DNA of 64,000 nucleotides from an uncultured Bacteroidales bacterium (lineage in GTDB: Bacteria; Bacteroidota; Bacteroidia; Bacteroidales; UBA12077), in assembly GCA_964585385.1 (NCBI GenBank), contig CAZPDP010000001.1, positions 50,850 through 114,849 of the forward strand, written 5' to 3'. The notes under the pieces were generated by a model that worked only from the letters and a program-made list of their open reading frames with translations, was not told the DNA's origin and made no database searches. Both the position numbers and the translations under genes were made by a program. Positions 1 through 64,000 of this stretch are shown in pieces. Every line of letters begins with the position of its first letter. Position 1 is the first letter of the stretch.

Positions 1-95
1 CTTTTGTTTTTCATTATGTGCTCTAAATTTTTAGTAAAAATATATACTTGAATAATAATATTCTAATAATTTCCAAAGAAGATAATAACAATTTA

Positions 96-716
96 TTAAA
101 AATTTAACCTCCTGTTTAACTTTCTAATTTTTAGTCCTTTTAGCTTATTGAATCTGTTAATTATTCTGTTTTCCTCATTAAGTCTGACCCCTATGGTAAA
201 CGTACAATGGGCCTCAAAATTTTTTTCTATAGGTTCAATTTTCTCATCGTGAAGGAGTCTCTCCACTTCACTCATAAGATTATAGTCAAAAAAAAGGGTG
301 TATAATTCTTTTATCGTTTTTTTTACAATTTTAGTTTCTGAAATGGCCTCATCAGCTGCCGTTTTGTATGCTCTTATTAGTCCGCTTGTACCCAGTTTCG
401 TTCCACCAAAATATCGAACCACAATGATGAGTACGTTTGTAAGTTCATTAGCAAGGATCTGTCCGTAAATGGGCTTACCTGCTGTGGAAGAGGGCTCACC
501 ATCATCATTCATCCTGAAATCATTACCGTCAGGTCCCAACCTGTAAGCATAACAGTGATGCCGGGCATCATGATATTCGGTTTTTATGTCATCAAGCTTG
601 CTTTTAACATCCTTTTCACTGGAAACAGGGAAAATAAAACCAAAGAATTTACTGCCTTTTTCTTTGTAGGTTCCTTTTCCCGGTTTTCTTATAGTAAAAA
701 ATTCGTCTTTATCCAT
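96..716 (-). CDS. YigZ/IMPACT-family protein (UPF0029)
   Basis: 206-aa ORF. The blocks KGSKFFGF, ARHHCYAYRLG, NDDGEPSSTAGKPI and RYFGGTKLGTSGL match the YigZ/IMPACT N-domain as I recall it. A 5-nt gap to the upstream ORF suggests co-transcription. Confidence 0.7.
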   Translation of the reverse strand: MDKDEFFTIRKPGKGTYKEKGSKFFGFIFPVSSEKDVKSKLDDIKTEYHDARHHCYAYRLGPDGNDFRMNDDGEPSSTAGKPIYGQILANELTNVLIIVVRYFGGTKLGTSGLIRAYKTAADEAISETKIVKKTIKELYTLFFDYNLMSEVERLLHDEKIEPIEKNFEAHCTFTIGVRLNEENRIINRFNKLKGLKIRKLNRRLNF

Positions 717-721
717 GAGTA

Positions 722-1606
722 TTACCTGATGTAAGTTAATACATAAATAGCAACTAACGAAAGAATTACGCCCAGCCAGTTTAACCAGGTTAGTTTCTCG
801 CGGAAGGCCAGAAGTCCAATAATTACAGATAATCCGACAATTCCAATATTGTTGACACCAAATACAACTGACCCATCAAGGGTTTCGCCTGAATCGAGTT
901 TATAGTTGAGCGCGCGAATCAGGAAATAAATAGATCCATAGTTTCCTAATCCCAGTAAAGAACCCCAAAAAAGAGTCCGGCGATTGATTAATGTTTTAAA
1001 GTTATTATTCCGGATAAAATTGGTGACAATTCCTGTAACTGCAGCAATTGAAAACAATACAGCCGAAAAGAGTGTTGAGGTTCCGTTGTCAATATAATGG
1101 TACTGGGCAAGTTTGATGATTGAATCAATGATGCCCATTCCGACGAAGAGGATTGCAGGTAAGTACAGATACTTCGGATCAAAATCGATGGTTCTTTTCC
1201 TGTAGATGGTAAAGAATACTGAAAGTAAGGCAATGGTAATTCCTGTTCCTTTCAGGGTTGTTAGAGAATCAGTAGGATCGTACCAAAGCGAAAAAGCAAT
1301 AGGAATGAGGACTGACATTTTACTTGCTACTGTAGTAATAGCAATTCCTACTTTTTGCGATGATTTGGCTATCAGTACAAAACCTATTACAAAAAGAACC
1401 CCGATGGTAACAGCATAAGGAAACCAGGGCGTACTATACAGGGGAAAGAAGTCTGGGTTGTACTCACTTATTGAATAACCTAATATTGATGCAATTATAT
1501 AGTTAATGATAATAACATCGAAATTCTTGATTTTATATCGGTTTACGAATTTAAATATGACAAAAAGGGAAGTGGAGCTTATTATACTTAACAGGAGATA
1601 AATCAT
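722..1606 (-). CDS. EamA/DMT-superfamily membrane transporter
   Basis: 294-aa ORF with about 10 hydrophobic helices in a 5+5 layout and no soluble domain. The family call rests on architecture only. Confidence 0.55.
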   Translation of the reverse strand: MIYLLLSIISSTSLFVIFKFVNRYKIKNFDVIIINYIIASILGYSISEYNPDFFPLYSTPWFPYAVTIGVLFVIGFVLIAKSSQKVGIAITTVASKMSVLIPIAFSLWYDPTDSLTTLKGTGITIALLSVFFTIYRKRTIDFDPKYLYLPAILFVGMGIIDSIIKLAQYHYIDNGTSTLFSAVLFSIAAVTGIVTNFIRNNNFKTLINRRTLFWGSLLGLGNYGSIYFLIRALNYKLDSGETLDGSVVFGVNNIGIVGLSVIIGLLAFREKLTWLNWLGVILSLVAIYVLTYIR

Positions 1607-1632
1607 CGTTCAGATAAATTATTTAATCCGGG

Positions 1633-1640
1633 CAAAAGTA
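1633..1640 (-). promoter_or_regulatory. Bacteroidota-type -7 box (TACTTTTG on the minus strand)
   Basis: Exact TAnnTTTG match, 26 nt upstream of the ATG at 1606. Confidence 0.4.
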
Positions 1641-1653
1641 AATTCATTGGTTT

Positions 1654-1691
1654 GAAAAAAAAACAGGTTCCTCGCAAGAGAAACCTGTTTT
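1654..1691 (-). terminator. Rho-independent terminator downstream of dnaA
   Basis: On the minus strand, AACAGGTTTCTC / GAGGAACCTGTT forms a 12-bp stem with one mismatch and a 4-nt loop (TTGC on the minus strand; GCAA is its plus-strand complement). A T9 run follows. It lies 25-60 nt after the dnaA stop. Confidence 0.75.
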
Positions 1692-1715
1692 GAAGCATAA
1701 AATATGGCAAACTCA

Positions 1716-3143
1716 TTAGATTTTGAGCTTTTTCTCGATGTTATCAATTGTTTGCTTGAATCGTTTGTCGGTATCCATAAGATTGTTAACTGTTTTACAG
1801 GCATGAAGTACCGTGGCATGGTCTTTTCCTCCGATTTGAGAGCCAATGGAGGCAAGGGATGACTTGGTCAGTGATTTTGAAAAAAACATTGCTATCTGTC
1901 TGGCCTGGACAATCTCACGCTTTCGTGTTTTTGAATGTAGTTGGTCCGGACTGATATTGAAATAATCGCAAACGATTTTCTGAATGTAATCGACTGAAAT
2001 CTCTTTTTTGGAATTCTTAACCAGTTTATCAATAACATTTCTGGTTAGTTCCAGGGTAATTTCCTTTCTGTTCAGAGTCGACTGGGCCAGCAGTGATATC
2101 AGGGCACCTTCGAGTTCACGTATGTTTACAGAAATGTTGGAAGCGATATATTCTACGATATCGTCGTTAATGTCTATACCATCATGGTAAACTTTGTGCT
2201 TTAATATTTTAATGCGGGTATCGTAATCCGGTGCCTGAAGGTCAGCAGATAATCCCCATTTAAAACGGGAAAGTAATCTCTGTTCAATTCCCTGCATTTC
2301 AATAGGTGGCTTATCAGAGGTAAGAATAAGTTGTTTTCCCGTCTGATGCAGATGATTAAAAATGTGGAAGAAAATATCCTGGGTTTTTTCCTTTCCTGCT
2401 AATTCATGAATATCGTCAATAATAAGCACGTCGATCATCTGGTAGAAGTGAAGGAAGTCATTTTTGTTATTATTCCGTATTGATTCAACAAATTGTGTCT
2501 GGAATTTATTGGCATTTACGTAAAGTACCGTTTTATCCGGATATTTTTCTTTGACTTTTATTCCTATAGCTTGGGATAAGTGCGTTTTTCCCAGTCCCGA
2601 GTCTCCATAAACAAACAAGGGATTAAATGCCGTGCCTCCCGGCTTGTCAGCTACAGCTTCTCCTGCGGAACGTGCCAGGCGATTGCAGTCTCCTTCGATA
2701 AAATTTGTAAATGAATTGTCAGGGTTGAGCCTGGGATCAACATGTAATTTTTTGATCCCGGGTATCACAAAAGGGTTTTTAATAGTGTTTTCCTCTGTTT
2801 TTAAGGGAACAGATACAGGTTTGTTTTTTAATTCGGTTTTATTGTTTGTCGGAAATTTAACAGTATAAGGTTTTTGAGAAGAATTTGTCTCCATCACCAC
2901 ACTGTACTCCAGCTTTGCATTATTCCCCAGTTCTTTTTTGAGCGTTTTTCTCAGAATGTCAATATACTGTTCTTCCAGGTATTCGTAAAAGAACGGACTG
3001 GGCACCTGAATTGTTAAAACATCGTTTTCCAGCTTTAAAGGAACAATGGGTTCAAACCACGTTCTGTAGCTGATTGATGGAACATTGTCCTTAATAATTT
3101 TTAGACAGCGGTTCCAGATTTCTTCATGTCTATTGTCGTTCAT
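1716..3143 (-). CDS. dnaA: Chromosomal replication initiator protein DnaA
   Basis: 475 aa. Walker A motif GDSGLGKTHL, AAA+ core (LIIDDIHEL), and the C-terminal DNA-binding helix region IGGKDHATVLHACK. Confidence 0.97.
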   Translation of the reverse strand: MNDNRHEEIWNRCLKIIKDNVPSISYRTWFEPIVPLKLENDVLTIQVPSPFFYEYLEEQYIDILRKTLKKELGNNAKLEYSVVMETNSSQKPYTVKFPTNNKTELKNKPVSVPLKTEENTIKNPFVIPGIKKLHVDPRLNPDNSFTNFIEGDCNRLARSAGEAVADKPGGTAFNPLFVYGDSGLGKTHLSQAIGIKVKEKYPDKTVLYVNANKFQTQFVESIRNNNKNDFLHFYQMIDVLIIDDIHELAGKEKTQDIFFHIFNHLHQTGKQLILTSDKPPIEMQGIEQRLLSRFKWGLSADLQAPDYDTRIKILKHKVYHDGIDINDDIVEYIASNISVNIRELEGALISLLAQSTLNRKEITLELTRNVIDKLVKNSKKEISVDYIQKIVCDYFNISPDQLHSKTRKREIVQARQIAMFFSKSLTKSSLASIGSQIGGKDHATVLHACKTVNNLMDTDKRFKQTIDNIEKKLKI

Positions 3144-3435
3144 TTACTCTGAATCATTTAAGATTTTTCACTTTTTTTTTGGCCTAAAACAAATTTGTAA
3201 AAAAATATTTTAAAAAAAAACGCAATTTTACTTGTATTTTTCAAGAAAGGTGTATTGAATTTTGAATCAGAGGAATAAATTTTAAATAAAGGTTAATTTT
3301 TTTAATTATCTGATTTGTAGTTGTTTAAAATCCACTTATCTTAACGGTTTGTTAATTAAAAATTTATTTTAAATTAATTCAAGTGGATTTATGTTAATAA
3401 TTATATTGAGACAAAATTTAAATAAAAATAAGCGT
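3144..3435. promoter_or_regulatory. AT-rich dnaA upstream region; possible oriC/DUE and dnaA promoter
   Basis: 292-bp non-coding gap with a T9 tract (3172..3180), an A9 tract (3212..3220), and an inverted 9-mer pair AATCCACTT (3329..3337) / AAGTGGATT (3381..3389). The best shifted 9-mer window (AGTGGATTT, 3382..3390) matches the DnaA box TGTGGATAA at only 6/9 positions. Confidence 0.3.
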
Positions 3436-4377
3436 TCATTTGTTTTTACCGAAAACTGAAACATTAATGTAACGCCCGGGATTTTCCTCTATGTCTTTGA
3501 TGAGTTTATTTAGATTCATTGTGGTTTTATTGAGGTTATGATATAGCGAATCATTGTGTAATAATTGACCTGCTGATCCTTTGCCTTCATCGATATTATT
3601 TAAAATGGATTGTGTAGCTGTTAAAGTTTTTTGCAGGTTATTTAGCGTAGAAGTTAAGTTAGCTTTTTTCAGAGAATCGGAAATGGCCGCAATATTATCG
3701 AGGCTTTGGGAAATAGCAGTTCTTTTGTTGGAAATTTCTGTAGTAACTGAATCTGTGTTTTCAATGATCCGGCTTAGTTTTTCAGTATTCTTAGCTAGTA
3801 AGTAGTCAATCTTTTGACTGGTTGAGCTTAGATTATCAGTGGTTTTGCTTAAATTATCAAATGAATTTCTGACATTGTTCCTTGTGCCCTGATCAAAGAC
3901 TTGCAAAACGGAATCTATTGTACTTAGCAGGTTTTCTGTTTTGGTTTTCAGGGGTTGTATTTCAGTATAGAGTTGGTCAGTGATATTCTTTTTGTATAAA
4001 GAGGGAATCGTATCTCCCGGGCTGTAGTATTTTTCCGCTCCTGTTATTTCCATCCTGAGGGCTTTGGTCCCCATCAGATCATCGCTGTATAAAACAGCCC
4101 TGGAATTCACCGGGATTTTAACTTTCTGGCGAATGCTGAATTTTACAATGATCTTTCGGTTATTATGACCTGTGAGATTTATATTTTCGACCATGCCTAT
4201 TTTATATCCGTTCAGATATACCGAGCTGGCTTCCTCCATACCTCCAACCTCATCATAGAGAGCGTAATAATGATCGGTTTGGGAAAAGAGATTTTTTCCT
4301 TTGAGGAAATTTATTCCCCATATCAGTAAAGCTATCAGGAAAATAGCAATCAGACCGATTTTTAATTCTTTAGACAT
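3436..4377 (-). CDS. MlaD/MCE-family protein
   Basis: 313 aa. One N-terminal TM helix, an MCE domain (VYLNGYKIGMVENI...VKIPVNSRAVL), and a long helical C-terminal part. A 2-nt gap to the amidase gene suggests an operon. Confidence 0.8.
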   Translation of the reverse strand: MSKELKIGLIAIFLIALLIWGINFLKGKNLFSQTDHYYALYDEVGGMEEASSVYLNGYKIGMVENINLTGHNNRKIIVKFSIRQKVKIPVNSRAVLYSDDLMGTKALRMEITGAEKYYSPGDTIPSLYKKNITDQLYTEIQPLKTKTENLLSTIDSVLQVFDQGTRNNVRNSFDNLSKTTDNLSSTSQKIDYLLAKNTEKLSRIIENTDSVTTEISNKRTAISQSLDNIAAISDSLKKANLTSTLNNLQKTLTATQSILNNIDEGKGSAGQLLHNDSLYHNLNKTTMNLNKLIKDIEENPGRYINVSVFGKNK

Positions 4378-4379
4378 GA

Positions 4380-5483
4380 TTATTTGTTATCAATTTGACT
4401 TAAAGCATTTTTTACTGGAATGATTTTATTGTTTTGAACCGCAATAACAAAAGCACCCGGGAAATCCTTTTTTACTTTCTTTTTGAATTCCAGTGCTTCC
4501 TCATAGTTTTCATAATTTCCAATTGTGTATTTGAAATTTTCGGATGTTTCAATCCTTTCTACCTTATCATATCCTTTAAAGAAATCAGATTCTGTGGGAA
4601 TTTTGTTGGTTGAGGATGCAATCTGAAGCTTAAAATAAATATTGTCGGTATTTTCCTGTCTGGCCAGCATAGCGCTGTTGGTTTCTATATCTTGTTTGTA
4701 TTCTTTAAAAGCCTGGTAGATAGAAGTGGAGATTTTATCCTTCCCTTCATCAGAATTAAGAAAATCTTCTTCTTTTTGATTGCTGATAAACCCTGCTTCA
4801 ACTAAAACCCTGGGCATTGTAGTTCTGTATAGTACCAGAAATCCTGCCTGTTTCACTCCCCTGTTTTTTAATCCTGTGTTTTCAGTGAAGTATTTCTGGA
4901 CTTTTGAAGCAAAATTCAGGCTTTGTTTTAAATAGGCATTCTGGATAAGGGAAAAAATGATATAGGATTCAGCTGATTTTGGTTCAAAGCCTTCGTATTT
5001 TTTTGAGTAGTCTTCTTCAAACAAAATAGCGGAATTCTCTTTTTTAGCAACTTCCAGATTGCTTTGAGTTTTGTGAAGTCCCATAGCGAAGGTTTCTGTA
5101 CCTCTTGCCTTTGAGTTTTCATTTGCATTGATATGGATGGATATAAAAAGATCGGCTTTGTTTTTGTTTGCTATTTCGGCTCTTTCATACAGAGGGATGA
5201 GCGTATCGGTTTTCCTCGTATAGATGAGGTTAATATCGGGGTAGTTCTTTTCTATCATTTCACCTACTTTCATGGCCATTTCCAGGACAATATCTTTTTC
5301 CATACTGTAGCTTCCCCTGGCTCCACTGTCTCTTCCTCCATGTCCGGGATCCAGAACAACAGTTTTCAGCTCATAATTTTCTTTTTCCTGGGCTGGCAAT
5401 ACTCCTATATGAGTGAAAAAGAAAATAATAAAAAGAATTTTCAGCGTTATATATTGGGTAGCACGAATTTTTTGATGATTCAT
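4380..5483 (-). CDS. N-acetylmuramoyl-L-alanine amidase with C-terminal SPOR-like domain
   Basis: 367 aa. Signal-like N-terminus, Amidase_3 motifs VVLDPGHGGRDSGA and FISIHINA plus a glutamate-containing AGF block, and a C-terminal ~80-aa SPOR-like segment (YFKLQIASS...GAFVIAV). Confidence 0.85.
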   Translation of the reverse strand: MNHQKIRATQYITLKILFIIFFFTHIGVLPAQEKENYELKTVVLDPGHGGRDSGARGSYSMEKDIVLEMAMKVGEMIEKNYPDINLIYTRKTDTLIPLYERAEIANKNKADLFISIHINANENSKARGTETFAMGLHKTQSNLEVAKKENSAILFEEDYSKKYEGFEPKSAESYIIFSLIQNAYLKQSLNFASKVQKYFTENTGLKNRGVKQAGFLVLYRTTMPRVLVEAGFISNQKEEDFLNSDEGKDKISTSIYQAFKEYKQDIETNSAMLARQENTDNIYFKLQIASSTNKIPTESDFFKGYDKVERIETSENFKYTIGNYENYEEALEFKKKVKKDFPGAFVIAVQNNKIIPVKNALSQIDNK

Positions 5484-5534
5484 AGAATTGAAAATAATAT
5501 TTTCATTAGCTTTGACGCGTAATTATACTTATTG

Positions 5535-5542
5535 CAAAAATA
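5535..5542 (-). promoter_or_regulatory. -7 box (TATTTTTG on the minus strand)
   Basis: Exact TAnnTTTG, 51 nt upstream of the amidase start at 5483. Confidence 0.3.
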
Positions 5543-5554
5543 GCATAATCAAAA

Positions 5555-8230
5555 TTGATATTAAAATTACTCCGAAATATTTTTAAATTCTTTTTCTTGA
5601 TATTTGTCCTTTCCACCACCCTGACAAATGCAACCTTTTCTTATACTACTACGTTACAAAATTCTTTTTCACAAAGACCCGATACACTGGATCCTCGCAT
5701 ACAAATGGAACAGGATAGTTTACCAAAAGAACAAGGGGATGAGGAGGGAAAGGAACAGGGACAGGAATCATCAGATTTTATACAGACTGAGATAGACTAT
5801 ACTGCTAATGACTCAATTGTAATGTCAAGGGTCAATAACAAGATATTTCTCTACAAAGAAGCGAAAGTAACCTATGGAAATATTGAGCTGACAGCCGATT
5901 ATATTGAATACAACCAGGATTCAAACACTGTTTTTGCAAGGGGAGTAAAAGATTCTACAGGTAAGTTTGTTGGTCAGCCTGTTTTTAAAGAAGGAGAAAA
6001 GGCTTATGATGCAGAGACAATACGTTACAATTTTAAAACTAAAGAGGGGTATATTAAAAACGTTGTAACGGAAGAGGAAGATGGGTTCCTTCATGGTGAA
6101 ACCACAAAAAAACACACCAACAACCATTTTCATTTTAAAGACGGGAAATACACTACGTGTGATAAAGATCATCCACATTTCTACATTTCTATAAGCAAAG
6201 GGATGGTAGTCCCTAACGAACAGATAGTCGCAGGGCCTTCTTATCTTGTAATTGAAGATATCCCTTTGCCTATCGGCATCCCTTTTGGTTTATTTCCAAT
6301 CCAAAAGAAACAGTCTTCCGGAATTGTAATTGGAGGAGGAAGTGATCTTAGAGTTGGGGGAGGAGTTGGAGGAGCAGCCAGCGGAGGAGGTTTTGGAGAA
6401 GAATCCGAAAGAGGTTTTTATATGAAAGATGTGGGTTATTATTTTGGCATCAGTGACAACATGGATTTGAAATTGCTCGGAAGCGTTTATAGCAAGGGTT
6501 CATGGGGGGTAAGAATGGATTATAACTATATTAAAAGGTATAAATTTTCCAGTAAATTGTCTTTGGATTATAAGCGTTTAGTTACTGGGGACAAGGGCTC
6601 TCCGGATTATGTTTCACAGCGTGATTATTCGATAATATGGCGACACAGCCAGGCACCAAAAGCTAATCCATACAGCAGTTTTAATGCCAGTGTAAACTAT
6701 TCCAGTACCTCCTATGATAAATTTCATGCGGAAAATTCACAGGATTACACCAATAATACCAAAACTTCGAATATATCCTACTCCAAACAATGGCCCGGCA
6801 GCCCTTTTAACTTCACAGGGAAACTCAGACATAATCAGAATTCAAGGAACAATACGGTAAACCTCACTTTACCCGAAATGTCCTTCAATATGTCGAGGCA
6901 ATACCCTTTGAGGCAATTTAATAAATCAGGAAGGTCTAAGTGGTATGATGATGTCCAGGTAAGCTATGATGCAAACCTGAGAAACCAAATTCAATCACCG
7001 GACTCCACATTATTTAAAAATACCACTTATTCTGATTTTGAAAGTGGCTTCCAGCACAGGATTCCTTTATCTCTAAATTTCAAGGTGTTAAAATATTTAA
7101 ATATTACTCCCAATGTTAATTATAAGGGTATTTTATATCCCCGTTACATTGAGCGTTCATGGAATCCTCAAACTCAGTCTGTTGTTGAAGATACTGTGGA
7201 AGACTTCAGATACGCACAATCCGTTGAGCCGGCATTATCCATGAGTATTAGTCCAAAAATTTTCGGGATGTTTCAATTTACTGGAGAGAATTCAAAAGTA
7301 CAGGCTATAAGGCATGTTATGACCCCATCTGTAAGTTTTAATTTCAGACCTTCTTTAGGCGCTATGACAGCGCGGTATTACGATGAGTACCAGGTTGACA
7401 CCACAGGAAAAATGAGGGAGTATTCCATATTTGACGGCCAGCTCTACAGTCCTCCCTCATCGCCCCAAAAATCGGGGAATATTGGTCTTGGACTAAGCAA
7501 CAATGTGGAAATGAAAGTGCGTTCGGAGAGTGATACCACCAATAAGCCCAAAAAAGTTACTTTGTTGAATCAATTAAGTTTTAATTCGGGATACAACATT
7601 TTTGCTGATTCACTTAACTGGTCGGCTATAAGTATCAACGGCCGAACCACTCTTTTTGAAAATAATATAAGCCTGAATTTTGGTGGTAGCCTTGATCCAT
7701 ATGCACTTGATGATAATGGATCCAGGGTAGATGAGTTTGAATGGTCTAAAAATGGGAATTTAGGCAGACTTACCAGGGTAAATGCTTCAGTCAATATGAA
7801 TCTTGGGCCTGGTGGTAAAAATGCACAGGGTGAGAGTGAGGGGGGAAGTGGTCAGGGCAATGGTGGACGGAGTTTCGGTAAAAATCGCTATGATTATTTT
7901 TATATACCCTGGAGTTTATCAGTGGGTTACAATTTTAATTACTCCAAGCCCAGGTTTGAATCCAATGTTACACAGACTGTTAGTCTTTCAGGTAATTTCA
8001 GCCTCACTGACAAGTGGAGATTCAACTTTTCCACACACTATGACATTGCAGAGGAAAAATTTTCAACCACATGGATTAATATTACTCGGGATTTGCATTG
8101 CTGGACAATGACTTTCCGCTGGGTACCCTTTGGACTGAGACAGCACTACAATTTTAAAATATCGGTGAATTCTTCTGTACTCCAGGATTTACAGCTTAAG
8201 AAGCGCAATAGCTGGTATGATAATTTGTAG
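5555..8230 (+). CDS. lptD: LptD/OstA-like outer-membrane LPS-assembly protein
   Basis: 891 aa from a TTG start. Hydrophobic signal-like N-terminus, an OstA-like N-domain (ELTADYIEYNQDSNTVFARGV...), then about 650 aa of beta-rich sequence with alternating aromatic and polar residues. Two Gly-rich low-complexity loops. Confidence 0.6.
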   Translation: MILKLLRNIFKFFFLIFVLSTTLTNATFSYTTTLQNSFSQRPDTLDPRIQMEQDSLPKEQGDEEGKEQGQESSDFIQTEIDYTANDSIVMSRVNNKIFLYKEAKVTYGNIELTADYIEYNQDSNTVFARGVKDSTGKFVGQPVFKEGEKAYDAETIRYNFKTKEGYIKNVVTEEEDGFLHGETTKKHTNNHFHFKDGKYTTCDKDHPHFYISISKGMVVPNEQIVAGPSYLVIEDIPLPIGIPFGLFPIQKKQSSGIVIGGGSDLRVGGGVGGAASGGGFGEESERGFYMKDVGYYFGISDNMDLKLLGSVYSKGSWGVRMDYNYIKRYKFSSKLSLDYKRLVTGDKGSPDYVSQRDYSIIWRHSQAPKANPYSSFNASVNYSSTSYDKFHAENSQDYTNNTKTSNISYSKQWPGSPFNFTGKLRHNQNSRNNTVNLTLPEMSFNMSRQYPLRQFNKSGRSKWYDDVQVSYDANLRNQIQSPDSTLFKNTTYSDFESGFQHRIPLSLNFKVLKYLNITPNVNYKGILYPRYIERSWNPQTQSVVEDTVEDFRYAQSVEPALSMSISPKIFGMFQFTGENSKVQAIRHVMTPSVSFNFRPSLGAMTARYYDEYQVDTTGKMREYSIFDGQLYSPPSSPQKSGNIGLGLSNNVEMKVRSESDTTNKPKKVTLLNQLSFNSGYNIFADSLNWSAISINGRTTLFENNISLNFGGSLDPYALDDNGSRVDEFEWSKNGNLGRLTRVNASVNMNLGPGGKNAQGESEGGSGQGNGGRSFGKNRYDYFYIPWSLSVGYNFNYSKPRFESNVTQTVSLSGNFSLTDKWRFNFSTHYDIAEEKFSTTWINITRDLHCWTMTFRWVPFGLRQHYNFKISVNSSVLQDLQLKKRNSWYDNL

Positions 8231-8455
8231 TTTCTAAAACAAAATCTTTTCCCTGAATTTTTTGATGTTTACACTATCCCTTTTGATGCCTTATACCTGA
8301 ATTTGGTGTGTTGAAATAGTTGTTTTTATAATCTATTGATTCTCTTATTTGTTAAAAATTTTGTAAGTTAGTTTCAATTGTAACGACTAAGAAGTTTGAG
8401 TGAATAAATTTTATTTACTCTCAGTTAACTAGTACTTTAACAAAAAAACTTCATT

Positions 8456-9526
8456 ATGGAAAGACAACTCAGAACGGTTTTTATTTTCCTGAAATTTCTC
8501 GGAAAAGAATTTATTACTCCACTAAATTATCTAATGGCATTCCTGATTGGTATAACCATTAATTTTTTCCAGGGTCTTGGTTTATTCTATTCTGCAGTAC
8601 CTTTTATTGTCCCTATAATTGTTCAGGGTATTTCAAAAGCTTCTGTAAAGTTTGGCAACCGTAACATTAACTTATTGGTGCGCTTACCTACAGAACGTAA
8701 AGACCCGGCTTTTGTCATGAATACAAATGGGGATATTGTTGTTTCTGAAGGCAATACAAAACATTTTCTGAATCATTATTCCGTTCACAATTTTTCAGAT
8801 TTGTTTGAAAATCAGACTGTCGCTTCCATAAAAGGGCTCATTTATCAAACCTGCTATAAAGACGGACATCAAACTAAAGAATGGTATGCACCCAGAATAG
8901 ACCGCTGGTACACAGTTAATATGAAAGCTGACCCATTCAGCAATAATGTCCTTGTTTGGCTGGATGATATTACATTAAGAAAGAACCTGATTAATAAGCT
9001 CAGCAAAATTCGAAACTTTATTACACAAATGATGTTTAGCATTAACGAGCAGATTGAACTGGAGGACAGTATTGACAGGATGGCTGAATTCGTATTGCAA
9101 ATGGGATATCAGGGTATTTTTATTACAACAAAGGACAGCAATGAAGACTTAACAGGAAATGTATATAAAAAGACGGAAGGTGGTGAGATGAAAAAATCTG
9201 AAAAAATCAGTATTCCAAAAGATTCTCCTGCTCCAATCTGGGAAAGCAGAAAGCACAAGGGAATTGTAAGTGATTCAAGAAGCAATTACACGGCTCCTAA
9301 TGAGTTTGACTCCAAACATGCTTTCAGTGAAGATGTTCTGAAATTCCTTAACTTTAAGATCAATAATTTTATTAATTACCATGAGCAGAATATTTCTGTA
9401 ATTATTTTTAATAAAGAAGACGAAATAACCTTATTTGATCATACTTTGATGGAAGCTATTGTGAATTCTGCTTTTACAAGTCACCATTTGGTTAATATGA
9501 TTAAAACAGCAGGCAATAAAAATTGA
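8456..9526 (+). CDS. Membrane-anchored sensor-like protein (hypothetical)
   Basis: 356 aa with two N-terminal TM helices. The segment PTERKDPAFVMNTNGDIVVSEGNTKHF resembles the NPxPVxRFD module of the next gene. Its stop overlaps the downstream ORF. Confidence 0.4.
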   Translation: MERQLRTVFIFLKFLGKEFITPLNYLMAFLIGITINFFQGLGLFYSAVPFIVPIIVQGISKASVKFGNRNINLLVRLPTERKDPAFVMNTNGDIVVSEGNTKHFLNHYSVHNFSDLFENQTVASIKGLIYQTCYKDGHQTKEWYAPRIDRWYTVNMKADPFSNNVLVWLDDITLRKNLINKLSKIRNFITQMMFSINEQIELEDSIDRMAEFVLQMGYQGIFITTKDSNEDLTGNVYKKTEGGEMKKSEKISIPKDSPAPIWESRKHKGIVSDSRSNYTAPNEFDSKHAFSEDVLKFLNFKINNFINYHEQNISVIIFNKEDEITLFDHTLMEAIVNSAFTSHHLVNMIKTAGNKN

Positions 9527-9534
9527 AAAGTAAT

Positions 9535-11985
9535 ATGAAAAATAATAAAACCGAAATAGACGATCCTATACGTTCAATGGCGCTTTTTGCAGAAATGAAC
9601 CCGGAACCTGTTATCAGATTTGATAGCGGGGGTAAGATTCTTCAGTCCAATCCCTCGGCAAACCAGTTGTTCGAAAAAGAAGATCTGAAGAATGAAAAAA
9701 TAACCGAAATTTTACCTGAATGCAAAGAGTCTGATCTTCAAGAAATCATTGAAAAGAATAAAATTGAGATTATACTGGTTGATCTGAATTCAAAAGTATA
9801 CAACTTTGTTTTCAGGGGTATTTCTCAATATAGAGTCTGTCAAATTTATGGTTTTGATATTACCGATAAGATAGAAGCACAGAAGAAAGCCGAATCAATG
9901 GCCCTGTTTGCCCAAAAGAATCCGGCTCCTGTATTCAGATTTGATTCGAATGGAGATGTTTTGCAAGCGAATGAAGCTGCTGAAGAGTTGTTTATGTTGG
10001 TATGCCGGGAGGAGGAGATTAATATTTTTAATTTTTTTCCAGAATTAAGGAAAAAGGAAATAGATGCACTCATTAAGAATAACGAAATCAAATCCTTTGT
10101 TGAAAATTACTATGATTATCACTACAGGTTTGAACTGAGAGGCTTGTCGGATCTTCAGGCGGTTCAGGTGTATGGTGCTGATATTACAGAAATTGTAAAA
10201 GCTCATTATGAAAACGAAAAATTGTCAACAGCTGTTCAACAATCCTCCAATTCTGTAGAAATTACAGATATAGATGGTAATCTCGAATTTGTTAATAGGG
10301 CTTTTGAAGAGATTACAGGTTATTCTGCAGAGGAAGTAATTGGTAAAAATCCACGGATTTTGAAATCCAACTATCATTCAAAGGAATTTTACAAAGAACT
10401 CTGGGATACGATTAAATCAGGGAATGTTTGGAAAGGAGAGTTTTACAACAGGAGAAAAGATGGTACAGAAATCTGGCAGGAAGCTTCCATTTCGCCCATA
10501 AAAGATAAAGAAGGTGTCATCCGTAATTTTATTGCTGTAAAAGAAGATGTTACGGAAAAAAAGAAAGCCCGGGAGCAATTACAATCGATGGCTTTATTTG
10601 CCGAATTGAACCCCGAACCTGTCATCCGTTTTGATAAAAAAGGAACTATTTTACAGGCAAATCCAGCAGCAAATGAAAGCTTCTCAAAAGATTCCATTGA
10701 AGGAATGCAGATTAAAGATTTGATAAATGATTTAACAGATCTGAATATTTCAGAGTTTATCGAGAACAATCAGATAGAAACCATTGATATTGAGAACGGA
10801 GACAAAACTTTCCGTTTTATATTAAAAGGAATCAGTGAGATAGGAGTTTGCCAGATTTACGGCTCTGATATTTCTAAACGTATTGAAGCACAAAAAACAG
10901 CAGAATCAATGGCTTTGTTTGCTCAGTTGAATCCGGAACCCGTTTTCAGATTCGATGAGGAAGGTGTCATTCTACAGTCCAATCCTGCTGCAAACAAGAT
11001 TTTTGGTGGGGAACATATTACAGGGAAGTTGGTGCATGATTTGATTACAGGTGTCAATGAACTCAATTTCAGAGATTTTATTAAGGAAAACAAAATCCAC
11101 ACGTTTGATGAGAATTTGGGGGATAGCATATTAAGGTTTAAACTCAGAGGTATCAGTCACCTTGGAATTTGTCAGATTTATGGCTCAGATATTACCGAGA
11201 GGGTAAAAGCTGAACGCGAAGTGAGAAGGCAGAAAAAGGATATTGACGATAGCATTCAGTATGCCTCAAGAATCCAGAATGCAGTATTGCCTTCATCTGA
11301 GGTGATGGGTAAATACCTGGATGATTATTTTATTGTGTTGAAGCCCAGGGATGTAGTAAGTGGAGATTTTTACTGGATGAAGGAAAAGGATGAAAAGTTT
11401 GTGCTTGTTGCTGCTGATTGTACAGGGCATGGTGTTCCGGGTGCTTTTATGAGTATGCTGGGCGTTTCTTTCCTGAATGAAATTGTCAATAGTAAGGAGA
11501 ATCTGGAGGCGGATGAAATTTTAAATGATCTTCGTTATTTTGTTAAAACCACACTTTCTCAATCGGGAAAAAGAAAAACCGATGGTATGGACTTGTCATT
11601 GGTAATTATTGACAAGAAAAACATGAAGATGCAGTTTGCCGGCGCTTATAATCATCTTTATTTTTTCAGGGATGAAGAACTGCAAATAATAAAAGCTGAC
11701 AGGATGCCCATCGGAAATTATGTGGGCAAAGAAAAACCTTTTACCAGGGAAGAGTTGGCTATTCAAAAAGGAGATGTTTTTTATATCCTTTCAGATGGTT
11801 ATCCCGACCAGTTTGATAAACTTTCTCAGAGAAAATTTGGCTCCAGACGATTGAAGGAAAAATTTACCTTAATTCATAAAGACTCAATGGGATCTCAGAA
11901 AGAGAACCTGGAAAAAACATTTGAAGAATGGAAGGCCGATCACTGGCAAATGGATGATGTGCTGGTTATTGGAGGAAGAATATAA
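9535..11985 (+). CDS. Multi-PAS-like sensor fused to a PP2C/SpoIIE-family serine phosphatase
   Basis: The ORF track starts at TTG 9523; ATG 9535 is the more likely start. Four ~107-aa SMALFA-NPxPVxRFD...CQIYGxDIT modules, one canonical PAS (SNSVEITDIDGNLEFVNRAFEEITGY), and C-terminal SpoIIE motifs SGDFYW, AADCTGHGVPGAFMS, LSDGYPDQF and DDVLVIG. Confidence 0.85.
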   Translation: MKNNKTEIDDPIRSMALFAEMNPEPVIRFDSGGKILQSNPSANQLFEKEDLKNEKITEILPECKESDLQEIIEKNKIEIILVDLNSKVYNFVFRGISQYRVCQIYGFDITDKIEAQKKAESMALFAQKNPAPVFRFDSNGDVLQANEAAEELFMLVCREEEINIFNFFPELRKKEIDALIKNNEIKSFVENYYDYHYRFELRGLSDLQAVQVYGADITEIVKAHYENEKLSTAVQQSSNSVEITDIDGNLEFVNRAFEEITGYSAEEVIGKNPRILKSNYHSKEFYKELWDTIKSGNVWKGEFYNRRKDGTEIWQEASISPIKDKEGVIRNFIAVKEDVTEKKKAREQLQSMALFAELNPEPVIRFDKKGTILQANPAANESFSKDSIEGMQIKDLINDLTDLNISEFIENNQIETIDIENGDKTFRFILKGISEIGVCQIYGSDISKRIEAQKTAESMALFAQLNPEPVFRFDEEGVILQSNPAANKIFGGEHITGKLVHDLITGVNELNFRDFIKENKIHTFDENLGDSILRFKLRGISHLGICQIYGSDITERVKAEREVRRQKKDIDDSIQYASRIQNAVLPSSEVMGKYLDDYFIVLKPRDVVSGDFYWMKEKDEKFVLVAADCTGHGVPGAFMSMLGVSFLNEIVNSKENLEADEILNDLRYFVKTTLSQSGKRKTDGMDLSLVIIDKKNMKMQFAGAYNHLYFFRDEELQIIKADRMPIGNYVGKEKPFTREELAIQKGDVFYILSDGYPDQFDKLSQRKFGSRRLKEKFTLIHKDSMGSQKENLEKTFEEWKADHWQMDDVLVIGGRI

Positions 11986-12483
11986 TTAGATTACTTTCTC
12001 ATAATAATTGAAAGGAGTCTCGAAATCTTCTGTTTTATTTTTATTCCTGGGGATAAATCCAAGCTCCATGTAGAAATTGTTCATTTCTTCATTTGTACTG
12101 TAGACATTTAGTTTTACAGCTTCATACTTGTTTTCTCTGGCGTAATTGTCAATAAACTCACTAATATGTGATTTGAGTTTCTTATTCAGCCAGTTGGGAG
12201 CAATTGCTATTCTTTTTATAAACAGGCTCTTATTGTTTTCCGTTTCCCATTCGATTTTTTTATAAGTTTCCGGTGCATCATTTGTAAAAGAAAGAGTTCC
12301 AATACTGATGTTCATTTCTCTAATCATAAAAAGCATCCCTTCGGAAAGTTCTTTGCTTAGATTTTCGTAATCCGGCAAGGGGGGTCTCCAGTAATTTTTA
12401 ATGAGATTTTTCGAATCAAAGGCCGTTTTAATGATATAAAGGGCTTCCACAATGTCGGGTTCTTTGGCTTGAAGGATCTCCAT
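11986..12483 (-). CDS. GNAT-family N-acetyltransferase (probable)
   Basis: 165 aa. C-terminal acetyl-CoA-binding-like core (IKRIAIAPNW...KLKSHISEFIDNYARENKYEAVKLNVYSTNEEMNNFYMELGF). Confidence 0.55.
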   Translation of the reverse strand: MEILQAKEPDIVEALYIIKTAFDSKNLIKNYWRPPLPDYENLSKELSEGMLFMIREMNISIGTLSFTNDAPETYKKIEWETENNKSLFIKRIAIAPNWLNKKLKSHISEFIDNYARENKYEAVKLNVYSTNEEMNNFYMELGFIPRNKNKTEDFETPFNYYEKVI

Positions 12484-12527
12484 ACTTTTTAATCGTATTG
12501 ATTTGAATAATTAAGGTACAATATAAA

Positions 12528-12535
12528 CAAAAATA
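12528..12535 (-). promoter_or_regulatory. -7 box (TATTTTTG on the minus strand)
   Basis: Exact TAnnTTTG, 44 nt upstream of the GNAT start. Confidence 0.3.
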
Positions 12536-12572
12536 ATATTTTTCCTTTAGTAATTATCTATTAAGTAAAATT

Positions 12573-12580
12573 TAATTTTG
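12573..12580 (+). promoter_or_regulatory. -7 box TAATTTTG
   Basis: Exact TAnnTTTG, 84 nt upstream of the ATG at 12665. Confidence 0.3.
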
Positions 12581-12664
12581 TAGAAGTTTTTACAGAAAGA
12601 AAACATATTTTTAGTTCTGCTGTAAGTATAGGGTGGGCATTTATTCTTTAAAAGCAGTATAAAT

Positions 12665-13366
12665 ATGAGAGTTGTAGTAGGTGACATTCATGGATGTTTC
12701 AAATCGTTCCGCAGGCTGGTGGAAGAAGAACTTCAGCTGACAAAATCTGATACGCTTTATCTTCTGGGTGATTATATTGACAGAGGACCGAGTAGCAGGC
12801 AAGTGGTTGAATACATTCTGCGGATGCAGGATTCAGGATTTGATGTTCAGCCTGTCAGAGGGAATCATGAAGAAATGCTGATTGATGCATACAGGAGCAT
12901 GCAGAATAATGACTTTTTCTTGTGGGTCATGAATGGTGCGGAATCAACCCTTGAAAGTTATGGCATTGAATATTTGTCACAGCAGGGAATTGGTGTATTA
13001 AAAGAATTACCGGAAGAGCATATATCATTCATGAGGGAGCTTCCATACTATATAATGCTGGATGATTACATTATTGTTCATGCCGGAATTAATTATCATG
13101 TTGAAGAACCTTATAACGATATAAGTTCAATGGTATGGTGCCGCGATTGCTCAAATGATTTTGAAAAATCAGGTGGAAGAATTATTATTCATGGGCATAC
13201 ACCTGTACCCTTATCCTCTTTGGATGAAAATGAAATCCGGAATCATCCCCCTGAAATAAATCTGGACACCGGATGTGTATATAAAGAATTTACCGGAATG
13301 GGTAATCTTACCGCCCTTGACATTGATAACCGGAAGCTTTATTCTGTTGAGAACATCGATTTTTAA
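12665..13366 (+). CDS. Calcineurin-like metallophosphoesterase (PPP-family Ser/Thr phosphatase / ApaH-like)
   Basis: 233 aa with the ordered motifs GDIHGC, GDYIDRGP, RGNHE and IIHGHTP. Confidence 0.8.
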   Translation: MRVVVGDIHGCFKSFRRLVEEELQLTKSDTLYLLGDYIDRGPSSRQVVEYILRMQDSGFDVQPVRGNHEEMLIDAYRSMQNNDFFLWVMNGAESTLESYGIEYLSQQGIGVLKELPEEHISFMRELPYYIMLDDYIIVHAGINYHVEEPYNDISSMVWCRDCSNDFEKSGGRIIIHGHTPVPLSSLDENEIRNHPPEINLDTGCVYKEFTGMGNLTALDIDNRKLYSVENIDF

Positions 13367-13399
13367 CATTCATTTAATTCAACAGCTTCCAGTATTTTA

Positions 13400-13407
13400 T
13401 ATATTTG
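13400..13407 (+). promoter_or_regulatory. -7 box TATATTTG
   Basis: Exact TAnnTTTG, 34 nt upstream of the ppk1 ATG. Confidence 0.35.
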
Positions 13408-13441
13408 AACTTTAAATAATTGTACTTTTAAAATATCTATA

Positions 13442-15526
13442 ATGGATAATAGTTATAAAAGATTTATAAACAGGGAGATAAGTTGGCTGGCTTTTAATGA
13501 TAGAGTGTTACAGGAAGCAGAAGATAAAAATAATCCCCTGGTTCAAAGAATGCGGTTTTTAGGAATTCACTCCAACAACAGGGATGAGTTTTTCAGGGTT
13601 AGGGTTGCTACTGTGAGAAGAATAGCCGCTTTCAACAAGAATAAGATACTTTTAGGAGGAAAAACACCCTTGGGACTTGTCCAGGAAATTCAGAGTACAG
13701 TGGTTAAACAACAGCGGAAATTTGAAAAGATATACAGCGAATTAATCGATGAGCTCGAGAAATACAACATAAAAGTATTAAATGAGACACAGTTAAATCC
13801 GGATCAGGGTGCCTTTGTGGAACAATTTTACCAGGAAAAAATCCGGCCTATCCTGGTACCCATAATGCTTCAGCATACGGATGAATTTCCCTATCTCAGG
13901 GATAAACCTATATATTTTGCAGTAAAATTGTCTAAAAAAGGGCATCCTTCTAAGACCAAATATGCTTTACTTGACCTTGCGACAGAGATTTTGCCCAGGT
14001 TTGTTGTTTTACCGCAAATTGGAAAGAACAAATATATAATTATTCTGGATGACATTGTCAGGTATTGTCTTGACGATATCTTTTCTTTCTTCGTTTATGA
14101 TAAAATTGAGGCCTATACAATTAAAATAACAAGGGATGCTGAACTGGATATTGATGATGACATTTCCAAAAGTTTCATGGAAAAGATGTCGTTGAGCCTG
14201 GAGCGGCGAAAGCGCGGTCAACCGGTACGTTTTGTGTATGATGCTTCTATGCCCGCCGACTTACTCGATTACTTCAAAAAACGTATGAAATTGAGCAAAG
14301 AAGATAATGTTATTGCAGGAGGAAGATATCACAATTTCAAGGATTTTATTGATTTTCCCAATATCGGACCTGCTGAGCTAGAGAACAAAGCCAAAGTCCC
14401 GGTTCCTGCAATGCATTTTAAACATCGCCAGAGTATTCTAACAGAAATTAAAAAGAGAGATCATATTCTTCATTATCCATACCAGTCTTTTCGGTATTTT
14501 ATAGATATGCTGCGAGAAGCAGCAATTGACCCCAAGGTAACAACCATCCAGATTACTTTATATCGTGTGGCAAAGAAATCTATGGTGATAAATACGCTTA
14601 TTAACGCAGCCCGGAATGGAAAGCATGTGGTTGTTGTCATCGAGCTGCAGGCCAGGTTTGATGAGGAGGCAAATATTTACTGGTCGAATCGCCTGCAGGA
14701 GGTCGGAGTTAAAGTAATCCATGGTGTGGCCGGATTAAAAGTGCATTCCAAATTATTGCTCATTGAACGAAAAGAAGGCAGGAAACTGGAGCATTATGCT
14801 TATATCGGTACAGGTAACTTTCAGGAAAGAACGGCCCAGATATACTGTGACGAAGGTTTGTTTACATTCAACAGGAAAATAACCTCAGATGTAATTAAAG
14901 TTTTCGAATTTTTTGATAAAAATTACAAACAGCACATTTTTAACCATATCATACTTTCGCCTTTCAGTACCCGTAAACATTTTATTTATCACATAAACAG
15001 GGAGATAAAAAATGCCCAGGATGGGAAAAAAGCATTAATGATCATAAAAATGAACAGCCTGGTTGATGAACAGATGATGGATAAATTATATGAAGCCAGT
15101 CAGGCCGGGGTGAAAATAAAACTGATTATCCGGGGCATTTGCTCAATTAAACCCGGTGTTCCCGGGCTTAGCGAGAATATTGAGGCTATCAGCATTGTAG
15201 ATAAATTTCTTGAACATTCACGAATATTTTATTTCTACAATGGAGGAAAAGAGTCTCTGTATATTTCATCTGCCGATTGGATGGTCAGGAATCTCGACAG
15301 GCGAATTGAGGTAACTGCCCCAATATATGACCCGGTTATTAAACAGGAACTCATAAAGATGCTGGAGATCCAGCTTAATGATAATGTAAAAGCCAGAATT
15401 TTGGACGATGTTCAGGATAATAAGTATGTGAAAAATGATCAGAAAAAGACCAGGGCTCAGGATGCTTATTATCAATATCTTAAAAGGAGATACCAGAGAG
15501 TTTCCAAAAAGAATTCCTCTGAATAA
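13442..15526 (+). CDS. ppk1: Polyphosphate kinase 1
   Basis: 694 aa. N-terminal FINREISWLAFNDRVLQEA signature, autophosphorylation His region GLKVHSKLLLIER, and two PLD-like C-terminal domains. Confidence 0.95.
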   Translation: MDNSYKRFINREISWLAFNDRVLQEAEDKNNPLVQRMRFLGIHSNNRDEFFRVRVATVRRIAAFNKNKILLGGKTPLGLVQEIQSTVVKQQRKFEKIYSELIDELEKYNIKVLNETQLNPDQGAFVEQFYQEKIRPILVPIMLQHTDEFPYLRDKPIYFAVKLSKKGHPSKTKYALLDLATEILPRFVVLPQIGKNKYIIILDDIVRYCLDDIFSFFVYDKIEAYTIKITRDAELDIDDDISKSFMEKMSLSLERRKRGQPVRFVYDASMPADLLDYFKKRMKLSKEDNVIAGGRYHNFKDFIDFPNIGPAELENKAKVPVPAMHFKHRQSILTEIKKRDHILHYPYQSFRYFIDMLREAAIDPKVTTIQITLYRVAKKSMVINTLINAARNGKHVVVVIELQARFDEEANIYWSNRLQEVGVKVIHGVAGLKVHSKLLLIERKEGRKLEHYAYIGTGNFQERTAQIYCDEGLFTFNRKITSDVIKVFEFFDKNYKQHIFNHIILSPFSTRKHFIYHINREIKNAQDGKKALMIIKMNSLVDEQMMDKLYEASQAGVKIKLIIRGICSIKPGVPGLSENIEAISIVDKFLEHSRIFYFYNGGKESLYISSADWMVRNLDRRIEVTAPIYDPVIKQELIKMLEIQLNDNVKARILDDVQDNKYVKNDQKKTRAQDAYYQYLKRRYQRVSKKNSSE

Positions 15527-15549
15527 AACATTTTCAAACCTTGTTTTCT

Positions 15550-16557
15550 ATGTCTGAGATATTAATTGAAAGGACACGCGGGAATATAGTTGAATCTATT
15601 CACAGGGGTGATGTAGCTGTTGTGAATAGAAAGGGTGAATTGCTCTGTAAAACAGGGGATGCTGGTAAATACACTTTCATGCGGTCAGCCGCCAAGCCTG
15701 TTCAGGCAATGAATGTAATTTTATCCGGTGCTGCTGAAAAATTTGATTTTAATGATGCTGAACTTGCTATTATGTGTGGATCTCACTATGCTGAGAAGAT
15801 GCATGTTAAGACAGTACAAAGCATTTTAAAGAAGATAGGTCTTGACAAAAAGACTATTCAGTCTGGAAGTAAAAAACCCCTCAGTTCAAAAGTTGCATTT
15901 GAATATATGTGGGAAAAAAAAGAAGATGACGTATTATTTAATGACTGTTCCGGTAAACATGCAGGAATGCTGGCTGTTTGTCTGCAGAAAGGATACTCAA
16001 TCACCCATTACACTGAACCTTCACATCCCTTACAAAGAGAGATTTTGCGGATTATTAGCCATATTACCGGATACGAGCAGGATAAGATAAGTATAGGAAT
16101 TGATGGTTGTTCTGTTCCGGTCCATGCCTTACCGCTTTATAATATGGCATTTGGTTATGCCCGTTTAGCCCATCCTGAAGGAATAGGAGAGGGTATGGAA
16201 GATGCTGCCAGTAATATATTTTCCGCTATGAATCACGAACCTTTTATGGTTTCCGGAACCAATGGGTTCTGCACTGATTTGATCCGGCATACCAATGGAA
16301 AACTTATTGGTAAAATTGGAGCAGAAGGAATTTATTGCGTAGGTCTTAAAGAACAGGCAATTGGGGTTGCTGTAAAAATTGAAGATGGCTCCATGAATGT
16401 ATTGCCTCCTGTAGTGATGTATATTTTGAAAGAATTGGATGTCTTAGCAAAGAGCGAATTAAAGAAACTGGAATCGTATTGTACATTAAACAATTATAAC
16501 GACGTTAATAAAGTGGTAGGGAAGATCAGACCTGCATTTAACCTGCATTATTCATAA
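15550..16557 (+). CDS. Asparaginase-II-family protein (PF06089-like)
   Basis: The ORF track starts at TTG 15541; ATG 15550 (MSEILIERTRG) is more likely. The blocks ESIHRGDVAVV, RSAAKPVQA, CSGKHAGML and GAEGIYCVG fit the family as I recall it. Confidence 0.7.
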   Translation: MSEILIERTRGNIVESIHRGDVAVVNRKGELLCKTGDAGKYTFMRSAAKPVQAMNVILSGAAEKFDFNDAELAIMCGSHYAEKMHVKTVQSILKKIGLDKKTIQSGSKKPLSSKVAFEYMWEKKEDDVLFNDCSGKHAGMLAVCLQKGYSITHYTEPSHPLQREILRIISHITGYEQDKISIGIDGCSVPVHALPLYNMAFGYARLAHPEGIGEGMEDAASNIFSAMNHEPFMVSGTNGFCTDLIRHTNGKLIGKIGAEGIYCVGLKEQAIGVAVKIEDGSMNVLPPVVMYILKELDVLAKSELKKLESYCTLNNYNDVNKVVGKIRPAFNLHYS

Positions 16558-16621
16558 ATTTTTATGAGTATGAATTATTCGGGTTAAATTGGAAAAGGTT
16601 GAAAATAATTGATTTTTTTCT

Positions 16622-16864
16622 ATGGGAAAGGAGGAACAATTAATACATCTATATACAGGCTCACAGATAAATGCAGTTTCAATAAAGGAATTCCTCAAAG
16701 AAAATGAAATTCCTTCTTTTATCCGAAACGACCATATTTCGGGGAATCTTGCAGGTTTTGGAGCAGCAATGCCACAAAGCGGCACCACACTATTTGTAAA
16801 AAAGAAAGACTATATGAGGGCAAAATTGCTACTCGATAAATATATGGACTCTATGGAAAACTAA
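16622..16864 (+). CDS. DUF2007-like small putative signal-transducing protein
   Basis: 80 aa. Pattern LIHLYTGSQINAVSIKEFLKENEIPSFIRND...LFVKKKDYMRAKLLL, typical of the DUF2007 fold family. Confidence 0.5.
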   Translation: MGKEEQLIHLYTGSQINAVSIKEFLKENEIPSFIRNDHISGNLAGFGAAMPQSGTTLFVKKKDYMRAKLLLDKYMDSMEN

Positions 16865-16890
16865 TCGCAATCGATTTCGAGTCATTTCAA

Positions 16891-18798
16891 TTACGGAAAC
16901 AGTTTATTTAATATGTTTCTGTTTTGCTGATTAAATATATTTTTTCCATCTGCGGTATAAAGGTATTTTATTCTGTCTTCGTATTGCTTTTCAATTTTTC
17001 GTCTAACAATTTTTAATGTACTGTTGAGCATTTTATTTTCTTCCGTAAACCCTTCTCCAAGAATAGCAATTCCTGCGGGCAACCATCTGTCGGGGAATTG
17101 TCCCTCGTAATCACCTCCGGTTTTAAACTGATTGATTTCATTCTTGAATAATTGAAGTACTTTATCCTGGTCTTCTGTTTTTTTCATGGATAAACCATTT
17201 TCATCGATGTATTTTTTTACAGCTTCTTTATTCGGTACAATCAGCCCTATAGTATAAGGATCCTGGTTATTATGCAGCATGCATTGGTCTATATAATCTG
17301 AGTGTTCGACAAGGGCTTCTTCAATTGCTTCAGGACTGTATTTTTCCCCATCATTGCTAATTAGTAAGCTTTTAAACCTGCCAAGCACATAAAGGAATCC
17401 ATCTTTGTCAAAATAGCCTAAATCCCCGGTATAAAACCAGCCATCTTTGATGCTTTCATTGGTGGCCTTTTCATTTTTCCAGTATCCCACCATAACATTT
17501 TCACCTTTAACAACAATTTCTCCCTGATTTCCGGTTGGTACCTCTTTTCCTTTCTCATCGCAAATCTTAACCTCAATATTTTTGACAAGAAAACCGGAGG
17601 AACCCAGTTTGTGTTTTTCTGGTGCATTGGAAGAAATAATAGGAGCGGTTTCGGATAAACCGTATCCCTGAAACATAGGCATACCCAGAGCATAGAAGAA
17701 CCTTTGCAGTTCTAAGTCAAGGAGGGCGCCTCCCCCAATAAAAAACTCCAGTTCTCCGCCAAATCCTTCTCTAACCTTACTAAACAAGATTTTATCATAT
17801 AATTTTAGCAAAGGTTTTTTCAATATTTGGAGTCCTTTTCCTTTGTTGTAGCCTTCTTTGTTATAGGAATATGCCGTTTTCAGAGCCCGGTTGAAGAGTT
17901 TTTCAACTTTCGGTCCTTTATCGCTGATATTCTTCTCTATGTTTTTTCTGAAATTTTTTGCCAGGGCAGGAACACTCAATAATAGGCTAGGTTTCAGTTC
18001 TTTTATATTTTTTGGAATATTTTTCAGAGTTTCCATCTGGTTTTTACCCACTTCGATAGTTCCAATGCTGGCACCACTTGCAATGAAACTGTAAATTCCC
18101 GCTGTGTGGGCAAAGGAGTGATCAAGCGGAAGTATTAGCAGGGTTTTAAACGATTCCGGTATGTTCATGAGTGTGAGAGCCTGCTCTACGTTAGCTGCAT
18201 AGTTTCTGTGAGACAGGATAATACCTTTTGGATCGGCGGTGGTACCTGATGTATAGCTTATGTTGGCGTAATCCTTTCCTGTAATTGATGTATATCGTTC
18301 TTCAAAATCTTTTTTGTTCGTTTTTAGATAATTCTTCCCTAAATTGTAAATCTCCTCTTTGGGTATTTCAAATTCATTGTATTTTTCTATAGGATCCAGA
18401 TAGATTATTTTTTCTAATTCGGGAAGGTCGTTTTTTATTTTTTCTAATTTCCAGGATTGATTCTGGCTTATTATAATAGCTCTTGAGCCGGAATGGGCTA
18501 ACCGGAATCTAAGTTCTGTTGTAGCATCCAGTTTTACGGATAGAGGAACATTAATGGCGCCGGCATATAATATTGCAAGTTCACTAATTACCCAGTCGTT
18601 TCTTCCTTCTGACAGAAGGGCAACACGGTCACCTTTCTGAATACCCATGTTTATAAGACCTGCTGCAAACTGATGGACCTTATCTCTTGTTTCTTTATAA
18701 CTGAGACTTTGGTATTTGCCATCCTGTTTTTCCCAGAGCAAAGGGTTATTGGCATGTTTTTCAGCCTTATTTTCAAATAATTCAATGAGTGTCTGCAT
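16891..18798 (-). CDS. Long-chain fatty acid-CoA ligase (AMP-dependent synthetase)
   Basis: 635 aa. AMP-binding motifs YTSGTTADPKGI, GYGLSET and TGDLGYFDKDGFLYVLGRFK. Confidence 0.85.
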   Translation of the reverse strand: MQTLIELFENKAEKHANNPLLWEKQDGKYQSLSYKETRDKVHQFAAGLINMGIQKGDRVALLSEGRNDWVISELAILYAGAINVPLSVKLDATTELRFRLAHSGSRAIIISQNQSWKLEKIKNDLPELEKIIYLDPIEKYNEFEIPKEEIYNLGKNYLKTNKKDFEERYTSITGKDYANISYTSGTTADPKGIILSHRNYAANVEQALTLMNIPESFKTLLILPLDHSFAHTAGIYSFIASGASIGTIEVGKNQMETLKNIPKNIKELKPSLLLSVPALAKNFRKNIEKNISDKGPKVEKLFNRALKTAYSYNKEGYNKGKGLQILKKPLLKLYDKILFSKVREGFGGELEFFIGGGALLDLELQRFFYALGMPMFQGYGLSETAPIISSNAPEKHKLGSSGFLVKNIEVKICDEKGKEVPTGNQGEIVVKGENVMVGYWKNEKATNESIKDGWFYTGDLGYFDKDGFLYVLGRFKSLLISNDGEKYSPEAIEEALVEHSDYIDQCMLHNNQDPYTIGLIVPNKEAVKKYIDENGLSMKKTEDQDKVLQLFKNEINQFKTGGDYEGQFPDRWLPAGIAILGEGFTEENKMLNSTLKIVRRKIEKQYEDRIKYLYTADGKNIFNQQNRNILNKLFP

Positions 18799-18821
18799 AA
18801 TTTCTGTTTTTAGTCAGCTTC

Positions 18822-18829
18822 CAAATATA
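18822..18829 (-). promoter_or_regulatory. -7 box (TATATTTG on the minus strand)
   Basis: Exact TAnnTTTG, 23 nt upstream of the ATG at 18798. Confidence 0.35.
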
Positions 18830-18973
18830 AAAAAATCTCAAAAAGAATGTAAATCGGGGGTTTTTGTGTTAATTATCTGTAATTCAGTTTTCTGTAATTT
18901 TTTTAAAGCAGTTTTTTTTAACAATGTCCACTGCAATTAGCTATTTTTTAGTGCATAGCTATTAGATTTTATA

Positions 18974-18981
18974 TATATTTG
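18974..18981 (+). promoter_or_regulatory. -7 box TATATTTG
   Basis: Exact TAnnTTTG, 31 nt upstream of the ATG at 19013. An A10 tract lies in between. Confidence 0.35.
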
Positions 18982-19012
18982 TAATAATTGAATCGAATAA
19001 AAAAAAAACAAA

Positions 19013-19504
19013 ATGAAAAAAATTTTACTTATATCAATAATCGGGCTTTTTACATTCTCTTCCTGTGACTTCTTTAAAAGCAAAAATCTTTTTTCTGATA
19101 ACAGTGAGGATACTTTACTTTTACAGATGAAGCAGGACAGTGTAAAATATGTTGACTCAATACGGTCACTGCAAAATGAATTGAGCCAATTAAAAATGAG
19201 CCATCAGAAGCTTCTTGACTCTATTAAGAAGCAGCAAAAAGCTGAAAAAACGAGTTATAAATACCATATTATAGTGGGTGCATTCAGAAACCAGGAATAC
19301 CTTAATTCGTTCAACCAATTTATTCAGGATAAGGGATTTAAAACCCAAATATTGGAAAATGAATTTGGTTTTAAGATGATTTCTGCTGATTCGTATAAAA
19401 GCTGGAAGGAGGCGACCCAAGCACTTGAAAATATTAAAGTGGAAGTCGAACAATGGGAGACTTGGGAGAAAGGACAAAATCCGTGGATTTATATCAAAGG
19501 ATAA
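19013..19504 (+). CDS. SPOR-domain lipoprotein
   Basis: 163 aa. Lipoprotein-type signal (LFTFSSC), a coiled-coil segment, and a C-terminal SPOR-like domain (YHIIVGAFRNQEYLNSFNQFIQDKGF...SYKSWKEATQAL). Confidence 0.6.
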   Translation: MKKILLISIIGLFTFSSCDFFKSKNLFSDNSEDTLLLQMKQDSVKYVDSIRSLQNELSQLKMSHQKLLDSIKKQQKAEKTSYKYHIIVGAFRNQEYLNSFNQFIQDKGFKTQILENEFGFKMISADSYKSWKEATQALENIKVEVEQWETWEKGQNPWIYIKG

Positions 19505-19540
19505 TAAATTTTTTATTTCCAGATACTTATATTATATCCG

Positions 19541-19575
19541 AAAAGGAATATTTAGCCAATATTCCTTTTTTTTTT
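19541..19575 (+). terminator. Rho-independent terminator
   Basis: AAAAGGAATATT / AATATTCCTTTT forms a 12-bp stem with loop TAGCC, followed by a T-run. It starts 37 nt after the stop at 19504. Confidence 0.75.
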
Positions 19576-19703
19576 ACATCTGTATTAGCTACTTCCTTAT
19601 TTCAAAGAGTATTTACAGAACAGTATAATTATCATTTGTGTTCTTAATGAATTATTTTAGTTTTGAAGTTCTTATTTGTTTAAAACTCTAAAAATAATCT
19701 ATA

Positions 19704-21632
19704 ATGGCAAAACGAACGATTAAAGATTCCGCTATTGTACGGTGGCTGGTTTTGATTCTAACGAGCGCCATCATGTTTTTCAACTATTATTTTTATGACG
19801 CTTTGTCGCCCCTTAAAGATTTAATGCAGGAGAACTTAGGCTTTACTTCCTCTGAATACGGCACCTTTATGTCCGCTTATTCTTTTCCCAACGTATTTCT
19901 TGCAATGGCTGTCCTCGGGGGTATAATCCTTGATAAGATTGGTATTCGTATCACCGGCTTTGTCTTTATTCTTTTTATGGCATTGGGCTCAGCCTTAACG
20001 GCCTATGGCGCTTCAGATGCATTTTTAAGTGGTGGTGTTGGTTTTGAATTTATGAATTCTTTCCTTCCCAATGTTTCACCAGCCCTTAAAATGATGAGCC
20101 TGGGATTCTTTATATTTGGTCTGGGCGCAGAAACAAGTATTGTTGTGCTATCAAAGGTTATAGTAAAATGGTTTAAGGGTAAAGAAATTGCGCTTGCACT
20201 GGGCCTAAACCTGGCTATTGGCCGTCTCGGAACTGCATTAGCTCTTAACCTTTCACCAACCTTAGCAGAAATTCAGTGGACCAATGCTATATGGTTTGGC
20301 GTCATGCTGCTGTGGATTGGATTGCTGACCTTCATTATTTACATGTTGATGGATGTGAAGATTGACCGGCAAATTAAAGAAACTATCCCTCATGACCCGG
20401 AAGATGAATTCCGCTGGAGCGATTTGAAATTCCTGGTTACAAACAAGACATTTATTTTTATTACATTACTTTGTGTAACATTTTACTCTGCTGTTTTCCC
20501 CTTTGTTAAATACGCTCCGGACCTTTTGATGAACAAATTCGGGTTACCCCGGCAGATTAGCGGTAACATCTCTTCAATACTTATGTATGGAACCATTGCA
20601 TTAACGCCTGTTTTTGGATGGATAGCAGATTATAAGGGGAAAAGCGCCACGTTGATGTACTTGGGTTCAGCGCTGTTAATAATAGCCCATCTAATGTTTG
20701 CCAAAACAATGATTACACCTTATATACCAATCTTTATCCTGGGTGTTGCATTTTCCCTGGTTCCGGCAGCAATGTGGCCTGCTGTGACAAAGATTGTGGG
20801 TGAAAACAAAATAGGTACAGCTTATGGTTTCATGTTTTCAGTTCAAAACCTAGGTCTCTGGGGATTACCCATTCTTATTGGTGTAGTTTTAGATGCTTCA
20901 AATCCGCAATTTCAAACAGAATTAACCAATTCTCAATATATTGATTTACAAAAGAAAGAAGTTTATACAGGTGTTTATCACGCAGGGGGTGATGAATTGG
21001 GTAAAGGTAAAGAGTTGAATGTGAAATATATAGTTCATGCCGATAGTTGTACAGGAGAAATTCTATGGAAATCCATTCATAAGGTTAAGTCCAATGAAGA
21101 AGGTGAATATGATATTAAACTTGGAGAACATGATATAATTAATATTGCTGATTTTAATGCATTGGATTTACAGGAGCATGAGCTGGGGATTAAAATTCAA
21201 AATATAGACGACGATGAACCTCAGTTGGTTACAAAAGATACGCTTGCTTTAAGTAACCCTGATAATCCCTATTCCGGCACTTATTATCATGATGGTGAAC
21301 CTGTGGAGGATGAAAGATTTGATGCTATGATAACTATTTATGACTGGAAAACTCAGGAAGTTGTATTTCAGGAAAAACAATCACTCATTACAGATGAAAA
21401 TGGAGCATTCAGCGTGATAATAGGATTAGGTAAAGTACAACAGGCTAAATACAAATATTTTGACTTAGAAAAGGGAAATTATTGTGCAGAAGTAATGACT
21501 CCGCTGGATTATACTAATTCCATGCTGATGTTGTCTGTGCTGGGGTTGTTTGGACTGGTTTTCGCCTTCTTCCTAAAACGGGAAGACAAAGTTTCAGGAT
21601 TCGATCTTGAAAAACCCAACAAAATGGAATAG
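19704..21632 (+). CDS. MFS transporter with a ~210-aa soluble insertion before the last TM helix
   Basis: 642 aa. Eleven predicted helices in aa 12-397, a hydrophilic stretch at aa ~398-608, then a final helix (MLMLSVLGLFGLVFAFFL). Confidence 0.75.
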   Translation: MAKRTIKDSAIVRWLVLILTSAIMFFNYYFYDALSPLKDLMQENLGFTSSEYGTFMSAYSFPNVFLAMAVLGGIILDKIGIRITGFVFILFMALGSALTAYGASDAFLSGGVGFEFMNSFLPNVSPALKMMSLGFFIFGLGAETSIVVLSKVIVKWFKGKEIALALGLNLAIGRLGTALALNLSPTLAEIQWTNAIWFGVMLLWIGLLTFIIYMLMDVKIDRQIKETIPHDPEDEFRWSDLKFLVTNKTFIFITLLCVTFYSAVFPFVKYAPDLLMNKFGLPRQISGNISSILMYGTIALTPVFGWIADYKGKSATLMYLGSALLIIAHLMFAKTMITPYIPIFILGVAFSLVPAAMWPAVTKIVGENKIGTAYGFMFSVQNLGLWGLPILIGVVLDASNPQFQTELTNSQYIDLQKKEVYTGVYHAGGDELGKGKELNVKYIVHADSCTGEILWKSIHKVKSNEEGEYDIKLGEHDIINIADFNALDLQEHELGIKIQNIDDDEPQLVTKDTLALSNPDNPYSGTYYHDGEPVEDERFDAMITIYDWKTQEVVFQEKQSLITDENGAFSVIIGLGKVQQAKYKYFDLEKGNYCAEVMTPLDYTNSMLMLSVLGLFGLVFAFFLKREDKVSGFDLEKPNKME

Positions 21633-21649
21633 ATAACTCAATAAGTTTT

Positions 21650-21692
21650 GAAAAAAATAAAAGCCGGTCCGAGTGAACCGGCTTTTATTATG
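21650..21692. terminator. Bidirectional rho-independent terminator (MFS / purA)
   Basis: AAAAGCCGGT / ACCGGCTTTT forms a 10-bp stem with an 8-nt loop. It is flanked by an A-run upstream and a T-run downstream, between convergent genes. Confidence 0.8.
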
Positions 21693-21731
21693 CAGATTTT
21701 TTTTACGAACCAGAATTGTATTCAATAGGGG

Positions 21732-22997
21732 TTAATTTATTCTTATACGGTTTTTTCTGTCTGCTCCGGTAGAAATTAGCTTTATAGGAACTCCTGTTTC
21801 ATCCTCAATAAATTTTACATATTTTTTAAAGGAGCCGGGCAGTTCGTTGAATGTTTCTATTTTTGAAATATCCTCTTTCCAGCCTTCAAACGACTTACAA
21901 ATTGTTTCTTCAATTTTATATTGATCGTAGGGAAGGTATTCAATAGTCTGTCCATCAATCTTATAGCCTGTGCACACTTTGATTCTTTCAAAGTTTGTAA
22001 GCACATCGGCTTTAGTCATGATTAGTTCGGTGACTCCATTGATCATAATCGCATACTTTAATGCAGGTAGGTCAAGCCATCCGCATCTTCTGGGTCTTCC
22101 GGTTGTAGCACCGAATTCATTTCCCTGCTCCTGCAACTTTTTGCCATCCTCATTTTCCAGCTCAGTAGGAAACGGACCACTTCCTACTCTGGTACAATAT
22201 GCTTTGAAAACGCCAAAAACTTCGCCGATATTTTTAGGGGCTACGCCCAGACCTGTACAGGCACCGGCACAGATTGTATTAGAGGATGTAACGTAAGGGT
22301 AGGAGCCAAAATCAATATCGAGCAGTGTACCCTGTGCACCTTCAGCAAGAACTGATCTTCCCTCTTTCAGGTAGTTGTTAATTACCTGTTCACTGTCTAT
22401 AAAGTTAAACTCCCTGATAAAATCGATGGCCTCAAACCATTCTTTTTCCTTTTCTTCAAGGTCGTAGTCAAAATCGTATTGTTTAAGCAATGTTTTATGC
22501 TTGTTTTTTAGGAAGTCGTACTTGTCTCTGAAGTCGTCATATTCAATATCTCCAATACGAAGACCGTTTCGGCCGGTTTTATCCATATAAGTGGGTCCGA
22601 TGCCTTTCAATGTGGAGCCAATTTTTGATTTGCCTTTGGCATTTTCTGAAGCAGCATCCAGTATTTTATGACTGGGAAGTATGAGGTGGGCCTTGCGTGA
22701 AATAGAAAGGTTTGAATTAATAGACACCCCTTTTTCTTTTAATTCGTCAATTTCCTGCTTAAAAGTAATGGGGTCAATCACCACGCCATTTCCAATAATA
22801 TTCTGAATGTTTTTATGGAACACACCTGAAGGAATATTGTGAAGAATGTGTTTCGTATTGTCAAACTCCAATGAGTGTCCTGCATTGGGGCCTCCCTGAA
22901 AGCGGGCAACTACATCGTAACGGGAAGCAAAAACATCTACAATCTTACCCTTGCCTTCATCTCCCCATTGTAATCCTAATAGAACATTTAAATTCAT
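21732..22997 (-). CDS. purA: Adenylosuccinate synthase
   Basis: 421 aa. Motifs GLQWGDEGKGKIVD, GGPNAGH and GATTGRPRRCGWLD. Confidence 0.97.
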   Translation of the reverse strand: MNLNVLLGLQWGDEGKGKIVDVFASRYDVVARFQGGPNAGHSLEFDNTKHILHNIPSGVFHKNIQNIIGNGVVIDPITFKQEIDELKEKGVSINSNLSISRKAHLILPSHKILDAASENAKGKSKIGSTLKGIGPTYMDKTGRNGLRIGDIEYDDFRDKYDFLKNKHKTLLKQYDFDYDLEEKEKEWFEAIDFIREFNFIDSEQVINNYLKEGRSVLAEGAQGTLLDIDFGSYPYVTSSNTICAGACTGLGVAPKNIGEVFGVFKAYCTRVGSGPFPTELENEDGKKLQEQGNEFGATTGRPRRCGWLDLPALKYAIMINGVTELIMTKADVLTNFERIKVCTGYKIDGQTIEYLPYDQYKIEETICKSFEGWKEDISKIETFNELPGSFKKYVKFIEDETGVPIKLISTGADRKNRIRIN

Positions 22998-23045
22998 AAT
23001 TTTATTTTTGAAATAATTCTAAATTTAGCAAAGTTTTAAAAATAA

Positions 23046-23076
23046 GAAAATCCTCTTTGATATGAAGAGGATTTTC
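23046..23076 (-). terminator. Rho-independent terminator downstream of fur
   Basis: GAAAATCCTCTT / AAGAGGATTTTC forms a 12-bp stem with a 7-nt loop. On the minus strand it is followed by TTATTTTTAAAA. Confidence 0.7.
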
Positions 23077-23104
23077 CATGTTTTTTTCAACTTTATAGCG
23101 GTTT

Positions 23105-23563
23105 TTAATTTGCGGGTTTGTTTCTGCAATCTTTACAAATGCCATAGAAATAAAGAGAGTGATAATTTATTTCAAAATTCATTAGTTCTCCTATTGTATC
23201 CTGAATTTCCTGAATTCTGGGATCGCAGAATTCAATAACTTTACCACATTCCTGGCAAATTAAATGGTCATGCTGCTTGCACTGGTAAGCTTTTTCAAAC
23301 TGTGCTATATTCTTACCAAATTGATGTTTGACTACGAGGTTACTTTCCAGGAGCAATTCAATTGTATTGTAAAGAGTAGCTCTGCTTACCCTGTAATTCT
23401 TATTCTTCATAGAAATATACAGGGTTTCTATATCAAAGTGATTATCTCTTGAATAAATCTCATCAAGAATAGCATAGCGTTCTGGTGTCTTCCTATGGCC
23501 TCGTTTTTCTAAGAAAGAAGTAAAAATTTTTTTTACTGTTTCTTTTGTTTCACTGCAGCTCAT
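23105..23563 (-). CDS. fur: Fur-family transcriptional regulator
   Basis: 152 aa. Winged-helix N-domain and metal-site motifs [15 protein letters not shown] and CKDC. Confidence 0.85.
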
Positions 23564-23672
23564 ATACTATTTGGTTTATTTTAATATAAAATTAGGTTAA
23601 AAATAATGAATTATTCAAAATTATTTAGAATTATTTTAAAAAAAAATATTGAGAAAGAAATATAGGACGGTT

Positions 23673-25916
23673 TTATACCTCTTCGATTCTTTTTACAGAA
23701 TCTACGCCTTTGATTTTGCTGATGTTTAAAATAAGGTTGTTCAGGTCGGAAACATTATGCACGTATAACTCGATTTGGCCTTCGAAAACACCGTTGAATG
23801 CATTAATATCAATTTTTCTGATGTTGATATTAAGTTCATTGGAAATTATTGTGGTAATATCTTTGGCCATTCCCATTCTGTCTATTCCTTTTATATGAAG
23901 TTTAGCGAGAAAAGAGAGTACCTTATGTGTTTTCCATTTGGCCGGCAGAATATATTTGCCCTGGCTGGACATTAGCTTTATGGCATTGGGGCATTTGGCT
24001 TTATGTATAATAATTATTTCGGCATTGGGCTTCTTATACCCTATTACCTCATCGCCCGGTATGGGATGGCAACATTCTGCTATTTCATAGGGTATATCAT
24101 TTTCAGCAACATTTTCTCTGACTATGTAAGGTGATTTATAATTGAAAGAGTAATGAGACTCTGGTGCTGAAACATTCTCCCTTTTAGGCCGGGCTTTACT
24201 AGTGGTTCTTGCTATTTGTAATCCCCAGTAGCGGATGAATTTATTCCTTGAATGTTTCTTTATTATTTTTTCAATATTATCCAGTTTTATTATACCGCTG
24301 CCGATTTTGCTGTAAAGCTCTTCTTTAGAATTAACATCGTAATTGTCTATTATTTTTTTCAGAAGATTTGAGTTTGGCCTCAGCTCGAACTCCTTCAGTT
24401 TTTTTTCGAGGGCTTTTTTACCTTTATGAATTCTGTTTTTTGTTTCTGATTTTATGGCGTTTGTTATGCTGGCTTTTGCTTTTGCCGTTTTTACATAATC
24501 CAGCCATTCCCTTTGTATTTTTTGATTGTTGGAGGTCAAAATTTCTACCTGGTCTCCATTATGCAGCTCATGACTCAGAGGAACCAGTTGATGGTTTACT
24601 TTTGCGCCAATGGCTTTATTTCCTACTTCGGAGTGAATTTCGTAGGCAAAATCCAGTGCGGTTGAATTCTGGGGAAGTGTCTTTGCATCACCCTTCGGAG
24701 AAAAAACATAAATTTCCGAAGCGAATAAATTCATCCGGAATTCATCTACAAATTCCATTGCATCGGTTTCATTTTCTACCAGGTGATCCTGTATTCTTTC
24801 AAGCCACTTATCCAGTTCATCGTTTCTTTCCTTTTCATCTTGGTATTTCCAGCGTGCAGCAAATCCTTTCTTTGCAAAATCATCCATTCGTTTGGACCTG
24901 ATTTGCACTTCCCTCCATTTTCCATCCGGTCCCATAACTGTTACATGAAGAGCTTCGTAACCATTTGATTTTGGATAGCTTATCCAATCCCTGATCCTTT
25001 CCGGTTTGGGGACATATATATCGGTAAGCAGTGAGTATATATCCCAGCATTGTGCTTTCTCTGATTTTTTATCTGATGGGGTAATGACGATTCTAATGGT
25101 AAGGATATCCGGGAGCTCTTCAAAAGAAGCATTATTTTGTTGCATCGTGTTCCATATGGAATATATAGTCTTGGGTTTGGCAACAATTTCAAAGGGTACT
25201 TCAGATTCTTCAAGTTTTTTTCTAATGGGATAAATAAAACTTTCTATTTCTTTAGTTCTTTTCTCTTCTGTTTGCTTTAGTTTATCAGCTATCTCCTTAT
25301 ATTTTGCCGGGTGCCTGTATTTCAGGCTGAGGTCTTCCAGTTCATTTTTAAGGGAATATAATCCTAATCTGTGAGCTATTGGGGCATACAGGTAGATGGT
25401 TTCGCCTGCAATTTTAATTTGTTTATTAGGAGGCATAGCATCTAAAGTACGCATATTGTGTAATCTGTCAGCAAGTTTGATTATAATTACTCTGACATCT
25501 TCAGTTAAAGTCATAAGAACCTTCCGGAAATTTTCAGCTTGCAATGACTTCGTTTCTTCGAAGGCTTCGGAAATTTTAGTCAGACCATCGATAATAGTGG
25601 CTATTTTGTCCCCAAACTCTTCTCTTATATCATCCAGGGTATAATCAGTATCCTCCACAACATCATGTAAAAGAGCGCAGGAAACAGATTCAGAACCAAG
25701 ACCAATTTCCCTGTTTACAATTTTGGCCACCTCAAGCGGGTGAATAATGTAAGGCTCACCTGAATTCCTGTAAATACCTTTGTGGTATTTGTATGCAATA
25801 TCGAATGCCCTCTTAATGAGATTTATATCCATCTCACTAACACACTGGTTACAATTTTGAAGGAGCTCTTCAAATTGTTCTTGTATGTATTTTTCTTCCT
25901 TTACTTGAGCATTCAT
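23673..25916 (-). CDS. spoT: Bifunctional (p)ppGpp synthetase/hydrolase, RelA/SpoT family
   Basis: 747 aa. HD hydrolase motifs (HPLEVA, HDVVEDT), a synthetase core (GYEALHVTVMGPDGKWREVQIR), then TGS and ACT-like C-terminal regions. Confidence 0.95.
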   Translation of the reverse strand: MNAQVKEEKYIQEQFEELLQNCNQCVSEMDINLIKRAFDIAYKYHKGIYRNSGEPYIIHPLEVAKIVNREIGLGSESVSCALLHDVVEDTDYTLDDIREEFGDKIATIIDGLTKISEAFEETKSLQAENFRKVLMTLTEDVRVIIIKLADRLHNMRTLDAMPPNKQIKIAGETIYLYAPIAHRLGLYSLKNELEDLSLKYRHPAKYKEIADKLKQTEEKRTKEIESFIYPIRKKLEESEVPFEIVAKPKTIYSIWNTMQQNNASFEELPDILTIRIVITPSDKKSEKAQCWDIYSLLTDIYVPKPERIRDWISYPKSNGYEALHVTVMGPDGKWREVQIRSKRMDDFAKKGFAARWKYQDEKERNDELDKWLERIQDHLVENETDAMEFVDEFRMNLFASEIYVFSPKGDAKTLPQNSTALDFAYEIHSEVGNKAIGAKVNHQLVPLSHELHNGDQVEILTSNNQKIQREWLDYVKTAKAKASITNAIKSETKNRIHKGKKALEKKLKEFELRPNSNLLKKIIDNYDVNSKEELYSKIGSGIIKLDNIEKIIKKHSRNKFIRYWGLQIARTTSKARPKRENVSAPESHYSFNYKSPYIVRENVAENDIPYEIAECCHPIPGDEVIGYKKPNAEIIIIHKAKCPNAIKLMSSQGKYILPAKWKTHKVLSFLAKLHIKGIDRMGMAKDITTIISNELNINIRKIDINAFNGVFEGQIELYVHNVSDLNNLILNISKIKGVDSVKRIEEV

Positions 25917-26231
25917 GGTTTATCATCCAATTATATCAGTACCGGTTTATTGTTGACACAAACCGACTAAAATACAAATAAATTTTGTTAATAATTTTAA
26001 GCAAACAAAGAATTTAACGAATGTTTAAGAATTTTCCCTGTTGCTTAAATCATATAACTATTATATGTATGCTATTATTGTATTTATTTAGATTTATCAA
26101 TAATTATACTATATTTTTAACTTTTTGTTTCAAATAACTATGTATTGTTTAAAAAGCGCATTTGATTTATACCCATATTTTTTATATTTTGTCATCGCAA
26201 AAACAGCAGGAAACTAAGAAATTTAAATTTG

Positions 26232-29200
26232 ATGCGCCATCCATCAATCCTTGCATTCTTTTTTTGTATTGTTTTCATTACTCAGGGTTTTTCTCAGGTA
26301 AAGAGCAATGGCGTTCCTTACATTAACAATTATTCTATTGATGACTATTCTCCGTCAGGTTTTCGTGCTTCACCTCAGAATTGGGAAGTTTTTCAGGACT
26401 CCACCGGTTTGATGTTTTTTGGTAACACAGATGGCTTATTGATATATGATGGAGATGCCTGGAGATTCAGGTTTTTACCCAACAATTCAATTCTTCGCTC
26501 AATAGGTTCAGATACGAAAAATAACATTTATTTGGGTGGAGAAAATGAGTTTGGAATGTTGCATGCAGATTCAGCAGGTAGATTTCATTACAGGTCATTC
26601 ATGCCCCTGGTACCGGATTCTGTTAATATTATCAGAAATGTATGGGAAATAACTAACCTTAATGACACTGTTGTTTTCATGTCTCACAATAAATTGTTCT
26701 TTTATTACAAGGACAGCATTGTAGATATTATTGCGACACAGGACCAGTTTTTTCATCAGTATATTTATAACGATGATTTGTTTGTATTTGAGGCGGATGT
26801 TGGTCTCAGCAGATTAGAAGATGGAAAATTAAGGACTGTTCCTGATGGGGAATATTTCCGGAACCATACAGCCTGGGTAATTCTTCCGTTTGGAAAGGAT
26901 AGCCTGCTTTTTGCATCACCTGTGGATGGCCTTACAATATATCACGGCGGGAAGTTTGAAAGCTGGGATATACCCGCAAGTGATTTTTTACAACAGAAAA
27001 GAGTTTACTGCGGTGTTAGATTAAGAGACGGGAATTTTGCCTTTGGTACCCGTGGAAGTGGGGTGGTTATTATGAATGAAGAAGGCAGAATTATTCAATT
27101 AATTAATAAAGATAACGGACTGCAAAACGATGTAGTTCTTGACATATCAGTCGATCAAAGAGGAGATATATGGGTTGCACTGACAAACGGAATATCCTTT
27201 ATTAAAGTGAATTCGCCATTCTCATACTACACGAGTGATTACGGTATACCCAGGCAGAATTATTATGTTGAAGATTACAAAAACCATTTATTTTTCAGCA
27301 ATGATGAAGGTGTTTACGTAAAACCGTTAAATGATATTTCTAAAGAATTGCAAGTTGAAAAGGTACAACTTATAAGCGGTACAGAGGGACAATCCTGGCT
27401 TTTTCAGAAAGCCGGGGAATTTTTGCTTTGCGGGCATAATACCGGAGTGCTTGTTTTTAAAGACAGCCTGCTTCATAAAATTCTTCCTGTCCCCGTTAAC
27501 GTATGGCAAATTCTTCCGGATCCTGAAGACAATTCTAAATTCTATGCTTTATCCCTTGAGGGAATTTATATCCTGAGACTGCATAGTAATGATATTTCAG
27601 TTGAGAAAAAGCTTAAAGGTTATTCTGAAAATGTTATTTATGCTGAATTTGATACTACTGGCTATTTATGGATTTCAGATGAAATGAGTGGAGTGAAACG
27701 TTTGAAATTGAATGGAACAAGAGATTCTGTTCTTGAAGTAACAACCTATACCAGGGAGAATGGTCTGCCTTCTACGGAAGGTAACTGGATATTAAGAGTT
27801 GAGGATGAGGTTGTGCTTACTAACCCATCAGTTAATGGGTTTTATCATTACAATCCACTAAACGATAATTTTAAAAGCTATGAATCATTAAATGAACGTT
27901 TTGGAGTAAATGGAGAAATTACTCTGTACACCAAAGGACCAAAAGGAAATTATTGGTTGAGAGACAATGGGTTGGTAAGGATATTTGGTAAAAATGAAGG
28001 GCATTTTTACGAACTGGATACGCCCTTTCTAAAATTTAAAGGCAGAAATCTGGAAAGGCTCTCTTTCCTTGATTCTACAATCGCTTTCTTTGGTACAGAT
28101 GAATATGTTTTAAACTATTACCTGTCTGCAAAAGCTGATTTCCAGCAATTTTACAATTCCCACATTCGAAAGGTAATAAGTATGAAAAACGACTCTATTC
28201 TCTTCAATGGAAACATGCCTCATTCCAAAGATAGAAATTTGTTTGCCCATTCCGGAGAAGCGCTTTCTTTATCTTATTCTCTGAATGCTTTACGATTTGA
28301 ATTTTCAGCTGCTTATTTTGAAGAACCGGGAAATACAAAATACAAGGTCTGGCTTGAAGGACTTGAAAGTGAACCTGATGTTTGGATCCTTGAAACAAAT
28401 AAAGAATATACTAACCTGCAAGAGGGAGAGTATATTTTTCATGTTAAAGCAAAGAATATACATGGTATAGAAAGTAACGAAAGTTCGTTTTATTTTTCTG
28501 TTGAGCCTCCATGGTACCGGACTGTTTATGCTTATTTCGGTTATATTATAATCTTTATTGTTTTATTATATCTTGGTATATGGCTTTATGTACGAAAGTT
28601 GAAAGCTGACAGGGACAGGTTGGAACGGATAGTTAAGGAGCGTACAAGTGAAATACAGCAGCAGAAAGAAGAAATATCTGTCCAGGCTGAAGAATTGGAA
28701 AGAATAAATCAGGAGCTTCAAAAACTTTCCCTCGTAGCAAGTAAAACGGATAATGCTGTAATTATAGCTAATGCAGAAGGAAATATTGAATGGATTAATG
28801 ACGGATTTATTAGGTTATTTGGCTACTCCCTGAATGAGTTAAAAAATACCGGAAAAGACAAGATTGAAAACCTGGGGGATGAAAAGGAGTGGAAAGAGAT
28901 GTTACTTGAAGTGAACAGAATAAAAAAATTTGTCATTAAAGAATCTGAAATTACTACCCGGGACGGCCAGAAGCGTAATATACAAACTACCCTTACCCCC
29001 ATACTTAATTATGAAAACAGCATATTGAAGTATATTGCTATTTCAACGGATATTTCAAGGCTTAAGGAGGTTCAGGAAGAATTGCAAAAACTTATTGCCA
29101 CAAAAGATAAATTTTTTTCAATTATTGCACATGATTTAAAAAATCCATTTCACTCTCTTATGGGTATTTCCGAGCTGCTTACTAAATATCATGACAGTTA

Positions 29201-29777
29201 TGAACACGATAAATTAAAAGAATTATATGCACAGTTGTATAATGTAACTCATAAGGGTTATCAACTGCTCACCAATTTGCTGGAATGGTCGAGATCACAG
29301 ACAGGAAATCTTAAATTCAAACCTGAAACAACAGATATTGCTCAGTTGGTGAATAACTCTCTGGACATACTTATTTCCACAGCTGAATCCAAAAACATAA
29401 AAGTGAAAAACAACATAAAACCCGGGCTAAATGTAATTGCCGATAAGAATACTATAACCACTGTAGTGAGAAATTTGGTTTCAAACGCCGTTAAGTATTC
29501 CAGGGAAGGAGGGACAGTTATTATTTCGGCTGAAGAACGGGAAAATGATGTAAAGGTAAATGTTGAGGATAATGGAGTTGGTATCTCTCCCGAAAACATA
29601 GAAAAACTATTCCGTATTGATATAAATTTTTCAACAAAGGGGACTTATGATGAATCCGGAACAGGTCTTGGTTTGCTATTATGCAAGGAGTTTGTTGAAA
29701 AGAACGGCGGTAAGATATTTGTAGAAAGCATATTAGGAGAAGGCAGTACCTTTTCTTTCACCCTTGATAAACCTTAA
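26232..29777 (+). CDS. Sensor histidine kinase with periplasmic beta-propeller/Y_Y_Y domain, PAS, HisKA and HATPase
   Basis: The ORF track starts at TTG 26229; ATG 26232 is adjacent. About 750 aa of propeller-type repeats, a Y_Y_Y-like segment (YKVWLEG...EGEYIFHVKAKN), one TM helix, a coiled coil, PAS, the H-box FFSIIAHDLKNP, and an ATPase domain (GTGLGLLLCKEF). No receiver domain. Confidence 0.85.
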   Translation: MRHPSILAFFFCIVFITQGFSQVKSNGVPYINNYSIDDYSPSGFRASPQNWEVFQDSTGLMFFGNTDGLLIYDGDAWRFRFLPNNSILRSIGSDTKNNIYLGGENEFGMLHADSAGRFHYRSFMPLVPDSVNIIRNVWEITNLNDTVVFMSHNKLFFYYKDSIVDIIATQDQFFHQYIYNDDLFVFEADVGLSRLEDGKLRTVPDGEYFRNHTAWVILPFGKDSLLFASPVDGLTIYHGGKFESWDIPASDFLQQKRVYCGVRLRDGNFAFGTRGSGVVIMNEEGRIIQLINKDNGLQNDVVLDISVDQRGDIWVALTNGISFIKVNSPFSYYTSDYGIPRQNYYVEDYKNHLFFSNDEGVYVKPLNDISKELQVEKVQLISGTEGQSWLFQKAGEFLLCGHNTGVLVFKDSLLHKILPVPVNVWQILPDPEDNSKFYALSLEGIYILRLHSNDISVEKKLKGYSENVIYAEFDTTGYLWISDEMSGVKRLKLNGTRDSVLEVTTYTRENGLPSTEGNWILRVEDEVVLTNPSVNGFYHYNPLNDNFKSYESLNERFGVNGEITLYTKGPKGNYWLRDNGLVRIFGKNEGHFYELDTPFLKFKGRNLERLSFLDSTIAFFGTDEYVLNYYLSAKADFQQFYNSHIRKVISMKNDSILFNGNMPHSKDRNLFAHSGEALSLSYSLNALRFEFSAAYFEEPGNTKYKVWLEGLESEPDVWILETNKEYTNLQEGEYIFHVKAKNIHGIESNESSFYFSVEPPWYRTVYAYFGYIIIFIVLLYLGIWLYVRKLKADRDRLERIVKERTSEIQQQKEEISVQAEELERINQELQKLSLVASKTDNAVIIANAEGNIEWINDGFIRLFGYSLNELKNTGKDKIENLGDEKEWKEMLLEVNRIKKFVIKESEITTRDGQKRNIQTTLTPILNYENSILKYIAISTDISRLKEVQEELQKLIATKDKFFSIIAHDLKNPFHSLMGISELLTKYHDSYEHDKLKELYAQLYNVTHKGYQLLTNLLEWSRSQTGNLKFKPETTDIAQLVNNSLDILISTAESKNIKVKNNIKPGLNVIADKNTITTVVRNLVSNAVKYSREGGTVIISAEERENDVKVNVEDNGVGISPENIEKLFRIDINFSTKGTYDESGTGLGLLLCKEFVEKNGGKIFVESILGEGSTFSFTLDKP

Positions 29778-29819
29778 TGTGCCATATTTCGTAAAAACAA
29801 ATGAATTAAAATAAGATGT

Positions 29820-30050
29820 ATGAATCTTAAAAAGATATCTCTTATTTTTTTGTTTACCTATATGTATACAATACCAGTTTTTTCCCAGGAGGAAAATACC
29901 GGGTTGCCTTTTATTACAAATTATGATCCCGAAGAATACCAGGCTCATATTCAGAACTGGGATATTGACCAGGACAACAGGGGAGAGATTTTTGTTGAAA
30001 GTCAGCCCGGGGAAGGAACCACCTTTAGTTTTTCTGTCAGGAAGGCATAA
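29820..30050 (+). pseudogene. In-frame collapsed remnant of a propeller-type sensor kinase (76 codons)
   Basis: aa 1-53 (signal peptide + GLPFITNYDPEEYQAHIQNWDIDQDNRG) parallel the N-terminus of the 26232 kinase (GVPYINNYSIDDY...PQNWEVFQDSTG). aa 54-76 (EIFVESQPGEGTTFSFSVRKA) parallel its last residues (KIFVESILGEGSTFSFTLDKP). The ~1100 codons in between are absent. Confidence 0.6.
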
Positions 30051-30055
30051 TCCTT

Positions 30056-30300
30056 TTACTTTTTAGCATCACTCATACCCAAATTGAGCGATTTTCGCTC
30101 ACTGCTTGCCCCGTATACGAAGTGTCGGGGACAAAGAAATTGTAAGGTTCCACCTTCCCGACACTCCGTGTACGGGACAGTGAAAAACCGACAATTTCTA
30201 AGGTGTCCGGCAGCTGCCGTATAAGTAAAGCGTTTTTTCACTATCCCGGTAAAAATCGGGAAAACCGCTCAAATTAGGTCATAATAACTACGGTGTTTTA
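30056..30300. other. GC-rich, highly self-complementary intergenic element (candidate structured RNA or mobile-element footprint)
   Basis: A 20-bp stem CCCGTATACGAAGTGTCGGG / CCCGACACTCCGTGTACGGG (one wobble, one mismatch, ~26-nt loop, ~30110..30176). A perfect 12-nt palindrome CGGCAGCTGCCG (~30208..30219). AGTGAAAAA / TTTTTCACT pair at ~30179..30187 and ~30234..30242. TGAGCG / CGCTCA hairpin at ~30085..30101. Visibly higher GC than the flanks. Coordinates are +/-1 nt. Confidence 0.35.
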
Positions 30301-30427
30301 AATGGGTGTTTATTATTATATTCTTTCTGTCATTTAGCCAAAAGGTAACTTAAATCATCTAACTTTTTTTTCATTCTGCCGTTTATTACAGAAAAGGTTA
30401 CGAGAGTGACAGATTTAAATCCGGGTC

Positions 30428-32155
30428 ATGGTTGATATCTTTGCATCAAAAATCAGGAACCTGATTAATTCAGGGATTAAGGGTGACTTTAGTCAGGAGG
30501 CATTACGGAAAGCTTTGCTAATTAATATGTTTTCCCTGATAGGTCTTCTGTTTATGGTGTTTTTTGGCATAAGAAGTATCATGCAGGGAAATCATCTTAC
30601 AGGGTGGGTTGATATAAGTTTTGCAGGAGCTACTCTGGCTATACTGATTTATTTGCGTTTAACCCGTAATTATAAATTTGCTGGATGGGGTATTGTCCTT
30701 TTGCTGTTTGCATTGACTCTTTTTTTACTTGTTACAGATTTAGGACAGGGCAAGTTGCTGTGGTACTATGTTTTTCCCCTAATCGCTTATTTTATCCTGG
30801 GAATTAAACAAGGCGGCATTATTAATATTCTCTTGTTTTCCATAACTGTTGTATTGCTTTTATTTCCTTCAGATACTATGCCCCTCCGGAGCGAATCATT
30901 TATCATTCGCTTCATTTCTACATACATAGCAGTATCAGGTTTAGTTCATATTTTTGAATTTATTCGGCAAAGCACTTACCATTCCCTGATGGAAGCCAAT
31001 CATACCATTACTGAATACCTTTCTCATACTGTAAAACAAAAACAAGAAATTGAAAAACAAACAGAAAAACTGGAGCTCATCAACCTGGAGCTGAAAAAAC
31101 TCTCTGCAGTGGTAAGACAAACCGATAACGCAGTGATGATAGTTGACAGAACGGGGCAGGTGGAATGGGTGAATGATGCATTTACCAGATTATACGGTTA
31201 TAATATCCTTGACTTAAATGAGATGTATAACTGGGATTTGATTCATGCCGGTTTCAACCGGAAAATGAATGAAAAGATTGAACTGGTTATGCACAAAAAG
31301 GAATTTGTGAATTTTGAATCAGTTGTTACAAACAAAAACGGAGATGAAATTGAAGTTCAGACTACACTTACTCCCTTGTACAGCGAGGAAGGAGAGTTAA
31401 CCAAATTTATTATTATCGATACGGATATCAGGCAGTTGAAGGATGCGGAAAGAAAACTGCGGGAAGTGGTTGCAATGAAAGATAAGTTTTTTTCAATTAT
31501 TGCCCATGACCTGAAAAATCCATTCAATTCCATTATCGGTGTTTCAAAACTTCTTGCTGAAAACCCCGGAAAATATGACAAAGATAAGCTGAATTTCTTT
31601 CACAAGAGTATTTATAAAGTATCCAAAAATAGTTACGATCTTCTTATAAATCTACTTGAGTGGTCCAGGGCACAAGCAGGAACAATGGAGCTAATAATGA
31701 GTGATCTGAACCTCTATCTGACCATTAAGGATACCCTTCAACTTGTGGATTCTCAGGCAAAAGAGAAGAATATTGAGTTTAATTTTGCTGTGGACTCTAA
31801 TATTGAGGTAAGGGCTGATGTTAATACACTCCGGACTGTGCTGAGGAATCTACTTACCAATGCTATTAAATATTCCTGGAAAAACAGCAAAATAGATATT
31901 CGTGCTTCGGTATCAGGGGACTTTGTACAAGTAGACATAATAGATTACGGCATTGGTATACCCGCGGAAAAGAGCAATAAACTGTTTCGTATAGATAAGC
32001 AATTTTCTCGCCGGGGAACTAACAAAGAAGAGGGTACAGGTTTAGGGTTGGTTCTTTGCAAGGAATTTATTGAAAAGAATGGAGGAGAGATATGGGTCAA
32101 CAGCGAAGAGGGAAAAGGGTCTGTTTTTAGTTTTACTTTACAAACTACATCTTAA
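30428..32155 (+). CDS. Membrane sensor histidine kinase (multi-TM N-domain, PAS, HisKA, HATPase)
   Basis: 575 aa. About 6 N-terminal helices, a coiled coil, and a PAS-HisKA-HATPase part clearly paralogous to the C-terminal ~390 aa of the 26232 kinase (TDNAVMIVDRTGQVEWVNDAFTRLYGY; FFSIIAHDLKNP; GTGLGLVLCKEF). Confidence 0.85.
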   Translation: MVDIFASKIRNLINSGIKGDFSQEALRKALLINMFSLIGLLFMVFFGIRSIMQGNHLTGWVDISFAGATLAILIYLRLTRNYKFAGWGIVLLLFALTLFLLVTDLGQGKLLWYYVFPLIAYFILGIKQGGIINILLFSITVVLLLFPSDTMPLRSESFIIRFISTYIAVSGLVHIFEFIRQSTYHSLMEANHTITEYLSHTVKQKQEIEKQTEKLELINLELKKLSAVVRQTDNAVMIVDRTGQVEWVNDAFTRLYGYNILDLNEMYNWDLIHAGFNRKMNEKIELVMHKKEFVNFESVVTNKNGDEIEVQTTLTPLYSEEGELTKFIIIDTDIRQLKDAERKLREVVAMKDKFFSIIAHDLKNPFNSIIGVSKLLAENPGKYDKDKLNFFHKSIYKVSKNSYDLLINLLEWSRAQAGTMELIMSDLNLYLTIKDTLQLVDSQAKEKNIEFNFAVDSNIEVRADVNTLRTVLRNLLTNAIKYSWKNSKIDIRASVSGDFVQVDIIDYGIGIPAEKSNKLFRIDKQFSRRGTNKEEGTGLGLVLCKEFIEKNGGEIWVNSEEGKGSVFSFTLQTTS

Positions 32156-33672
32156 CGATAAATTACGGTGATCTGTCCTCTTTTCTTTACTTTTTTGTCA
32201 TCCGGATTCTGATATTCCAAATAATAAATGTAAGTCCCTGAAGACGCTTTCTCATTACCTTGTATGGTTCCGTTCCATGGTTTTTCCGGATCATTTGTCT
32301 GAAAAACTTTGTTTCCCGAGCGATTGTAAATGATTAAAAGATATTCCTGGGGAAGAAAGGAGAGTCTGGGCCTGAATTTTTGATTTTCCAGGTTTTTGGC
32401 ATTCGGAATAATTGTGTTGGGAATAAAAATCCTGGGCTTAATATAAACACAGGTTTTATTTGAAACTGAAACGGATTCATTGTTTCCATAACCTTCTAAT
32501 ATAGCTCTCACATAATAACAAAAAGTCCCGCTTACATCCCTTCCCATGAAAGCAGAGATTTCATTATCGAAAAAAGTGAGGTTTTGTGTTGTTCCCCTGA
32601 ATGAATAAGGATTTGAGCCTATTTTTCTGTAAATCTCATACCTTTTAACTTTTCCTGACATTACAGGAGTCCATTTCAATTCATTTACCAGGTTGTTTTC
32701 TTTTACATTTAAGACGATATTGTTCACAGTGTCTGAATGGGTTGTGAGATTATTACACTGGTTGACTGCTGCCAGGTTGTAATAATAAACATTCCTGCCA
32801 GGATTTACATTCCGGTCCTGGTATTCATAGGTGTATTCATCAATATTAGTGGTTTCAAGAGTGTCAAAGGGGCCCTCATGGCTATTTCCCCGTAGAAGTG
32901 TAAAACGGTCAATCTCAGAATTTTCAGCAATAGTATATTGCAGGTTAATTGAACTATTATCCACTTCAAATTCATCGGTATTGATATAATTTGGGTCGTA
33001 CGGCATGCGGGTTTCCATGCTCACCCGGTTTGAAGCGGATTTGATGGAGGTATCTTTAGCCAGTACGGCTTCTACGTAATAGGAATAAGTCTGGTTGTAT
33101 TCGACTTTATCGTCCCGGTAAGAGGTATCCTGGGTAGTCTCAATTTTTTGATAATCACTATTTTCACCTACTTTTTTCCATAAATGGTATCTTGCTATTT
33201 TTATGGTGTCATTTAAATCTTCAGTGCATGTGGGATTGGTGTTTTCAAAATAACGCGACCAGCTAATATTCATAATGGTATTGCATGTATCAAAGTGCAA
33301 AGTAGTATAGGTTGTGTTGAATTTGCTGCTTAAAACCTCCATATTGCCTGTAGGATTACCTGTTTGGGTGATTATATAGGATCGGACCCTGTCAAAGGTA
33401 ACATTTTCATGAGTGTATGACTTATCGGAAGTATCTTTGATATTATAAAACGGTTCTTGTGTATAAGAGTAGCAGGGTGGGAAAAGCGTGTCTGTGTAAA
33501 TCCCCATTTCTATGTTGGCAGTATCCTTAAATGCCCATTCTATTCGCACATCATTATCTTCGTTAATTACCGTAACGTTTTTCACTTCAACACTCCCTTG
33601 TGAATGGCAATGAACCTGAACGGCCAGAATTGTTATAACCAACAGAAAAGAATATTTAAAAACGGAATTCAT
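32152..33672 (-). CDS. Secreted multi-domain protein with T9SS type-B (gliding-motility-associated) C-terminal sorting domain
   Basis: 506 aa. Signal peptide, repeated beta-sandwich-like segments, and a C-terminal ~90 aa (IFIPNTIIPN...LLIIYNRSGNKVFQTN...WNGT...SGTYIYYLEY...GQITVIY) matching the type-B CTD pattern. Confidence 0.7.
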   Translation of the reverse strand: MNSVFKYSFLLVITILAVQVHCHSQGSVEVKNVTVINEDNDVRIEWAFKDTANIEMGIYTDTLFPPCYSYTQEPFYNIKDTSDKSYTHENVTFDRVRSYIITQTGNPTGNMEVLSSKFNTTYTTLHFDTCNTIMNISWSRYFENTNPTCTEDLNDTIKIARYHLWKKVGENSDYQKIETTQDTSYRDDKVEYNQTYSYYVEAVLAKDTSIKSASNRVSMETRMPYDPNYINTDEFEVDNSSINLQYTIAENSEIDRFTLLRGNSHEGPFDTLETTNIDEYTYEYQDRNVNPGRNVYYYNLAAVNQCNNLTTHSDTVNNIVLNVKENNLVNELKWTPVMSGKVKRYEIYRKIGSNPYSFRGTTQNLTFFDNEISAFMGRDVSGTFCYYVRAILEGYGNNESVSVSNKTCVYIKPRIFIPNTIIPNAKNLENQKFRPRLSFLPQEYLLIIYNRSGNKVFQTNDPEKPWNGTIQGNEKASSGTYIYYLEYQNPDDKKVKKRGQITVIYR

Positions 33673-33675
33673 TAG

Positions 33676-34968
33676 TTAATCTTCGCATTTGCCAGCAACA
33701 GATAAGATCATCTCTTCTTCGTCCAGATATTTGTTAGCAAGATCCATCACATCCATTGCTGTAATTTTGTTGATTTCATCAAAAAGGTTACTAAAATAAT
33801 ATTCAGAAACATTATTTTCAAGAATGGAGAGGTAACTCCCCGAAGTAGGCAAGGGGCCGTCAAATGATTTGAGCAATTCGCCCATCATGTAATTTTTCAC
33901 CATGTCCAATTCTGCATTCCCTGCTTTTTCCTTTTTCAAACGTTTAATCTCCTGCTTAATTGCATCGATAGCTTTGCGGCATACGTTTGATCCCACTTCC
34001 GAGACAATGACAAAATACCCCTCGTTTACCAGGGATATAAGAAGAGCGTTGATTCCATAAGTGTAACCCTTTTCTTCTCTTACTTTTTTCATTAGCCTCG
34101 AACCGAAGTACCCACCCAGTATGGTGGTTACGATTTTCATCTTCAGGTAATCGGGATGATGTTTGGTAAACATTACTTTGCCCATTCGTACAGCTGCCTG
34201 CAGGGCATTTTCTTTGGGCGTAAATATTTCCTGTTGGTTAGTTGCCTGAATCGGAAAATCTGGAGCGATAATCTCCTTTCTTGATTTCCAGTTTTTCGAA
34301 CCAATATACTTGTCTATTTGGATAGTGACATTCTTGTCGATTTTGCCGGTAAGGAGTATTTCGCAATTTCCGGGGACATAGTATTCCTGGTGAAAACCGG
34401 CTAAATCTTCTTTTTTTACATTGTCATGATCTTCATACTGAAGTATTTTTCCATAAGGATGATTGGGGCCAAAGAGGGCTTCGTTGAATTTAATTCGCGA
34501 CTGACTGTTTACCTTACTTCGCTCCAGTTTAAACTGTTGCTTCTTATTCTTGATGTATGTAGAAAGTTCCTGTTCAGAAAAAGCAGGATTTCGGATTATT
34601 TCAGATAATATTTCGAGCGTCTCCTCCAGGTATTTTTTTAGAGTAAGCAGGGTAACCATTGCAATGTCTTTATTGGCATTGGATTTCAGGAAAGCTCCGT
34701 AATAGTCAAGTTTGCCGGCGATTTCAGCGGAGGTCATACCGGTAGTACCTTCGGTAAGCATATCACAGGTAGCTTCTGCAACAAGGGGTTTGGGGTTGTA
34801 CCAGTTTCCAGCTCTGAAAATCATATCGATTTTTACAATTTCTTCGGTCCCCGATTGAATAGAATACAGGGGGATGCCGTTTGAAAGCTTTGATTTTTCA
34901 GCTAAAACTGGGTCGAATGATTTTATTTTATGGGTTTTAGGGGATATGGTTCTGTCGGGATGTTTCAT
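33676..34968 (-). CDS. M16-family peptidase, non-catalytic-type subunit
   Basis: The ORF track gives a TTG at 35007. ATG 34968 forms an ATGA overlap with the upstream stop and is more likely. M16 fold-like sequence without an HxxEH motif. Confidence 0.7.
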   Translation of the reverse strand: MKHPDRTISPKTHKIKSFDPVLAEKSKLSNGIPLYSIQSGTEEIVKIDMIFRAGNWYNPKPLVAEATCDMLTEGTTGMTSAEIAGKLDYYGAFLKSNANKDIAMVTLLTLKKYLEETLEILSEIIRNPAFSEQELSTYIKNKKQQFKLERSKVNSQSRIKFNEALFGPNHPYGKILQYEDHDNVKKEDLAGFHQEYYVPGNCEILLTGKIDKNVTIQIDKYIGSKNWKSRKEIIAPDFPIQATNQQEIFTPKENALQAAVRMGKVMFTKHHPDYLKMKIVTTILGGYFGSRLMKKVREEKGYTYGINALLISLVNEGYFVIVSEVGSNVCRKAIDAIKQEIKRLKKEKAGNAELDMVKNYMMGELLKSFDGPLPTSGSYLSILENNVSEYYFSNLFDEINKITAMDVMDLANKYLDEEEMILSVAGKCED

Positions 34969-36212
34969 GATTGTTTCTGTTTTGAAAAGTAATAAAGGGT
35001 TGAGCAATTGTTTTTCTGTAAAATTCCTGCACTTACTCGTTTGATATCTTCCGTCTGAACTTTTCTGTACACTTCAGATTCGGTATTGATTCTTTCTGCG
35101 TCACCCAGCAGTTCATAATAGGAAAGATTCATAGCCTTGTGTAAAGCGCTGGTACGGCTGAAGTTCTGAACAGCTTCAACTTTGTTTTTAACTTTTTCAA
35201 GTTCTTCGTCTGAAATTGTTTGTTCTTTGAGTCGGTTAAGTTCATTATTGAGAGCCTTTTCTGCTTTATCCATCTCTATACCATCTGCAAGGCTCCCGTT
35301 TATTATCAAAAGGCCGGGATCAATATCGCCTGTGATATAGGCGTCAATATGACTGAAAAGTTTTTCTTCTTTCACCAGTCTTTGGTACAGTCTGGCAGAT
35401 TTTCCGTTGGCCAGTATGTCAGAAATCAAATCCGTAGCTTGATAATCGGGATGATGCCTGGAGCACATGTGGTAAGCTTTATACAGGACATTATGAGGAA
35501 CTTCGTCCTCCAGACTTTTTTGCCGTGGTTCTGTTTGTTTGGGTTCTTCAGGTATTTTGCGTGAAGTAATTTCTCTGTGTGGAATCTCTCCAAACCATTT
35601 TTCCACAAGCTGTTTGATTTTTTCCGGCTCCGTGTTGGCAACAACAGTGAGGATGGCATTATTGGGGGCATAGTGATGATAGAAAAATTCTTTCACTTCA
35701 TCCAGTGTTGCATTTTTTATATGGGAGATGTCTTTACCAATGGTCGGCCATTGGTAGGGATGCTTTTTATATGTCATTGGTCTGAGATGCAGGTATGCGT
35801 CTCCATAAGGTTGGTTCCTGTATCTTTGATTATACTCTTCAATAACAACATTTTTTTGTATCTCAAGCTTCTCTTCAGTAAGCTTTAGTCCCAGCATTCT
35901 GTCTGATTCAAGCCATAATGCTGTTTCAATATTGGGTAAAGGTACAGTCAAATAGTAATTCGTTATATCGTTGGATGTAAAGGCATTGTTTTCACCTCCT
36001 GCTTCCTGCAAAGGAGTATCATAAACCGGAATATTTAATGAGCCTTCAAACATAAGGTGTTCAAATAGATGGGCAAATCCTGTTCGTTCGGGATTTTCAT
36101 GCCTGGCGCCCACATTGTATAACAGGTTAACCGTAGCAATTGGGGTGGAAGGGTCAGGGTGGACAATAAGCCTGAGCCCGTTTTCCAGGGTATACTTGTG
36201 AATTTTTATCAT
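34965..36212 (-). CDS. M16-family zinc peptidase (pitrilysin-like)
   Basis: 415 aa. Inverted zinc motif HLFEHLMFEG with a downstream glutamate region (GGENNAFTS). Confidence 0.85.
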   Translation of the reverse strand: MIKIHKYTLENGLRLIVHPDPSTPIATVNLLYNVGARHENPERTGFAHLFEHLMFEGSLNIPVYDTPLQEAGGENNAFTSNDITNYYLTVPLPNIETALWLESDRMLGLKLTEEKLEIQKNVVIEEYNQRYRNQPYGDAYLHLRPMTYKKHPYQWPTIGKDISHIKNATLDEVKEFFYHHYAPNNAILTVVANTEPEKIKQLVEKWFGEIPHREITSRKIPEEPKQTEPRQKSLEDEVPHNVLYKAYHMCSRHHPDYQATDLISDILANGKSARLYQRLVKEEKLFSHIDAYITGDIDPGLLIINGSLADGIEMDKAEKALNNELNRLKEQTISDEELEKVKNKVEAVQNFSRTSALHKAMNLSYYELLGDAERINTESEVYRKVQTEDIKRVSAGILQKNNCSTLYYFSKQKQS

Positions 36213-36237
36213 ATATCAGTTTTTTTTAGGAAAAGTA

Positions 36238-36245
36238 CAAACTTA
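36238..36245 (-). promoter_or_regulatory. -7 box (TAAGTTTG on the minus strand)
   Basis: Exact TAnnTTTG, 25 nt upstream of the ATG at 36212. Confidence 0.4.
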
Positions 36246-36339
36246 TAGAAATGTGAGTCATTTTCAATGCAACATTGTATTTTAAATTTGAGTAACCTGC
36301 TATCTATAACTTTTTATGTATTGAAATGACCATAAATAA

Positions 36340-36355
36340 AATGCTCTCAAGCATT
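36340..36355 (-). terminator. Weak hairpin terminator downstream of the gldB-like gene
   Basis: AATGCT / AGCATT forms a 6-bp stem with a 4-nt loop. On the minus strand it is followed by TTTATTTAT. Confidence 0.35.
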
Positions 36356-36366
36356 CATTCCGGTAA

Positions 36367-37374
36367 TCAGGGATGATACCTGGATATTTCCAGTATCTTC
36401 TGGTAATCGTTTTCCAACATAAGCTCCCGCAAAGTCACATCCTTGTTTTTTCTCATGTATTCTTCAATTATTTTCCACCCCAGCCAATTTATTGCTCTTC
36501 CGGGCGAGTTTCTTGGGAAACCAGTGGTAAAAGGAGCAGGGTTTACATACTTATTAATGGTCATATAATCGGTTTCGAAAAGCAATTTGTGTTCAATTAA
36601 ATAATTCCAGATTTGCTTTTCATTTGCTTTGCACCATTTTAATTCTTCTTCTGTAAATCCGGTTATCAGCGTATCGGGCTCTTCAGGCAACATGGATTTG
36701 ACAAAATACAGTAATTTTCCCCTGTAAAGCATATTGGTAAGAATGTTGTCAGTGGAATCATTAAATTCCCATTCTGTCTGTGCCCAGGCTTTCATACCAT
36801 CACTGGGGATCTTTTTTTTATGCATATTCTTTTGCAAATACTCCGACCAGCCCAGTTTGTCGTAGAATTCGCAATCTCTCCCCAGGTACTTGTCAAGGCC
36901 AATAGCAAGAACACTGTCATCCACTACAACAGACTGGTTAAAACCTCCGATATAAGTATATACTGCAGGCACTGTTTTATCAGGAAAATAATGTTTGTAA
37001 TGCCTGAAGCCCCGGGTCAATTTCATTTCGATCTTGTCAAGACTGGGATAAACCTCCTGGGTGCGTTCGTATACCTGGTTTATGATATAATCGGTGAGAA
37101 ATCCATTCAGGTTATCCACATATGCTTTGCTGTTGGAACTGCCAAGGTTGATAACATTCCGGTTGTATAATTCGAAAAAACTGCCGTATTTATTTGTTAA
37201 CCTGGGAATTTCACTATGCAGGCTATTCAGCTCAACATCAAACAAGTCCTGGTCAAGTCTTTTAATGCTTATGTTAACCTTAACATTTGAAACGTCAGTT
37301 TTGTAGGGATCTTGCCCCGAACAGCTATAGAGAAGCAGGCTAATCAGACTGAGCCAAACAATTTTTTTTATCAT
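36367..37374 (-). CDS. gldB: Gliding-motility lipoprotein GldB-like
   Basis: 335 aa. Lipoprotein signal (LLLYSC) and a C-terminal block NPAPFTTGFPRNSPGRAINWLGWKIIEEYM resembling the GldB signature as I recall it. The nadE neighbourhood is typical of GldB loci. Confidence 0.6.
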   Translation of the reverse strand: MIKKIVWLSLISLLLYSCSGQDPYKTDVSNVKVNISIKRLDQDLFDVELNSLHSEIPRLTNKYGSFFELYNRNVINLGSSNSKAYVDNLNGFLTDYIINQVYERTQEVYPSLDKIEMKLTRGFRHYKHYFPDKTVPAVYTYIGGFNQSVVVDDSVLAIGLDKYLGRDCEFYDKLGWSEYLQKNMHKKKIPSDGMKAWAQTEWEFNDSTDNILTNMLYRGKLLYFVKSMLPEEPDTLITGFTEEELKWCKANEKQIWNYLIEHKLLFETDYMTINKYVNPAPFTTGFPRNSPGRAINWLGWKIIEEYMRKNKDVTLRELMLENDYQKILEISRYHP

Positions 37375-37493
37375 TTTAAGAATTTTTAAGTTTGTATTAA
37401 CGAGAATTTGTTAATTTTATTTTTACTAAAAATTGGTATGGTAATTGTTTTAAGCGTATTTTCGAACCATTATCAAATTAAAGGCTTAAAATT

Positions 37494-38141
37494 ATGAAAA
37501 AGTATTTATTCCTTATAGCTTTTCTGTTTCTAGTTATTAAAGGATTTTCACAGAATTTCACATTCACTGTATACGGGGAGCCACAGCTTTCCTGGTTATC
37601 TGCAGACGCAAAAAATGTTGAGACCGCTGGTACAAAGATTGGCTTTAATGGTGGATTAAATTTTGATAATTTCTTTGCTGAAAATTATGCTTTTTCCACT
37701 GGTATTTCAATTAATAAGATAGCCGGTGAATTAATCTATAATTACGACAGGGATTTTCAGGGAAATGATGGCAATTATACACTTGACAGTGCAGGAACTG
37801 CTGAATTTAACCTGCAGTATATTGATATTCCATTGGGATTGAAGTTTAAGACAATTGAAATAGGATATACCAAGATATTTGCCCACCTGGGACTCAATGC
37901 AGGAATTAATATAAAGTCTGCTCTCAATCTCCCCGATGTTGCCGATGTTAATATAATCGAGGAAATAAACTGGTATAACCTGGGTTATTATGCAGGCGGG
38001 GGCATTGAATATTCCCTGGGAGGGAATACTGCCATTGTAGCAGGCCTCACCTACAAAAAAGGATTCATGGATATAACAGAGAATGAATCCAATGTCGTTA
38101 CAAATGGTAATGTTTCTTTAAGGGTTGGCCTGTTATTTTAG
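37494..38141 (+). CDS. Outer-membrane beta-barrel protein (PorT/OmpA-beta-barrel-like)
   Basis: 215 aa. Signal peptide, alternating hydrophobic beta-strand pattern, and a C-terminal aromatic residue (VGLLF). Confidence 0.6.
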   Translation: MKKYLFLIAFLFLVIKGFSQNFTFTVYGEPQLSWLSADAKNVETAGTKIGFNGGLNFDNFFAENYAFSTGISINKIAGELIYNYDRDFQGNDGNYTLDSAGTAEFNLQYIDIPLGLKFKTIEIGYTKIFAHLGLNAGINIKSALNLPDVADVNIIEEINWYNLGYYAGGGIEYSLGGNTAIVAGLTYKKGFMDITENESNVVTNGNVSLRVGLLF

Positions 38142-38189
38142 TAATTATTTTGCTTTTAACACATTAACTGTAATAAAAAGTTAGTACGG

Positions 38190-39848
38190 ATGAAAATTGC
38201 ATTAGCACAACTGAATTATCATATCGGGAATTTTGATTACAACAAGGAGATAATCATCAGGCATATTGAAAAAGCTAAGAAAGATAATGCAGACCTTGTG
38301 GTTTTTTCGGAAATGTCTTTATGTGGTTATCCACCACAGGATTTACTGGATTACAGGAAGTTTACAGATGAATGCGATCGCACATTGAAAGAGATAGCTA
38401 TGAATTGTCATGAAATTGCTGCGATCGTGGGCGGTCCACGAATCAATCCCAATCCTAAGGGCAAGCAATTACTCAATGCAGCATTTTTCCTTGAAGAAGG
38501 TGAAGTGCGGTTTGTTCAGGATAAAACTTTACTGCCTACCTACGATATATTTGATGAATACAGGTATTTCGAGCCCAACAAAAAGTTTGATATTGTTGAA
38601 TATAAAAATCACAGGATTGCACTTACCACCTGCGAAGATTTATGGGATGAGCAGCCTACAGAGTCTCTGTTTGGTAGACGCGAGCTATATACCGTATCTC
38701 CCATGGAAAAACTGAAAGAATTTAACCCGGATATTCTCATCAATATATCAGCCTCTCCTTTTTCCTATACAAAAATATGGGGTAAGAAGAATATTTTCAT
38801 CAGGAAAGCCAAGCAATATAATTTGCCTGTTTTTATGGTAAACCAGGTGGGCGCTCAGACAGAACTCATATTCGAGGGCGCTTCTCTCGTGGTTCAGTCT
38901 GAGGGAACAATTTATGATGAAATGAAATGGTTTGAAGAAGATTATAAGGTTTATGATGTGGAAAAAATTGTAAACGCTGGCCCTGATGAACGTACCCATG
39001 ATGAATATAATGTTATAGAAAAGATACATGATGCACTGGTTCTGGGTTTACGAGATTTTTTCAATAAACTGAACTTTAAAAAGGCAATACTGGGCCTGTC
39101 TGGTGGAATTGATTCAGCAGTTTCTCTTGCTATAGCAGAAAGAGCGCTTGGAAAAGAAAACCTGAGAGTTTTGCTTCTTCCTTCGGAATATAGTACAGAA
39201 GGAAGTTTGAATGATGCAAAAGAACTGGCTGCAAATCTGGGTATCCATTACGATGTGATGCCTATTCATGATATTGTTAAATCGTTTGAAAATACACTAG
39301 AGCCAGTGTTTAAAGATTTACCCAGAGATACCGCAGAAGAAAACATACAGGCCCGCATCAGGGGAACTCTCCTGATGGCTCTGTCCAACAAGTTTGGCAA
39401 TATTTTACTGAACACTTCAAATAAAAGTGAATCTGCTGTTGGATATGCAACACTTTATGGAGATATGGCAGGTGGCCTCTCTGTGCTTGGTGATGTATAC
39501 AAAACAGATGTCTATAAACTGGCCGGATACATCAACAAAGAAAAAGAAATAATCCCGGAAAATACCATAACCAAAGCTCCTTCCGCTGAATTAAAACCTG
39601 ATCAGAAGGATAGTGACTCGTTACCCGAATATGAGTTACTCGATAAGATATTATTCAATTATATTGAGCTCCAGAAATCTGTTGAAGATATCATTGAAGA
39701 AGAAGGTTTTGATGAGGCAACGGTAAAACAGATTGTAAAACTGGTTAATATGAATGAATACAAAAGGTATCAGGCGCCTCCTATGCTGAGAATATCCTCG
39801 AAAGCCTTTGGTGTAGGACGAAGAATGCCTCTTGTTGCTCGTTATTAG
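38190..39848 (+). CDS. nadE: Glutamine-dependent NAD+ synthetase
   Basis: 552 aa. N-terminal CN-hydrolase domain (VVFSEMSLCGYPPQD; TCEDLW) and a C-terminal synthetase with the PP-loop GLSGGIDSAV. Confidence 0.93.
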   Translation: MKIALAQLNYHIGNFDYNKEIIIRHIEKAKKDNADLVVFSEMSLCGYPPQDLLDYRKFTDECDRTLKEIAMNCHEIAAIVGGPRINPNPKGKQLLNAAFFLEEGEVRFVQDKTLLPTYDIFDEYRYFEPNKKFDIVEYKNHRIALTTCEDLWDEQPTESLFGRRELYTVSPMEKLKEFNPDILINISASPFSYTKIWGKKNIFIRKAKQYNLPVFMVNQVGAQTELIFEGASLVVQSEGTIYDEMKWFEEDYKVYDVEKIVNAGPDERTHDEYNVIEKIHDALVLGLRDFFNKLNFKKAILGLSGGIDSAVSLAIAERALGKENLRVLLLPSEYSTEGSLNDAKELAANLGIHYDVMPIHDIVKSFENTLEPVFKDLPRDTAEENIQARIRGTLLMALSNKFGNILLNTSNKSESAVGYATLYGDMAGGLSVLGDVYKTDVYKLAGYINKEKEIIPENTITKAPSAELKPDQKDSDSLPEYELLDKILFNYIELQKSVEDIIEEEGFDEATVKQIVKLVNMNEYKRYQAPPMLRISSKAFGVGRRMPLVARY

Positions 39849-39872
39849 CAAGATTTAATACACACGGTTTGT

Positions 39873-39908
39873 AATCCTGAAGAATACAGCTTCAGGATTT
39901 TTATTTTG
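39873..39908 (+). terminator. Rho-independent terminator after nadE
   Basis: AATCCTGAAG / CTTCAGGATT forms a 10-bp stem with a 7-nt loop, followed by TTTTATTTT. Confidence 0.75.
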
Positions 39909-40007
39909 GCTGTAAAAAGCTTATATTGGAGGTAATTCAATCATTGATTATATTCAGCAATGAGTTGTTTGTGTAATGGGTGATTGAATTCTTTTTATTT
40001 TAAGACT

Positions 40008-42950
40008 ATGTATTTATCTGTCCATTCCTGCTTTAGCCTGCGTTATGGGATTATACCGGTTGAAGATATTGTACAAAAAGCAATAGAGTTCAACGTATCA
40101 TCCATTGCACTCACTGATATTAATAATACTACCGGAATAATTGATTTTGTTTTCGAGTGCCAAAGAAATGAAATAATTCCGATAGGAGGGATTGAGTTCA
40201 GAAATGGCGATGAATGGGTGTATACAGGAATAGCTAGAAACAATGATGGGTTTCATAAACTGAATAATTTCTTTAGTAAGTACAATCTGAATAAGAGCTA
40301 TTTTCCCAAAGATCCCCCGGAACTGAAAAATGTTTTTTTTGTTTTGCCATTTCAGGCGATAGAGCAGGATCAACTCCCTGAAAACACCCTTATAGGCGTT
40401 AAGCTCCATGAAATAAATAGACTATACTCATTTCCGGATACCACTCATAAAGATAAACTAATTCTTTTTAACAGTATAACTTTCAGAGATGCCAATGAGT
40501 GGGAAATACACAGACATTTGCGTGCAATTGATCACAACAGATTATTAACCCAGTTAGAAGAAAACTGGTTAGCACGACAGGAAGAGATTTTTTATTCTCC
40601 CCAAGAATTAGAAAGAAGATGTGAACATTTTCCTTTTCTTATAAAAAACAGTAAAAATCTTGCTGCACAATGTGCTCTGAATTTTGATGATACTGTAAAA
40701 AATAAGAGAACCTATACGAAAAGCCGGGAAAAGGACAAAGAATTGCTTAAGGAATTAGCATCTAAAGGGATGAAAGAAAGATATGGTGAAGGAAACAAGG
40801 AAGTTGAAGATCGCGTAAAGAAAGAACTGGACGTTATCGATAAACTCGGTTTTTTAGCCTATTTTCTTGTTACGAGGGATATTGTGAAGTATTCAATGGA
40901 CAGTGGGTTTTATCATGTGGGTCGGGGGAGCGGCGCCAACAGTATTGTGGCTTATTGCTTGTATATCACCGATGTAGATCCTATAGAATTAAACTTGTAT
41001 TTTGAACGCTTTATAAATCCCAAAAGAACCAGCCCACCTGATTTTGATATTGATTATTCATGGAGGGAAAGAGATAACGTGCTGGATTATATTTTCCGGG
41101 AGTTTGGCTATGAACAAACCGCTCTGCTTGGAACCATCTCTACCTTTAAATACAAATCGATAATAAGAGAACTTGGAAAAGTTTATGGTTTGCCCAAGCA
41201 GGAAATTGATCATTTGGTGGAGCGGCCCACTGATTTTGTTAATAAAGATGTTATATATGATAATATTTTTAAAATTGTTAAAACACTTGAGGGATACCCG
41301 AATTTGAGAAGCATTCACGCCGGGGGAGTATTGATTTCGGAAAAACCAGTTACTTACTATACTGCCCTTGATTTGCCACCCAAAAACTATCCAACAACTC
41401 AGTGGGATATGTATGCTGCGGAAAAAATTGGTTTTGAAAAACTGGATATTTTAAGTCAACGAGGAATAGGACATATAAAAGAGGCTGTGGAAATTATTAA
41501 ACAGAACAGGGGACAGGAAGTGGATATTCACAATACAGAAATGATTAAAAGGGATGAGAAAGCCCGTGACCAGCTAAGAAAGGGGGAAACTACCGGTTGT
41601 TTTTATATTGAAAGTCCGGCCATGCGGGGATTATTAAAAAAACTACGATGCGACAATTATATTACACTAGTTGCGGCCTCTTCAATCATTCGTCCGGGTG
41701 TTGCAAAATCAGGTATGATGAAAGAGTATATCCGCAGATTTCATAATCCAGATGATTTCGAATACATTCATCCGGTTATGAAAGAACAGTTGGAAGAGAC
41801 TTATGGGATTATGGTTTACCAGGAAGATGTCCTGAAGGTTTGTCATCATTTTGCAGGTTTAGATCTGGCGGATGCTGATATTTTACGGCGTGCTATGAGT
41901 GGTAAATTTCGTTCCAGGGCAGAATTTAAGCGAATTGAGGAGAAGTTTTTTAGCAATTGCCGATCGTATGGGTATTCAGAAGAAGTTATAAAAGAAGTTT
42001 GGAGACAAATTGAGTCTTTTGCAGGATATTCATTTTCAAAAGCTCATTCAGCTTCCTATGCAATGGAGAGTTTCCAGAGTCTTTATCTGAAAGCACACTA
42101 CCCCCTTGAGTTTATGACAGCGGTTATCAATAATTTCGGGGGGTTTTATAATACATGGGTTTATATTAACGAAGCTCAAAGGTATGGTGCGAAGATAAAT
42201 CTTCCCTGCGTAAACCATAGTTTTTACTTTACGAATATAGATAATAAGGAAATGTATTTGGGGTTTGTTCATATTAAAGATTTTGAAAATAAGTTTTCGT
42301 CCAGGATTGTAGAGGAACGAACGAAAAATGGAGAATTTTCTGATGAAGAAGATTTTGTAAACAGAACAGGAATTGGAAGGGAGCAGGCCATTATCCTGGT
42401 ACGTACAGGTGCGCTCCGTTTTACAGGAAAGACAAAAGCCGGGCTTTTGTGGAAAATTCATATACTTATCTCAAAAAAACAGAATGAAGCAAGAAAAAAT
42501 GAATTATTTAATGAATCCTATAAGCGACATTACCAGTTACCCCAATTGAGTCAACACCCCCTGGAAGATGCTTATGACGAAATAGAATTGATGGGTTTCC
42601 CGGTGACTTTTTCATATTTTGATATGTTGAAAACATCTTTTCGCGGAGAAGCTTTTGCTTCGGATATGAGCAAATATACCAGGAAAAAAGTGCGAATGGT
42701 GGGCAGGCTTGTTACCATAAAATATGTTCGTACGGTCAAAAAAGAAATCATGAATTTCGCTGCTTTTACCGATGTGTATGGTGAATTTTTTGATACGGTC
42801 CACTTCCCCGATACGCTGAAAAATTACCCGTTCCGGGGAGAAGGTATCTATTTGATACTGGGTAAGGTGGTGGAAGAATTTGGTTTTGCCTCTCTGGAGG
42901 TGGAGAAAATGGCAAAACTTCATTTACAGCCTGATCCAAGAGAGCATTAA
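40008..42950 (+). CDS. DNA polymerase III alpha-subunit family protein, short DnaE2/ImuC-like form
   Basis: The ORF track starts at TTG 39984; ATG 40008 (MYLSVHSCFSLRYG) is more likely. PHP domain, polymerase core (GRGSGANSIVAYCL; PPDFDIDY), and a C-terminal OB fold. About 980 aa, ending shortly after the OB fold. Confidence 0.8.
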   Translation: MYLSVHSCFSLRYGIIPVEDIVQKAIEFNVSSIALTDINNTTGIIDFVFECQRNEIIPIGGIEFRNGDEWVYTGIARNNDGFHKLNNFFSKYNLNKSYFPKDPPELKNVFFVLPFQAIEQDQLPENTLIGVKLHEINRLYSFPDTTHKDKLILFNSITFRDANEWEIHRHLRAIDHNRLLTQLEENWLARQEEIFYSPQELERRCEHFPFLIKNSKNLAAQCALNFDDTVKNKRTYTKSREKDKELLKELASKGMKERYGEGNKEVEDRVKKELDVIDKLGFLAYFLVTRDIVKYSMDSGFYHVGRGSGANSIVAYCLYITDVDPIELNLYFERFINPKRTSPPDFDIDYSWRERDNVLDYIFREFGYEQTALLGTISTFKYKSIIRELGKVYGLPKQEIDHLVERPTDFVNKDVIYDNIFKIVKTLEGYPNLRSIHAGGVLISEKPVTYYTALDLPPKNYPTTQWDMYAAEKIGFEKLDILSQRGIGHIKEAVEIIKQNRGQEVDIHNTEMIKRDEKARDQLRKGETTGCFYIESPAMRGLLKKLRCDNYITLVAASSIIRPGVAKSGMMKEYIRRFHNPDDFEYIHPVMKEQLEETYGIMVYQEDVLKVCHHFAGLDLADADILRRAMSGKFRSRAEFKRIEEKFFSNCRSYGYSEEVIKEVWRQIESFAGYSFSKAHSASYAMESFQSLYLKAHYPLEFMTAVINNFGGFYNTWVYINEAQRYGAKINLPCVNHSFYFTNIDNKEMYLGFVHIKDFENKFSSRIVEERTKNGEFSDEEDFVNRTGIGREQAIILVRTGALRFTGKTKAGLLWKIHILISKKQNEARKNELFNESYKRHYQLPQLSQHPLEDAYDEIELMGFPVTFSYFDMLKTSFRGEAFASDMSKYTRKKVRMVGRLVTIKYVRTVKKEIMNFAAFTDVYGEFFDTVHFPDTLKNYPFRGEGIYLILGKVVEEFGFASLEVEKMAKLHLQPDPREH

Positions 42951-43139
42951 TCCGTAGAATATTTTTATTATTTATTTAGAATTAACAGGAGTGGTTATAA
43001 AAGATGACTAATTGAATATTAGGTTTTTACTAGTTTTGTGTATGCGAAATTAAGGTTAGATTAATTAATACAGCTAATAGAAGTTTAATTCATTTTATTT
43101 TTTTATTTTTACTTATGTCAGCTAATAATATAAAAGATT

Positions 43140-45137
43140 ATGCCTCCGATTTTTAAGCAATCTTCGAGACATACAGTATATCTGTTATTGTTTGCTGTTG
43201 CTTTTGTTTTTTACGGCAATACCATTTCCAACCAATATGCCCTTGACGATTCCATAGTTATAACGGAAAACAAGTTTACCCGGCAGGGTATTGAAGGAAT
43301 AGATGACATTCTAAAGCATGATTCATTTACAGGGTTTTTTGGTAAACAGAAAAAACTGGTTTCAGGAGGCAGGTACAGACCTCTGTCAATTGTAACATTT
43401 GCCCTTGAGTATGAGTTATTTGGGAAGAATCCCCATGTCAGTCATTTTATTAATGTATTTTTGTTTGGATTAACAGGTGTATTTATATTCTTGATTTTTT
43501 CAAGCCTGTTTTGGCATGTTGAAAACCGGCCCTGGTATTTGTCGCTTGCATTTCTCACCGCTCTTCTGTTTATTGCCCATCCTGTTCATACAGAGACAGT
43601 GGCAAATATAAAAGGAAGAGATGAGATTTTATCTTTTTTGTTTGCTTTACTTGCTTTATTTGAATCAATACGGTATACCCGCGAAATTAAGTTAAAATAC
43701 CTGATCCTTAGTTTTATTTTTTTCTTGCTGGCGCTCATGTCAAAAGAAAATGCCATCACATTCCTTGCTGTTGTGCCTTTGACTCTCTATTTCTTCAGGC
43801 AAAGAGCTTCGGGATCTATTTCAAGACCGGTTTTAATAACACTCATCCCTCTCGCTCTGGCAACCATTCTATATTTAGCAATCCGTTTTGCAGTGCTGGG
43901 TTTTTTCACTACTGAACCTCCGAATGAACTTATGAATAACCCGTTCTTACATGCCACTTTATCAGAGAAATATGGAACCATCTTTTTGACGCTGGGTTAT
44001 TATTTGAAATTGTTATTTTATCCCCATCCCCTTACTTTTGATTATTATCCTTACCATATTTCACTGGTTGAGATTACAAATATTAAGGCAGTGGTTCCTC
44101 TAGTGGTTTATTTGGGTATTACTGCATACGCAATTGTTAAACTAAAATCCAAATCAATAATATCTTATTCTATTCTCTATTATCTGATTACTCTTTCCAT
44201 TGTTTCTAATTTATTTTTTCCTGTTGGAACTTTTATGAATGAACGGTTTTTATACATGCCTTCCCTTGGATTTAGTATTATCCTGGCTTATATAATTTCC
44301 CATTCTTTATATCAAGCTATTAAACCTGAGCATTTCCGACCTTTAATGATACTGGTATTTGTGCTGGGCATTCTTGTTTTCAGTGGATTTAAAATTATTC
44401 GCAGGAATCAGGACTGGAAGAATAACTTTACCTTGTTTACCCATGATGTAATGATTTCATCCAATAGTGCAAAAAGCAATACATCTGCAGGAGGAGTGTA
44501 CCTGGAAAATGCCATTGAGATGGAAGATTCGGTAAAAAAGAAGCAATACTTAGAAAAATCAATTCATTATTTGAGAAAAGCTTTGGATATTCACCCAAAA
44601 TACACCGATGCAAATGTGCTTCTGGGAAATGCATGGTATCATTACAACCTGAATATTGATTCAACCCTGTTTTATTATTCAAAAGTCTTAGAGAAAAATT
44701 CCAATTATTCCAGGTTATACAAAAATATGAAAGGAATAGTTGGTGATCAACGAGTTGATATTGATCAGAAGATTTCAGTTTGTAAGACTGCTTTACGGTA
44801 TAATCCGGATAGTTTTTATTTTCATTATAAGCTTGGGAAATTTTATGCCCAGCATAAAAACAGGATGGATGAGGGAATACGTTTCTTGAAAAAAGCAGTG
44901 GAAATAAAACCAGAAAGTGTGGAAGCTCTAAAAGATTTAGGTGTAGCCTATGGTCTTCAGAAACAATATAAACAATCGATTGATGCATTTGATAGAGCGC
45001 TTGAGTTATCACCCAACGACCCCCAGCTTTATATTAATCAGGGTATAAATTACAGACAAACCGGTAAAGAAAGTAAGGCAGCTCAATACTTTAGAAAGGC
45101 CAGGGAATTACAACAAGAAAAGGATGATAAACGATAA
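43140..45137 (+). CDS. GT-C-type membrane glycosyltransferase-like protein with C-terminal TPR repeats (TMTC/DUF1736-like)
   Basis: 665 aa. About 11 TM helices with an acidic first-loop motif (YALDDSIV), followed by ~220 aa of TPR repeats. Confidence 0.6.
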   Translation: MPPIFKQSSRHTVYLLLFAVAFVFYGNTISNQYALDDSIVITENKFTRQGIEGIDDILKHDSFTGFFGKQKKLVSGGRYRPLSIVTFALEYELFGKNPHVSHFINVFLFGLTGVFIFLIFSSLFWHVENRPWYLSLAFLTALLFIAHPVHTETVANIKGRDEILSFLFALLALFESIRYTREIKLKYLILSFIFFLLALMSKENAITFLAVVPLTLYFFRQRASGSISRPVLITLIPLALATILYLAIRFAVLGFFTTEPPNELMNNPFLHATLSEKYGTIFLTLGYYLKLLFYPHPLTFDYYPYHISLVEITNIKAVVPLVVYLGITAYAIVKLKSKSIISYSILYYLITLSIVSNLFFPVGTFMNERFLYMPSLGFSIILAYIISHSLYQAIKPEHFRPLMILVFVLGILVFSGFKIIRRNQDWKNNFTLFTHDVMISSNSAKSNTSAGGVYLENAIEMEDSVKKKQYLEKSIHYLRKALDIHPKYTDANVLLGNAWYHYNLNIDSTLFYYSKVLEKNSNYSRLYKNMKGIVGDQRVDIDQKISVCKTALRYNPDSFYFHYKLGKFYAQHKNRMDEGIRFLKKAVEIKPESVEALKDLGVAYGLQKQYKQSIDAFDRALELSPNDPQLYINQGINYRQTGKESKAAQYFRKARELQQEKDDKR

Positions 45138-45870
45138 AAAAATCGCAATAGTTCTCCCGGCATTTAATGCAGCGAGTACTCTGGAAAAGACCTATAAGGA
45201 AATTCCCTTTCAACTGGTGGATGAAGTGATCCTTTGCGATGATGCCAGTGAGGATGAAACGGTAGGAGTAGCCAGAGATCTGGGTATTCAGCATATTTTA
45301 CAACATGATAACAACAGGGGATACGGGGCCAATCAAAAAACCTGCTATCTCAAAGCCCTGGAATTACAAGCTGATATTGTTGTTTTGCTACACCCTGATT
45401 ATCAGTATACCCCTCGGGTTATCCCCAGTATGGTTTCCTTAATTGCTAATGATTTGTACAAAGTGGTTCTGGGATCACGAATTCTTGGGACGGGAGCATT
45501 AAAAGGAGGAATGCCTTTATATAAATATTTAGGAAACAGGTTTTTAACCTTGTTTCAAAATGTTTTTATGTTTACGAAATTATCAGAATTTCACACCGGT
45601 TTCAGGGCTTATTCTGCAGATTTGCTAAGAGAGATACCATTTAAAAATAATTCGGATGATTTTATCTTTGATAATCAAATATTGGCCCAGATTATTCACA
45701 AAGAATATGAAATTGGTGAAGTATCCTGCCCAACTCACTATTTCCCTGAAGCTTCCAGTATTGGGTTTGGAAATGGGGTGAAATATTTTTTGGGTGTGTT
45801 GATGGTGACCATGCAATATTTTCTGGATAAAACGGGTATTATAAAATCTCGTCTTTTCAAAGATTCATAG
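45124..45870 (+). CDS. Family-2 glycosyltransferase (polyprenyl-phosphate sugar synthase-like)
   Basis: 248 aa. IAIVLPAFNAA, DDASEDET and a GT2 core. 14-nt overlap with the upstream gene. Confidence 0.8.
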   Translation: MINDKKIAIVLPAFNAASTLEKTYKEIPFQLVDEVILCDDASEDETVGVARDLGIQHILQHDNNRGYGANQKTCYLKALELQADIVVLLHPDYQYTPRVIPSMVSLIANDLYKVVLGSRILGTGALKGGMPLYKYLGNRFLTLFQNVFMFTKLSEFHTGFRAYSADLLREIPFKNNSDDFIFDNQILAQIIHKEYEIGEVSCPTHYFPEASSIGFGNGVKYFLGVLMVTMQYFLDKTGIIKSRLFKDS

Positions 45871-45954
45871 TCGATGATATGATGAAATTTACTGCCAGAC
45901 CTGATAAATTGGTACATATTTATTAATTTAGCACGCCTGTTCATAATTTAATTC

Positions 45955-46950
45955 ATGAAACGCAGAACGAAGAACATATTGCAAGGACTGGGTGGTGCCT
46001 TGGTAGGATTTTTTTTCCTTTACCTGACATTAAGAGACAAACCATTATCCTTAATTCTTGGAAGCATTTCAGAGGCTAAGTGGTATTTTGTGATGCTGAA
46101 TGGTGTTTTTCTTGCCATAACCTTTTTGCTGAGAGCTTTAAGGTGGAGGATACTGGTTCAGAATCTGGGATATAAAGTCAAAAGGAAACATATTGTATTT
46201 GCTGTTACCATGGGCTATTTTGTAAACAGTTTTACACCTAAACTGGGTGAGCTGGTTCGGTGCGCTTCACTCCAGAAAACAACAGATATCCCAATTGTCA
46301 GAAGTTTAGGTTCAGTTGTTTCAGAGCGTATATATGACTTAATTGTCCTGGCTTTGGGGCTGACCGTTATATTTATCCTTGAATTTGAAAGACTCCTGAA
46401 CCTTTTTCAGAAATTCATTGAGAATAATGTAACGGGGAAGTCTCTTTTTGAATACAATATCCTCGTTTATGTCATACCACTGATTATTTTGCTTACAATT
46501 GCTTATTTTTTAATCGTTAAAAAATTGCACCTTAGAATAAAGCGACTGCTAAAAGAAATGATTGAAGCTATCCATAAAACTTTTTATCTGAAAAAGTACA
46601 GGAAGTTTTTTATATATACTGCTCTTATCTGGATAACATTAATTGCCATGAATTATGTCTGCCTAAAAGCCTTACCAACAACTGATCAGAATGGATGGTA
46701 TTTTGCCACTATTGTACTTTTTGTTGGTGGTATAGGGTGGGCACTGCCTACCCCGGGTGGTATTGGTACTACTCATTACTTTATTTACCAGTTGTTTTTT
46801 ATTTTCAACCTGGATCCGAATGCAGGTGTAAGTTACGGAGTATTATCCAATGGTCTGACGTTTATTTATACTTTAGGATTGGGTGCTCTCGCCCTGATAT
46901 ACTTCCTTATCTGGCAGCAAAAGAATGAAAAGAAACCGTCAGTGGACTGA
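45955..46950 (+). CDS. Flippase-like integral membrane protein (LPG_synthase_TM/UPF0104-like)
   Basis: 331 aa, about 8 TM helices, conserved-looking RALRWRILV segment. The family call is moderate and rests on architecture. Confidence 0.55.
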   Translation: MKRRTKNILQGLGGALVGFFFLYLTLRDKPLSLILGSISEAKWYFVMLNGVFLAITFLLRALRWRILVQNLGYKVKRKHIVFAVTMGYFVNSFTPKLGELVRCASLQKTTDIPIVRSLGSVVSERIYDLIVLALGLTVIFILEFERLLNLFQKFIENNVTGKSLFEYNILVYVIPLIILLTIAYFLIVKKLHLRIKRLLKEMIEAIHKTFYLKKYRKFFIYTALIWITLIAMNYVCLKALPTTDQNGWYFATIVLFVGGIGWALPTPGGIGTTHYFIYQLFFIFNLDPNAGVSYGVLSNGLTFIYTLGLGALALIYFLIWQQKNEKKPSVD

Positions 46951-47043
46951 TCTGCAAATTTTTCCCTTTTACATCCTTTTTTTTGACTTTATGGTCTGAA
47001 TATAAGCAATACTCATGGACTATGAATTCTAAATGCAAAATTC

Positions 47044-47051
47044 TATATTTG
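47044..47051 (+). promoter_or_regulatory. -7 box TATATTTG
   Basis: Exact TAnnTTTG, 25 nt upstream of the ATG at 47077. Confidence 0.4.
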
Positions 47052-47076
47052 TATTAGAACCTAAACCTGAACAGTC

Positions 47077-47274
47077 ATGTCAAAATATTCCATTTTTCTA
47101 ATTGTTCTGCTTTTATTATTCACAATTGCCCATCTGATAATTTCTATCGATTATAATCATCTTTTTACCGTTGGAAATAAAGGAGGTGCCACTGGTGTGA
47201 TGGTTGGAATTCTTGGTATAGTCTCTGTTATCTTGTCTCAAAAATCTGAAAAAAAGGAAGAGGGAGAATGGTAA
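47077..47274 (+). CDS. Small two-TM membrane protein (hypothetical)
   Basis: 65 aa with two hydrophobic helices and an acidic/basic tail. It has its own -7 box at the canonical spacing. Confidence 0.4.
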   Translation: MSKYSIFLIVLLLLFTIAHLIISIDYNHLFTVGNKGGATGVMVGILGIVSVILSQKSEKKEEGEW

Positions 47275-47288
47275 ATCCGGTTTTTGTT

Positions 47289-47495
47289 TTATTCATTTAT
47301 AAATTCGGTTTCATCCCAAATCGTGTCATTCCTCTCATTCAATAATGAATCCGATATAATTTCTTTTCTTCCATCTGAAAAATTCTCACTCTCACCCATT
47401 TCCTTCCTCTGATCATGTATATTGCTGGTTAATTCGGCCAAAACAAGAAACATGGCCATAAAAATGAATATGTAGGTGAAAATTTTCTTTTTCAT
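47289..47495 (-). CDS. Small single-TM protein with acidic tail, coupled to the rdhC-like gene
   Basis: 68 aa. ATGA start/stop overlap with the upstream ORF (47492..47495). Confidence 0.4.
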   Translation of the reverse strand: MKKKIFTYIFIFMAMFLVLAELTSNIHDQRKEMGESENFSDGRKEIISDSLLNERNDTIWDETEFINE

Positions 47496-48694
47496 GCTTT
47501 TCTCATTAAGGATTTAATTCTGTATCTGACAAGTATTACTATGCTGAAAATGGGTTTAATTGGGCATAGGAAATGACACCAGGGTCTTGTGATTATGGCG
47601 GAAGCTATTATTACAAGGGCTGCAAGGATAAACACCCATTTAGATGCTGTAAATTGAAATATAGCTCCGTATACTTCATATTCTGAAAGGGTTGGGTTTT
47701 GAAAATAGACTGCAATAAGAAGAGCTGCCCACGCCAGGGTGCGCTGAAACCAAATCCAGAAACGTGGGTTAGGCAATTGAACAGTATTAGATTTTCCGAG
47801 CTTACCAAGAATTTCCTGTGTATTACCCAGCGGACATATACTGTGGCAATAGATGTTTTTCCCTGTTGTAAGAAGAATTAAAAAAACACCAAAAACTAAA
47901 AGATAGATGTATAATTCGTCTTGCCAGTCGGGCCAGTAACCAAGTAAAATACTGCTTAACCTGGTGAGAGTGATAGGTTGATTATAAACAAATCCAATAA
48001 AGATGAGACCTAAGAATACTGTTATCCATTTAATGTGTGTTCTGTAAGGCAATCTATTGATTCTTGCCAGCATACCAAAGACAAACAAAAGGGCTACTAA
48101 GCCTTCCCGGTATCCAATTGTTAATTTGCCGTTCACCACCTCTGCGTCCTGAAACATTCCATTTCTTTTACCCAACTTAACAGCTGATTTTTTTATTGCC
48201 TCATTAATTCCCATACAGGTTTTGGTGGCCCCTGAAATAGCATCGGGAAATTTTTTGGGGGTAATTAACGCTTTGATGTTTTTGTTCTGGAAATCAGACA
48301 AATAGTTGTTTCTGCTTAATTTTTTATAGTAAGAAGGGGTCTCTTTGTGTCTGATAATGTGAATATCCGTAATCCTGTAGACTTGATTGAAGATGCTAAT
48401 GCATTCGATTTTGCCTGCATAGCCTGTTCCTTCAGCTATTACCGCATAACTCTCCGACTGGCCTTGTTTACCTTTAAGGCTGAAAATTTCAGGATTAATT
48501 TTTTCAATAGTATAAGAGGAATCAGGATAAAGACTTTGAATAAATTCAGTTGTAGTTACTTCTGTTTTATTTTTTCCGGCAAAGCCTACTCCAATAAGAA
48601 TAGCCACAGCGAATAGTGCCAAAATCCATTCTGCATTCTTCCTTACTTTTTGCTTTTTCCCTGCTTTTCTCTGTTGAATGTTAACAGTCTCCAT
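47492..48694 (-). CDS. rdhC: RdhC/PceC-like membrane flavoprotein (FMN_bind domain + NosR/NapH-like CxxxCP membrane domain)
   Basis: 400 aa. N-terminal TM helix, an FMN-binding domain (GYAGKIECISIF...RHKETP...DAISGATKTC), then about 6 TM helices carrying CHSICPLG and CHFLCPIK. Confidence 0.75.
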   Translation of the reverse strand: METVNIQQRKAGKKQKVRKNAEWILALFAVAILIGVGFAGKNKTEVTTTEFIQSLYPDSSYTIEKINPEIFSLKGKQGQSESYAVIAEGTGYAGKIECISIFNQVYRITDIHIIRHKETPSYYKKLSRNNYLSDFQNKNIKALITPKKFPDAISGATKTCMGINEAIKKSAVKLGKRNGMFQDAEVVNGKLTIGYREGLVALLFVFGMLARINRLPYRTHIKWITVFLGLIFIGFVYNQPITLTRLSSILLGYWPDWQDELYIYLLVFGVFLILLTTGKNIYCHSICPLGNTQEILGKLGKSNTVQLPNPRFWIWFQRTLAWAALLIAVYFQNPTLSEYEVYGAIFQFTASKWVFILAALVIIASAIITRPWCHFLCPIKPIFSIVILVRYRIKSLMRKA

Positions 48695-48963
48695 ATAAGT
48701 ATTCCCAAGATAAAATTAACTACAATAAAGAATCCCAGAAAGTACAGACCGGCTGATACTTCTTTTTCACCAATAAGTGTGAATCCACCAGCTAGCGTTA
48801 ATGACAGAAGTAAAAACCATATTGTAACCAGAGTCCACTTCCAGAAATTCATTTTAAGTCCCAGATCTTTTACCCAGATTGTAGCACTGTAGAATATAAA
48901 AACATAAAGAGCACCCATGATAATCCAGAAAATTGGTTTTAGAAAGATTTCAAAAATTCCCAT
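48643..48963 (-). CDS. rdhB: RdhB-like three-TM membrane anchor
   Basis: 106 aa. Three helices with the layout and Trp-rich middle segment (LKMNFWKWTLVTIWFLLL) reminiscent of RdhB/PceB. It starts 11 nt after rdhA. Confidence 0.6.
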   Translation of the reverse strand: MGIFEIFLKPIFWIIMGALYVFIFYSATIWVKDLGLKMNFWKWTLVTIWFLLLSLTLAGGFTLIGEKEVSAGLYFLGFFIVVNFILGILIWRLLTFNREKQGKSKK

Positions 48964-48974
48964 ATCGTAAAGAT

Positions 48975-50450
48975 TTAAATATCAAACCATTCTTCAGTTT
49001 TGAGCCATTCCGGTGGTTTGCCGTATGTTGCATTTTTGCCGTCCGGTGGAGGGAGGTATTCTTGTGCACCGGGATACTCAAAAAAGTTTTTCTGCATGGA
49101 AAGCATGGCTGAGGAAAACGTCCCGGTTGGATCATAAGGATCGGCTTCTTTTGCAAAACGGTGTATCCAGTTGTTTTTCCTCGAATAGGGACATACAGCC
49201 AGACAAACCCTGCAGCCCCTTGCATGGCTTGTAGCAACGGAATTCCATATGGTAAAGCAGCTATCTTCATTAATTTTCCACCTTACGTATCCCCGAACGG
49301 GTTTTTCGGGTTCATCAGCCATACTGATCGAACCACTCGGACATTCTTCTGCGCAGATTTTACACTTTTTACAGAATTCTTTAATACCAGCATCAATGGG
49401 TTTGTCAGGTTTTAGAGGCATATCTGTACTTACTGCTGCTAATCTTGTGTTTGCACCAAGCTCCGGAGTTATCAGGATTCCGTTTCTGCCTTGCTCGCCT
49501 AATCCCGCGTCAATAGCCAGGGGAGGCATGGCTATATCATAATTTGTAGGAGGAACATGCGAACGTGCCGAATAACCAATATTTTTTAGAAAAACCTCAA
49601 TCTTACCGGCAATGAAATTGAGTTTGGAATAAGCATCATAGGAAGTTCCATAAGTTGGATTAGCAAATAAGCTGTCCCATTCATGGGGAATAGCAATCAC
49701 TATGGCATATTTCCAGTGTTTGGGTTTACTAAAATTTGTTTTTCCAACACCTCTGAGATATCCCTGGTAGACCCAGTCATCCTTTATCTCTGTTATTCCA
49801 ACCAAAGTAGCCCCGAAAGTATGAGATATTTTTTTTATTAACTCAGAACCATGTTGTGATGATTTAAGCTTGTAAGGTTCAGTTTTTTTTCCCCGAAAAT
49901 CTGATTTTTCGGGCGGGCCATCGGGTTCTGGAGGAAATGCACCAGGACCGCGAAAAGAGCTTGAATGAGCGGCCGACCAGGCATCTGCCAGCAAATATCT
50001 GTCTTTGTATTTCTTCCAGTTTTTCCTTTGTTGTCTGCCTCGTTTCAGGGCCTTTTCAAATTCTTTTAGTTTTTCCGGGTGTTCAGCGTAATAGCTTTTT
50101 AAAGGTTCAGGTAAATTGTTTACACCTTGACCCGGTTTCCACTTAGCGCTGGATTCTTTCCCCGGATACATCAACCGGTATAATTCTCCATTTCTTTTAA
50201 AGATGTTCTCCAGGTATTGAATTCTTCTGGTTTGTCCTTTTTTCTCATATGTTGGTTTGGCTACTGCAAAAGCTTTCCGGTTAAAGAACTGGTTTTTGCC
50301 ATAAGCATTTTTTCCCCAGCCGGTGTAACTTTCTTTGCTTTTTCCTGAAAAATAACCCGCAGTGGCTGCTCCGCCGACACTCAGAATAGTACCGGCTATT
50401 CCTCCGAGTTTGATAAAATCTCTGCGGGTATATTTAGTTTTTTTGCTCAT
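48975..50450 (-). CDS. rdhA: Reductive dehalogenase catalytic subunit (RdhA-family, cobalamin/Fe-S)
   Basis: 491 aa. Twin-arginine signal TRRDFIKLGG, core blocks FGATLVGITE and GLGEQGRNGILITPELGANTRL, and Fe-S motifs CKKCKICAEECP and CFTIWNSVATSHARGCRVCLAVCP. Confidence 0.85.
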   Translation of the reverse strand: MSKKTKYTRRDFIKLGGIAGTILSVGGAATAGYFSGKSKESYTGWGKNAYGKNQFFNRKAFAVAKPTYEKKGQTRRIQYLENIFKRNGELYRLMYPGKESSAKWKPGQGVNNLPEPLKSYYAEHPEKLKEFEKALKRGRQQRKNWKKYKDRYLLADAWSAAHSSSFRGPGAFPPEPDGPPEKSDFRGKKTEPYKLKSSQHGSELIKKISHTFGATLVGITEIKDDWVYQGYLRGVGKTNFSKPKHWKYAIVIAIPHEWDSLFANPTYGTSYDAYSKLNFIAGKIEVFLKNIGYSARSHVPPTNYDIAMPPLAIDAGLGEQGRNGILITPELGANTRLAAVSTDMPLKPDKPIDAGIKEFCKKCKICAEECPSGSISMADEPEKPVRGYVRWKINEDSCFTIWNSVATSHARGCRVCLAVCPYSRKNNWIHRFAKEADPYDPTGTFSSAMLSMQKNFFEYPGAQEYLPPPDGKNATYGKPPEWLKTEEWFDI

Positions 50451-50533
50451 GGTGAAATAATTTTATGATTTTACGAAAATACTGAATTGTTAGTTACAAA
50501 TGAAACTACCAGGTGTAAAAATTTCATACTTCA

Positions 50534-50548
50534 TTCAAATTATTTGAA
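50534..50548. promoter_or_regulatory. Perfect palindrome TTCAAAT-T-ATTTGAA; candidate MarR operator
   Basis: 7-1-7 inverted repeat in the 161-bp rdhA/marR divergent region. It lies between a near-consensus minus-strand -7 box (TATTTTCG, 50474..50481) and the plus-strand box at 50579. Confidence 0.35.
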
Positions 50549-50578
50549 AATTAGATGAATTAAATGGACCGGAATTGA

Positions 50579-50586
50579 TATATTTG
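50579..50586 (+). promoter_or_regulatory. -7 box TATATTTG
   Basis: Exact TAnnTTTG, 25 nt upstream of the marR ATG. Confidence 0.4.
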
Positions 50587-50611
50587 CTGTAATTTAAAAT
50601 TATTCCAAACA

Positions 50612-51061
50612 ATGAAATATTCTTTCCAGCAATCCTTAGGAAGACTGACACAGCAAGTATCAAAAGGCTTAGGACAGGTGTTGGATATGAAATTTAAGAA
50701 TGCAGGTTATACAATTAATTCTTACCAGTGGACAGTTATCTCCTATTTAAATTATAATAACTTCTCATCACAAAAGAATATCAGTCAGTTTTTGGGTGTC
50801 AATAAGGTAATGACAAAAAGAATCATTGATCAATTGGAAGAAAACAAATATGTAAAAAGGGAACCCTCACAGAGTGATAAACGATATAACCGCATCGAAC
50901 TCACCAAAAAGGGACAGAAGTTATATCATGAGCTTACTCCATTTGCAGAAGAAACACTACAAGAAGCATACAAGAATCTTGATACTCAGGAAATCAAAAA
51001 TTGCCTGACTACTTTGAATAAAATTACAAAGACCCTGGAGAGTCTTAGAAAGGAAGAATAA
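50612..51061 (+). CDS. MarR-family transcriptional regulator
   Basis: 149 aa. Winged-HTH region QKNISQFLGVNKVMTKRIIDQLEENKYVKREPSQSDKRYNRIELTKKG. Confidence 0.85.
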   Translation: MKYSFQQSLGRLTQQVSKGLGQVLDMKFKNAGYTINSYQWTVISYLNYNNFSSQKNISQFLGVNKVMTKRIIDQLEENKYVKREPSQSDKRYNRIELTKKGQKLYHELTPFAEETLQEAYKNLDTQEIKNCLTTLNKITKTLESLRKEE

Positions 51062-51222
51062 ATTTCAGGGTTTTTCAACCGATAAAATAAGAATGCATTT
51101 GTATCTATTCTCTATTTGACTTATTCTTAGTTGTTTAATTTATTTTTTTATTTTTTTATGTTGATAATCAATAGTCTGAGCTCTATTGATAAATATTCAA
51201 TTGCTAAATTTCTGTTAAATTT

Positions 51223-51230
51223 TAATTTTG
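51223..51230 (+). promoter_or_regulatory. -7 box TAATTTTG
   Basis: Exact TAnnTTTG, 25 nt upstream of the dnaX ATG. Confidence 0.4.
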
Positions 51231-51255
51231 TAGAAGCAAAATCAGAAATGAAAAG

Positions 51256-52977
51256 ATGAAAAATTTTATAGTATCGGCCCGTAAGTACAGACCTTCTACA
51301 TTTGATACAGTTATTGGACAAGGTTCAACAACGAAAACATTAAAAAATGCAATAAAAAACAATCACCTTGCACAGGCCTATTTATTTTGTGGGCCCAGGG
51401 GTGTTGGGAAGACGACAATTGCAAGAATATTTGCCAAAACCATCAACTGTGAAAACCTGAATGAAAACCTGGAACCCTGCAACGAATGTGAATCATGCAA
51501 GGCATTTAACAGTCATCGATCGACAAATATTCATGAATTAGATGCAGCCTCAAACAATACCGTAGACAACATTCGGAGTTTGATTGAACAGGTAAGAATT
51601 CCGCCCCAGGTTGGCCAATACAGCATATATATTATCGATGAGGTCCACATGTTATCTGCCTCTGCTTTTAATGCGTTCCTGAAAACACTCGAAGAACCAC
51701 CGGCTCATGCTATTTTTATACTGGCTACCACCGAAAAACATAAGATAATCCCAACCATTCTCTCTCGTTGTCAGATATTTGACTTCAACCGGATAAAGGT
51801 TGATGAAATTGTAGCTTACCTGGAAGATATTTCAGAAAAAGAAAATGTGGAATATGAAAAGGATGCCCTGACAATAATTGCCCAAAAAGCCGATGGGGCT
51901 ATGCGTGATGCCCTGTCTATTTATGACCAGGTTGTTAGTTTTAGCGGCAATAATATAACCTACCAGCAGGTTATCGAAAACCTAAATGTCCTTGATTACG
52001 ACTATTATTTCAGACTCACTGATGCTTTTATGAACGGCGATCATTCTGAAGCCCTGCTTATTTTTAATGAAATTCTAGATAAGGGTTTTGACGCTCATCA
52101 GTTTATAAACAGCCTGAGCAAGCACCTGAGGAATCTATTGGTTTGCAAAGATTCTCAGACTATTGAATTGCTTGAGGTAGGAGCAGGAATAAAAGAAAGG
52201 TATAAAGTGCAATCTGAGCAAACGGATTTGAACTTTTTAATCAAGGCCCTGAATACCACGAATCAGTATGACGTGTCTTATAAAACCAGTATGAATCAAA
52301 GGCTTCATATTGAACTGGCCCTTATTGATTTGTGTAACCTGGAATCTTCAAAAAAAAAAGATGATGAAGAGCAGGGAGGGGTAAAAGCACCTGAAAGTAA
52401 GGATGATAAAAGATATGGTAAAAAAGAAATCAGAACAGGACAAAAGCCTCAAGAAGGAGAATCCACCCCGGAAAAAAAGACCGTTGACGCACCTTCTACT
52501 TTTTCCATAAATGGTGCTTTGAAAGGGAAAAGCAAGATGAAAACAGGTGCTTCCGAGAAAAAGGAGGAGAGTAATACTCCTAAAACTGCAGAGAAGCTTG
52601 GAGATAATAAGTTTACACAGGACGAACTGCAGGAAGCCTGGGAAAATTTTGTTGATACTCTTAACGACAAACCCCGCTTATATCATATGTTATCCTCCAG
52701 GGAACCCGAGTTAAAAGAAAATTTTAATATATACCTTAAACTGGATAATCCCCTGCAAAAAGAAACTTTGGGAGAAATATTGGGAGAGTTATTAACAACC
52801 CTCAGAAATGAGCTGAATAACGGGAAGATAACCCTGGAAACTGAAATTGTAGAGGAAAAAGAAGAGGAAAACAACAACAAGTTATACACCATGGAAGATA
52901 AGTTTAATTACCTGGCTCAGAAAAACAAAGTTTTGCAAAAACTCAAGAAGGATTTTGACCTGGATTTTGATTATTAA
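51256..52977 (+). CDS. dnaX: DNA polymerase III subunit gamma/tau
   Basis: 573 aa. Walker A GPRGVGKTT, zinc module CNECESCKAF, Walker B DEVHML, and sensor motif LSRCQ. Confidence 0.93.
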   Translation: MKNFIVSARKYRPSTFDTVIGQGSTTKTLKNAIKNNHLAQAYLFCGPRGVGKTTIARIFAKTINCENLNENLEPCNECESCKAFNSHRSTNIHELDAASNNTVDNIRSLIEQVRIPPQVGQYSIYIIDEVHMLSASAFNAFLKTLEEPPAHAIFILATTEKHKIIPTILSRCQIFDFNRIKVDEIVAYLEDISEKENVEYEKDALTIIAQKADGAMRDALSIYDQVVSFSGNNITYQQVIENLNVLDYDYYFRLTDAFMNGDHSEALLIFNEILDKGFDAHQFINSLSKHLRNLLVCKDSQTIELLEVGAGIKERYKVQSEQTDLNFLIKALNTTNQYDVSYKTSMNQRLHIELALIDLCNLESSKKKDDEEQGGVKAPESKDDKRYGKKEIRTGQKPQEGESTPEKKTVDAPSTFSINGALKGKSKMKTGASEKKEESNTPKTAEKLGDNKFTQDELQEAWENFVDTLNDKPRLYHMLSSREPELKENFNIYLKLDNPLQKETLGEILGELLTTLRNELNNGKITLETEIVEEKEEENNNKLYTMEDKFNYLAQKNKVLQKLKKDFDLDFDY

Positions 52978-53101
52978 TTAAACGAAAATAATTATCATAA
53001 GTCTGATATGACGAAAAAACTTTCTTTATGATATAGGACATATATATTTCAAACATTAATATTTAAGTTTACATACCAACGAAATTTTAAAATTTATAAT
53101 T

Positions 53102-54121
53102 ATGAAAAATATGGATTGGAGTAATTTACCTTTTGGGCTTCATGAAACAGATTACAACATAAGATGCCATTATCGCAATGGTGAATGGGGAGAGCTCGAA
53201 ATTTCCTCTTCTCAATACCTGGACATTCATATGTCTGCCACAGCTTTACATTATGGTCAGCAGGCATTTGAAGGTATGAAGGCTTACCGGGGCAAAGATG
53301 ATGAAATAAGAATTTTCCGGTGGAAAGAAAATTTTAAGCGCATGCAAAATTCTGCGCATGGAATTTTAATGGAGCCCGTTCCCGAAGAAGTTTTTAAAAA
53401 TGCCATTATTAAAGCTGTAAAGCTTAATGAAAAATATCTTCCCCCTCATGGTACGGGAGCAGCATTGTATATTCGTCCTCTGCTTTTTGGTTCGGGAGCG
53501 GAAATTGGGGTTAAACCCGCGAAGGAATATACATTTGTTGTTTTTGTAACTCCCGTAGGACCTTATTTTAAAGAAGGATTTAATCCCATTAAGATAGCCA
53601 TTGTCAGAGATACCGATCGTACAGCTCCACAGGGAACCGGGATGTATAAAGTGGGTGGTAATTATGCGGCCAGCCTTCAGGGAATTAAAAAAACCAAAGA
53701 TGCAGGATACGCGCAGCCTTTATACCTGGATGCAAAAGAAAAGAAGTATATTGACGAAATAGGCGCGGCCAACTTCTTTGGTATAAAAGACAACACCTAC
53801 ATTACACCTAAGTCTGATTCTATTTTACCTTCGATAACCAACAAAAGCATTATGGAAATGGCTCCGGATATGGGATTAAAAGTTGAGCGGCGTCCGGTGC
53901 CTGTTGAAGAACTGGAGACATTTGAAGAAGTTGGGGCTTGTGGAACTGCAGCAATCATAGCACCAATCGGTGAAATTGCAGATCTGGATGAAGGAAAAAC
54001 CTATACCTACAGTAAAGACGGGAAACCCGGGCCAATATCAACTAAGATTTATAATAAGTTGTTAGGTATACAATTTGGAGATGAAGAAGATCCCTACAAT
54101 TGGGTTGAAATCATTGAATAA
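53102..54121 (+). CDS. ilvE: Branched-chain amino acid aminotransferase (class IV)
   Basis: 339 aa with blocks QQAFEGMKAYR, LYIRPLLFG and MYKVGGNYAASL. Confidence 0.9.
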   Translation: MKNMDWSNLPFGLHETDYNIRCHYRNGEWGELEISSSQYLDIHMSATALHYGQQAFEGMKAYRGKDDEIRIFRWKENFKRMQNSAHGILMEPVPEEVFKNAIIKAVKLNEKYLPPHGTGAALYIRPLLFGSGAEIGVKPAKEYTFVVFVTPVGPYFKEGFNPIKIAIVRDTDRTAPQGTGMYKVGGNYAASLQGIKKTKDAGYAQPLYLDAKEKKYIDEIGAANFFGIKDNTYITPKSDSILPSITNKSIMEMAPDMGLKVERRPVPVEELETFEEVGACGTAAIIAPIGEIADLDEGKTYTYSKDGKPGPISTKIYNKLLGIQFGDEEDPYNWVEIIE

Positions 54122-54147
54122 AAAACAGAAACATTTTTTAGTTGGTT

Positions 54148-55923
54148 TTACTCTTCTGAGAATGAGCGGAGTAGCCTTCTGTAAGCTGAAAATACATTCG
54201 CACGTGAAACAAATCCCAGGTATCTGCCATTGTCTAAAACAGGCAGATTATAGTGTTTGGTTGTCTGGAATTTTTGGGCCACTTCTTCCATTGACTCATC
54301 CGGTTGAACAATTGGGCTGGGCATATACATTAATTCTGAAACAAACACTTTATCGTATTGCTCCCTGTCAAACATTATATGCCTGATGTCATTTATAAAT
54401 ATTATTCCTTTTAGATTCATATCATTATCCACAACAGGCACTATGTTTCTTTCAGATTTTGCTATCACGTTGACTAATTCCCCCAATGTTGCATCATCAT
54501 GGATGGTCTTGAAATTTGTCTCAATCAGACTTCGGACTTTCATGATTGATAAAACCACCTTGTCTTTATCATGAGTAAACAATTCTCCTCTTCGGCCTAA
54601 CTGGTAGGTATACACTGAATATCTTTCGAATATCCTGATAATGGCATAAGAAATGGTTGCAGTAATCATTAATGGGAAGAACAAGGCGTAGCCTCCGGTG
54701 ATTTCAGCAATAAGAAACATACCTGTTAGCGGGGCATGTAAAACTCCGGCAATTAAACCACCCATTCCAGCTAGGGCGAAGTGGTTTTCGGGAAGATCTC
54801 CAATTCCAATATAGTTCATTAATTTTGCGAAAAACAATCCGCTGTTTACACCCATAAAAAGAGTTGGGGCAAATATTCCTCCAATTCCCCCGCTACCAAA
54901 AGTAATTGAAGTGGCTATAACTTTTAACAATATAATTACTATGAAAAAGAGGAAGACGAATATCACATTGTCTTTTAATCCATAAAAAAGACTTTGGGAG
55001 AATAAATAATCGAAATTACCATGAAGGCTGGCGTTTATAGATTCATAACCTTCGCCGTATAATGCAGGGAAAAGGAAAATGAGTAAGCCCAGTGCTGCAC
55101 TTCCGATTAGCCATCTGGTATACATGTTCTTAAAAACGTCAAAGACTTCTTCCACTTTTTTGTACATCCGTGTAAAATAGACGGAAACAAGCCCGGTAAA
55201 CACACCAAGTAATATATAAAAGGGTACCTGGTTTATTATAAAACTTTTTTGAATTTCAGCAGGATACAAAACATCCATTCCCAGGAAAAGATAGGAGGTA
55301 AGCGCCCCTGTTAGTGAGGCCAGTAGCAACGGAATTAACGATGACATGGTCAGGTCAATCATAAGAACTTCCAGAACGAATACAATTCCGGCTATGGGCG
55401 CCTTAAAGATTGCTGACATAGCACCTGCACTTGCGCAAGCAAGCATTAACAATACTTGTCTGTAGTTTAACCTGAAAAAACGACCGATGTTGGAGCCCCA
55501 GGCCGCTCCTGTAGCTACAGTGGGTCCCTCTAATCCTACCGAACCTCCAAAACCCACAGTAAGGGCACTGGTAACGATGGAAGAGAACATGTTGTGCGGT
55601 TGAATTTTTCCTTCATTTTTGGATATAGCAGCAAGGGTAAGAGGAATACCGTGGCCAACCTGTTTTTTTAGTACTTTCTTCATAAACAGAAGAGAACCGA
55701 AAATTCCAACAGCAGGTAGCACAAAATAAAGGTAATTCTGATACTGGTTGACAAAACCGCTTGTAATAAGTTCTTTGATTAAATGGACTGCGTTCTTGAT
55801 AATGACGGCAGCCACACCAGATGTGAAGCCAACCAGCACAGCCAGGATATATAAAAATTGGCGGTCACTAATATGCCTTTTTCTCCAGATTAATATTCTT
55901 CCTAGTTGTGTCGGTCTTTTCAT
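54148..55923 (-). CDS. ClC-family chloride channel/antiporter with two C-terminal CBS domains
   Basis: 591 aa. Selectivity motifs GLEGPTV and GGIFAPTLFMG, and a C-terminal CBS pair. Confidence 0.9.
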   Translation of the reverse strand: MKRPTQLGRILIWRKRHISDRQFLYILAVLVGFTSGVAAVIIKNAVHLIKELITSGFVNQYQNYLYFVLPAVGIFGSLLFMKKVLKKQVGHGIPLTLAAISKNEGKIQPHNMFSSIVTSALTVGFGGSVGLEGPTVATGAAWGSNIGRFFRLNYRQVLLMLACASAGAMSAIFKAPIAGIVFVLEVLMIDLTMSSLIPLLLASLTGALTSYLFLGMDVLYPAEIQKSFIINQVPFYILLGVFTGLVSVYFTRMYKKVEEVFDVFKNMYTRWLIGSAALGLLIFLFPALYGEGYESINASLHGNFDYLFSQSLFYGLKDNVIFVFLFFIVIILLKVIATSITFGSGGIGGIFAPTLFMGVNSGLFFAKLMNYIGIGDLPENHFALAGMGGLIAGVLHAPLTGMFLIAEITGGYALFFPLMITATISYAIIRIFERYSVYTYQLGRRGELFTHDKDKVVLSIMKVRSLIETNFKTIHDDATLGELVNVIAKSERNIVPVVDNDMNLKGIIFINDIRHIMFDREQYDKVFVSELMYMPSPIVQPDESMEEVAQKFQTTKHYNLPVLDNGRYLGFVSRANVFSAYRRLLRSFSEE

Positions 55924-55996
55924 AATGACCGCAAAAATAATATTTCTTTCGGGATATGCATGTATTTTCTGAAAAAAAACAGGGTGACACTAATTA

Positions 55997-56965
55997 CTAC
56001 TTGTTTCTCCCTTTCCCGGAATCAGTAATTTCTAATAAATCAAGAGGATAGGGAGATAAAAACGATTGGTTAATGAGATATTCCACATCAAAACGTATTG
56101 CCCAGGATTGCAGCAACCTTATTAATACACTGAGTGGTATTCTTTCATCTCTGTATTCTTCAATAGAGTTAATGAAAAATTGTTTTTCATCTGTTTTCAG
56201 GTTGTCGGACACAAAGCCGAAAGCATGCTGCATCACATTGATCCAGGAGGTGTATTTAGGTTCGTCCTTTAGCAGTCTAAGCATGGTATTTTCATAGTCG
56301 GAAAAGACTTCAGAGACTTCTTTCTTTTCATGGTTTGCAGTAATGTTTCCAAGTTTTTTCATAGTTTTCTGGTTATGAGCCATAAAAAGGAATTTGTTGC
56401 GGCTGTGGAAATCCACTAAATTTTTCATAGCAGGTTTTTCTTTTATCTCCCTGAAACCAGCAATAGTGTATACTTTTATCAGAAAGTGCTCCCGGATAAG
56501 AAAATTACGTAGTCTGCCTTCATCTTCTATCGGATAATCCTTAAAGGTGTTCAGGATAGCACCGCCGAACATACCACTTTCCCTTACCGCATTTACTTTA
56601 TCTTCAAAACTTTGGTATGTTTTTACACCTTTTAATCCACAGGAAGGAGAACGGTGTTTCAGAATGAACCCGTCAACAGTTTCCAGTTTTTTGAAGAAGT
56701 TTTCAATGAAAGCGTTCATTTCTCCGGTAACATCTTTTCCCGTAGCAGGTTGGTAAAGATGTTTCTTGTCGTTATGAAGCACCAGTCTGACCGGATTACG
56801 GGGAATTCCCAGCCCAATCTCTTTCTCAGGGCAAACTGTAATAAAATTAAAATGTTTCTGAAAGTTTTGAATGGTTGAATTATTGATTACAGAACCGTCG
56901 TAGCGGCATTTTTCAAATCCTAAGCATCTGCTTATCAATATTATGGGTTTTGGAAAATCTTTCAT
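55997..56965 (-). CDS. DUF523 + DUF1722 (YbgA-like) fusion protein
   Basis: 322 aa. N-terminal Cys-containing DUF523-like half (ISRCLGFEKCRYDG...PEKEIGLGIPR...SPSCG) and a helical C-terminal half resembling YbgA/DUF1722. Confidence 0.65.
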   Translation of the reverse strand: MKDFPKPIILISRCLGFEKCRYDGSVINNSTIQNFQKHFNFITVCPEKEIGLGIPRNPVRLVLHNDKKHLYQPATGKDVTGEMNAFIENFFKKLETVDGFILKHRSPSCGLKGVKTYQSFEDKVNAVRESGMFGGAILNTFKDYPIEDEGRLRNFLIREHFLIKVYTIAGFREIKEKPAMKNLVDFHSRNKFLFMAHNQKTMKKLGNITANHEKKEVSEVFSDYENTMLRLLKDEPKYTSWINVMQHAFGFVSDNLKTDEKQFFINSIEEYRDERIPLSVLIRLLQSWAIRFDVEYLINQSFLSPYPLDLLEITDSGKGRNK

Positions 56966-57030
56966 AGAGTATGTTTTTAGGATAAAATGTTAACCTTGTT
57001 CTTACCAAAAATAAAACAATTCGGATACAG

Positions 57031-57073
57031 AAATAAAAAAGCTGCAATTTATTTGACCGAAATTGCAGCTTTT
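57031..57073 (-). terminator. Rho-independent terminator after the aldo/keto reductase gene
   Basis: AAAAGCTGCAATTT / AAATTGCAGCTTTT forms a 14-bp stem with a 9-nt loop. On the minus strand it is followed by TTTTTTATTT. Confidence 0.8.
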
Positions 57074-57097
57074 GATATAAAGAGCAAGATTTCTTCC

Positions 57098-58081
57098 TTA
57101 ACGGGTTGGTGGGGCCATAAATTCAGGGCCGACGGGGTTTTTAATATTATTATCGAGAATCTCCTCAATCTTACTCATGCCTTCTTCATCAATTTTCCAG
57201 TTAAAAACCTGATCAATGCCTTCTAATTGTTCAGGTTTTCTTAAGCCCCATAAGGCAATATCTGCTCCTTTATCCAATACCCATCGTACAGCAAGTTCCC
57301 TGACTGTTTTATTGTAATTTTTACGGGCAAATTCATCCAGCTCATTTGCTGCATTGAGATATTGCTTAAATCTGTCCTCTTGAAATTTTGGGTCCATTTT
57401 TCTTAAGTCATCTCCTTTAAATTCCCTGTCGCTGGTCATTTTTCCGGATAACAAGCCTCTGCAAAGAGCTCCGTAAGTAAGGCTCTTGATATTATTTTCC
57501 CTGCAATAGGGCAGAACGTCTTTTTCAATTTCCCTTTCGAAAAGATTATAAGGTGGTTCACATACATGAATGGGCGCAGTTTTTCTGAATTCATCCATTT
57601 GTTCGGGCGAATAATTACTCACAGCAATGGATCTTATCTTTCCCTGTTCAACTAATTTCTGCATCGCATGGGCTGTTTCTTCAAACGGAACCTTTGGATC
57701 AGGCCAATGAATCATGTAAACATCAATATAATCGGTTTGTAATCTTTCCAGGGAATCTTCAATTTCTTTCATAATTCTTTCCCTGGAGGAATTACGAAAT
57801 GGGGTTTCCTCATTCCATTCAAGGGCCACTTTTGTTACAAGCACTATATCTTCTCTTTTTCCATGCTCTTGTAAGGCTTTTCCTACTATTTTCTCTGAAG
57901 TGCCAAATCCATATACCGGGGCTGTATCAATCAGATTCAGTCCTTTATTAAAAGCTTCCCTGATGGTTTTTACAGAGGTTGATTCATCAGTACCACCCCA
58001 CATCCAACCACCAATGGCCCATGTTCCTATTCCAATTCTCGTTACTGGATTACTAATTTTATGAAGCTTTATTGTTTCCAT
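57098..58081 (-). CDS. Aldo/keto reductase
   Basis: 327 aa. Blocks GTWAIGG, IDTAPVYG, YMIHWPD and the AKR TIM-barrel pattern. Confidence 0.9.
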   Translation of the reverse strand: METIKLHKISNPVTRIGIGTWAIGGWMWGGTDESTSVKTIREAFNKGLNLIDTAPVYGFGTSEKIVGKALQEHGKREDIVLVTKVALEWNEETPFRNSSRERIMKEIEDSLERLQTDYIDVYMIHWPDPKVPFEETAHAMQKLVEQGKIRSIAVSNYSPEQMDEFRKTAPIHVCEPPYNLFEREIEKDVLPYCRENNIKSLTYGALCRGLLSGKMTSDREFKGDDLRKMDPKFQEDRFKQYLNAANELDEFARKNYNKTVRELAVRWVLDKGADIALWGLRKPEQLEGIDQVFNWKIDEEGMSKIEEILDNNIKNPVGPEFMAPPTR

Positions 58082-58219
58082 AATTCTAAAGTTTTTAGGA
58101 TTTTATACTTCAACAATTTTTATAATGACTTGTTTGTAATTTCAATATGTTTTATATCAATTAAAAATTCAATATTTTTTATAGTTTTACGCCTCAAATT
58201 TTTAAAAAGACCTGAAACT

Positions 58220-59746
58220 ATGCTTAAGAAATTATCCTTTCAGTACCTCTTTCAGAAGTTTTTAAATGGAGTAGAAAAAGCAGGAAATGCTCTTCCGCAC
58301 CCAGCTACCTTATTTGCAATATTTGCCATACTGGCTTTGGTTTTGTCAGGTCTTGGAGATTTATTGGGATGGTCAGCTGTTCATCCTACCACCGATGAAG
58401 TCATCAAACCTGTAAATCTTCTGTCAGAAGAAGGAGTGCACAAGATAATTTTACGCCTTGTTGAAAATTTTACGGGTTTTGCCCCTTTGGGCATTGTGCT
58501 GGTGGCCATGTTAGGTATTGGCATTGCTGACAGCAGTGGTTTTATAGGGGCAGTCATCCGTCTGCTTGTTCTTTCAGCACCTCATAGAATATTGACTTTT
58601 ATTATTGTTTTGGCAGGTATACTTTCAAACCTGGCAAGCAACGTAGGATATGTTCTCCTGGTTCCTTTAGCCGGGGTGATTTTTCAAACTTTGGGGCGAC
58701 ATCCTATTACAGGTATGGCTGCTGCATTTGCAGGTGTGTCCGGTGGGTTTTCTGCTAATTTGATAATTGGCACCATCGATCCTCTGCTTGCAGGTTTATC
58801 GCAGGAAGCAGCAAGAATTGTCGATCCGCAATATACTGTGAATCCAACGGCCAACTATTATTTCATGGTCGCTTCGACTTTCATAATCGCATTTATTGGT
58901 ACCTGGGTTACTGAAAAAGTTGTTTCTCCACGACTTGGTGACTATAAAGGAGATCAAGAAGCAGAAGAACTGAAAAGACTGACCCTGCAGGAAAAGAAAG
59001 GAGTCCTGGCAGCTTTTGTTACCTTCCTGGTGTTTACAGGAATAATTCTGTGGGGGACACTACCAGAAGATGGCGTTTTAAGAGGTCCGGAAGGAGGAAT
59101 TCTGCATTCTCCCTTACTTGATGGAGTGATAACCTTTATATTTCTGCTTTTTGGACTTACTGGTCTTGCCTATGGGATTGCAACAAAACAATATAAGAAT
59201 GATTCCGATGTAATGAAAGGAATGGCTGATAGCATGAAGTCACTCGGAACTTATATTGTCCTGGTATTTTTTGCTGCCCAGTTTGTGGCTTATTTTAAAT
59301 GGAGTAACCTCGGAATGATTATTGCCATAAAAGGGGCAAATGCTCTTATGGCAACCAGTCTGGGTATTATTCCCCTTATGATACTTTTTGTGATATTCGC
59401 GGGAGCAATCAATATGGTTATGGGAAGCGCCTCAGCAAAATGGGCTTTGCTGGCTCCAATCTTTATTCCTATGTTTATGTTTATGGGCTTCTCACCTGAA
59501 TTGTCCCAGGTGGTTTATCGTATCGGAGATAGTGTAACCAATATAATATCACCTATGATGAGCTTTTTTGCCCTGATTATAGCGTTTATTCAGAAATATG
59601 ACAGTAAAGCTGGTATTGGAACAGTTATTTCTACCATGCTTCCTTATACGATTACCTTTTTCCTAGCATGGGTTGTGCTCCTTACTGTCTGGATATTGCT
59701 TGGTTTACCATTAGGGCCTGATGCAGGATTGCATTATTCCATGTAA
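58220..59746 (+). CDS. AbgT-family transporter (p-aminobenzoyl-glutamate transporter family)
   Basis: The ORF track starts at 58061, but the first 53 codons are AT-rich promoter-like sequence. ATG 58220 (MLKKLSFQYLFQKFLNGVEKAGNALPHPATLF) matches the AbgT N-terminus as I recall it. Multi-TM protein. Confidence 0.85.
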   Translation: MLKKLSFQYLFQKFLNGVEKAGNALPHPATLFAIFAILALVLSGLGDLLGWSAVHPTTDEVIKPVNLLSEEGVHKIILRLVENFTGFAPLGIVLVAMLGIGIADSSGFIGAVIRLLVLSAPHRILTFIIVLAGILSNLASNVGYVLLVPLAGVIFQTLGRHPITGMAAAFAGVSGGFSANLIIGTIDPLLAGLSQEAARIVDPQYTVNPTANYYFMVASTFIIAFIGTWVTEKVVSPRLGDYKGDQEAEELKRLTLQEKKGVLAAFVTFLVFTGIILWGTLPEDGVLRGPEGGILHSPLLDGVITFIFLLFGLTGLAYGIATKQYKNDSDVMKGMADSMKSLGTYIVLVFFAAQFVAYFKWSNLGMIIAIKGANALMATSLGIIPLMILFVIFAGAINMVMGSASAKWALLAPIFIPMFMFMGFSPELSQVVYRIGDSVTNIISPMMSFFALIIAFIQKYDSKAGIGTVISTMLPYTITFFLAWVVLLTVWILLGLPLGPDAGLHYSM

Positions 59747-59879
59747 ATCCGGATTGGATTTTTTCTGCTGAATAATATTGTGCAGGGTAAAACATACTTT
59801 TGTTAAGCATTTCCTTTTTCTTATTTTTATGAGGATTATTTAACCCGAATAATTCAAGAATTTAAACAGTTTTTATAAA

Positions 59880-61394
59880 ATGAAAAAGTTTTTTCTGAGT
59901 ATCCTGATAATCTTATTGGCTATTCAATTCAATTATTCCCAGGAAAATGATTCAAGCCGGAAACAATTAGAAAATCTTGTAAAAGAAGCCTATCAAACAT
60001 TTCAACCAACCGGACTGGCTGTTGCTGTAATAAAGAACGGGGAAGTACGATATTACACTCATGGAATAAGAAGTTCAGAAACAAATGAACCCGTAACAAA
60101 GAAATCCGTATTTAATATAGCTTCCTGTACCAAGGCCTTTACTGCGGTTTCATTATCGATCCTTGTGAATGAAGGGAAAGTGTCATGGGATGATAAGGTG
60201 AAAGATTATATTCCTGAATTTAATTTGAAAGATCCGTACGTTACAAGAGAATTAAATCTCGCGGATATCCTTTCCCATCGTTCAGGATTAACAACTTTTA
60301 CAGGGGATTTATTATGGTATCATACCGATTACTCAAATGAAGAAGTAATGCGCAGGATGAGATTTCTGCCCGTTGAAAATGATTTCAGGGAAGACTTTGG
60401 TTATCAGAATAATATGTATATGTTAGCGGGTGAAATTATTGAAAAGGTTACTGGCAAGACATGGGCGGAATTTGTAAAAGAACGAATTCTTAAACCATTA
60501 GAGATGAAGAATACAACTCCGTCCAATGATGAAATTACACCAGATATCGAAGTTGCCTACCCTCATCTGAATGGTGATCAGGTTAGTCTTTACGATTTCA
60601 CCGCCACCAAACCTGCCGCATCCATTCACTCCAGTGTGGAAGATCTTTCTCTTTGGGTACAAATGCTTCTTAATAAAGGAAATTATGGAGGTAAGGAAAT
60701 TATAGAAGAAGCTGCTATTGATGACTGTTTTAAGCCCCAGACTTTGCTGAATGTTTCTAAACAACAAAAAGAACAAGGTATTCATTTCAGGGGATATGGG
60801 TTCGGCTGGTCAATGTATGATTACCACAGCGCAAAGATAATTGAACATAATGGTGGTATGCCCGGATATATTAGTAAGATTACCTTAATTCCTGAAGAAA
60901 ATCTTGGTTTTGTGATTTTGAACAATGGCTTTGAAGTTTTTGTGCATAATGCTTTGAAACAGGAAATAATTGATTTTTACCTAAATGAAACGGACAGAGA
61001 CTGGATCGAGAAATTTGCAAAAGAGAAAGAAAATTATATTGAAAAAAAGAAAGAAAAGGATACAAAGCGTATAAACAGCCGTGTGGAGAATACATCACCT
61101 GCTCTATCTTTAAATAAATATACCGGAGAGTATAAAGATAAAATGTATGGAAATGCAAAAATCCAAAAGATTGGGGAAGAAATCAGTCTGACTCTTGAAC
61201 CTGCCGGCGAGATATTTACAAGCCCCATGTCACATTGGCATTACGATACATTCCGTATCGATTTTAAAGATCCATTTTTACCTTTTGGTCTGGTAACTTT
61301 TGACTTTGATTCAGATGGCAACGTGGTTGGTTTCAAAATTGATCTCCCTATTAATGACTTTCACTTTAACAATTTGTACTTTAAAAAGCTTTAA
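59880..61394 (+). CDS. Serine hydrolase, beta-lactamase/transpeptidase-like (class C-type) with C-terminal beta domain
   Basis: 504 aa. Signal peptide, SxxK active-site motif in FNIASCTKAF, and an extra ~110-aa C-terminal domain. Confidence 0.8.
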   Translation: MKKFFLSILIILLAIQFNYSQENDSSRKQLENLVKEAYQTFQPTGLAVAVIKNGEVRYYTHGIRSSETNEPVTKKSVFNIASCTKAFTAVSLSILVNEGKVSWDDKVKDYIPEFNLKDPYVTRELNLADILSHRSGLTTFTGDLLWYHTDYSNEEVMRRMRFLPVENDFREDFGYQNNMYMLAGEIIEKVTGKTWAEFVKERILKPLEMKNTTPSNDEITPDIEVAYPHLNGDQVSLYDFTATKPAASIHSSVEDLSLWVQMLLNKGNYGGKEIIEEAAIDDCFKPQTLLNVSKQQKEQGIHFRGYGFGWSMYDYHSAKIIEHNGGMPGYISKITLIPEENLGFVILNNGFEVFVHNALKQEIIDFYLNETDRDWIEKFAKEKENYIEKKKEKDTKRINSRVENTSPALSLNKYTGEYKDKMYGNAKIQKIGEEISLTLEPAGEIFTSPMSHWHYDTFRIDFKDPFLPFGLVTFDFDSDGNVVGFKIDLPINDFHFNNLYFKKL

Positions 61395-61515
61395 TTGAAA
61401 AAACGTATGTAAATTAGTATATTTACAAAAGTTATGTCTGTTTAATAAAAATCAGGAGCAAGGCTCTGAAAAACCTTTAAAATAGCTTTTTATACTAACC
61501 CTAAAAACATATTTT

Positions 61516-61674
61516 ATGAAGAAGTACAAATGCAGAGTATGTGGTCATGTTTACGATCCGAAAGAAGGGGATCCCAAAGGAGGAATCAAACCCGGAACAG
61601 CTTTTGAAGATATACCGGATGACTGGAAATGTCCGGTTTGTGGTGTGGAAAAAGGAGAATACGAACCTATATAG
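61516..61674 (+). CDS. Rubredoxin
   Basis: A 52-aa ORF absent from the ORF track. [52 protein letters not shown] carries both CxxCG / CPxCG knuckles and the conserved aromatic core. Confidence 0.9.
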
Positions 61675-61687
61675 TCTAAATAATCAG

Positions 61688-61833
61688 AAAAGAGGCTGTC
61701 TAAAAAGTTCTTGAAAATCAGACTTTGTTTCTCACTCTGAAAGAAAGATTAATTTTCAGCGACTTTATCCTTTAAAGAAAGGGAGAAAAGTTGTTAAGAA
61801 TCTTATTTAATGACTTTTTGGACAGCCTCTTTT
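61688..61833. repeat. 21-bp inverted repeat enclosing a 104-nt internally structured segment
   Basis: AAAAGAGGCTGTCTAAAAAGT (61688..61708) pairs with ACTTTTTGGACAGCCTCTTTT (61813..61833), 20/21 complementary. Internal pairs TGAAAAT/ATTTTCA and CTTTGTTTC/GAAAGAAAG. It lies between convergent rubredoxin and ridA. Confidence 0.4.
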
Positions 61834-61865
61834 TATTGATAGACAACTATATCATTCCATCTGAT

Positions 61866-62243
61866 TTATTCTTTCACAGCTATAGTTTCAATCTCGATTT
61901 TGGCATTTTTAGGCAAATGGGCTACCTCAAAGGCTGATCGAGCAGGAGGTTCTTCCTGGTAATATTTGCCGTAGATTACATTTACGACCTGGAAATCTGT
62001 GATGTCTTTGAGAAAAATAGTCGACTTTATAACATCCTCATAAGAATACCCTGCCGCATTCAGTATAGCCCCAATGTTTTTCATTACCTGATCAACCTGG
62101 TCTTCTATTCCTTCAGGCATCTCCATTGTATTAGGTACTAAAGGTAACTGCCCTGATATATAGAGGGTGTTATTTGTCTCAATAGCCTGGCTATAGGGTC
62201 CAATTGCTTCCGGGGCATTCGGTGTATGTATAACTTTTTTCAT
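61866..62243 (-). CDS. ridA: RidA/YjgF-family reactive-intermediate deaminase
   Basis: 125 aa with blocks PEAIGPYSQAI, SGQLPL and PARSAFEVAHLPKNAKIEIE. Confidence 0.9.
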   Translation of the reverse strand: MKKVIHTPNAPEAIGPYSQAIETNNTLYISGQLPLVPNTMEMPEGIEDQVDQVMKNIGAILNAAGYSYEDVIKSTIFLKDITDFQVVNVIYGKYYQEEPPARSAFEVAHLPKNAKIEIETIAVKE

Positions 62244-62268
62244 TTTTAATTATTTTTATGTTTTTTAT

Positions 62269-62276
62269 CAAAAATA
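62269..62276 (-). promoter_or_regulatory. -7 box (TATTTTTG on the minus strand)
   Basis: Exact TAnnTTTG, 25 nt upstream of the ridA ATG. Confidence 0.4.
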
Positions 62277-62307
62277 AAAAAAACATCTTCAACTCTTGCT
62301 GAAGATG
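62270..62307 (-). terminator. Rho-independent terminator after the M13 peptidase gene
   Basis: CATCTTCA / TGAAGATG forms an 8-bp stem with an 8-nt loop. On the minus strand it is followed by TTTTTTTTATTTTT. Confidence 0.6.
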
Positions 62308-62331
62308 CTTTTTTATTCAATTTAAATTACC

Positions 62332-64000
62332 TTACCATATTTTTGCCCGTTTTTCGGGTTGCAGATATAATTCATCTTCTTCAGTTATATCGAATGCTTC
62401 ATACCATGTTCCCATATTCACTATGGGTCCGTTAACCCGGTGTAAACCTAAGCTGTGCACATCTTCCTTAGTTCTTCTTTGAATTTCTTCATCTCTTATG
62501 TTTTGTGCCCAAACACGAGCCCAGGCAAGGAAGAATCTTTGTTTAGGAGTATAACCCTTTATTTTTTCGGGAAGATCTTTGTCTTTTGTTGCATTAAGGA
62601 AGGCTGTATATGCGATACTAAGGCCTCCTAAATCGGCTATATTTTCTCCCAGGGTGAGTTCACCGTCTGCATGAATAGTATCCAGTACAATCTTTTTGTT
62701 GTATTGATCAACAAGAACTTTTGTTCTTTCATTAAATTTCTTGCTGTCCTCTTTTGTCCACCAGTCATTTAAGTTCCCTTCTTTGTCATATAGCCGACCC
62801 TGATCATCAAAACCATGGGTCATTTCATGACCTATAACGGCTCCGATAGCCCCGTAATTTACAGCATCATCACCTTCAAGATAGAAAAACGGAGGTTGAA
62901 GAATTCCTGCTGGAAAACAAATTTCATTGAGTGAAGGTGCATAGTATGCGTTTACAGTCTGAGGAGGAAAGAACCATTCTGTTCGGTCTACAGGTTTACC
63001 AATTTTATTCAGCTGGTATTCCTTATTGAATTTACGGGCAGCCAGGACGTTATCAATGTATGATTTTTTACCAATCTGAAGATCGGAGTAGTCTCTCCAT
63101 TTGTCAGGATAGCCGATTTTTTTGTTGATTATTTTCAGCTTTTCATGTGCTTTTTCTTTTGTTTCATCGCTCATCCATTCCAATTCATCTATCCTCTGTC
63201 CGAAAGCTGTTCTTAAATTTTCAACGAGTATTTCCATGCGTTCTTTGGCTTCAGGCGGGAAGTGTTTTTCCACGAATTTTTTCCCGATAGCCTGTCCAAG
63301 TGCATAATTTGTAACATCCAGCACTCTTCTCCATCGCTCCATCATTTGCTCTTTTCCCTGCATTGATTTTCCATAAAAATCAAAATGGGCCTGAACAAAA
63401 TCGTCTGAAAGAAAATTTGCGCTGCTATTCAGAACATTCCATTTGAAATATGTTTTCCATTCATTCACCGGAACATCAAAAGCCATCTTATTCATCTCAT
63501 GAAAAAATTCCGGTTGCCTTACATTTAATTCTTCTGGTGGGTTAATTTCTAAACCCTCAAAATAAGCAACCCAATCAAAGTTTGGGTAGCTCTTCTTTAT
63601 TTCATTAAGCTGCTTTTTGTTATATGTTTTATGCGGATTTCGTCTTTCAAGCCTTGTCATAGAAGCTTCTGCGAGCCTGGTCTCAATTTTCATGATGGTT
63701 GCAGGGGCTTCTTGAGTTTCTTCTTTTGAGCTTCCTGCCAGCTCAAAAATTTCTAAAATATAATCCTTGTAAGCGTCACGGATTTCTCTTGATCGCTTGT
63801 CGTCGTTTACGTAGTAATCCCGATCGGATAAACCCAATCCCCCCTGGCTTAACTGGGCAATTACCATATCGCTGTTCTTTGCATCAGCACTGGCTGATAA
63901 TCTGAACAATGAACCTATTCCATACTGGTGCAGATGGGTGATTTGATTTTGAACTTCCTCAGTTGTCTTGATTGATTCAATTCTCTGAAGTTCTGGTTTG
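62332..64000 (-). CDS. M13-family zinc metallopeptidase (neprilysin/PepO-like), N-terminus outside the window
   Basis: HEMTHGFD and GENIADLGG motifs. The frame stays open from the TTG at 63909 to the window edge (…KPELQRIESIKTTEEVQNQITHLHQYGIGSLFRL…), so the gene is truncated by the window. Confidence 0.9.
   Translation of the reverse strand, partial: KPELQRIESIKTTEEVQNQITHLHQYGIGSLFRLSASADAKNSDMVIAQLSQGGLGLSDRDYYVNDDKRSREIRDAYKDYILEIFELAGSSKEETQEAPATIMKIETRLAEASMTRLERRNPHKTYNKKQLNEIKKSYPNFDWVAYFEGLEINPPEELNVRQPEFFHEMNKMAFDVPVNEWKTYFKWNVLNSSANFLSDDFVQAHFDFYGKSMQGKEQMMERWRRVLDVTNYALGQAIGKKFVEKHFPPEAKERMEILVENLRTAFGQRIDELEWMSDETKEKAHEKLKIINKKIGYPDKWRDYSDLQIGKKSYIDNVLAARKFNKEYQLNKIGKPVDRTEWFFPPQTVNAYYAPSLNEICFPAGILQPPFFYLEGDDAVNYGAIGAVIGHEMTHGFDDQGRLYDKEGNLNDWWTKEDSKKFNERTKVLVDQYNKKIVLDTIHADGELTLGENIADLGGLSIAYTAFLNATKDKDLPEKIKGYTPKQRFFLAWARVWAQNIRDEEIQRRTKEDVHSLGLHRVNGPIVNMGTWYEAFDITEEDELYLQPEKRAKIW

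Follow-up and report, generated by a model that had tools for sequence, protein, structure and literature searches.

The pceABCT operon and the PceA2B2 complex of D. hafniense and Dehalobacter restrictus (PDB 8Q4H; PMC10624902, PMC5928378) serve here as the reference for clusters in which rdhA, rdhB and rdhC follow one another. Clusters of the rdhABC type are also carried by Desulfoluna spongiiphila and D. butyratoxydans, where MarR- and LuxR-type regulators lie near rdhA2; these strains debrominate and do not dechlorinate (PMC7031245). In Dehalococcoides, MarR negatively regulates rdh genes (cited in PMC6299228). RdhC sequences from Bacteroidetes were already included by Buttet et al. 2018 (PMC5928378). 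A 2025 survey counted 112 Bacteroidota GTDB genomes with RDase genes and described transcription of Bacteroidales RDases in marine PCE-dechlorinating enrichments (PMC12090745). In the same literature, rdhA-like genes were found in 55 cold-seep Bacteroidota MAGs (PMC12219181), and the OHRB named as dominant in marine sediment PCE-dechlorinating cultures include MAGs of Carboxylicivirga and Marinifilum (PMC12660952).

The locus described here lies in a 64,000-nucleotide stretch of DNA (the window). An earlier note on this DNA knew of no characterised equivalent in Bacteroidota. This stands in so far as none has been characterised physiologically or biochemically (PMC12090745); at the level of genes, RdhC and RDases of the phylum had already been surveyed (PMC5928378, PMC12090745, PMC12219181, PMC12660952). 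The attribution of the rdhABC order to Firmicutes and of adjacent MarR regulators to Dehalococcoides was too narrow, as Desulfoluna has rdhABC, with MarR near one cluster (PMC7031245). The note is thus partly supported: its gene assignments are borne out and its claim of novelty for Bacteroidota was overstated.

In the window, rdhA is followed after an 11-nt gap by rdhB, rdhB overlaps rdhC by 52 nt, and the start of a 68-aa ORF shares an ATGA with the rdhC stop; marR is divergent from rdhA across a 161-nt intergenic promoter region (50451-50611). The ORFs, coordinates and spacings of the earlier note were all recovered in an ORF check, and every motif quoted in it was located in the RdhA and RdhC sequences. 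The A-B-C order is shared with the pce operon, and locus comparison found it in at least eight Bacteroidales loci and in other phyla. In contrast to the pce operon, the cluster is without a pceT chaperone gene, a CRP/FNR (RdhK) regulator and a transposon context, and has a MarR repressor and the 68-aa membrane protein instead; its host is a Gram-negative Bacteroidales. Flanking IlvE, DnaX and LPG synthase genes are common to the window and locus L003, and the cluster is therefore chromosomal and inherited. The same module is carried by a cultured relative, Carboxylicivirga fragile N1Y90. GldB, a CHU_C type IX secretion domain and LptD_2 were found in the window by Pfam, and the nearest relatives are Bacteroidales MAGs, which supports the Bacteroidota background proposed before. 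Among all 43 window ORFs of at least 90 aa, covered by Pfam scan or precomputed Pfam annotation, no ApbE, cobalamin genes or PceT-like chaperone were present, as previously noted, and no Tat or menaquinone genes or corrinoid supply were found within the 64-kb window. From sequence and structural models, the region is predicted to be an intact five-gene organohalide-reduction module of a marine-type Bacteroidales genome.

The ORF at 48975-50450 (-) encodes a 491-aa protein, the predicted TAT-exported catalytic subunit with a corrinoid and two [4Fe-4S] clusters. It matched TIGR02486 with 188.9 bits (cut-off 160.35, E = 2e-55), far above chance level, in an alignment that spans residues 236-456 only. 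QueG, set out in the earlier note as the alternative identity, scored 49.2 bits against a cut-off of 200. The motifs RRDFIK (TAT, at 9), FGATLVGITE (212) and GLGEQGRNG (316) are present, as are both Fe-S motifs, CKKCKICAEECP at 360 and C398-x14-CRVCLAVCP at 413. Of the profile searches suggested earlier, TIGR02486 and FMN_bind came out above their cut-offs and a VcrB Pfam annotation was found on rdhB, while PF13486, the Pfam N-terminal RdhA model, was unmatched in the Pfam scan; in this the N-terminal half differs from that of PceA.

Sequence matches in the PDB were DhPceA (5.5e-34), NpRdhA (9e-32) and SmPceA (1.7e-30). Tyr274 and Arg336 align with Y337 and R396 of DhPceA at one consistent offset (PMC10624902 for the DhPceA residues), and across 42 RdhA homologues no substitution occurs at Y274 or at any of the 8 Cys, while conservation of R336 reaches at least 90%. 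TAT export, the two Fe-S motifs and this catalytic pair are common to PceA and the window protein. The AF2 model (pTM 0.77) found 8q4h_A, the RdhB-bound PceA of PceA2B2, as the top Foldseek match (E = 1e-15; QueG 2.5e-5), with ~21% identity over the fold alignment. The structural check thus agreed with an RdhA fold holding the catalytic Tyr/Arg; the model has low confidence (pLDDT 45-65) in the C-terminal region, where the quinone site would form. The earlier RdhA assignment is upheld: by sequence and fold the protein is a bona fide RdhA, its catalysis being a prediction.

Homologues from Desulfobacterota are ~54% identical to the window RdhA, and the clade spans Bacteroidota, Desulfobacterota, Krumholzibacteriota, Acidobacteriota and Chloroflexota. 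The RDases of the Bacteroidota surveys share with the window RdhA the phylum, a marine habitat (sediment or seawater) and the 'reductive dehalogenase' annotation (PMC12090745, PMC12219181, PMC12660952); their phylum spread agrees with that of this clade. The 'novel clade' of PMC12219181, which combines an N-terminal helix with TAT and RdhB, is about equidistant from PceA and NpRdhA, like the window RdhA. Automatic annotations of the homologues read 'reductive dehalogenase' and, for some, 'epoxyqueuosine reductase'.

The window RdhA, like its clade, is only ~20-30% identical to any characterised RdhA. Together with the unmatched PF13486 and the epoxyqueuosine reductase labels, this would fit a corrinoid/Fe-S reductase of the RdhA superfamily that acts on a non-halogenated substrate by another reductive elimination, comparable to epoxide reduction by QueG. 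QueG is cytoplasmic and its substrate is tRNA; to our knowledge, periplasmic export and RdhB and RdhC partners are specific to organohalide reductases. As the curated RDH model was passed with QueG far under its cut-off, Foldseek preferred RdhAs over QueG by ten orders of magnitude and the PceA Tyr/Arg pair is kept, a function of this kind is very improbable.

A second protein type considered was the 'hybrid' Marinilabiliales/Bacteroidetes RDase (Atashgahi 2019), which has N-terminal TM helices, no TAT signal and no RdhB. Its host phylum and habitat match those of the window (PMC6797604), and AlphaFold draws RdhA residues 9-36 as a helix. This reading, with a next to negligible probability, was rejected on the RRDFIK TAT motif, the lack of any segment over the TM hydropathy threshold and the separate rdhB.

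The rdhB gene (48643-48963, -) encodes a 106-aa protein with three hydrophobic segments and an EKE motif, the E66-x-E68 loop, in which both Glu are invariant among homologues. The precomputed Pfam annotation is PF27193 VcrB. In a profile search of the PDB the best match was PceB, 8q4h_C (E = 0.004 over positions 6-90 of 98), and the E-x-E motifs align; the three-helix anchor and the loop are common to both proteins. An rdhB homologue lies directly 3' of rdhA in 20/20 related loci extending beyond the rdhA end, from at least eight phyla. An RdhB-like membrane anchor, as first proposed, accounts for these features.

The 400-aa product of rdhC (47492-48694, -) has a first TM helix, a predicted periplasmic FMN-binding domain and five more TM helices. 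Pfam FMN_bind (40.5 bits) and Fer4_5 (35.1 bits) were both above gathering scores. SGATKT lies at 154, CHSICP at 283 and CHFLCP at 373; T157, both CX3CP motifs and an HKETPS block are conserved among 35 homologues, and all three family-defining sequence motifs of PMC5928378 are present. The AF2 model (pLDDT 90.7) has six membrane helices and an outward FMN domain, and the N-terminal TM helix with the FMN domain resembles RnfG and NqrC structures. The PceC/RdhC assignment of the earlier note agrees with these data. The outward FMN domain, flavinylation threonine and two CX3CP motifs are common to PceC; FMN threonine and CX3CP motifs also occur in Desulfoluna RdhC (PMC7031245). The FMN_bind domain is shared with NosR, and the four-helix membrane module with two CX3CP motifs with NosR/NapH (PMC5928378). 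RdhC differs from them in having no C-terminal 4Fe-4S ferredoxin motifs, because it has six Cys only, and it did not reach the equivalog cut-offs of NosR (29.6 bits vs 1000) or NapH (26 vs 213). Within this RdhA clade many members have no rdhC, and Firmicutes PceC is ~50 times less abundant than PceA (PMC10624902); the role of RdhC is therefore uncertain. By analogy, it is most likely an accessory partner in electron transfer or reductive activation and not the main electron route.

The fourth gene (47289-47495, -) encodes a 68-aa protein with one TM segment and 14 D/E against 8 K/R, in keeping with the single-TM acidic, ATGA-coupled ORF noted earlier; it would span the membrane once and carry an acidic tail on the periplasmic side. 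The tail ends in a conserved W-x-x-[TS]-E-F, in which W60, E64 and F65 do not vary. The protein matched no family in Pfam or NCBIfam, and a profile search among 5.8 billion proteins gave 10 clusters only, the named ones being 'hypothetical protein' of Bacteroidales/Bacteroidetes. Homologues lie directly 3' of rdhC in six related loci. The family is narrow, occurs only 3' of rdhC and is kept in the closest relatives; it is a new detail of these clusters.

The marR gene (50612-51061, +) encodes a 149-aa winged-helix protein that matched PF01047 with 31.6 bits (cut-off 24.6), confirming the divergent MarR gene reported before. No NCBIfam equivalog was reached (best BilQ, 51.8 vs 125), and its PDB relatives are generic MarR/SlyA proteins. 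A divergent orthologue, 34-57% identical, is present in eight Bacteroidales loci. By description, it can be likened to the negative regulator Rdh2R next to rdhA in Dehalococcoides mccartyi (Wagner 2013, Krasper 2016, cited in PMC6299228); Dehalococcoides RdhA differs in being quinone-independent, and most of its clusters have no RdhC of PceC type. Desulfoluna, also compared by description, is likewise a marine facultative organohalide reducer with rdhA-rdhB-rdhC and MarR adjoining one cluster, but belongs to another phylum, has sigma-54 activators in most clusters and no reported small fourth gene (PMC7031245).

Alignment of the marR-rdhA intergenic regions revealed one conserved block, the 18-bp pseudo-palindrome TAGTTTCATTTGTAACTA (rdhA-strand reading; 50491-50508 in the window); 13 of its columns are invariant, compared with a mean column identity of 44%. 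In 9/9 Bacteroidales loci with marR beside rdhA there is a single copy of its core, which precedes the rdhA start by 30-55 nt, and 0/26 other loci have one. The window holds one exact match, with 0.15 expected at up to 2 mismatches. In 120 metagenome loci containing the exact 18-mer, 15/15 MarR-family matches lie within ~300 nt of it, an enrichment next to MarR genes. Ahead of the marR ATG, at a distance of ~25 nt, lies a Bacteroidetes -7-type TAnnTTTG box, TATATTTG. On the rdhA strand such a box overlaps the palindrome or lies at most 12 nt downstream in 6/9 loci, the window not among them; in the window no exact box overlaps the palindrome. A sigma-70 scan of the rdhA/marR promoter region was no better than shuffles. 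The palindrome is inferred to be a candidate operator of MarR. It is newly described; in the accessible parts of the Bacteroidota survey literature (PMC12090745, PMC12219181, PMC12660952) neither a MarR operator nor the synteny or a conserved small fourth gene is mentioned.

If the D. hafniense PceA2B2 structure is taken as the model, RdhA would acquire its corrinoid and Fe-S clusters while folding in the cytoplasm, be exported by Tat and dock on RdhB, with menaquinol oxidised at the A/B interface. Electrons would pass through the two clusters to cobalamin, leading in the periplasm to halide removal from an organohalide. With its flavin attached by an ApbE whose gene lies elsewhere, RdhC would most likely assist RdhA as NosR does NosZ, its FMN domain with the flavinylation threonine facing outward and its CX3CP motifs on the cytoplasm side. 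MarR would bind to the palindrome, at the core promoter of rdhA, and repress rdhA transcription until released by an organohalide or a related aromatic ligand.

The same complex could also work without energy conservation in a mainly fermentative Bacteroidales, as a sink for electrons ('facilitated fermentation') or in detoxification of algal or sponge halogenated phenolics; this departs from the respiratory reading in physiology, with the same molecular mechanism. Marinilabiliales bearing rdh genes are described as fermenters without other respiratory reductases (PMC6797604). There is one rdhA copy, under a stress-type MarR repressor, and no hydrogenase or formate dehydrogenase was found nearby among the window ORFs by Pfam. 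Menaquinol-linked terminal reductases, however, allow energy conservation by upstream dehydrogenases, which counts against such a role. Features of the quinol-linked respiratory type (PMC10624902) are seen here in TAT export, the E-x-E loop of RdhB and the conserved C-terminus of RdhA, and a system without energy conservation is considered unlikely.

While rdh clusters were already known in the phylum, the 18-bp palindrome at marR-rdhA and the fourth-gene family are new here. Sequence, models and analogy make it probable that the module is a MarR-controlled, menaquinol-linked RdhAB organohalide reductase with RdhC as an accessory. The organism would use it as a facultative, inducible terminal reductase, whose substrates would most plausibly be bromo-, iodo- or chloro-aromatics of natural marine origin.

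The genes of the rdh cluster were found in the window exactly at the coordinates given in the earlier note, and every motif quoted there was recovered from the translated ORFs. rdhA (48975-50450, minus strand, 491 aa) is followed on the same strand by rdhB (48643-48963, 106 aa) after a gap of 11 nt, by rdhC (47492-48694, 400 aa), which overlaps rdhB by 52 nt, and by an ORF of 68 aa (47289-47495) joined to the rdhC stop through an ATGA overlap. marR (50612-51061, plus strand) is transcribed divergently. Family cut-offs, motifs, conservation and fold show the assignment of these genes to be sound. A further ORF of 65 aa with two hydrophobic segments (47077-47274, plus strand) converges on the end of the operon; it is also predicted by an independent gene caller on the Logan contig L035, belongs to no family and has no homologue detected in the related loci.

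The rdhA product scored 188.9 bits on the NCBIfam model TIGR02486 (E = 2e-55), above the curated cut-off of 160.35. QueG, against which the RdhA assignment had to be weighed, is ruled out by a score of 49.2 bits on TIGR00276, whose equivalog cut-off is 200, and the original assignment is upheld. Among PDB sequences, the protein matched D. hafniense PceA (8q4h_A, 5.5e-34), NpRdhA (9e-32), S. multivorans PceA (1.7e-30) and QueG (1.9e-9). Comparison of an AlphaFold model (pLDDT 74.7, pTM 0.77) with known structures likewise returned the RdhA fold and not that of QueG. The top match was 8q4h_A (E = 1e-15, TM 0.57), followed by NpRdhA (5e-15) and SmPceA (1.6e-13), and the match to QueG (2.5e-5, TM 0.32) was ten orders of magnitude weaker than that to 8q4h_A. 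The protein is about equally distant from respiratory and cytosolic RdhA structures.

Conservation of the functional residues was assessed in 42 homologues with 53-78% identity. The TAT motif T-RRDFIK at residues 8-14 fits RRxFxK, with R10 conserved in at least 90% of the homologues and K14 invariant; the score on the TAT model TIGR01409 is 14.8 bits, slightly under its cut-off of 16.7. All eight cluster cysteines are invariant, namely C360, C363, C366 and C370-P of the first Fe-S motif (CxxCxxCxxxCP) and C398, C413, C416 and C420-P of the second (CxxCxxxCP with an upstream Cys). Y274, also invariant, and R336, conserved in at least 90%, align to positions 289 and 348 of chain 8q4h_A, which a single offset of 48 carries to Y337 and R396 of D. 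hafniense PceA, two residues called essential in that enzyme (PMC10624902). NpRdhA has Lys at the position matching R336, so the active site of the window RdhA is PceA-like.

Two points set the protein apart from a textbook RdhA. Of the two family models proposed in the earlier note, only TIGR02486 was matched above its cut-off, whereas PF13486, the Pfam N-terminal RdhA domain, gave no match at E <= 0.1 and is also missing from the precomputed Pfam annotation of all the RdhA homologues listed. In addition, the TIGR02486 alignment is limited to residues 236-456 (model positions 77-311 of 314). Together these observations indicate that the N-terminal half is divergent. The protein is not the hybrid enzyme described from Marinilabiliales isolates in 2019, which has neither TAT motif nor RdhB and in which three TM helices are joined to the N-terminus of RdhA (PMC6797604). 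The window rdhA has both the motif and an adjoining rdhB and thus lies outside that class, and no segment of its product exceeded the hydropathy threshold for a TM helix.

The small protein encoded after rdhA contains three hydrophobic segments. A homologue directly follows rdhA in all 20 related loci that reach beyond the rdhA end, and these come from Bacteroidales, Thermodesulfobacteriota, Neomarinimicrobiota, Aminicenantes, Anaerolineae, Planctomycetota, Krumholzibacteria and other taxa. The loop between TMH2 and TMH3 carries E66-K-E68, both glutamates being invariant in 18 orthologues, and this E-x-E aligns to the SEREY loop described for PceB (PMC10624902). A profile built from the 18 orthologues found PceB (8q4h_C) as its best PDB match, at E = 0.004 and over nearly the full length. 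The Pfam scan run on the window proteins gave no match for RdhB, so its identity is built on the precomputed annotation as PF27193 VcrB, on conservation and on the profile match to PceB.

RdhC proteins are defined by multiple TM helices, an outward FMN domain with the motif [S/T]G[A/S]TX[S/T] and two CX3CP motifs (PMC5928378). In the window protein the FMN motif is SGATKT at 154-159, with A156 invariant and T157 conserved in at least 90% of 35 homologues, and the FMN_bind score is 40.5 bits. The CX3CP motifs, CHSICP at 283 and CHFLCP at 373, are kept across the same homologues. An AF2 model (pLDDT 90.7) places a first TM helix (about 21-39) before a β-rich domain (48-177), after which come five more membrane helices (about 195-211, 218-236, 261-277, 310-331 and 352-367). 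The Lys/Arg-rich N-terminus implies an N-in topology, which would turn the FMN domain outward. The first helix and the FMN part match the structures of RnfG and NqrC, both covalently flavinylated subunits, and the membrane module has no match in the PDB. NosR and NapH, to which the earlier note had likened the architecture, were rejected as identities. The protein scored 29.6 bits against an equivalog cut-off of 1000 for NosR and 26 bits against 213 for NapH, and, unlike both, it has only six Cys, no CxxCxxCxxxCP and thus no C-terminal 4Fe-4S ferredoxin motifs.

RdhC is more variable than RdhA. Identity to its closest homologue, probably the orthologue in the Bacteroidales MAG L003, is 46%, compared with 75% between the RdhA proteins of the window and L003. 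Since synonymous sites are saturated (pS 0.72-0.94), dN/dS gave no information, and pN, 0.36 for RdhC against 0.14 for RdhA, is usable as a ranking only. Many members of the clade of the window RdhA also lack rdhC. In Firmicutes, PceC is about 50-fold scarcer than PceA and its role is described as unresolved (PMC10624902). Because of its weaker conservation, its patchy presence in the RdhA clade and the low abundance of PceC in Firmicutes, RdhC is regarded here as an accessory rather than the main route for electrons.

The 68-aa ORF at the end of the operon is a conserved gene, not noise. Homologues lie right after rdhC in six related loci (L001, L002, L003, L009, L158 and L159), their starts coinciding with the rdhC stop or lying at most a few tens of bases from it. 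Each combines a basic N-terminus with a single TM helix and an acidic tail that closes with W-x-x-[TS]-E-F, W60, E64 and F65 being invariant, and this topology suggests that the tail faces the periplasm. A profile search of 5.8 billion proteins matched only ten clusters, whose named members are annotated as 'hypothetical protein' from Bacteroidales or Bacteroidetes. The more distant Bacteroidales clusters L004, L005 and L012 lack the gene. The protein may be an overlooked subunit. In the closest relatives, thioredoxin/AhpC-type and nitroreductase-family genes lie convergent just past the small ORF (L158:3643-4807, also L001:3589-4753). The two superfamilies both include flavin- or thiol-dependent dehalogenases, and the thioredoxin/AhpC-type protein has a weak T4_deiodinase match; the pair does not occur at the corresponding position in the window.

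The divergent gene encodes a MarR winged-helix protein (PF01047, 31.6 bits against 24.6), with MarR/SlyA proteins throughout its PDB matches. When the intergenic regions between marR and rdhA were aligned for nine Bacteroidales loci, the sole conserved block was the 18-bp palindrome TAGTTwCAnnTGwAACTA, with 13 invariant columns against a mean column identity of 44%. In the window this candidate MarR operator lies at 50491-50508. It was found by comparison of loci, a repeat search at a minimum length of 10 having missed it. All nine loci that have marR beside rdhA contain a single copy of the core, always 30-55 nt upstream of the rdhA start, and 26 other loci contain none, among them L009, which has the rdh genes and lacks MarR. 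At up to two mismatches, 0.15 chance occurrences of the pattern are expected in the window. A TAnnTTTG box of the Bacteroidetes type overlaps the palindrome or follows it within 12 nt in six of the nine loci, the window having near-matches only. A scan for sigma-70 promoters and terminators, in which Bacteroidetes promoters are not modelled, did no better than shuffled sequences. The comparative evidence for a MarR operator at the rdhA promoter is good. Binding by MarR, the direction of regulation and the effector are inferred. In Dehalococcoides, MarR acts negatively on rdh genes according to work cited in PMC6299228.

The exact 18-mer was found at 120 loci in metagenome contigs, three of which also carry rdhA. 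A tblastn search over these loci (826 kb) gave 15 MarR-family matches, all within about 300 nt of the motif. At 13 loci (L038, L050, L062, L074, L080, L088, L111, L127, L137, L141, L142, L145 and L156) the 18-mer stands 21-291 nt upstream of a MarR-family gene with no rdhA. The proteins encoded there are only 22-30% identical to the window MarR, and a recognition-helix pattern, (D/N)KVx(V/I/T)(S/K)R, is common to the distant MarRs. The palindrome thus seems to be the box of a wider MarR subfamily with similar recognition helices. A second operator-like site, TAGTTTCAATTGTAACGA, was seen in the window at 8369-8386 (plus strand), one mismatch from the consensus at rdhA, where 0.15 sites per window are expected by chance. 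It is intergenic, 69 nt upstream of an ORF (8456-9526) for a protein of 356 aa with a membrane N-terminus and no Pfam family, which overlaps a PAS-SpoIIE phosphatase gene (9523-11985). The MarR regulon may include this ORF as a second member.

The flanking 64 kb are those of an ordinary Bacteroidota chromosome, with genes for DnaA, LptD_2, GldB, a CHU_C type IX secretion protein, DnaE, DnaX, polyphosphate kinase and RelA/SpoT. No sign of a mobile element was seen: neither integrase nor transposase was found among the neighbours of the cluster or elsewhere in the window, and the GC content of the cluster (0.398 against about 0.36) is only slightly raised. The 64 kb likewise hold no ApbE, cobalamin genes or trigger-factor-like chaperone, as had been read from the sequence before. 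dnaA lies at 1716-3143 (minus strand), which puts the cluster no more than about 50 kb from the likely replication origin; the cumulative GC skew climbs over the entire window and never turns. About 3 kb from the cluster, past dnaX and ilvE, is a gene for a CLC-type chloride channel with CBS domains (54148-55923, minus strand). This proximity is probably a coincidence, because halide release would be periplasmic. Two adjacent large PAS sensor histidine kinases (26229-32155, plus strand), one carrying a Y_Y_Y domain, the other MASE6, appear unrelated to the cluster; no response regulator was seen among the ORFs of the window.

An identical RdhA protein is already present in NCBI on a 257-kb contig, and at least 120 protein clusters have at least 53% identity to it, several annotated as 'reductive dehalogenase [Bacteroidales]'. 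In L003, IlvE (86% identity), DnaX (88%), MarR, rdhABC, the small ORF and an LPG-synthase gene are in the same order as in the window, so the cluster is chromosomal and older than the split of the two lineages. In other Bacteroidales it sits in different genomic contexts. The cultured Carboxylicivirga fragile N1Y90 (L005) carries MarR, the operator, a TAT-RdhA with 61% identity, RdhB with GEDE, and RdhC with TGATLS and two CX3CP.

Several loci depart from this arrangement. In L009 and L159, relatives whose RdhA is about 70% identical and which include Tara Oceans contigs, rdhABC and the small ORF are retained, with neither MarR nor the palindrome. In L159, an ECF sigma factor, FecR and a TonB-dependent receptor stand upstream of the rdh genes in place of MarR, which suggests a regulator swap. 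Two long-read metagenome contigs with the homologues P0072 and P0103, L036 (3.97 Mb, 60% identity) and L037 (576 kb, 54%), have rdhA-rdhB only, and neither rdhC nor MarR is present on them. A resolvase gene adjoins the pair in L037, a hint that the minimal rdhAB cassette is mobile. At L075:3640-4065, all that comes after the operator is an 85-aa N-terminal RdhA fragment running directly into a 55-aa RdhC-like stretch, which looks like a deletion remnant of the cluster.

The earlier note knew of no characterised equivalent in Bacteroidota, and that novelty has largely been overtaken by surveys of 2018-2025. RdhC sequences from Bacteroidetes were already listed in 2018 (PMC5928378). The 2025 Aarhus Bay study reports RDase genes in 112 Bacteroidota genomes and RDase transcripts of Bacteroidales bins during PCE dechlorination, and states that no Bacteroidota carrier has been physiologically characterised (PMC12090745). 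A cold-seep survey gives 55 Bacteroidota MAGs with rdhA-like genes and a 'novel clade' that has TAT, RdhB and an N-terminal helix (PMC12219181) and whose host range resembles that of the window RdhA clade. According to an ocean survey of 2025, the putative OHRB that dominate PCE-dechlorinating marine cultures include Carboxylicivirga and Marinifilum (PMC12660952). In Desulfoluna, a host that debrominates, one of the rdhABC clusters has a MarR-type regulator nearby (PMC7031245). New here are the conserved candidate operator, the small conserved gene after rdhC and the indication that a cultured species carries the module.

The mechanism that best fits these results, and which we regard as probable, is that of a menaquinol:organohalide oxidoreductase similar to PceAB, assisted by an accessory flavoprotein of the PceC type and under repression by MarR. 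A more far-reaching reading, which we put forward tentatively and as the less probable of the two, is genuine inducible organohalide respiration in marine Bacteroidales by a lineage-specific complex of RdhA, RdhB, RdhC and the 68-aa protein, the last as an unrecognised subunit, under control of MarR through the 18-bp palindrome. If true, it would place respiration in a phylum that has no physiologically proven organohalide respirer. RDase genes recur in surveys of Bacteroidota, and to our knowledge no isolate has been shown to dehalogenate. Since MarR, the operator and rdhABC are all present in C. fragile N1Y90, the question of respiration is directly testable. Natural organohalides form large pools in marine sediments and seawater, where Bacteroidota are abundant. 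The current picture of reductive dehalogenase function is unchanged by the locus, which is a clean, complete cluster of respiratory type in a Bacteroidales chromosome and offers practical handles in a candidate operator, a possibly overlooked small subunit and a cultured species with the same module as a test organism.
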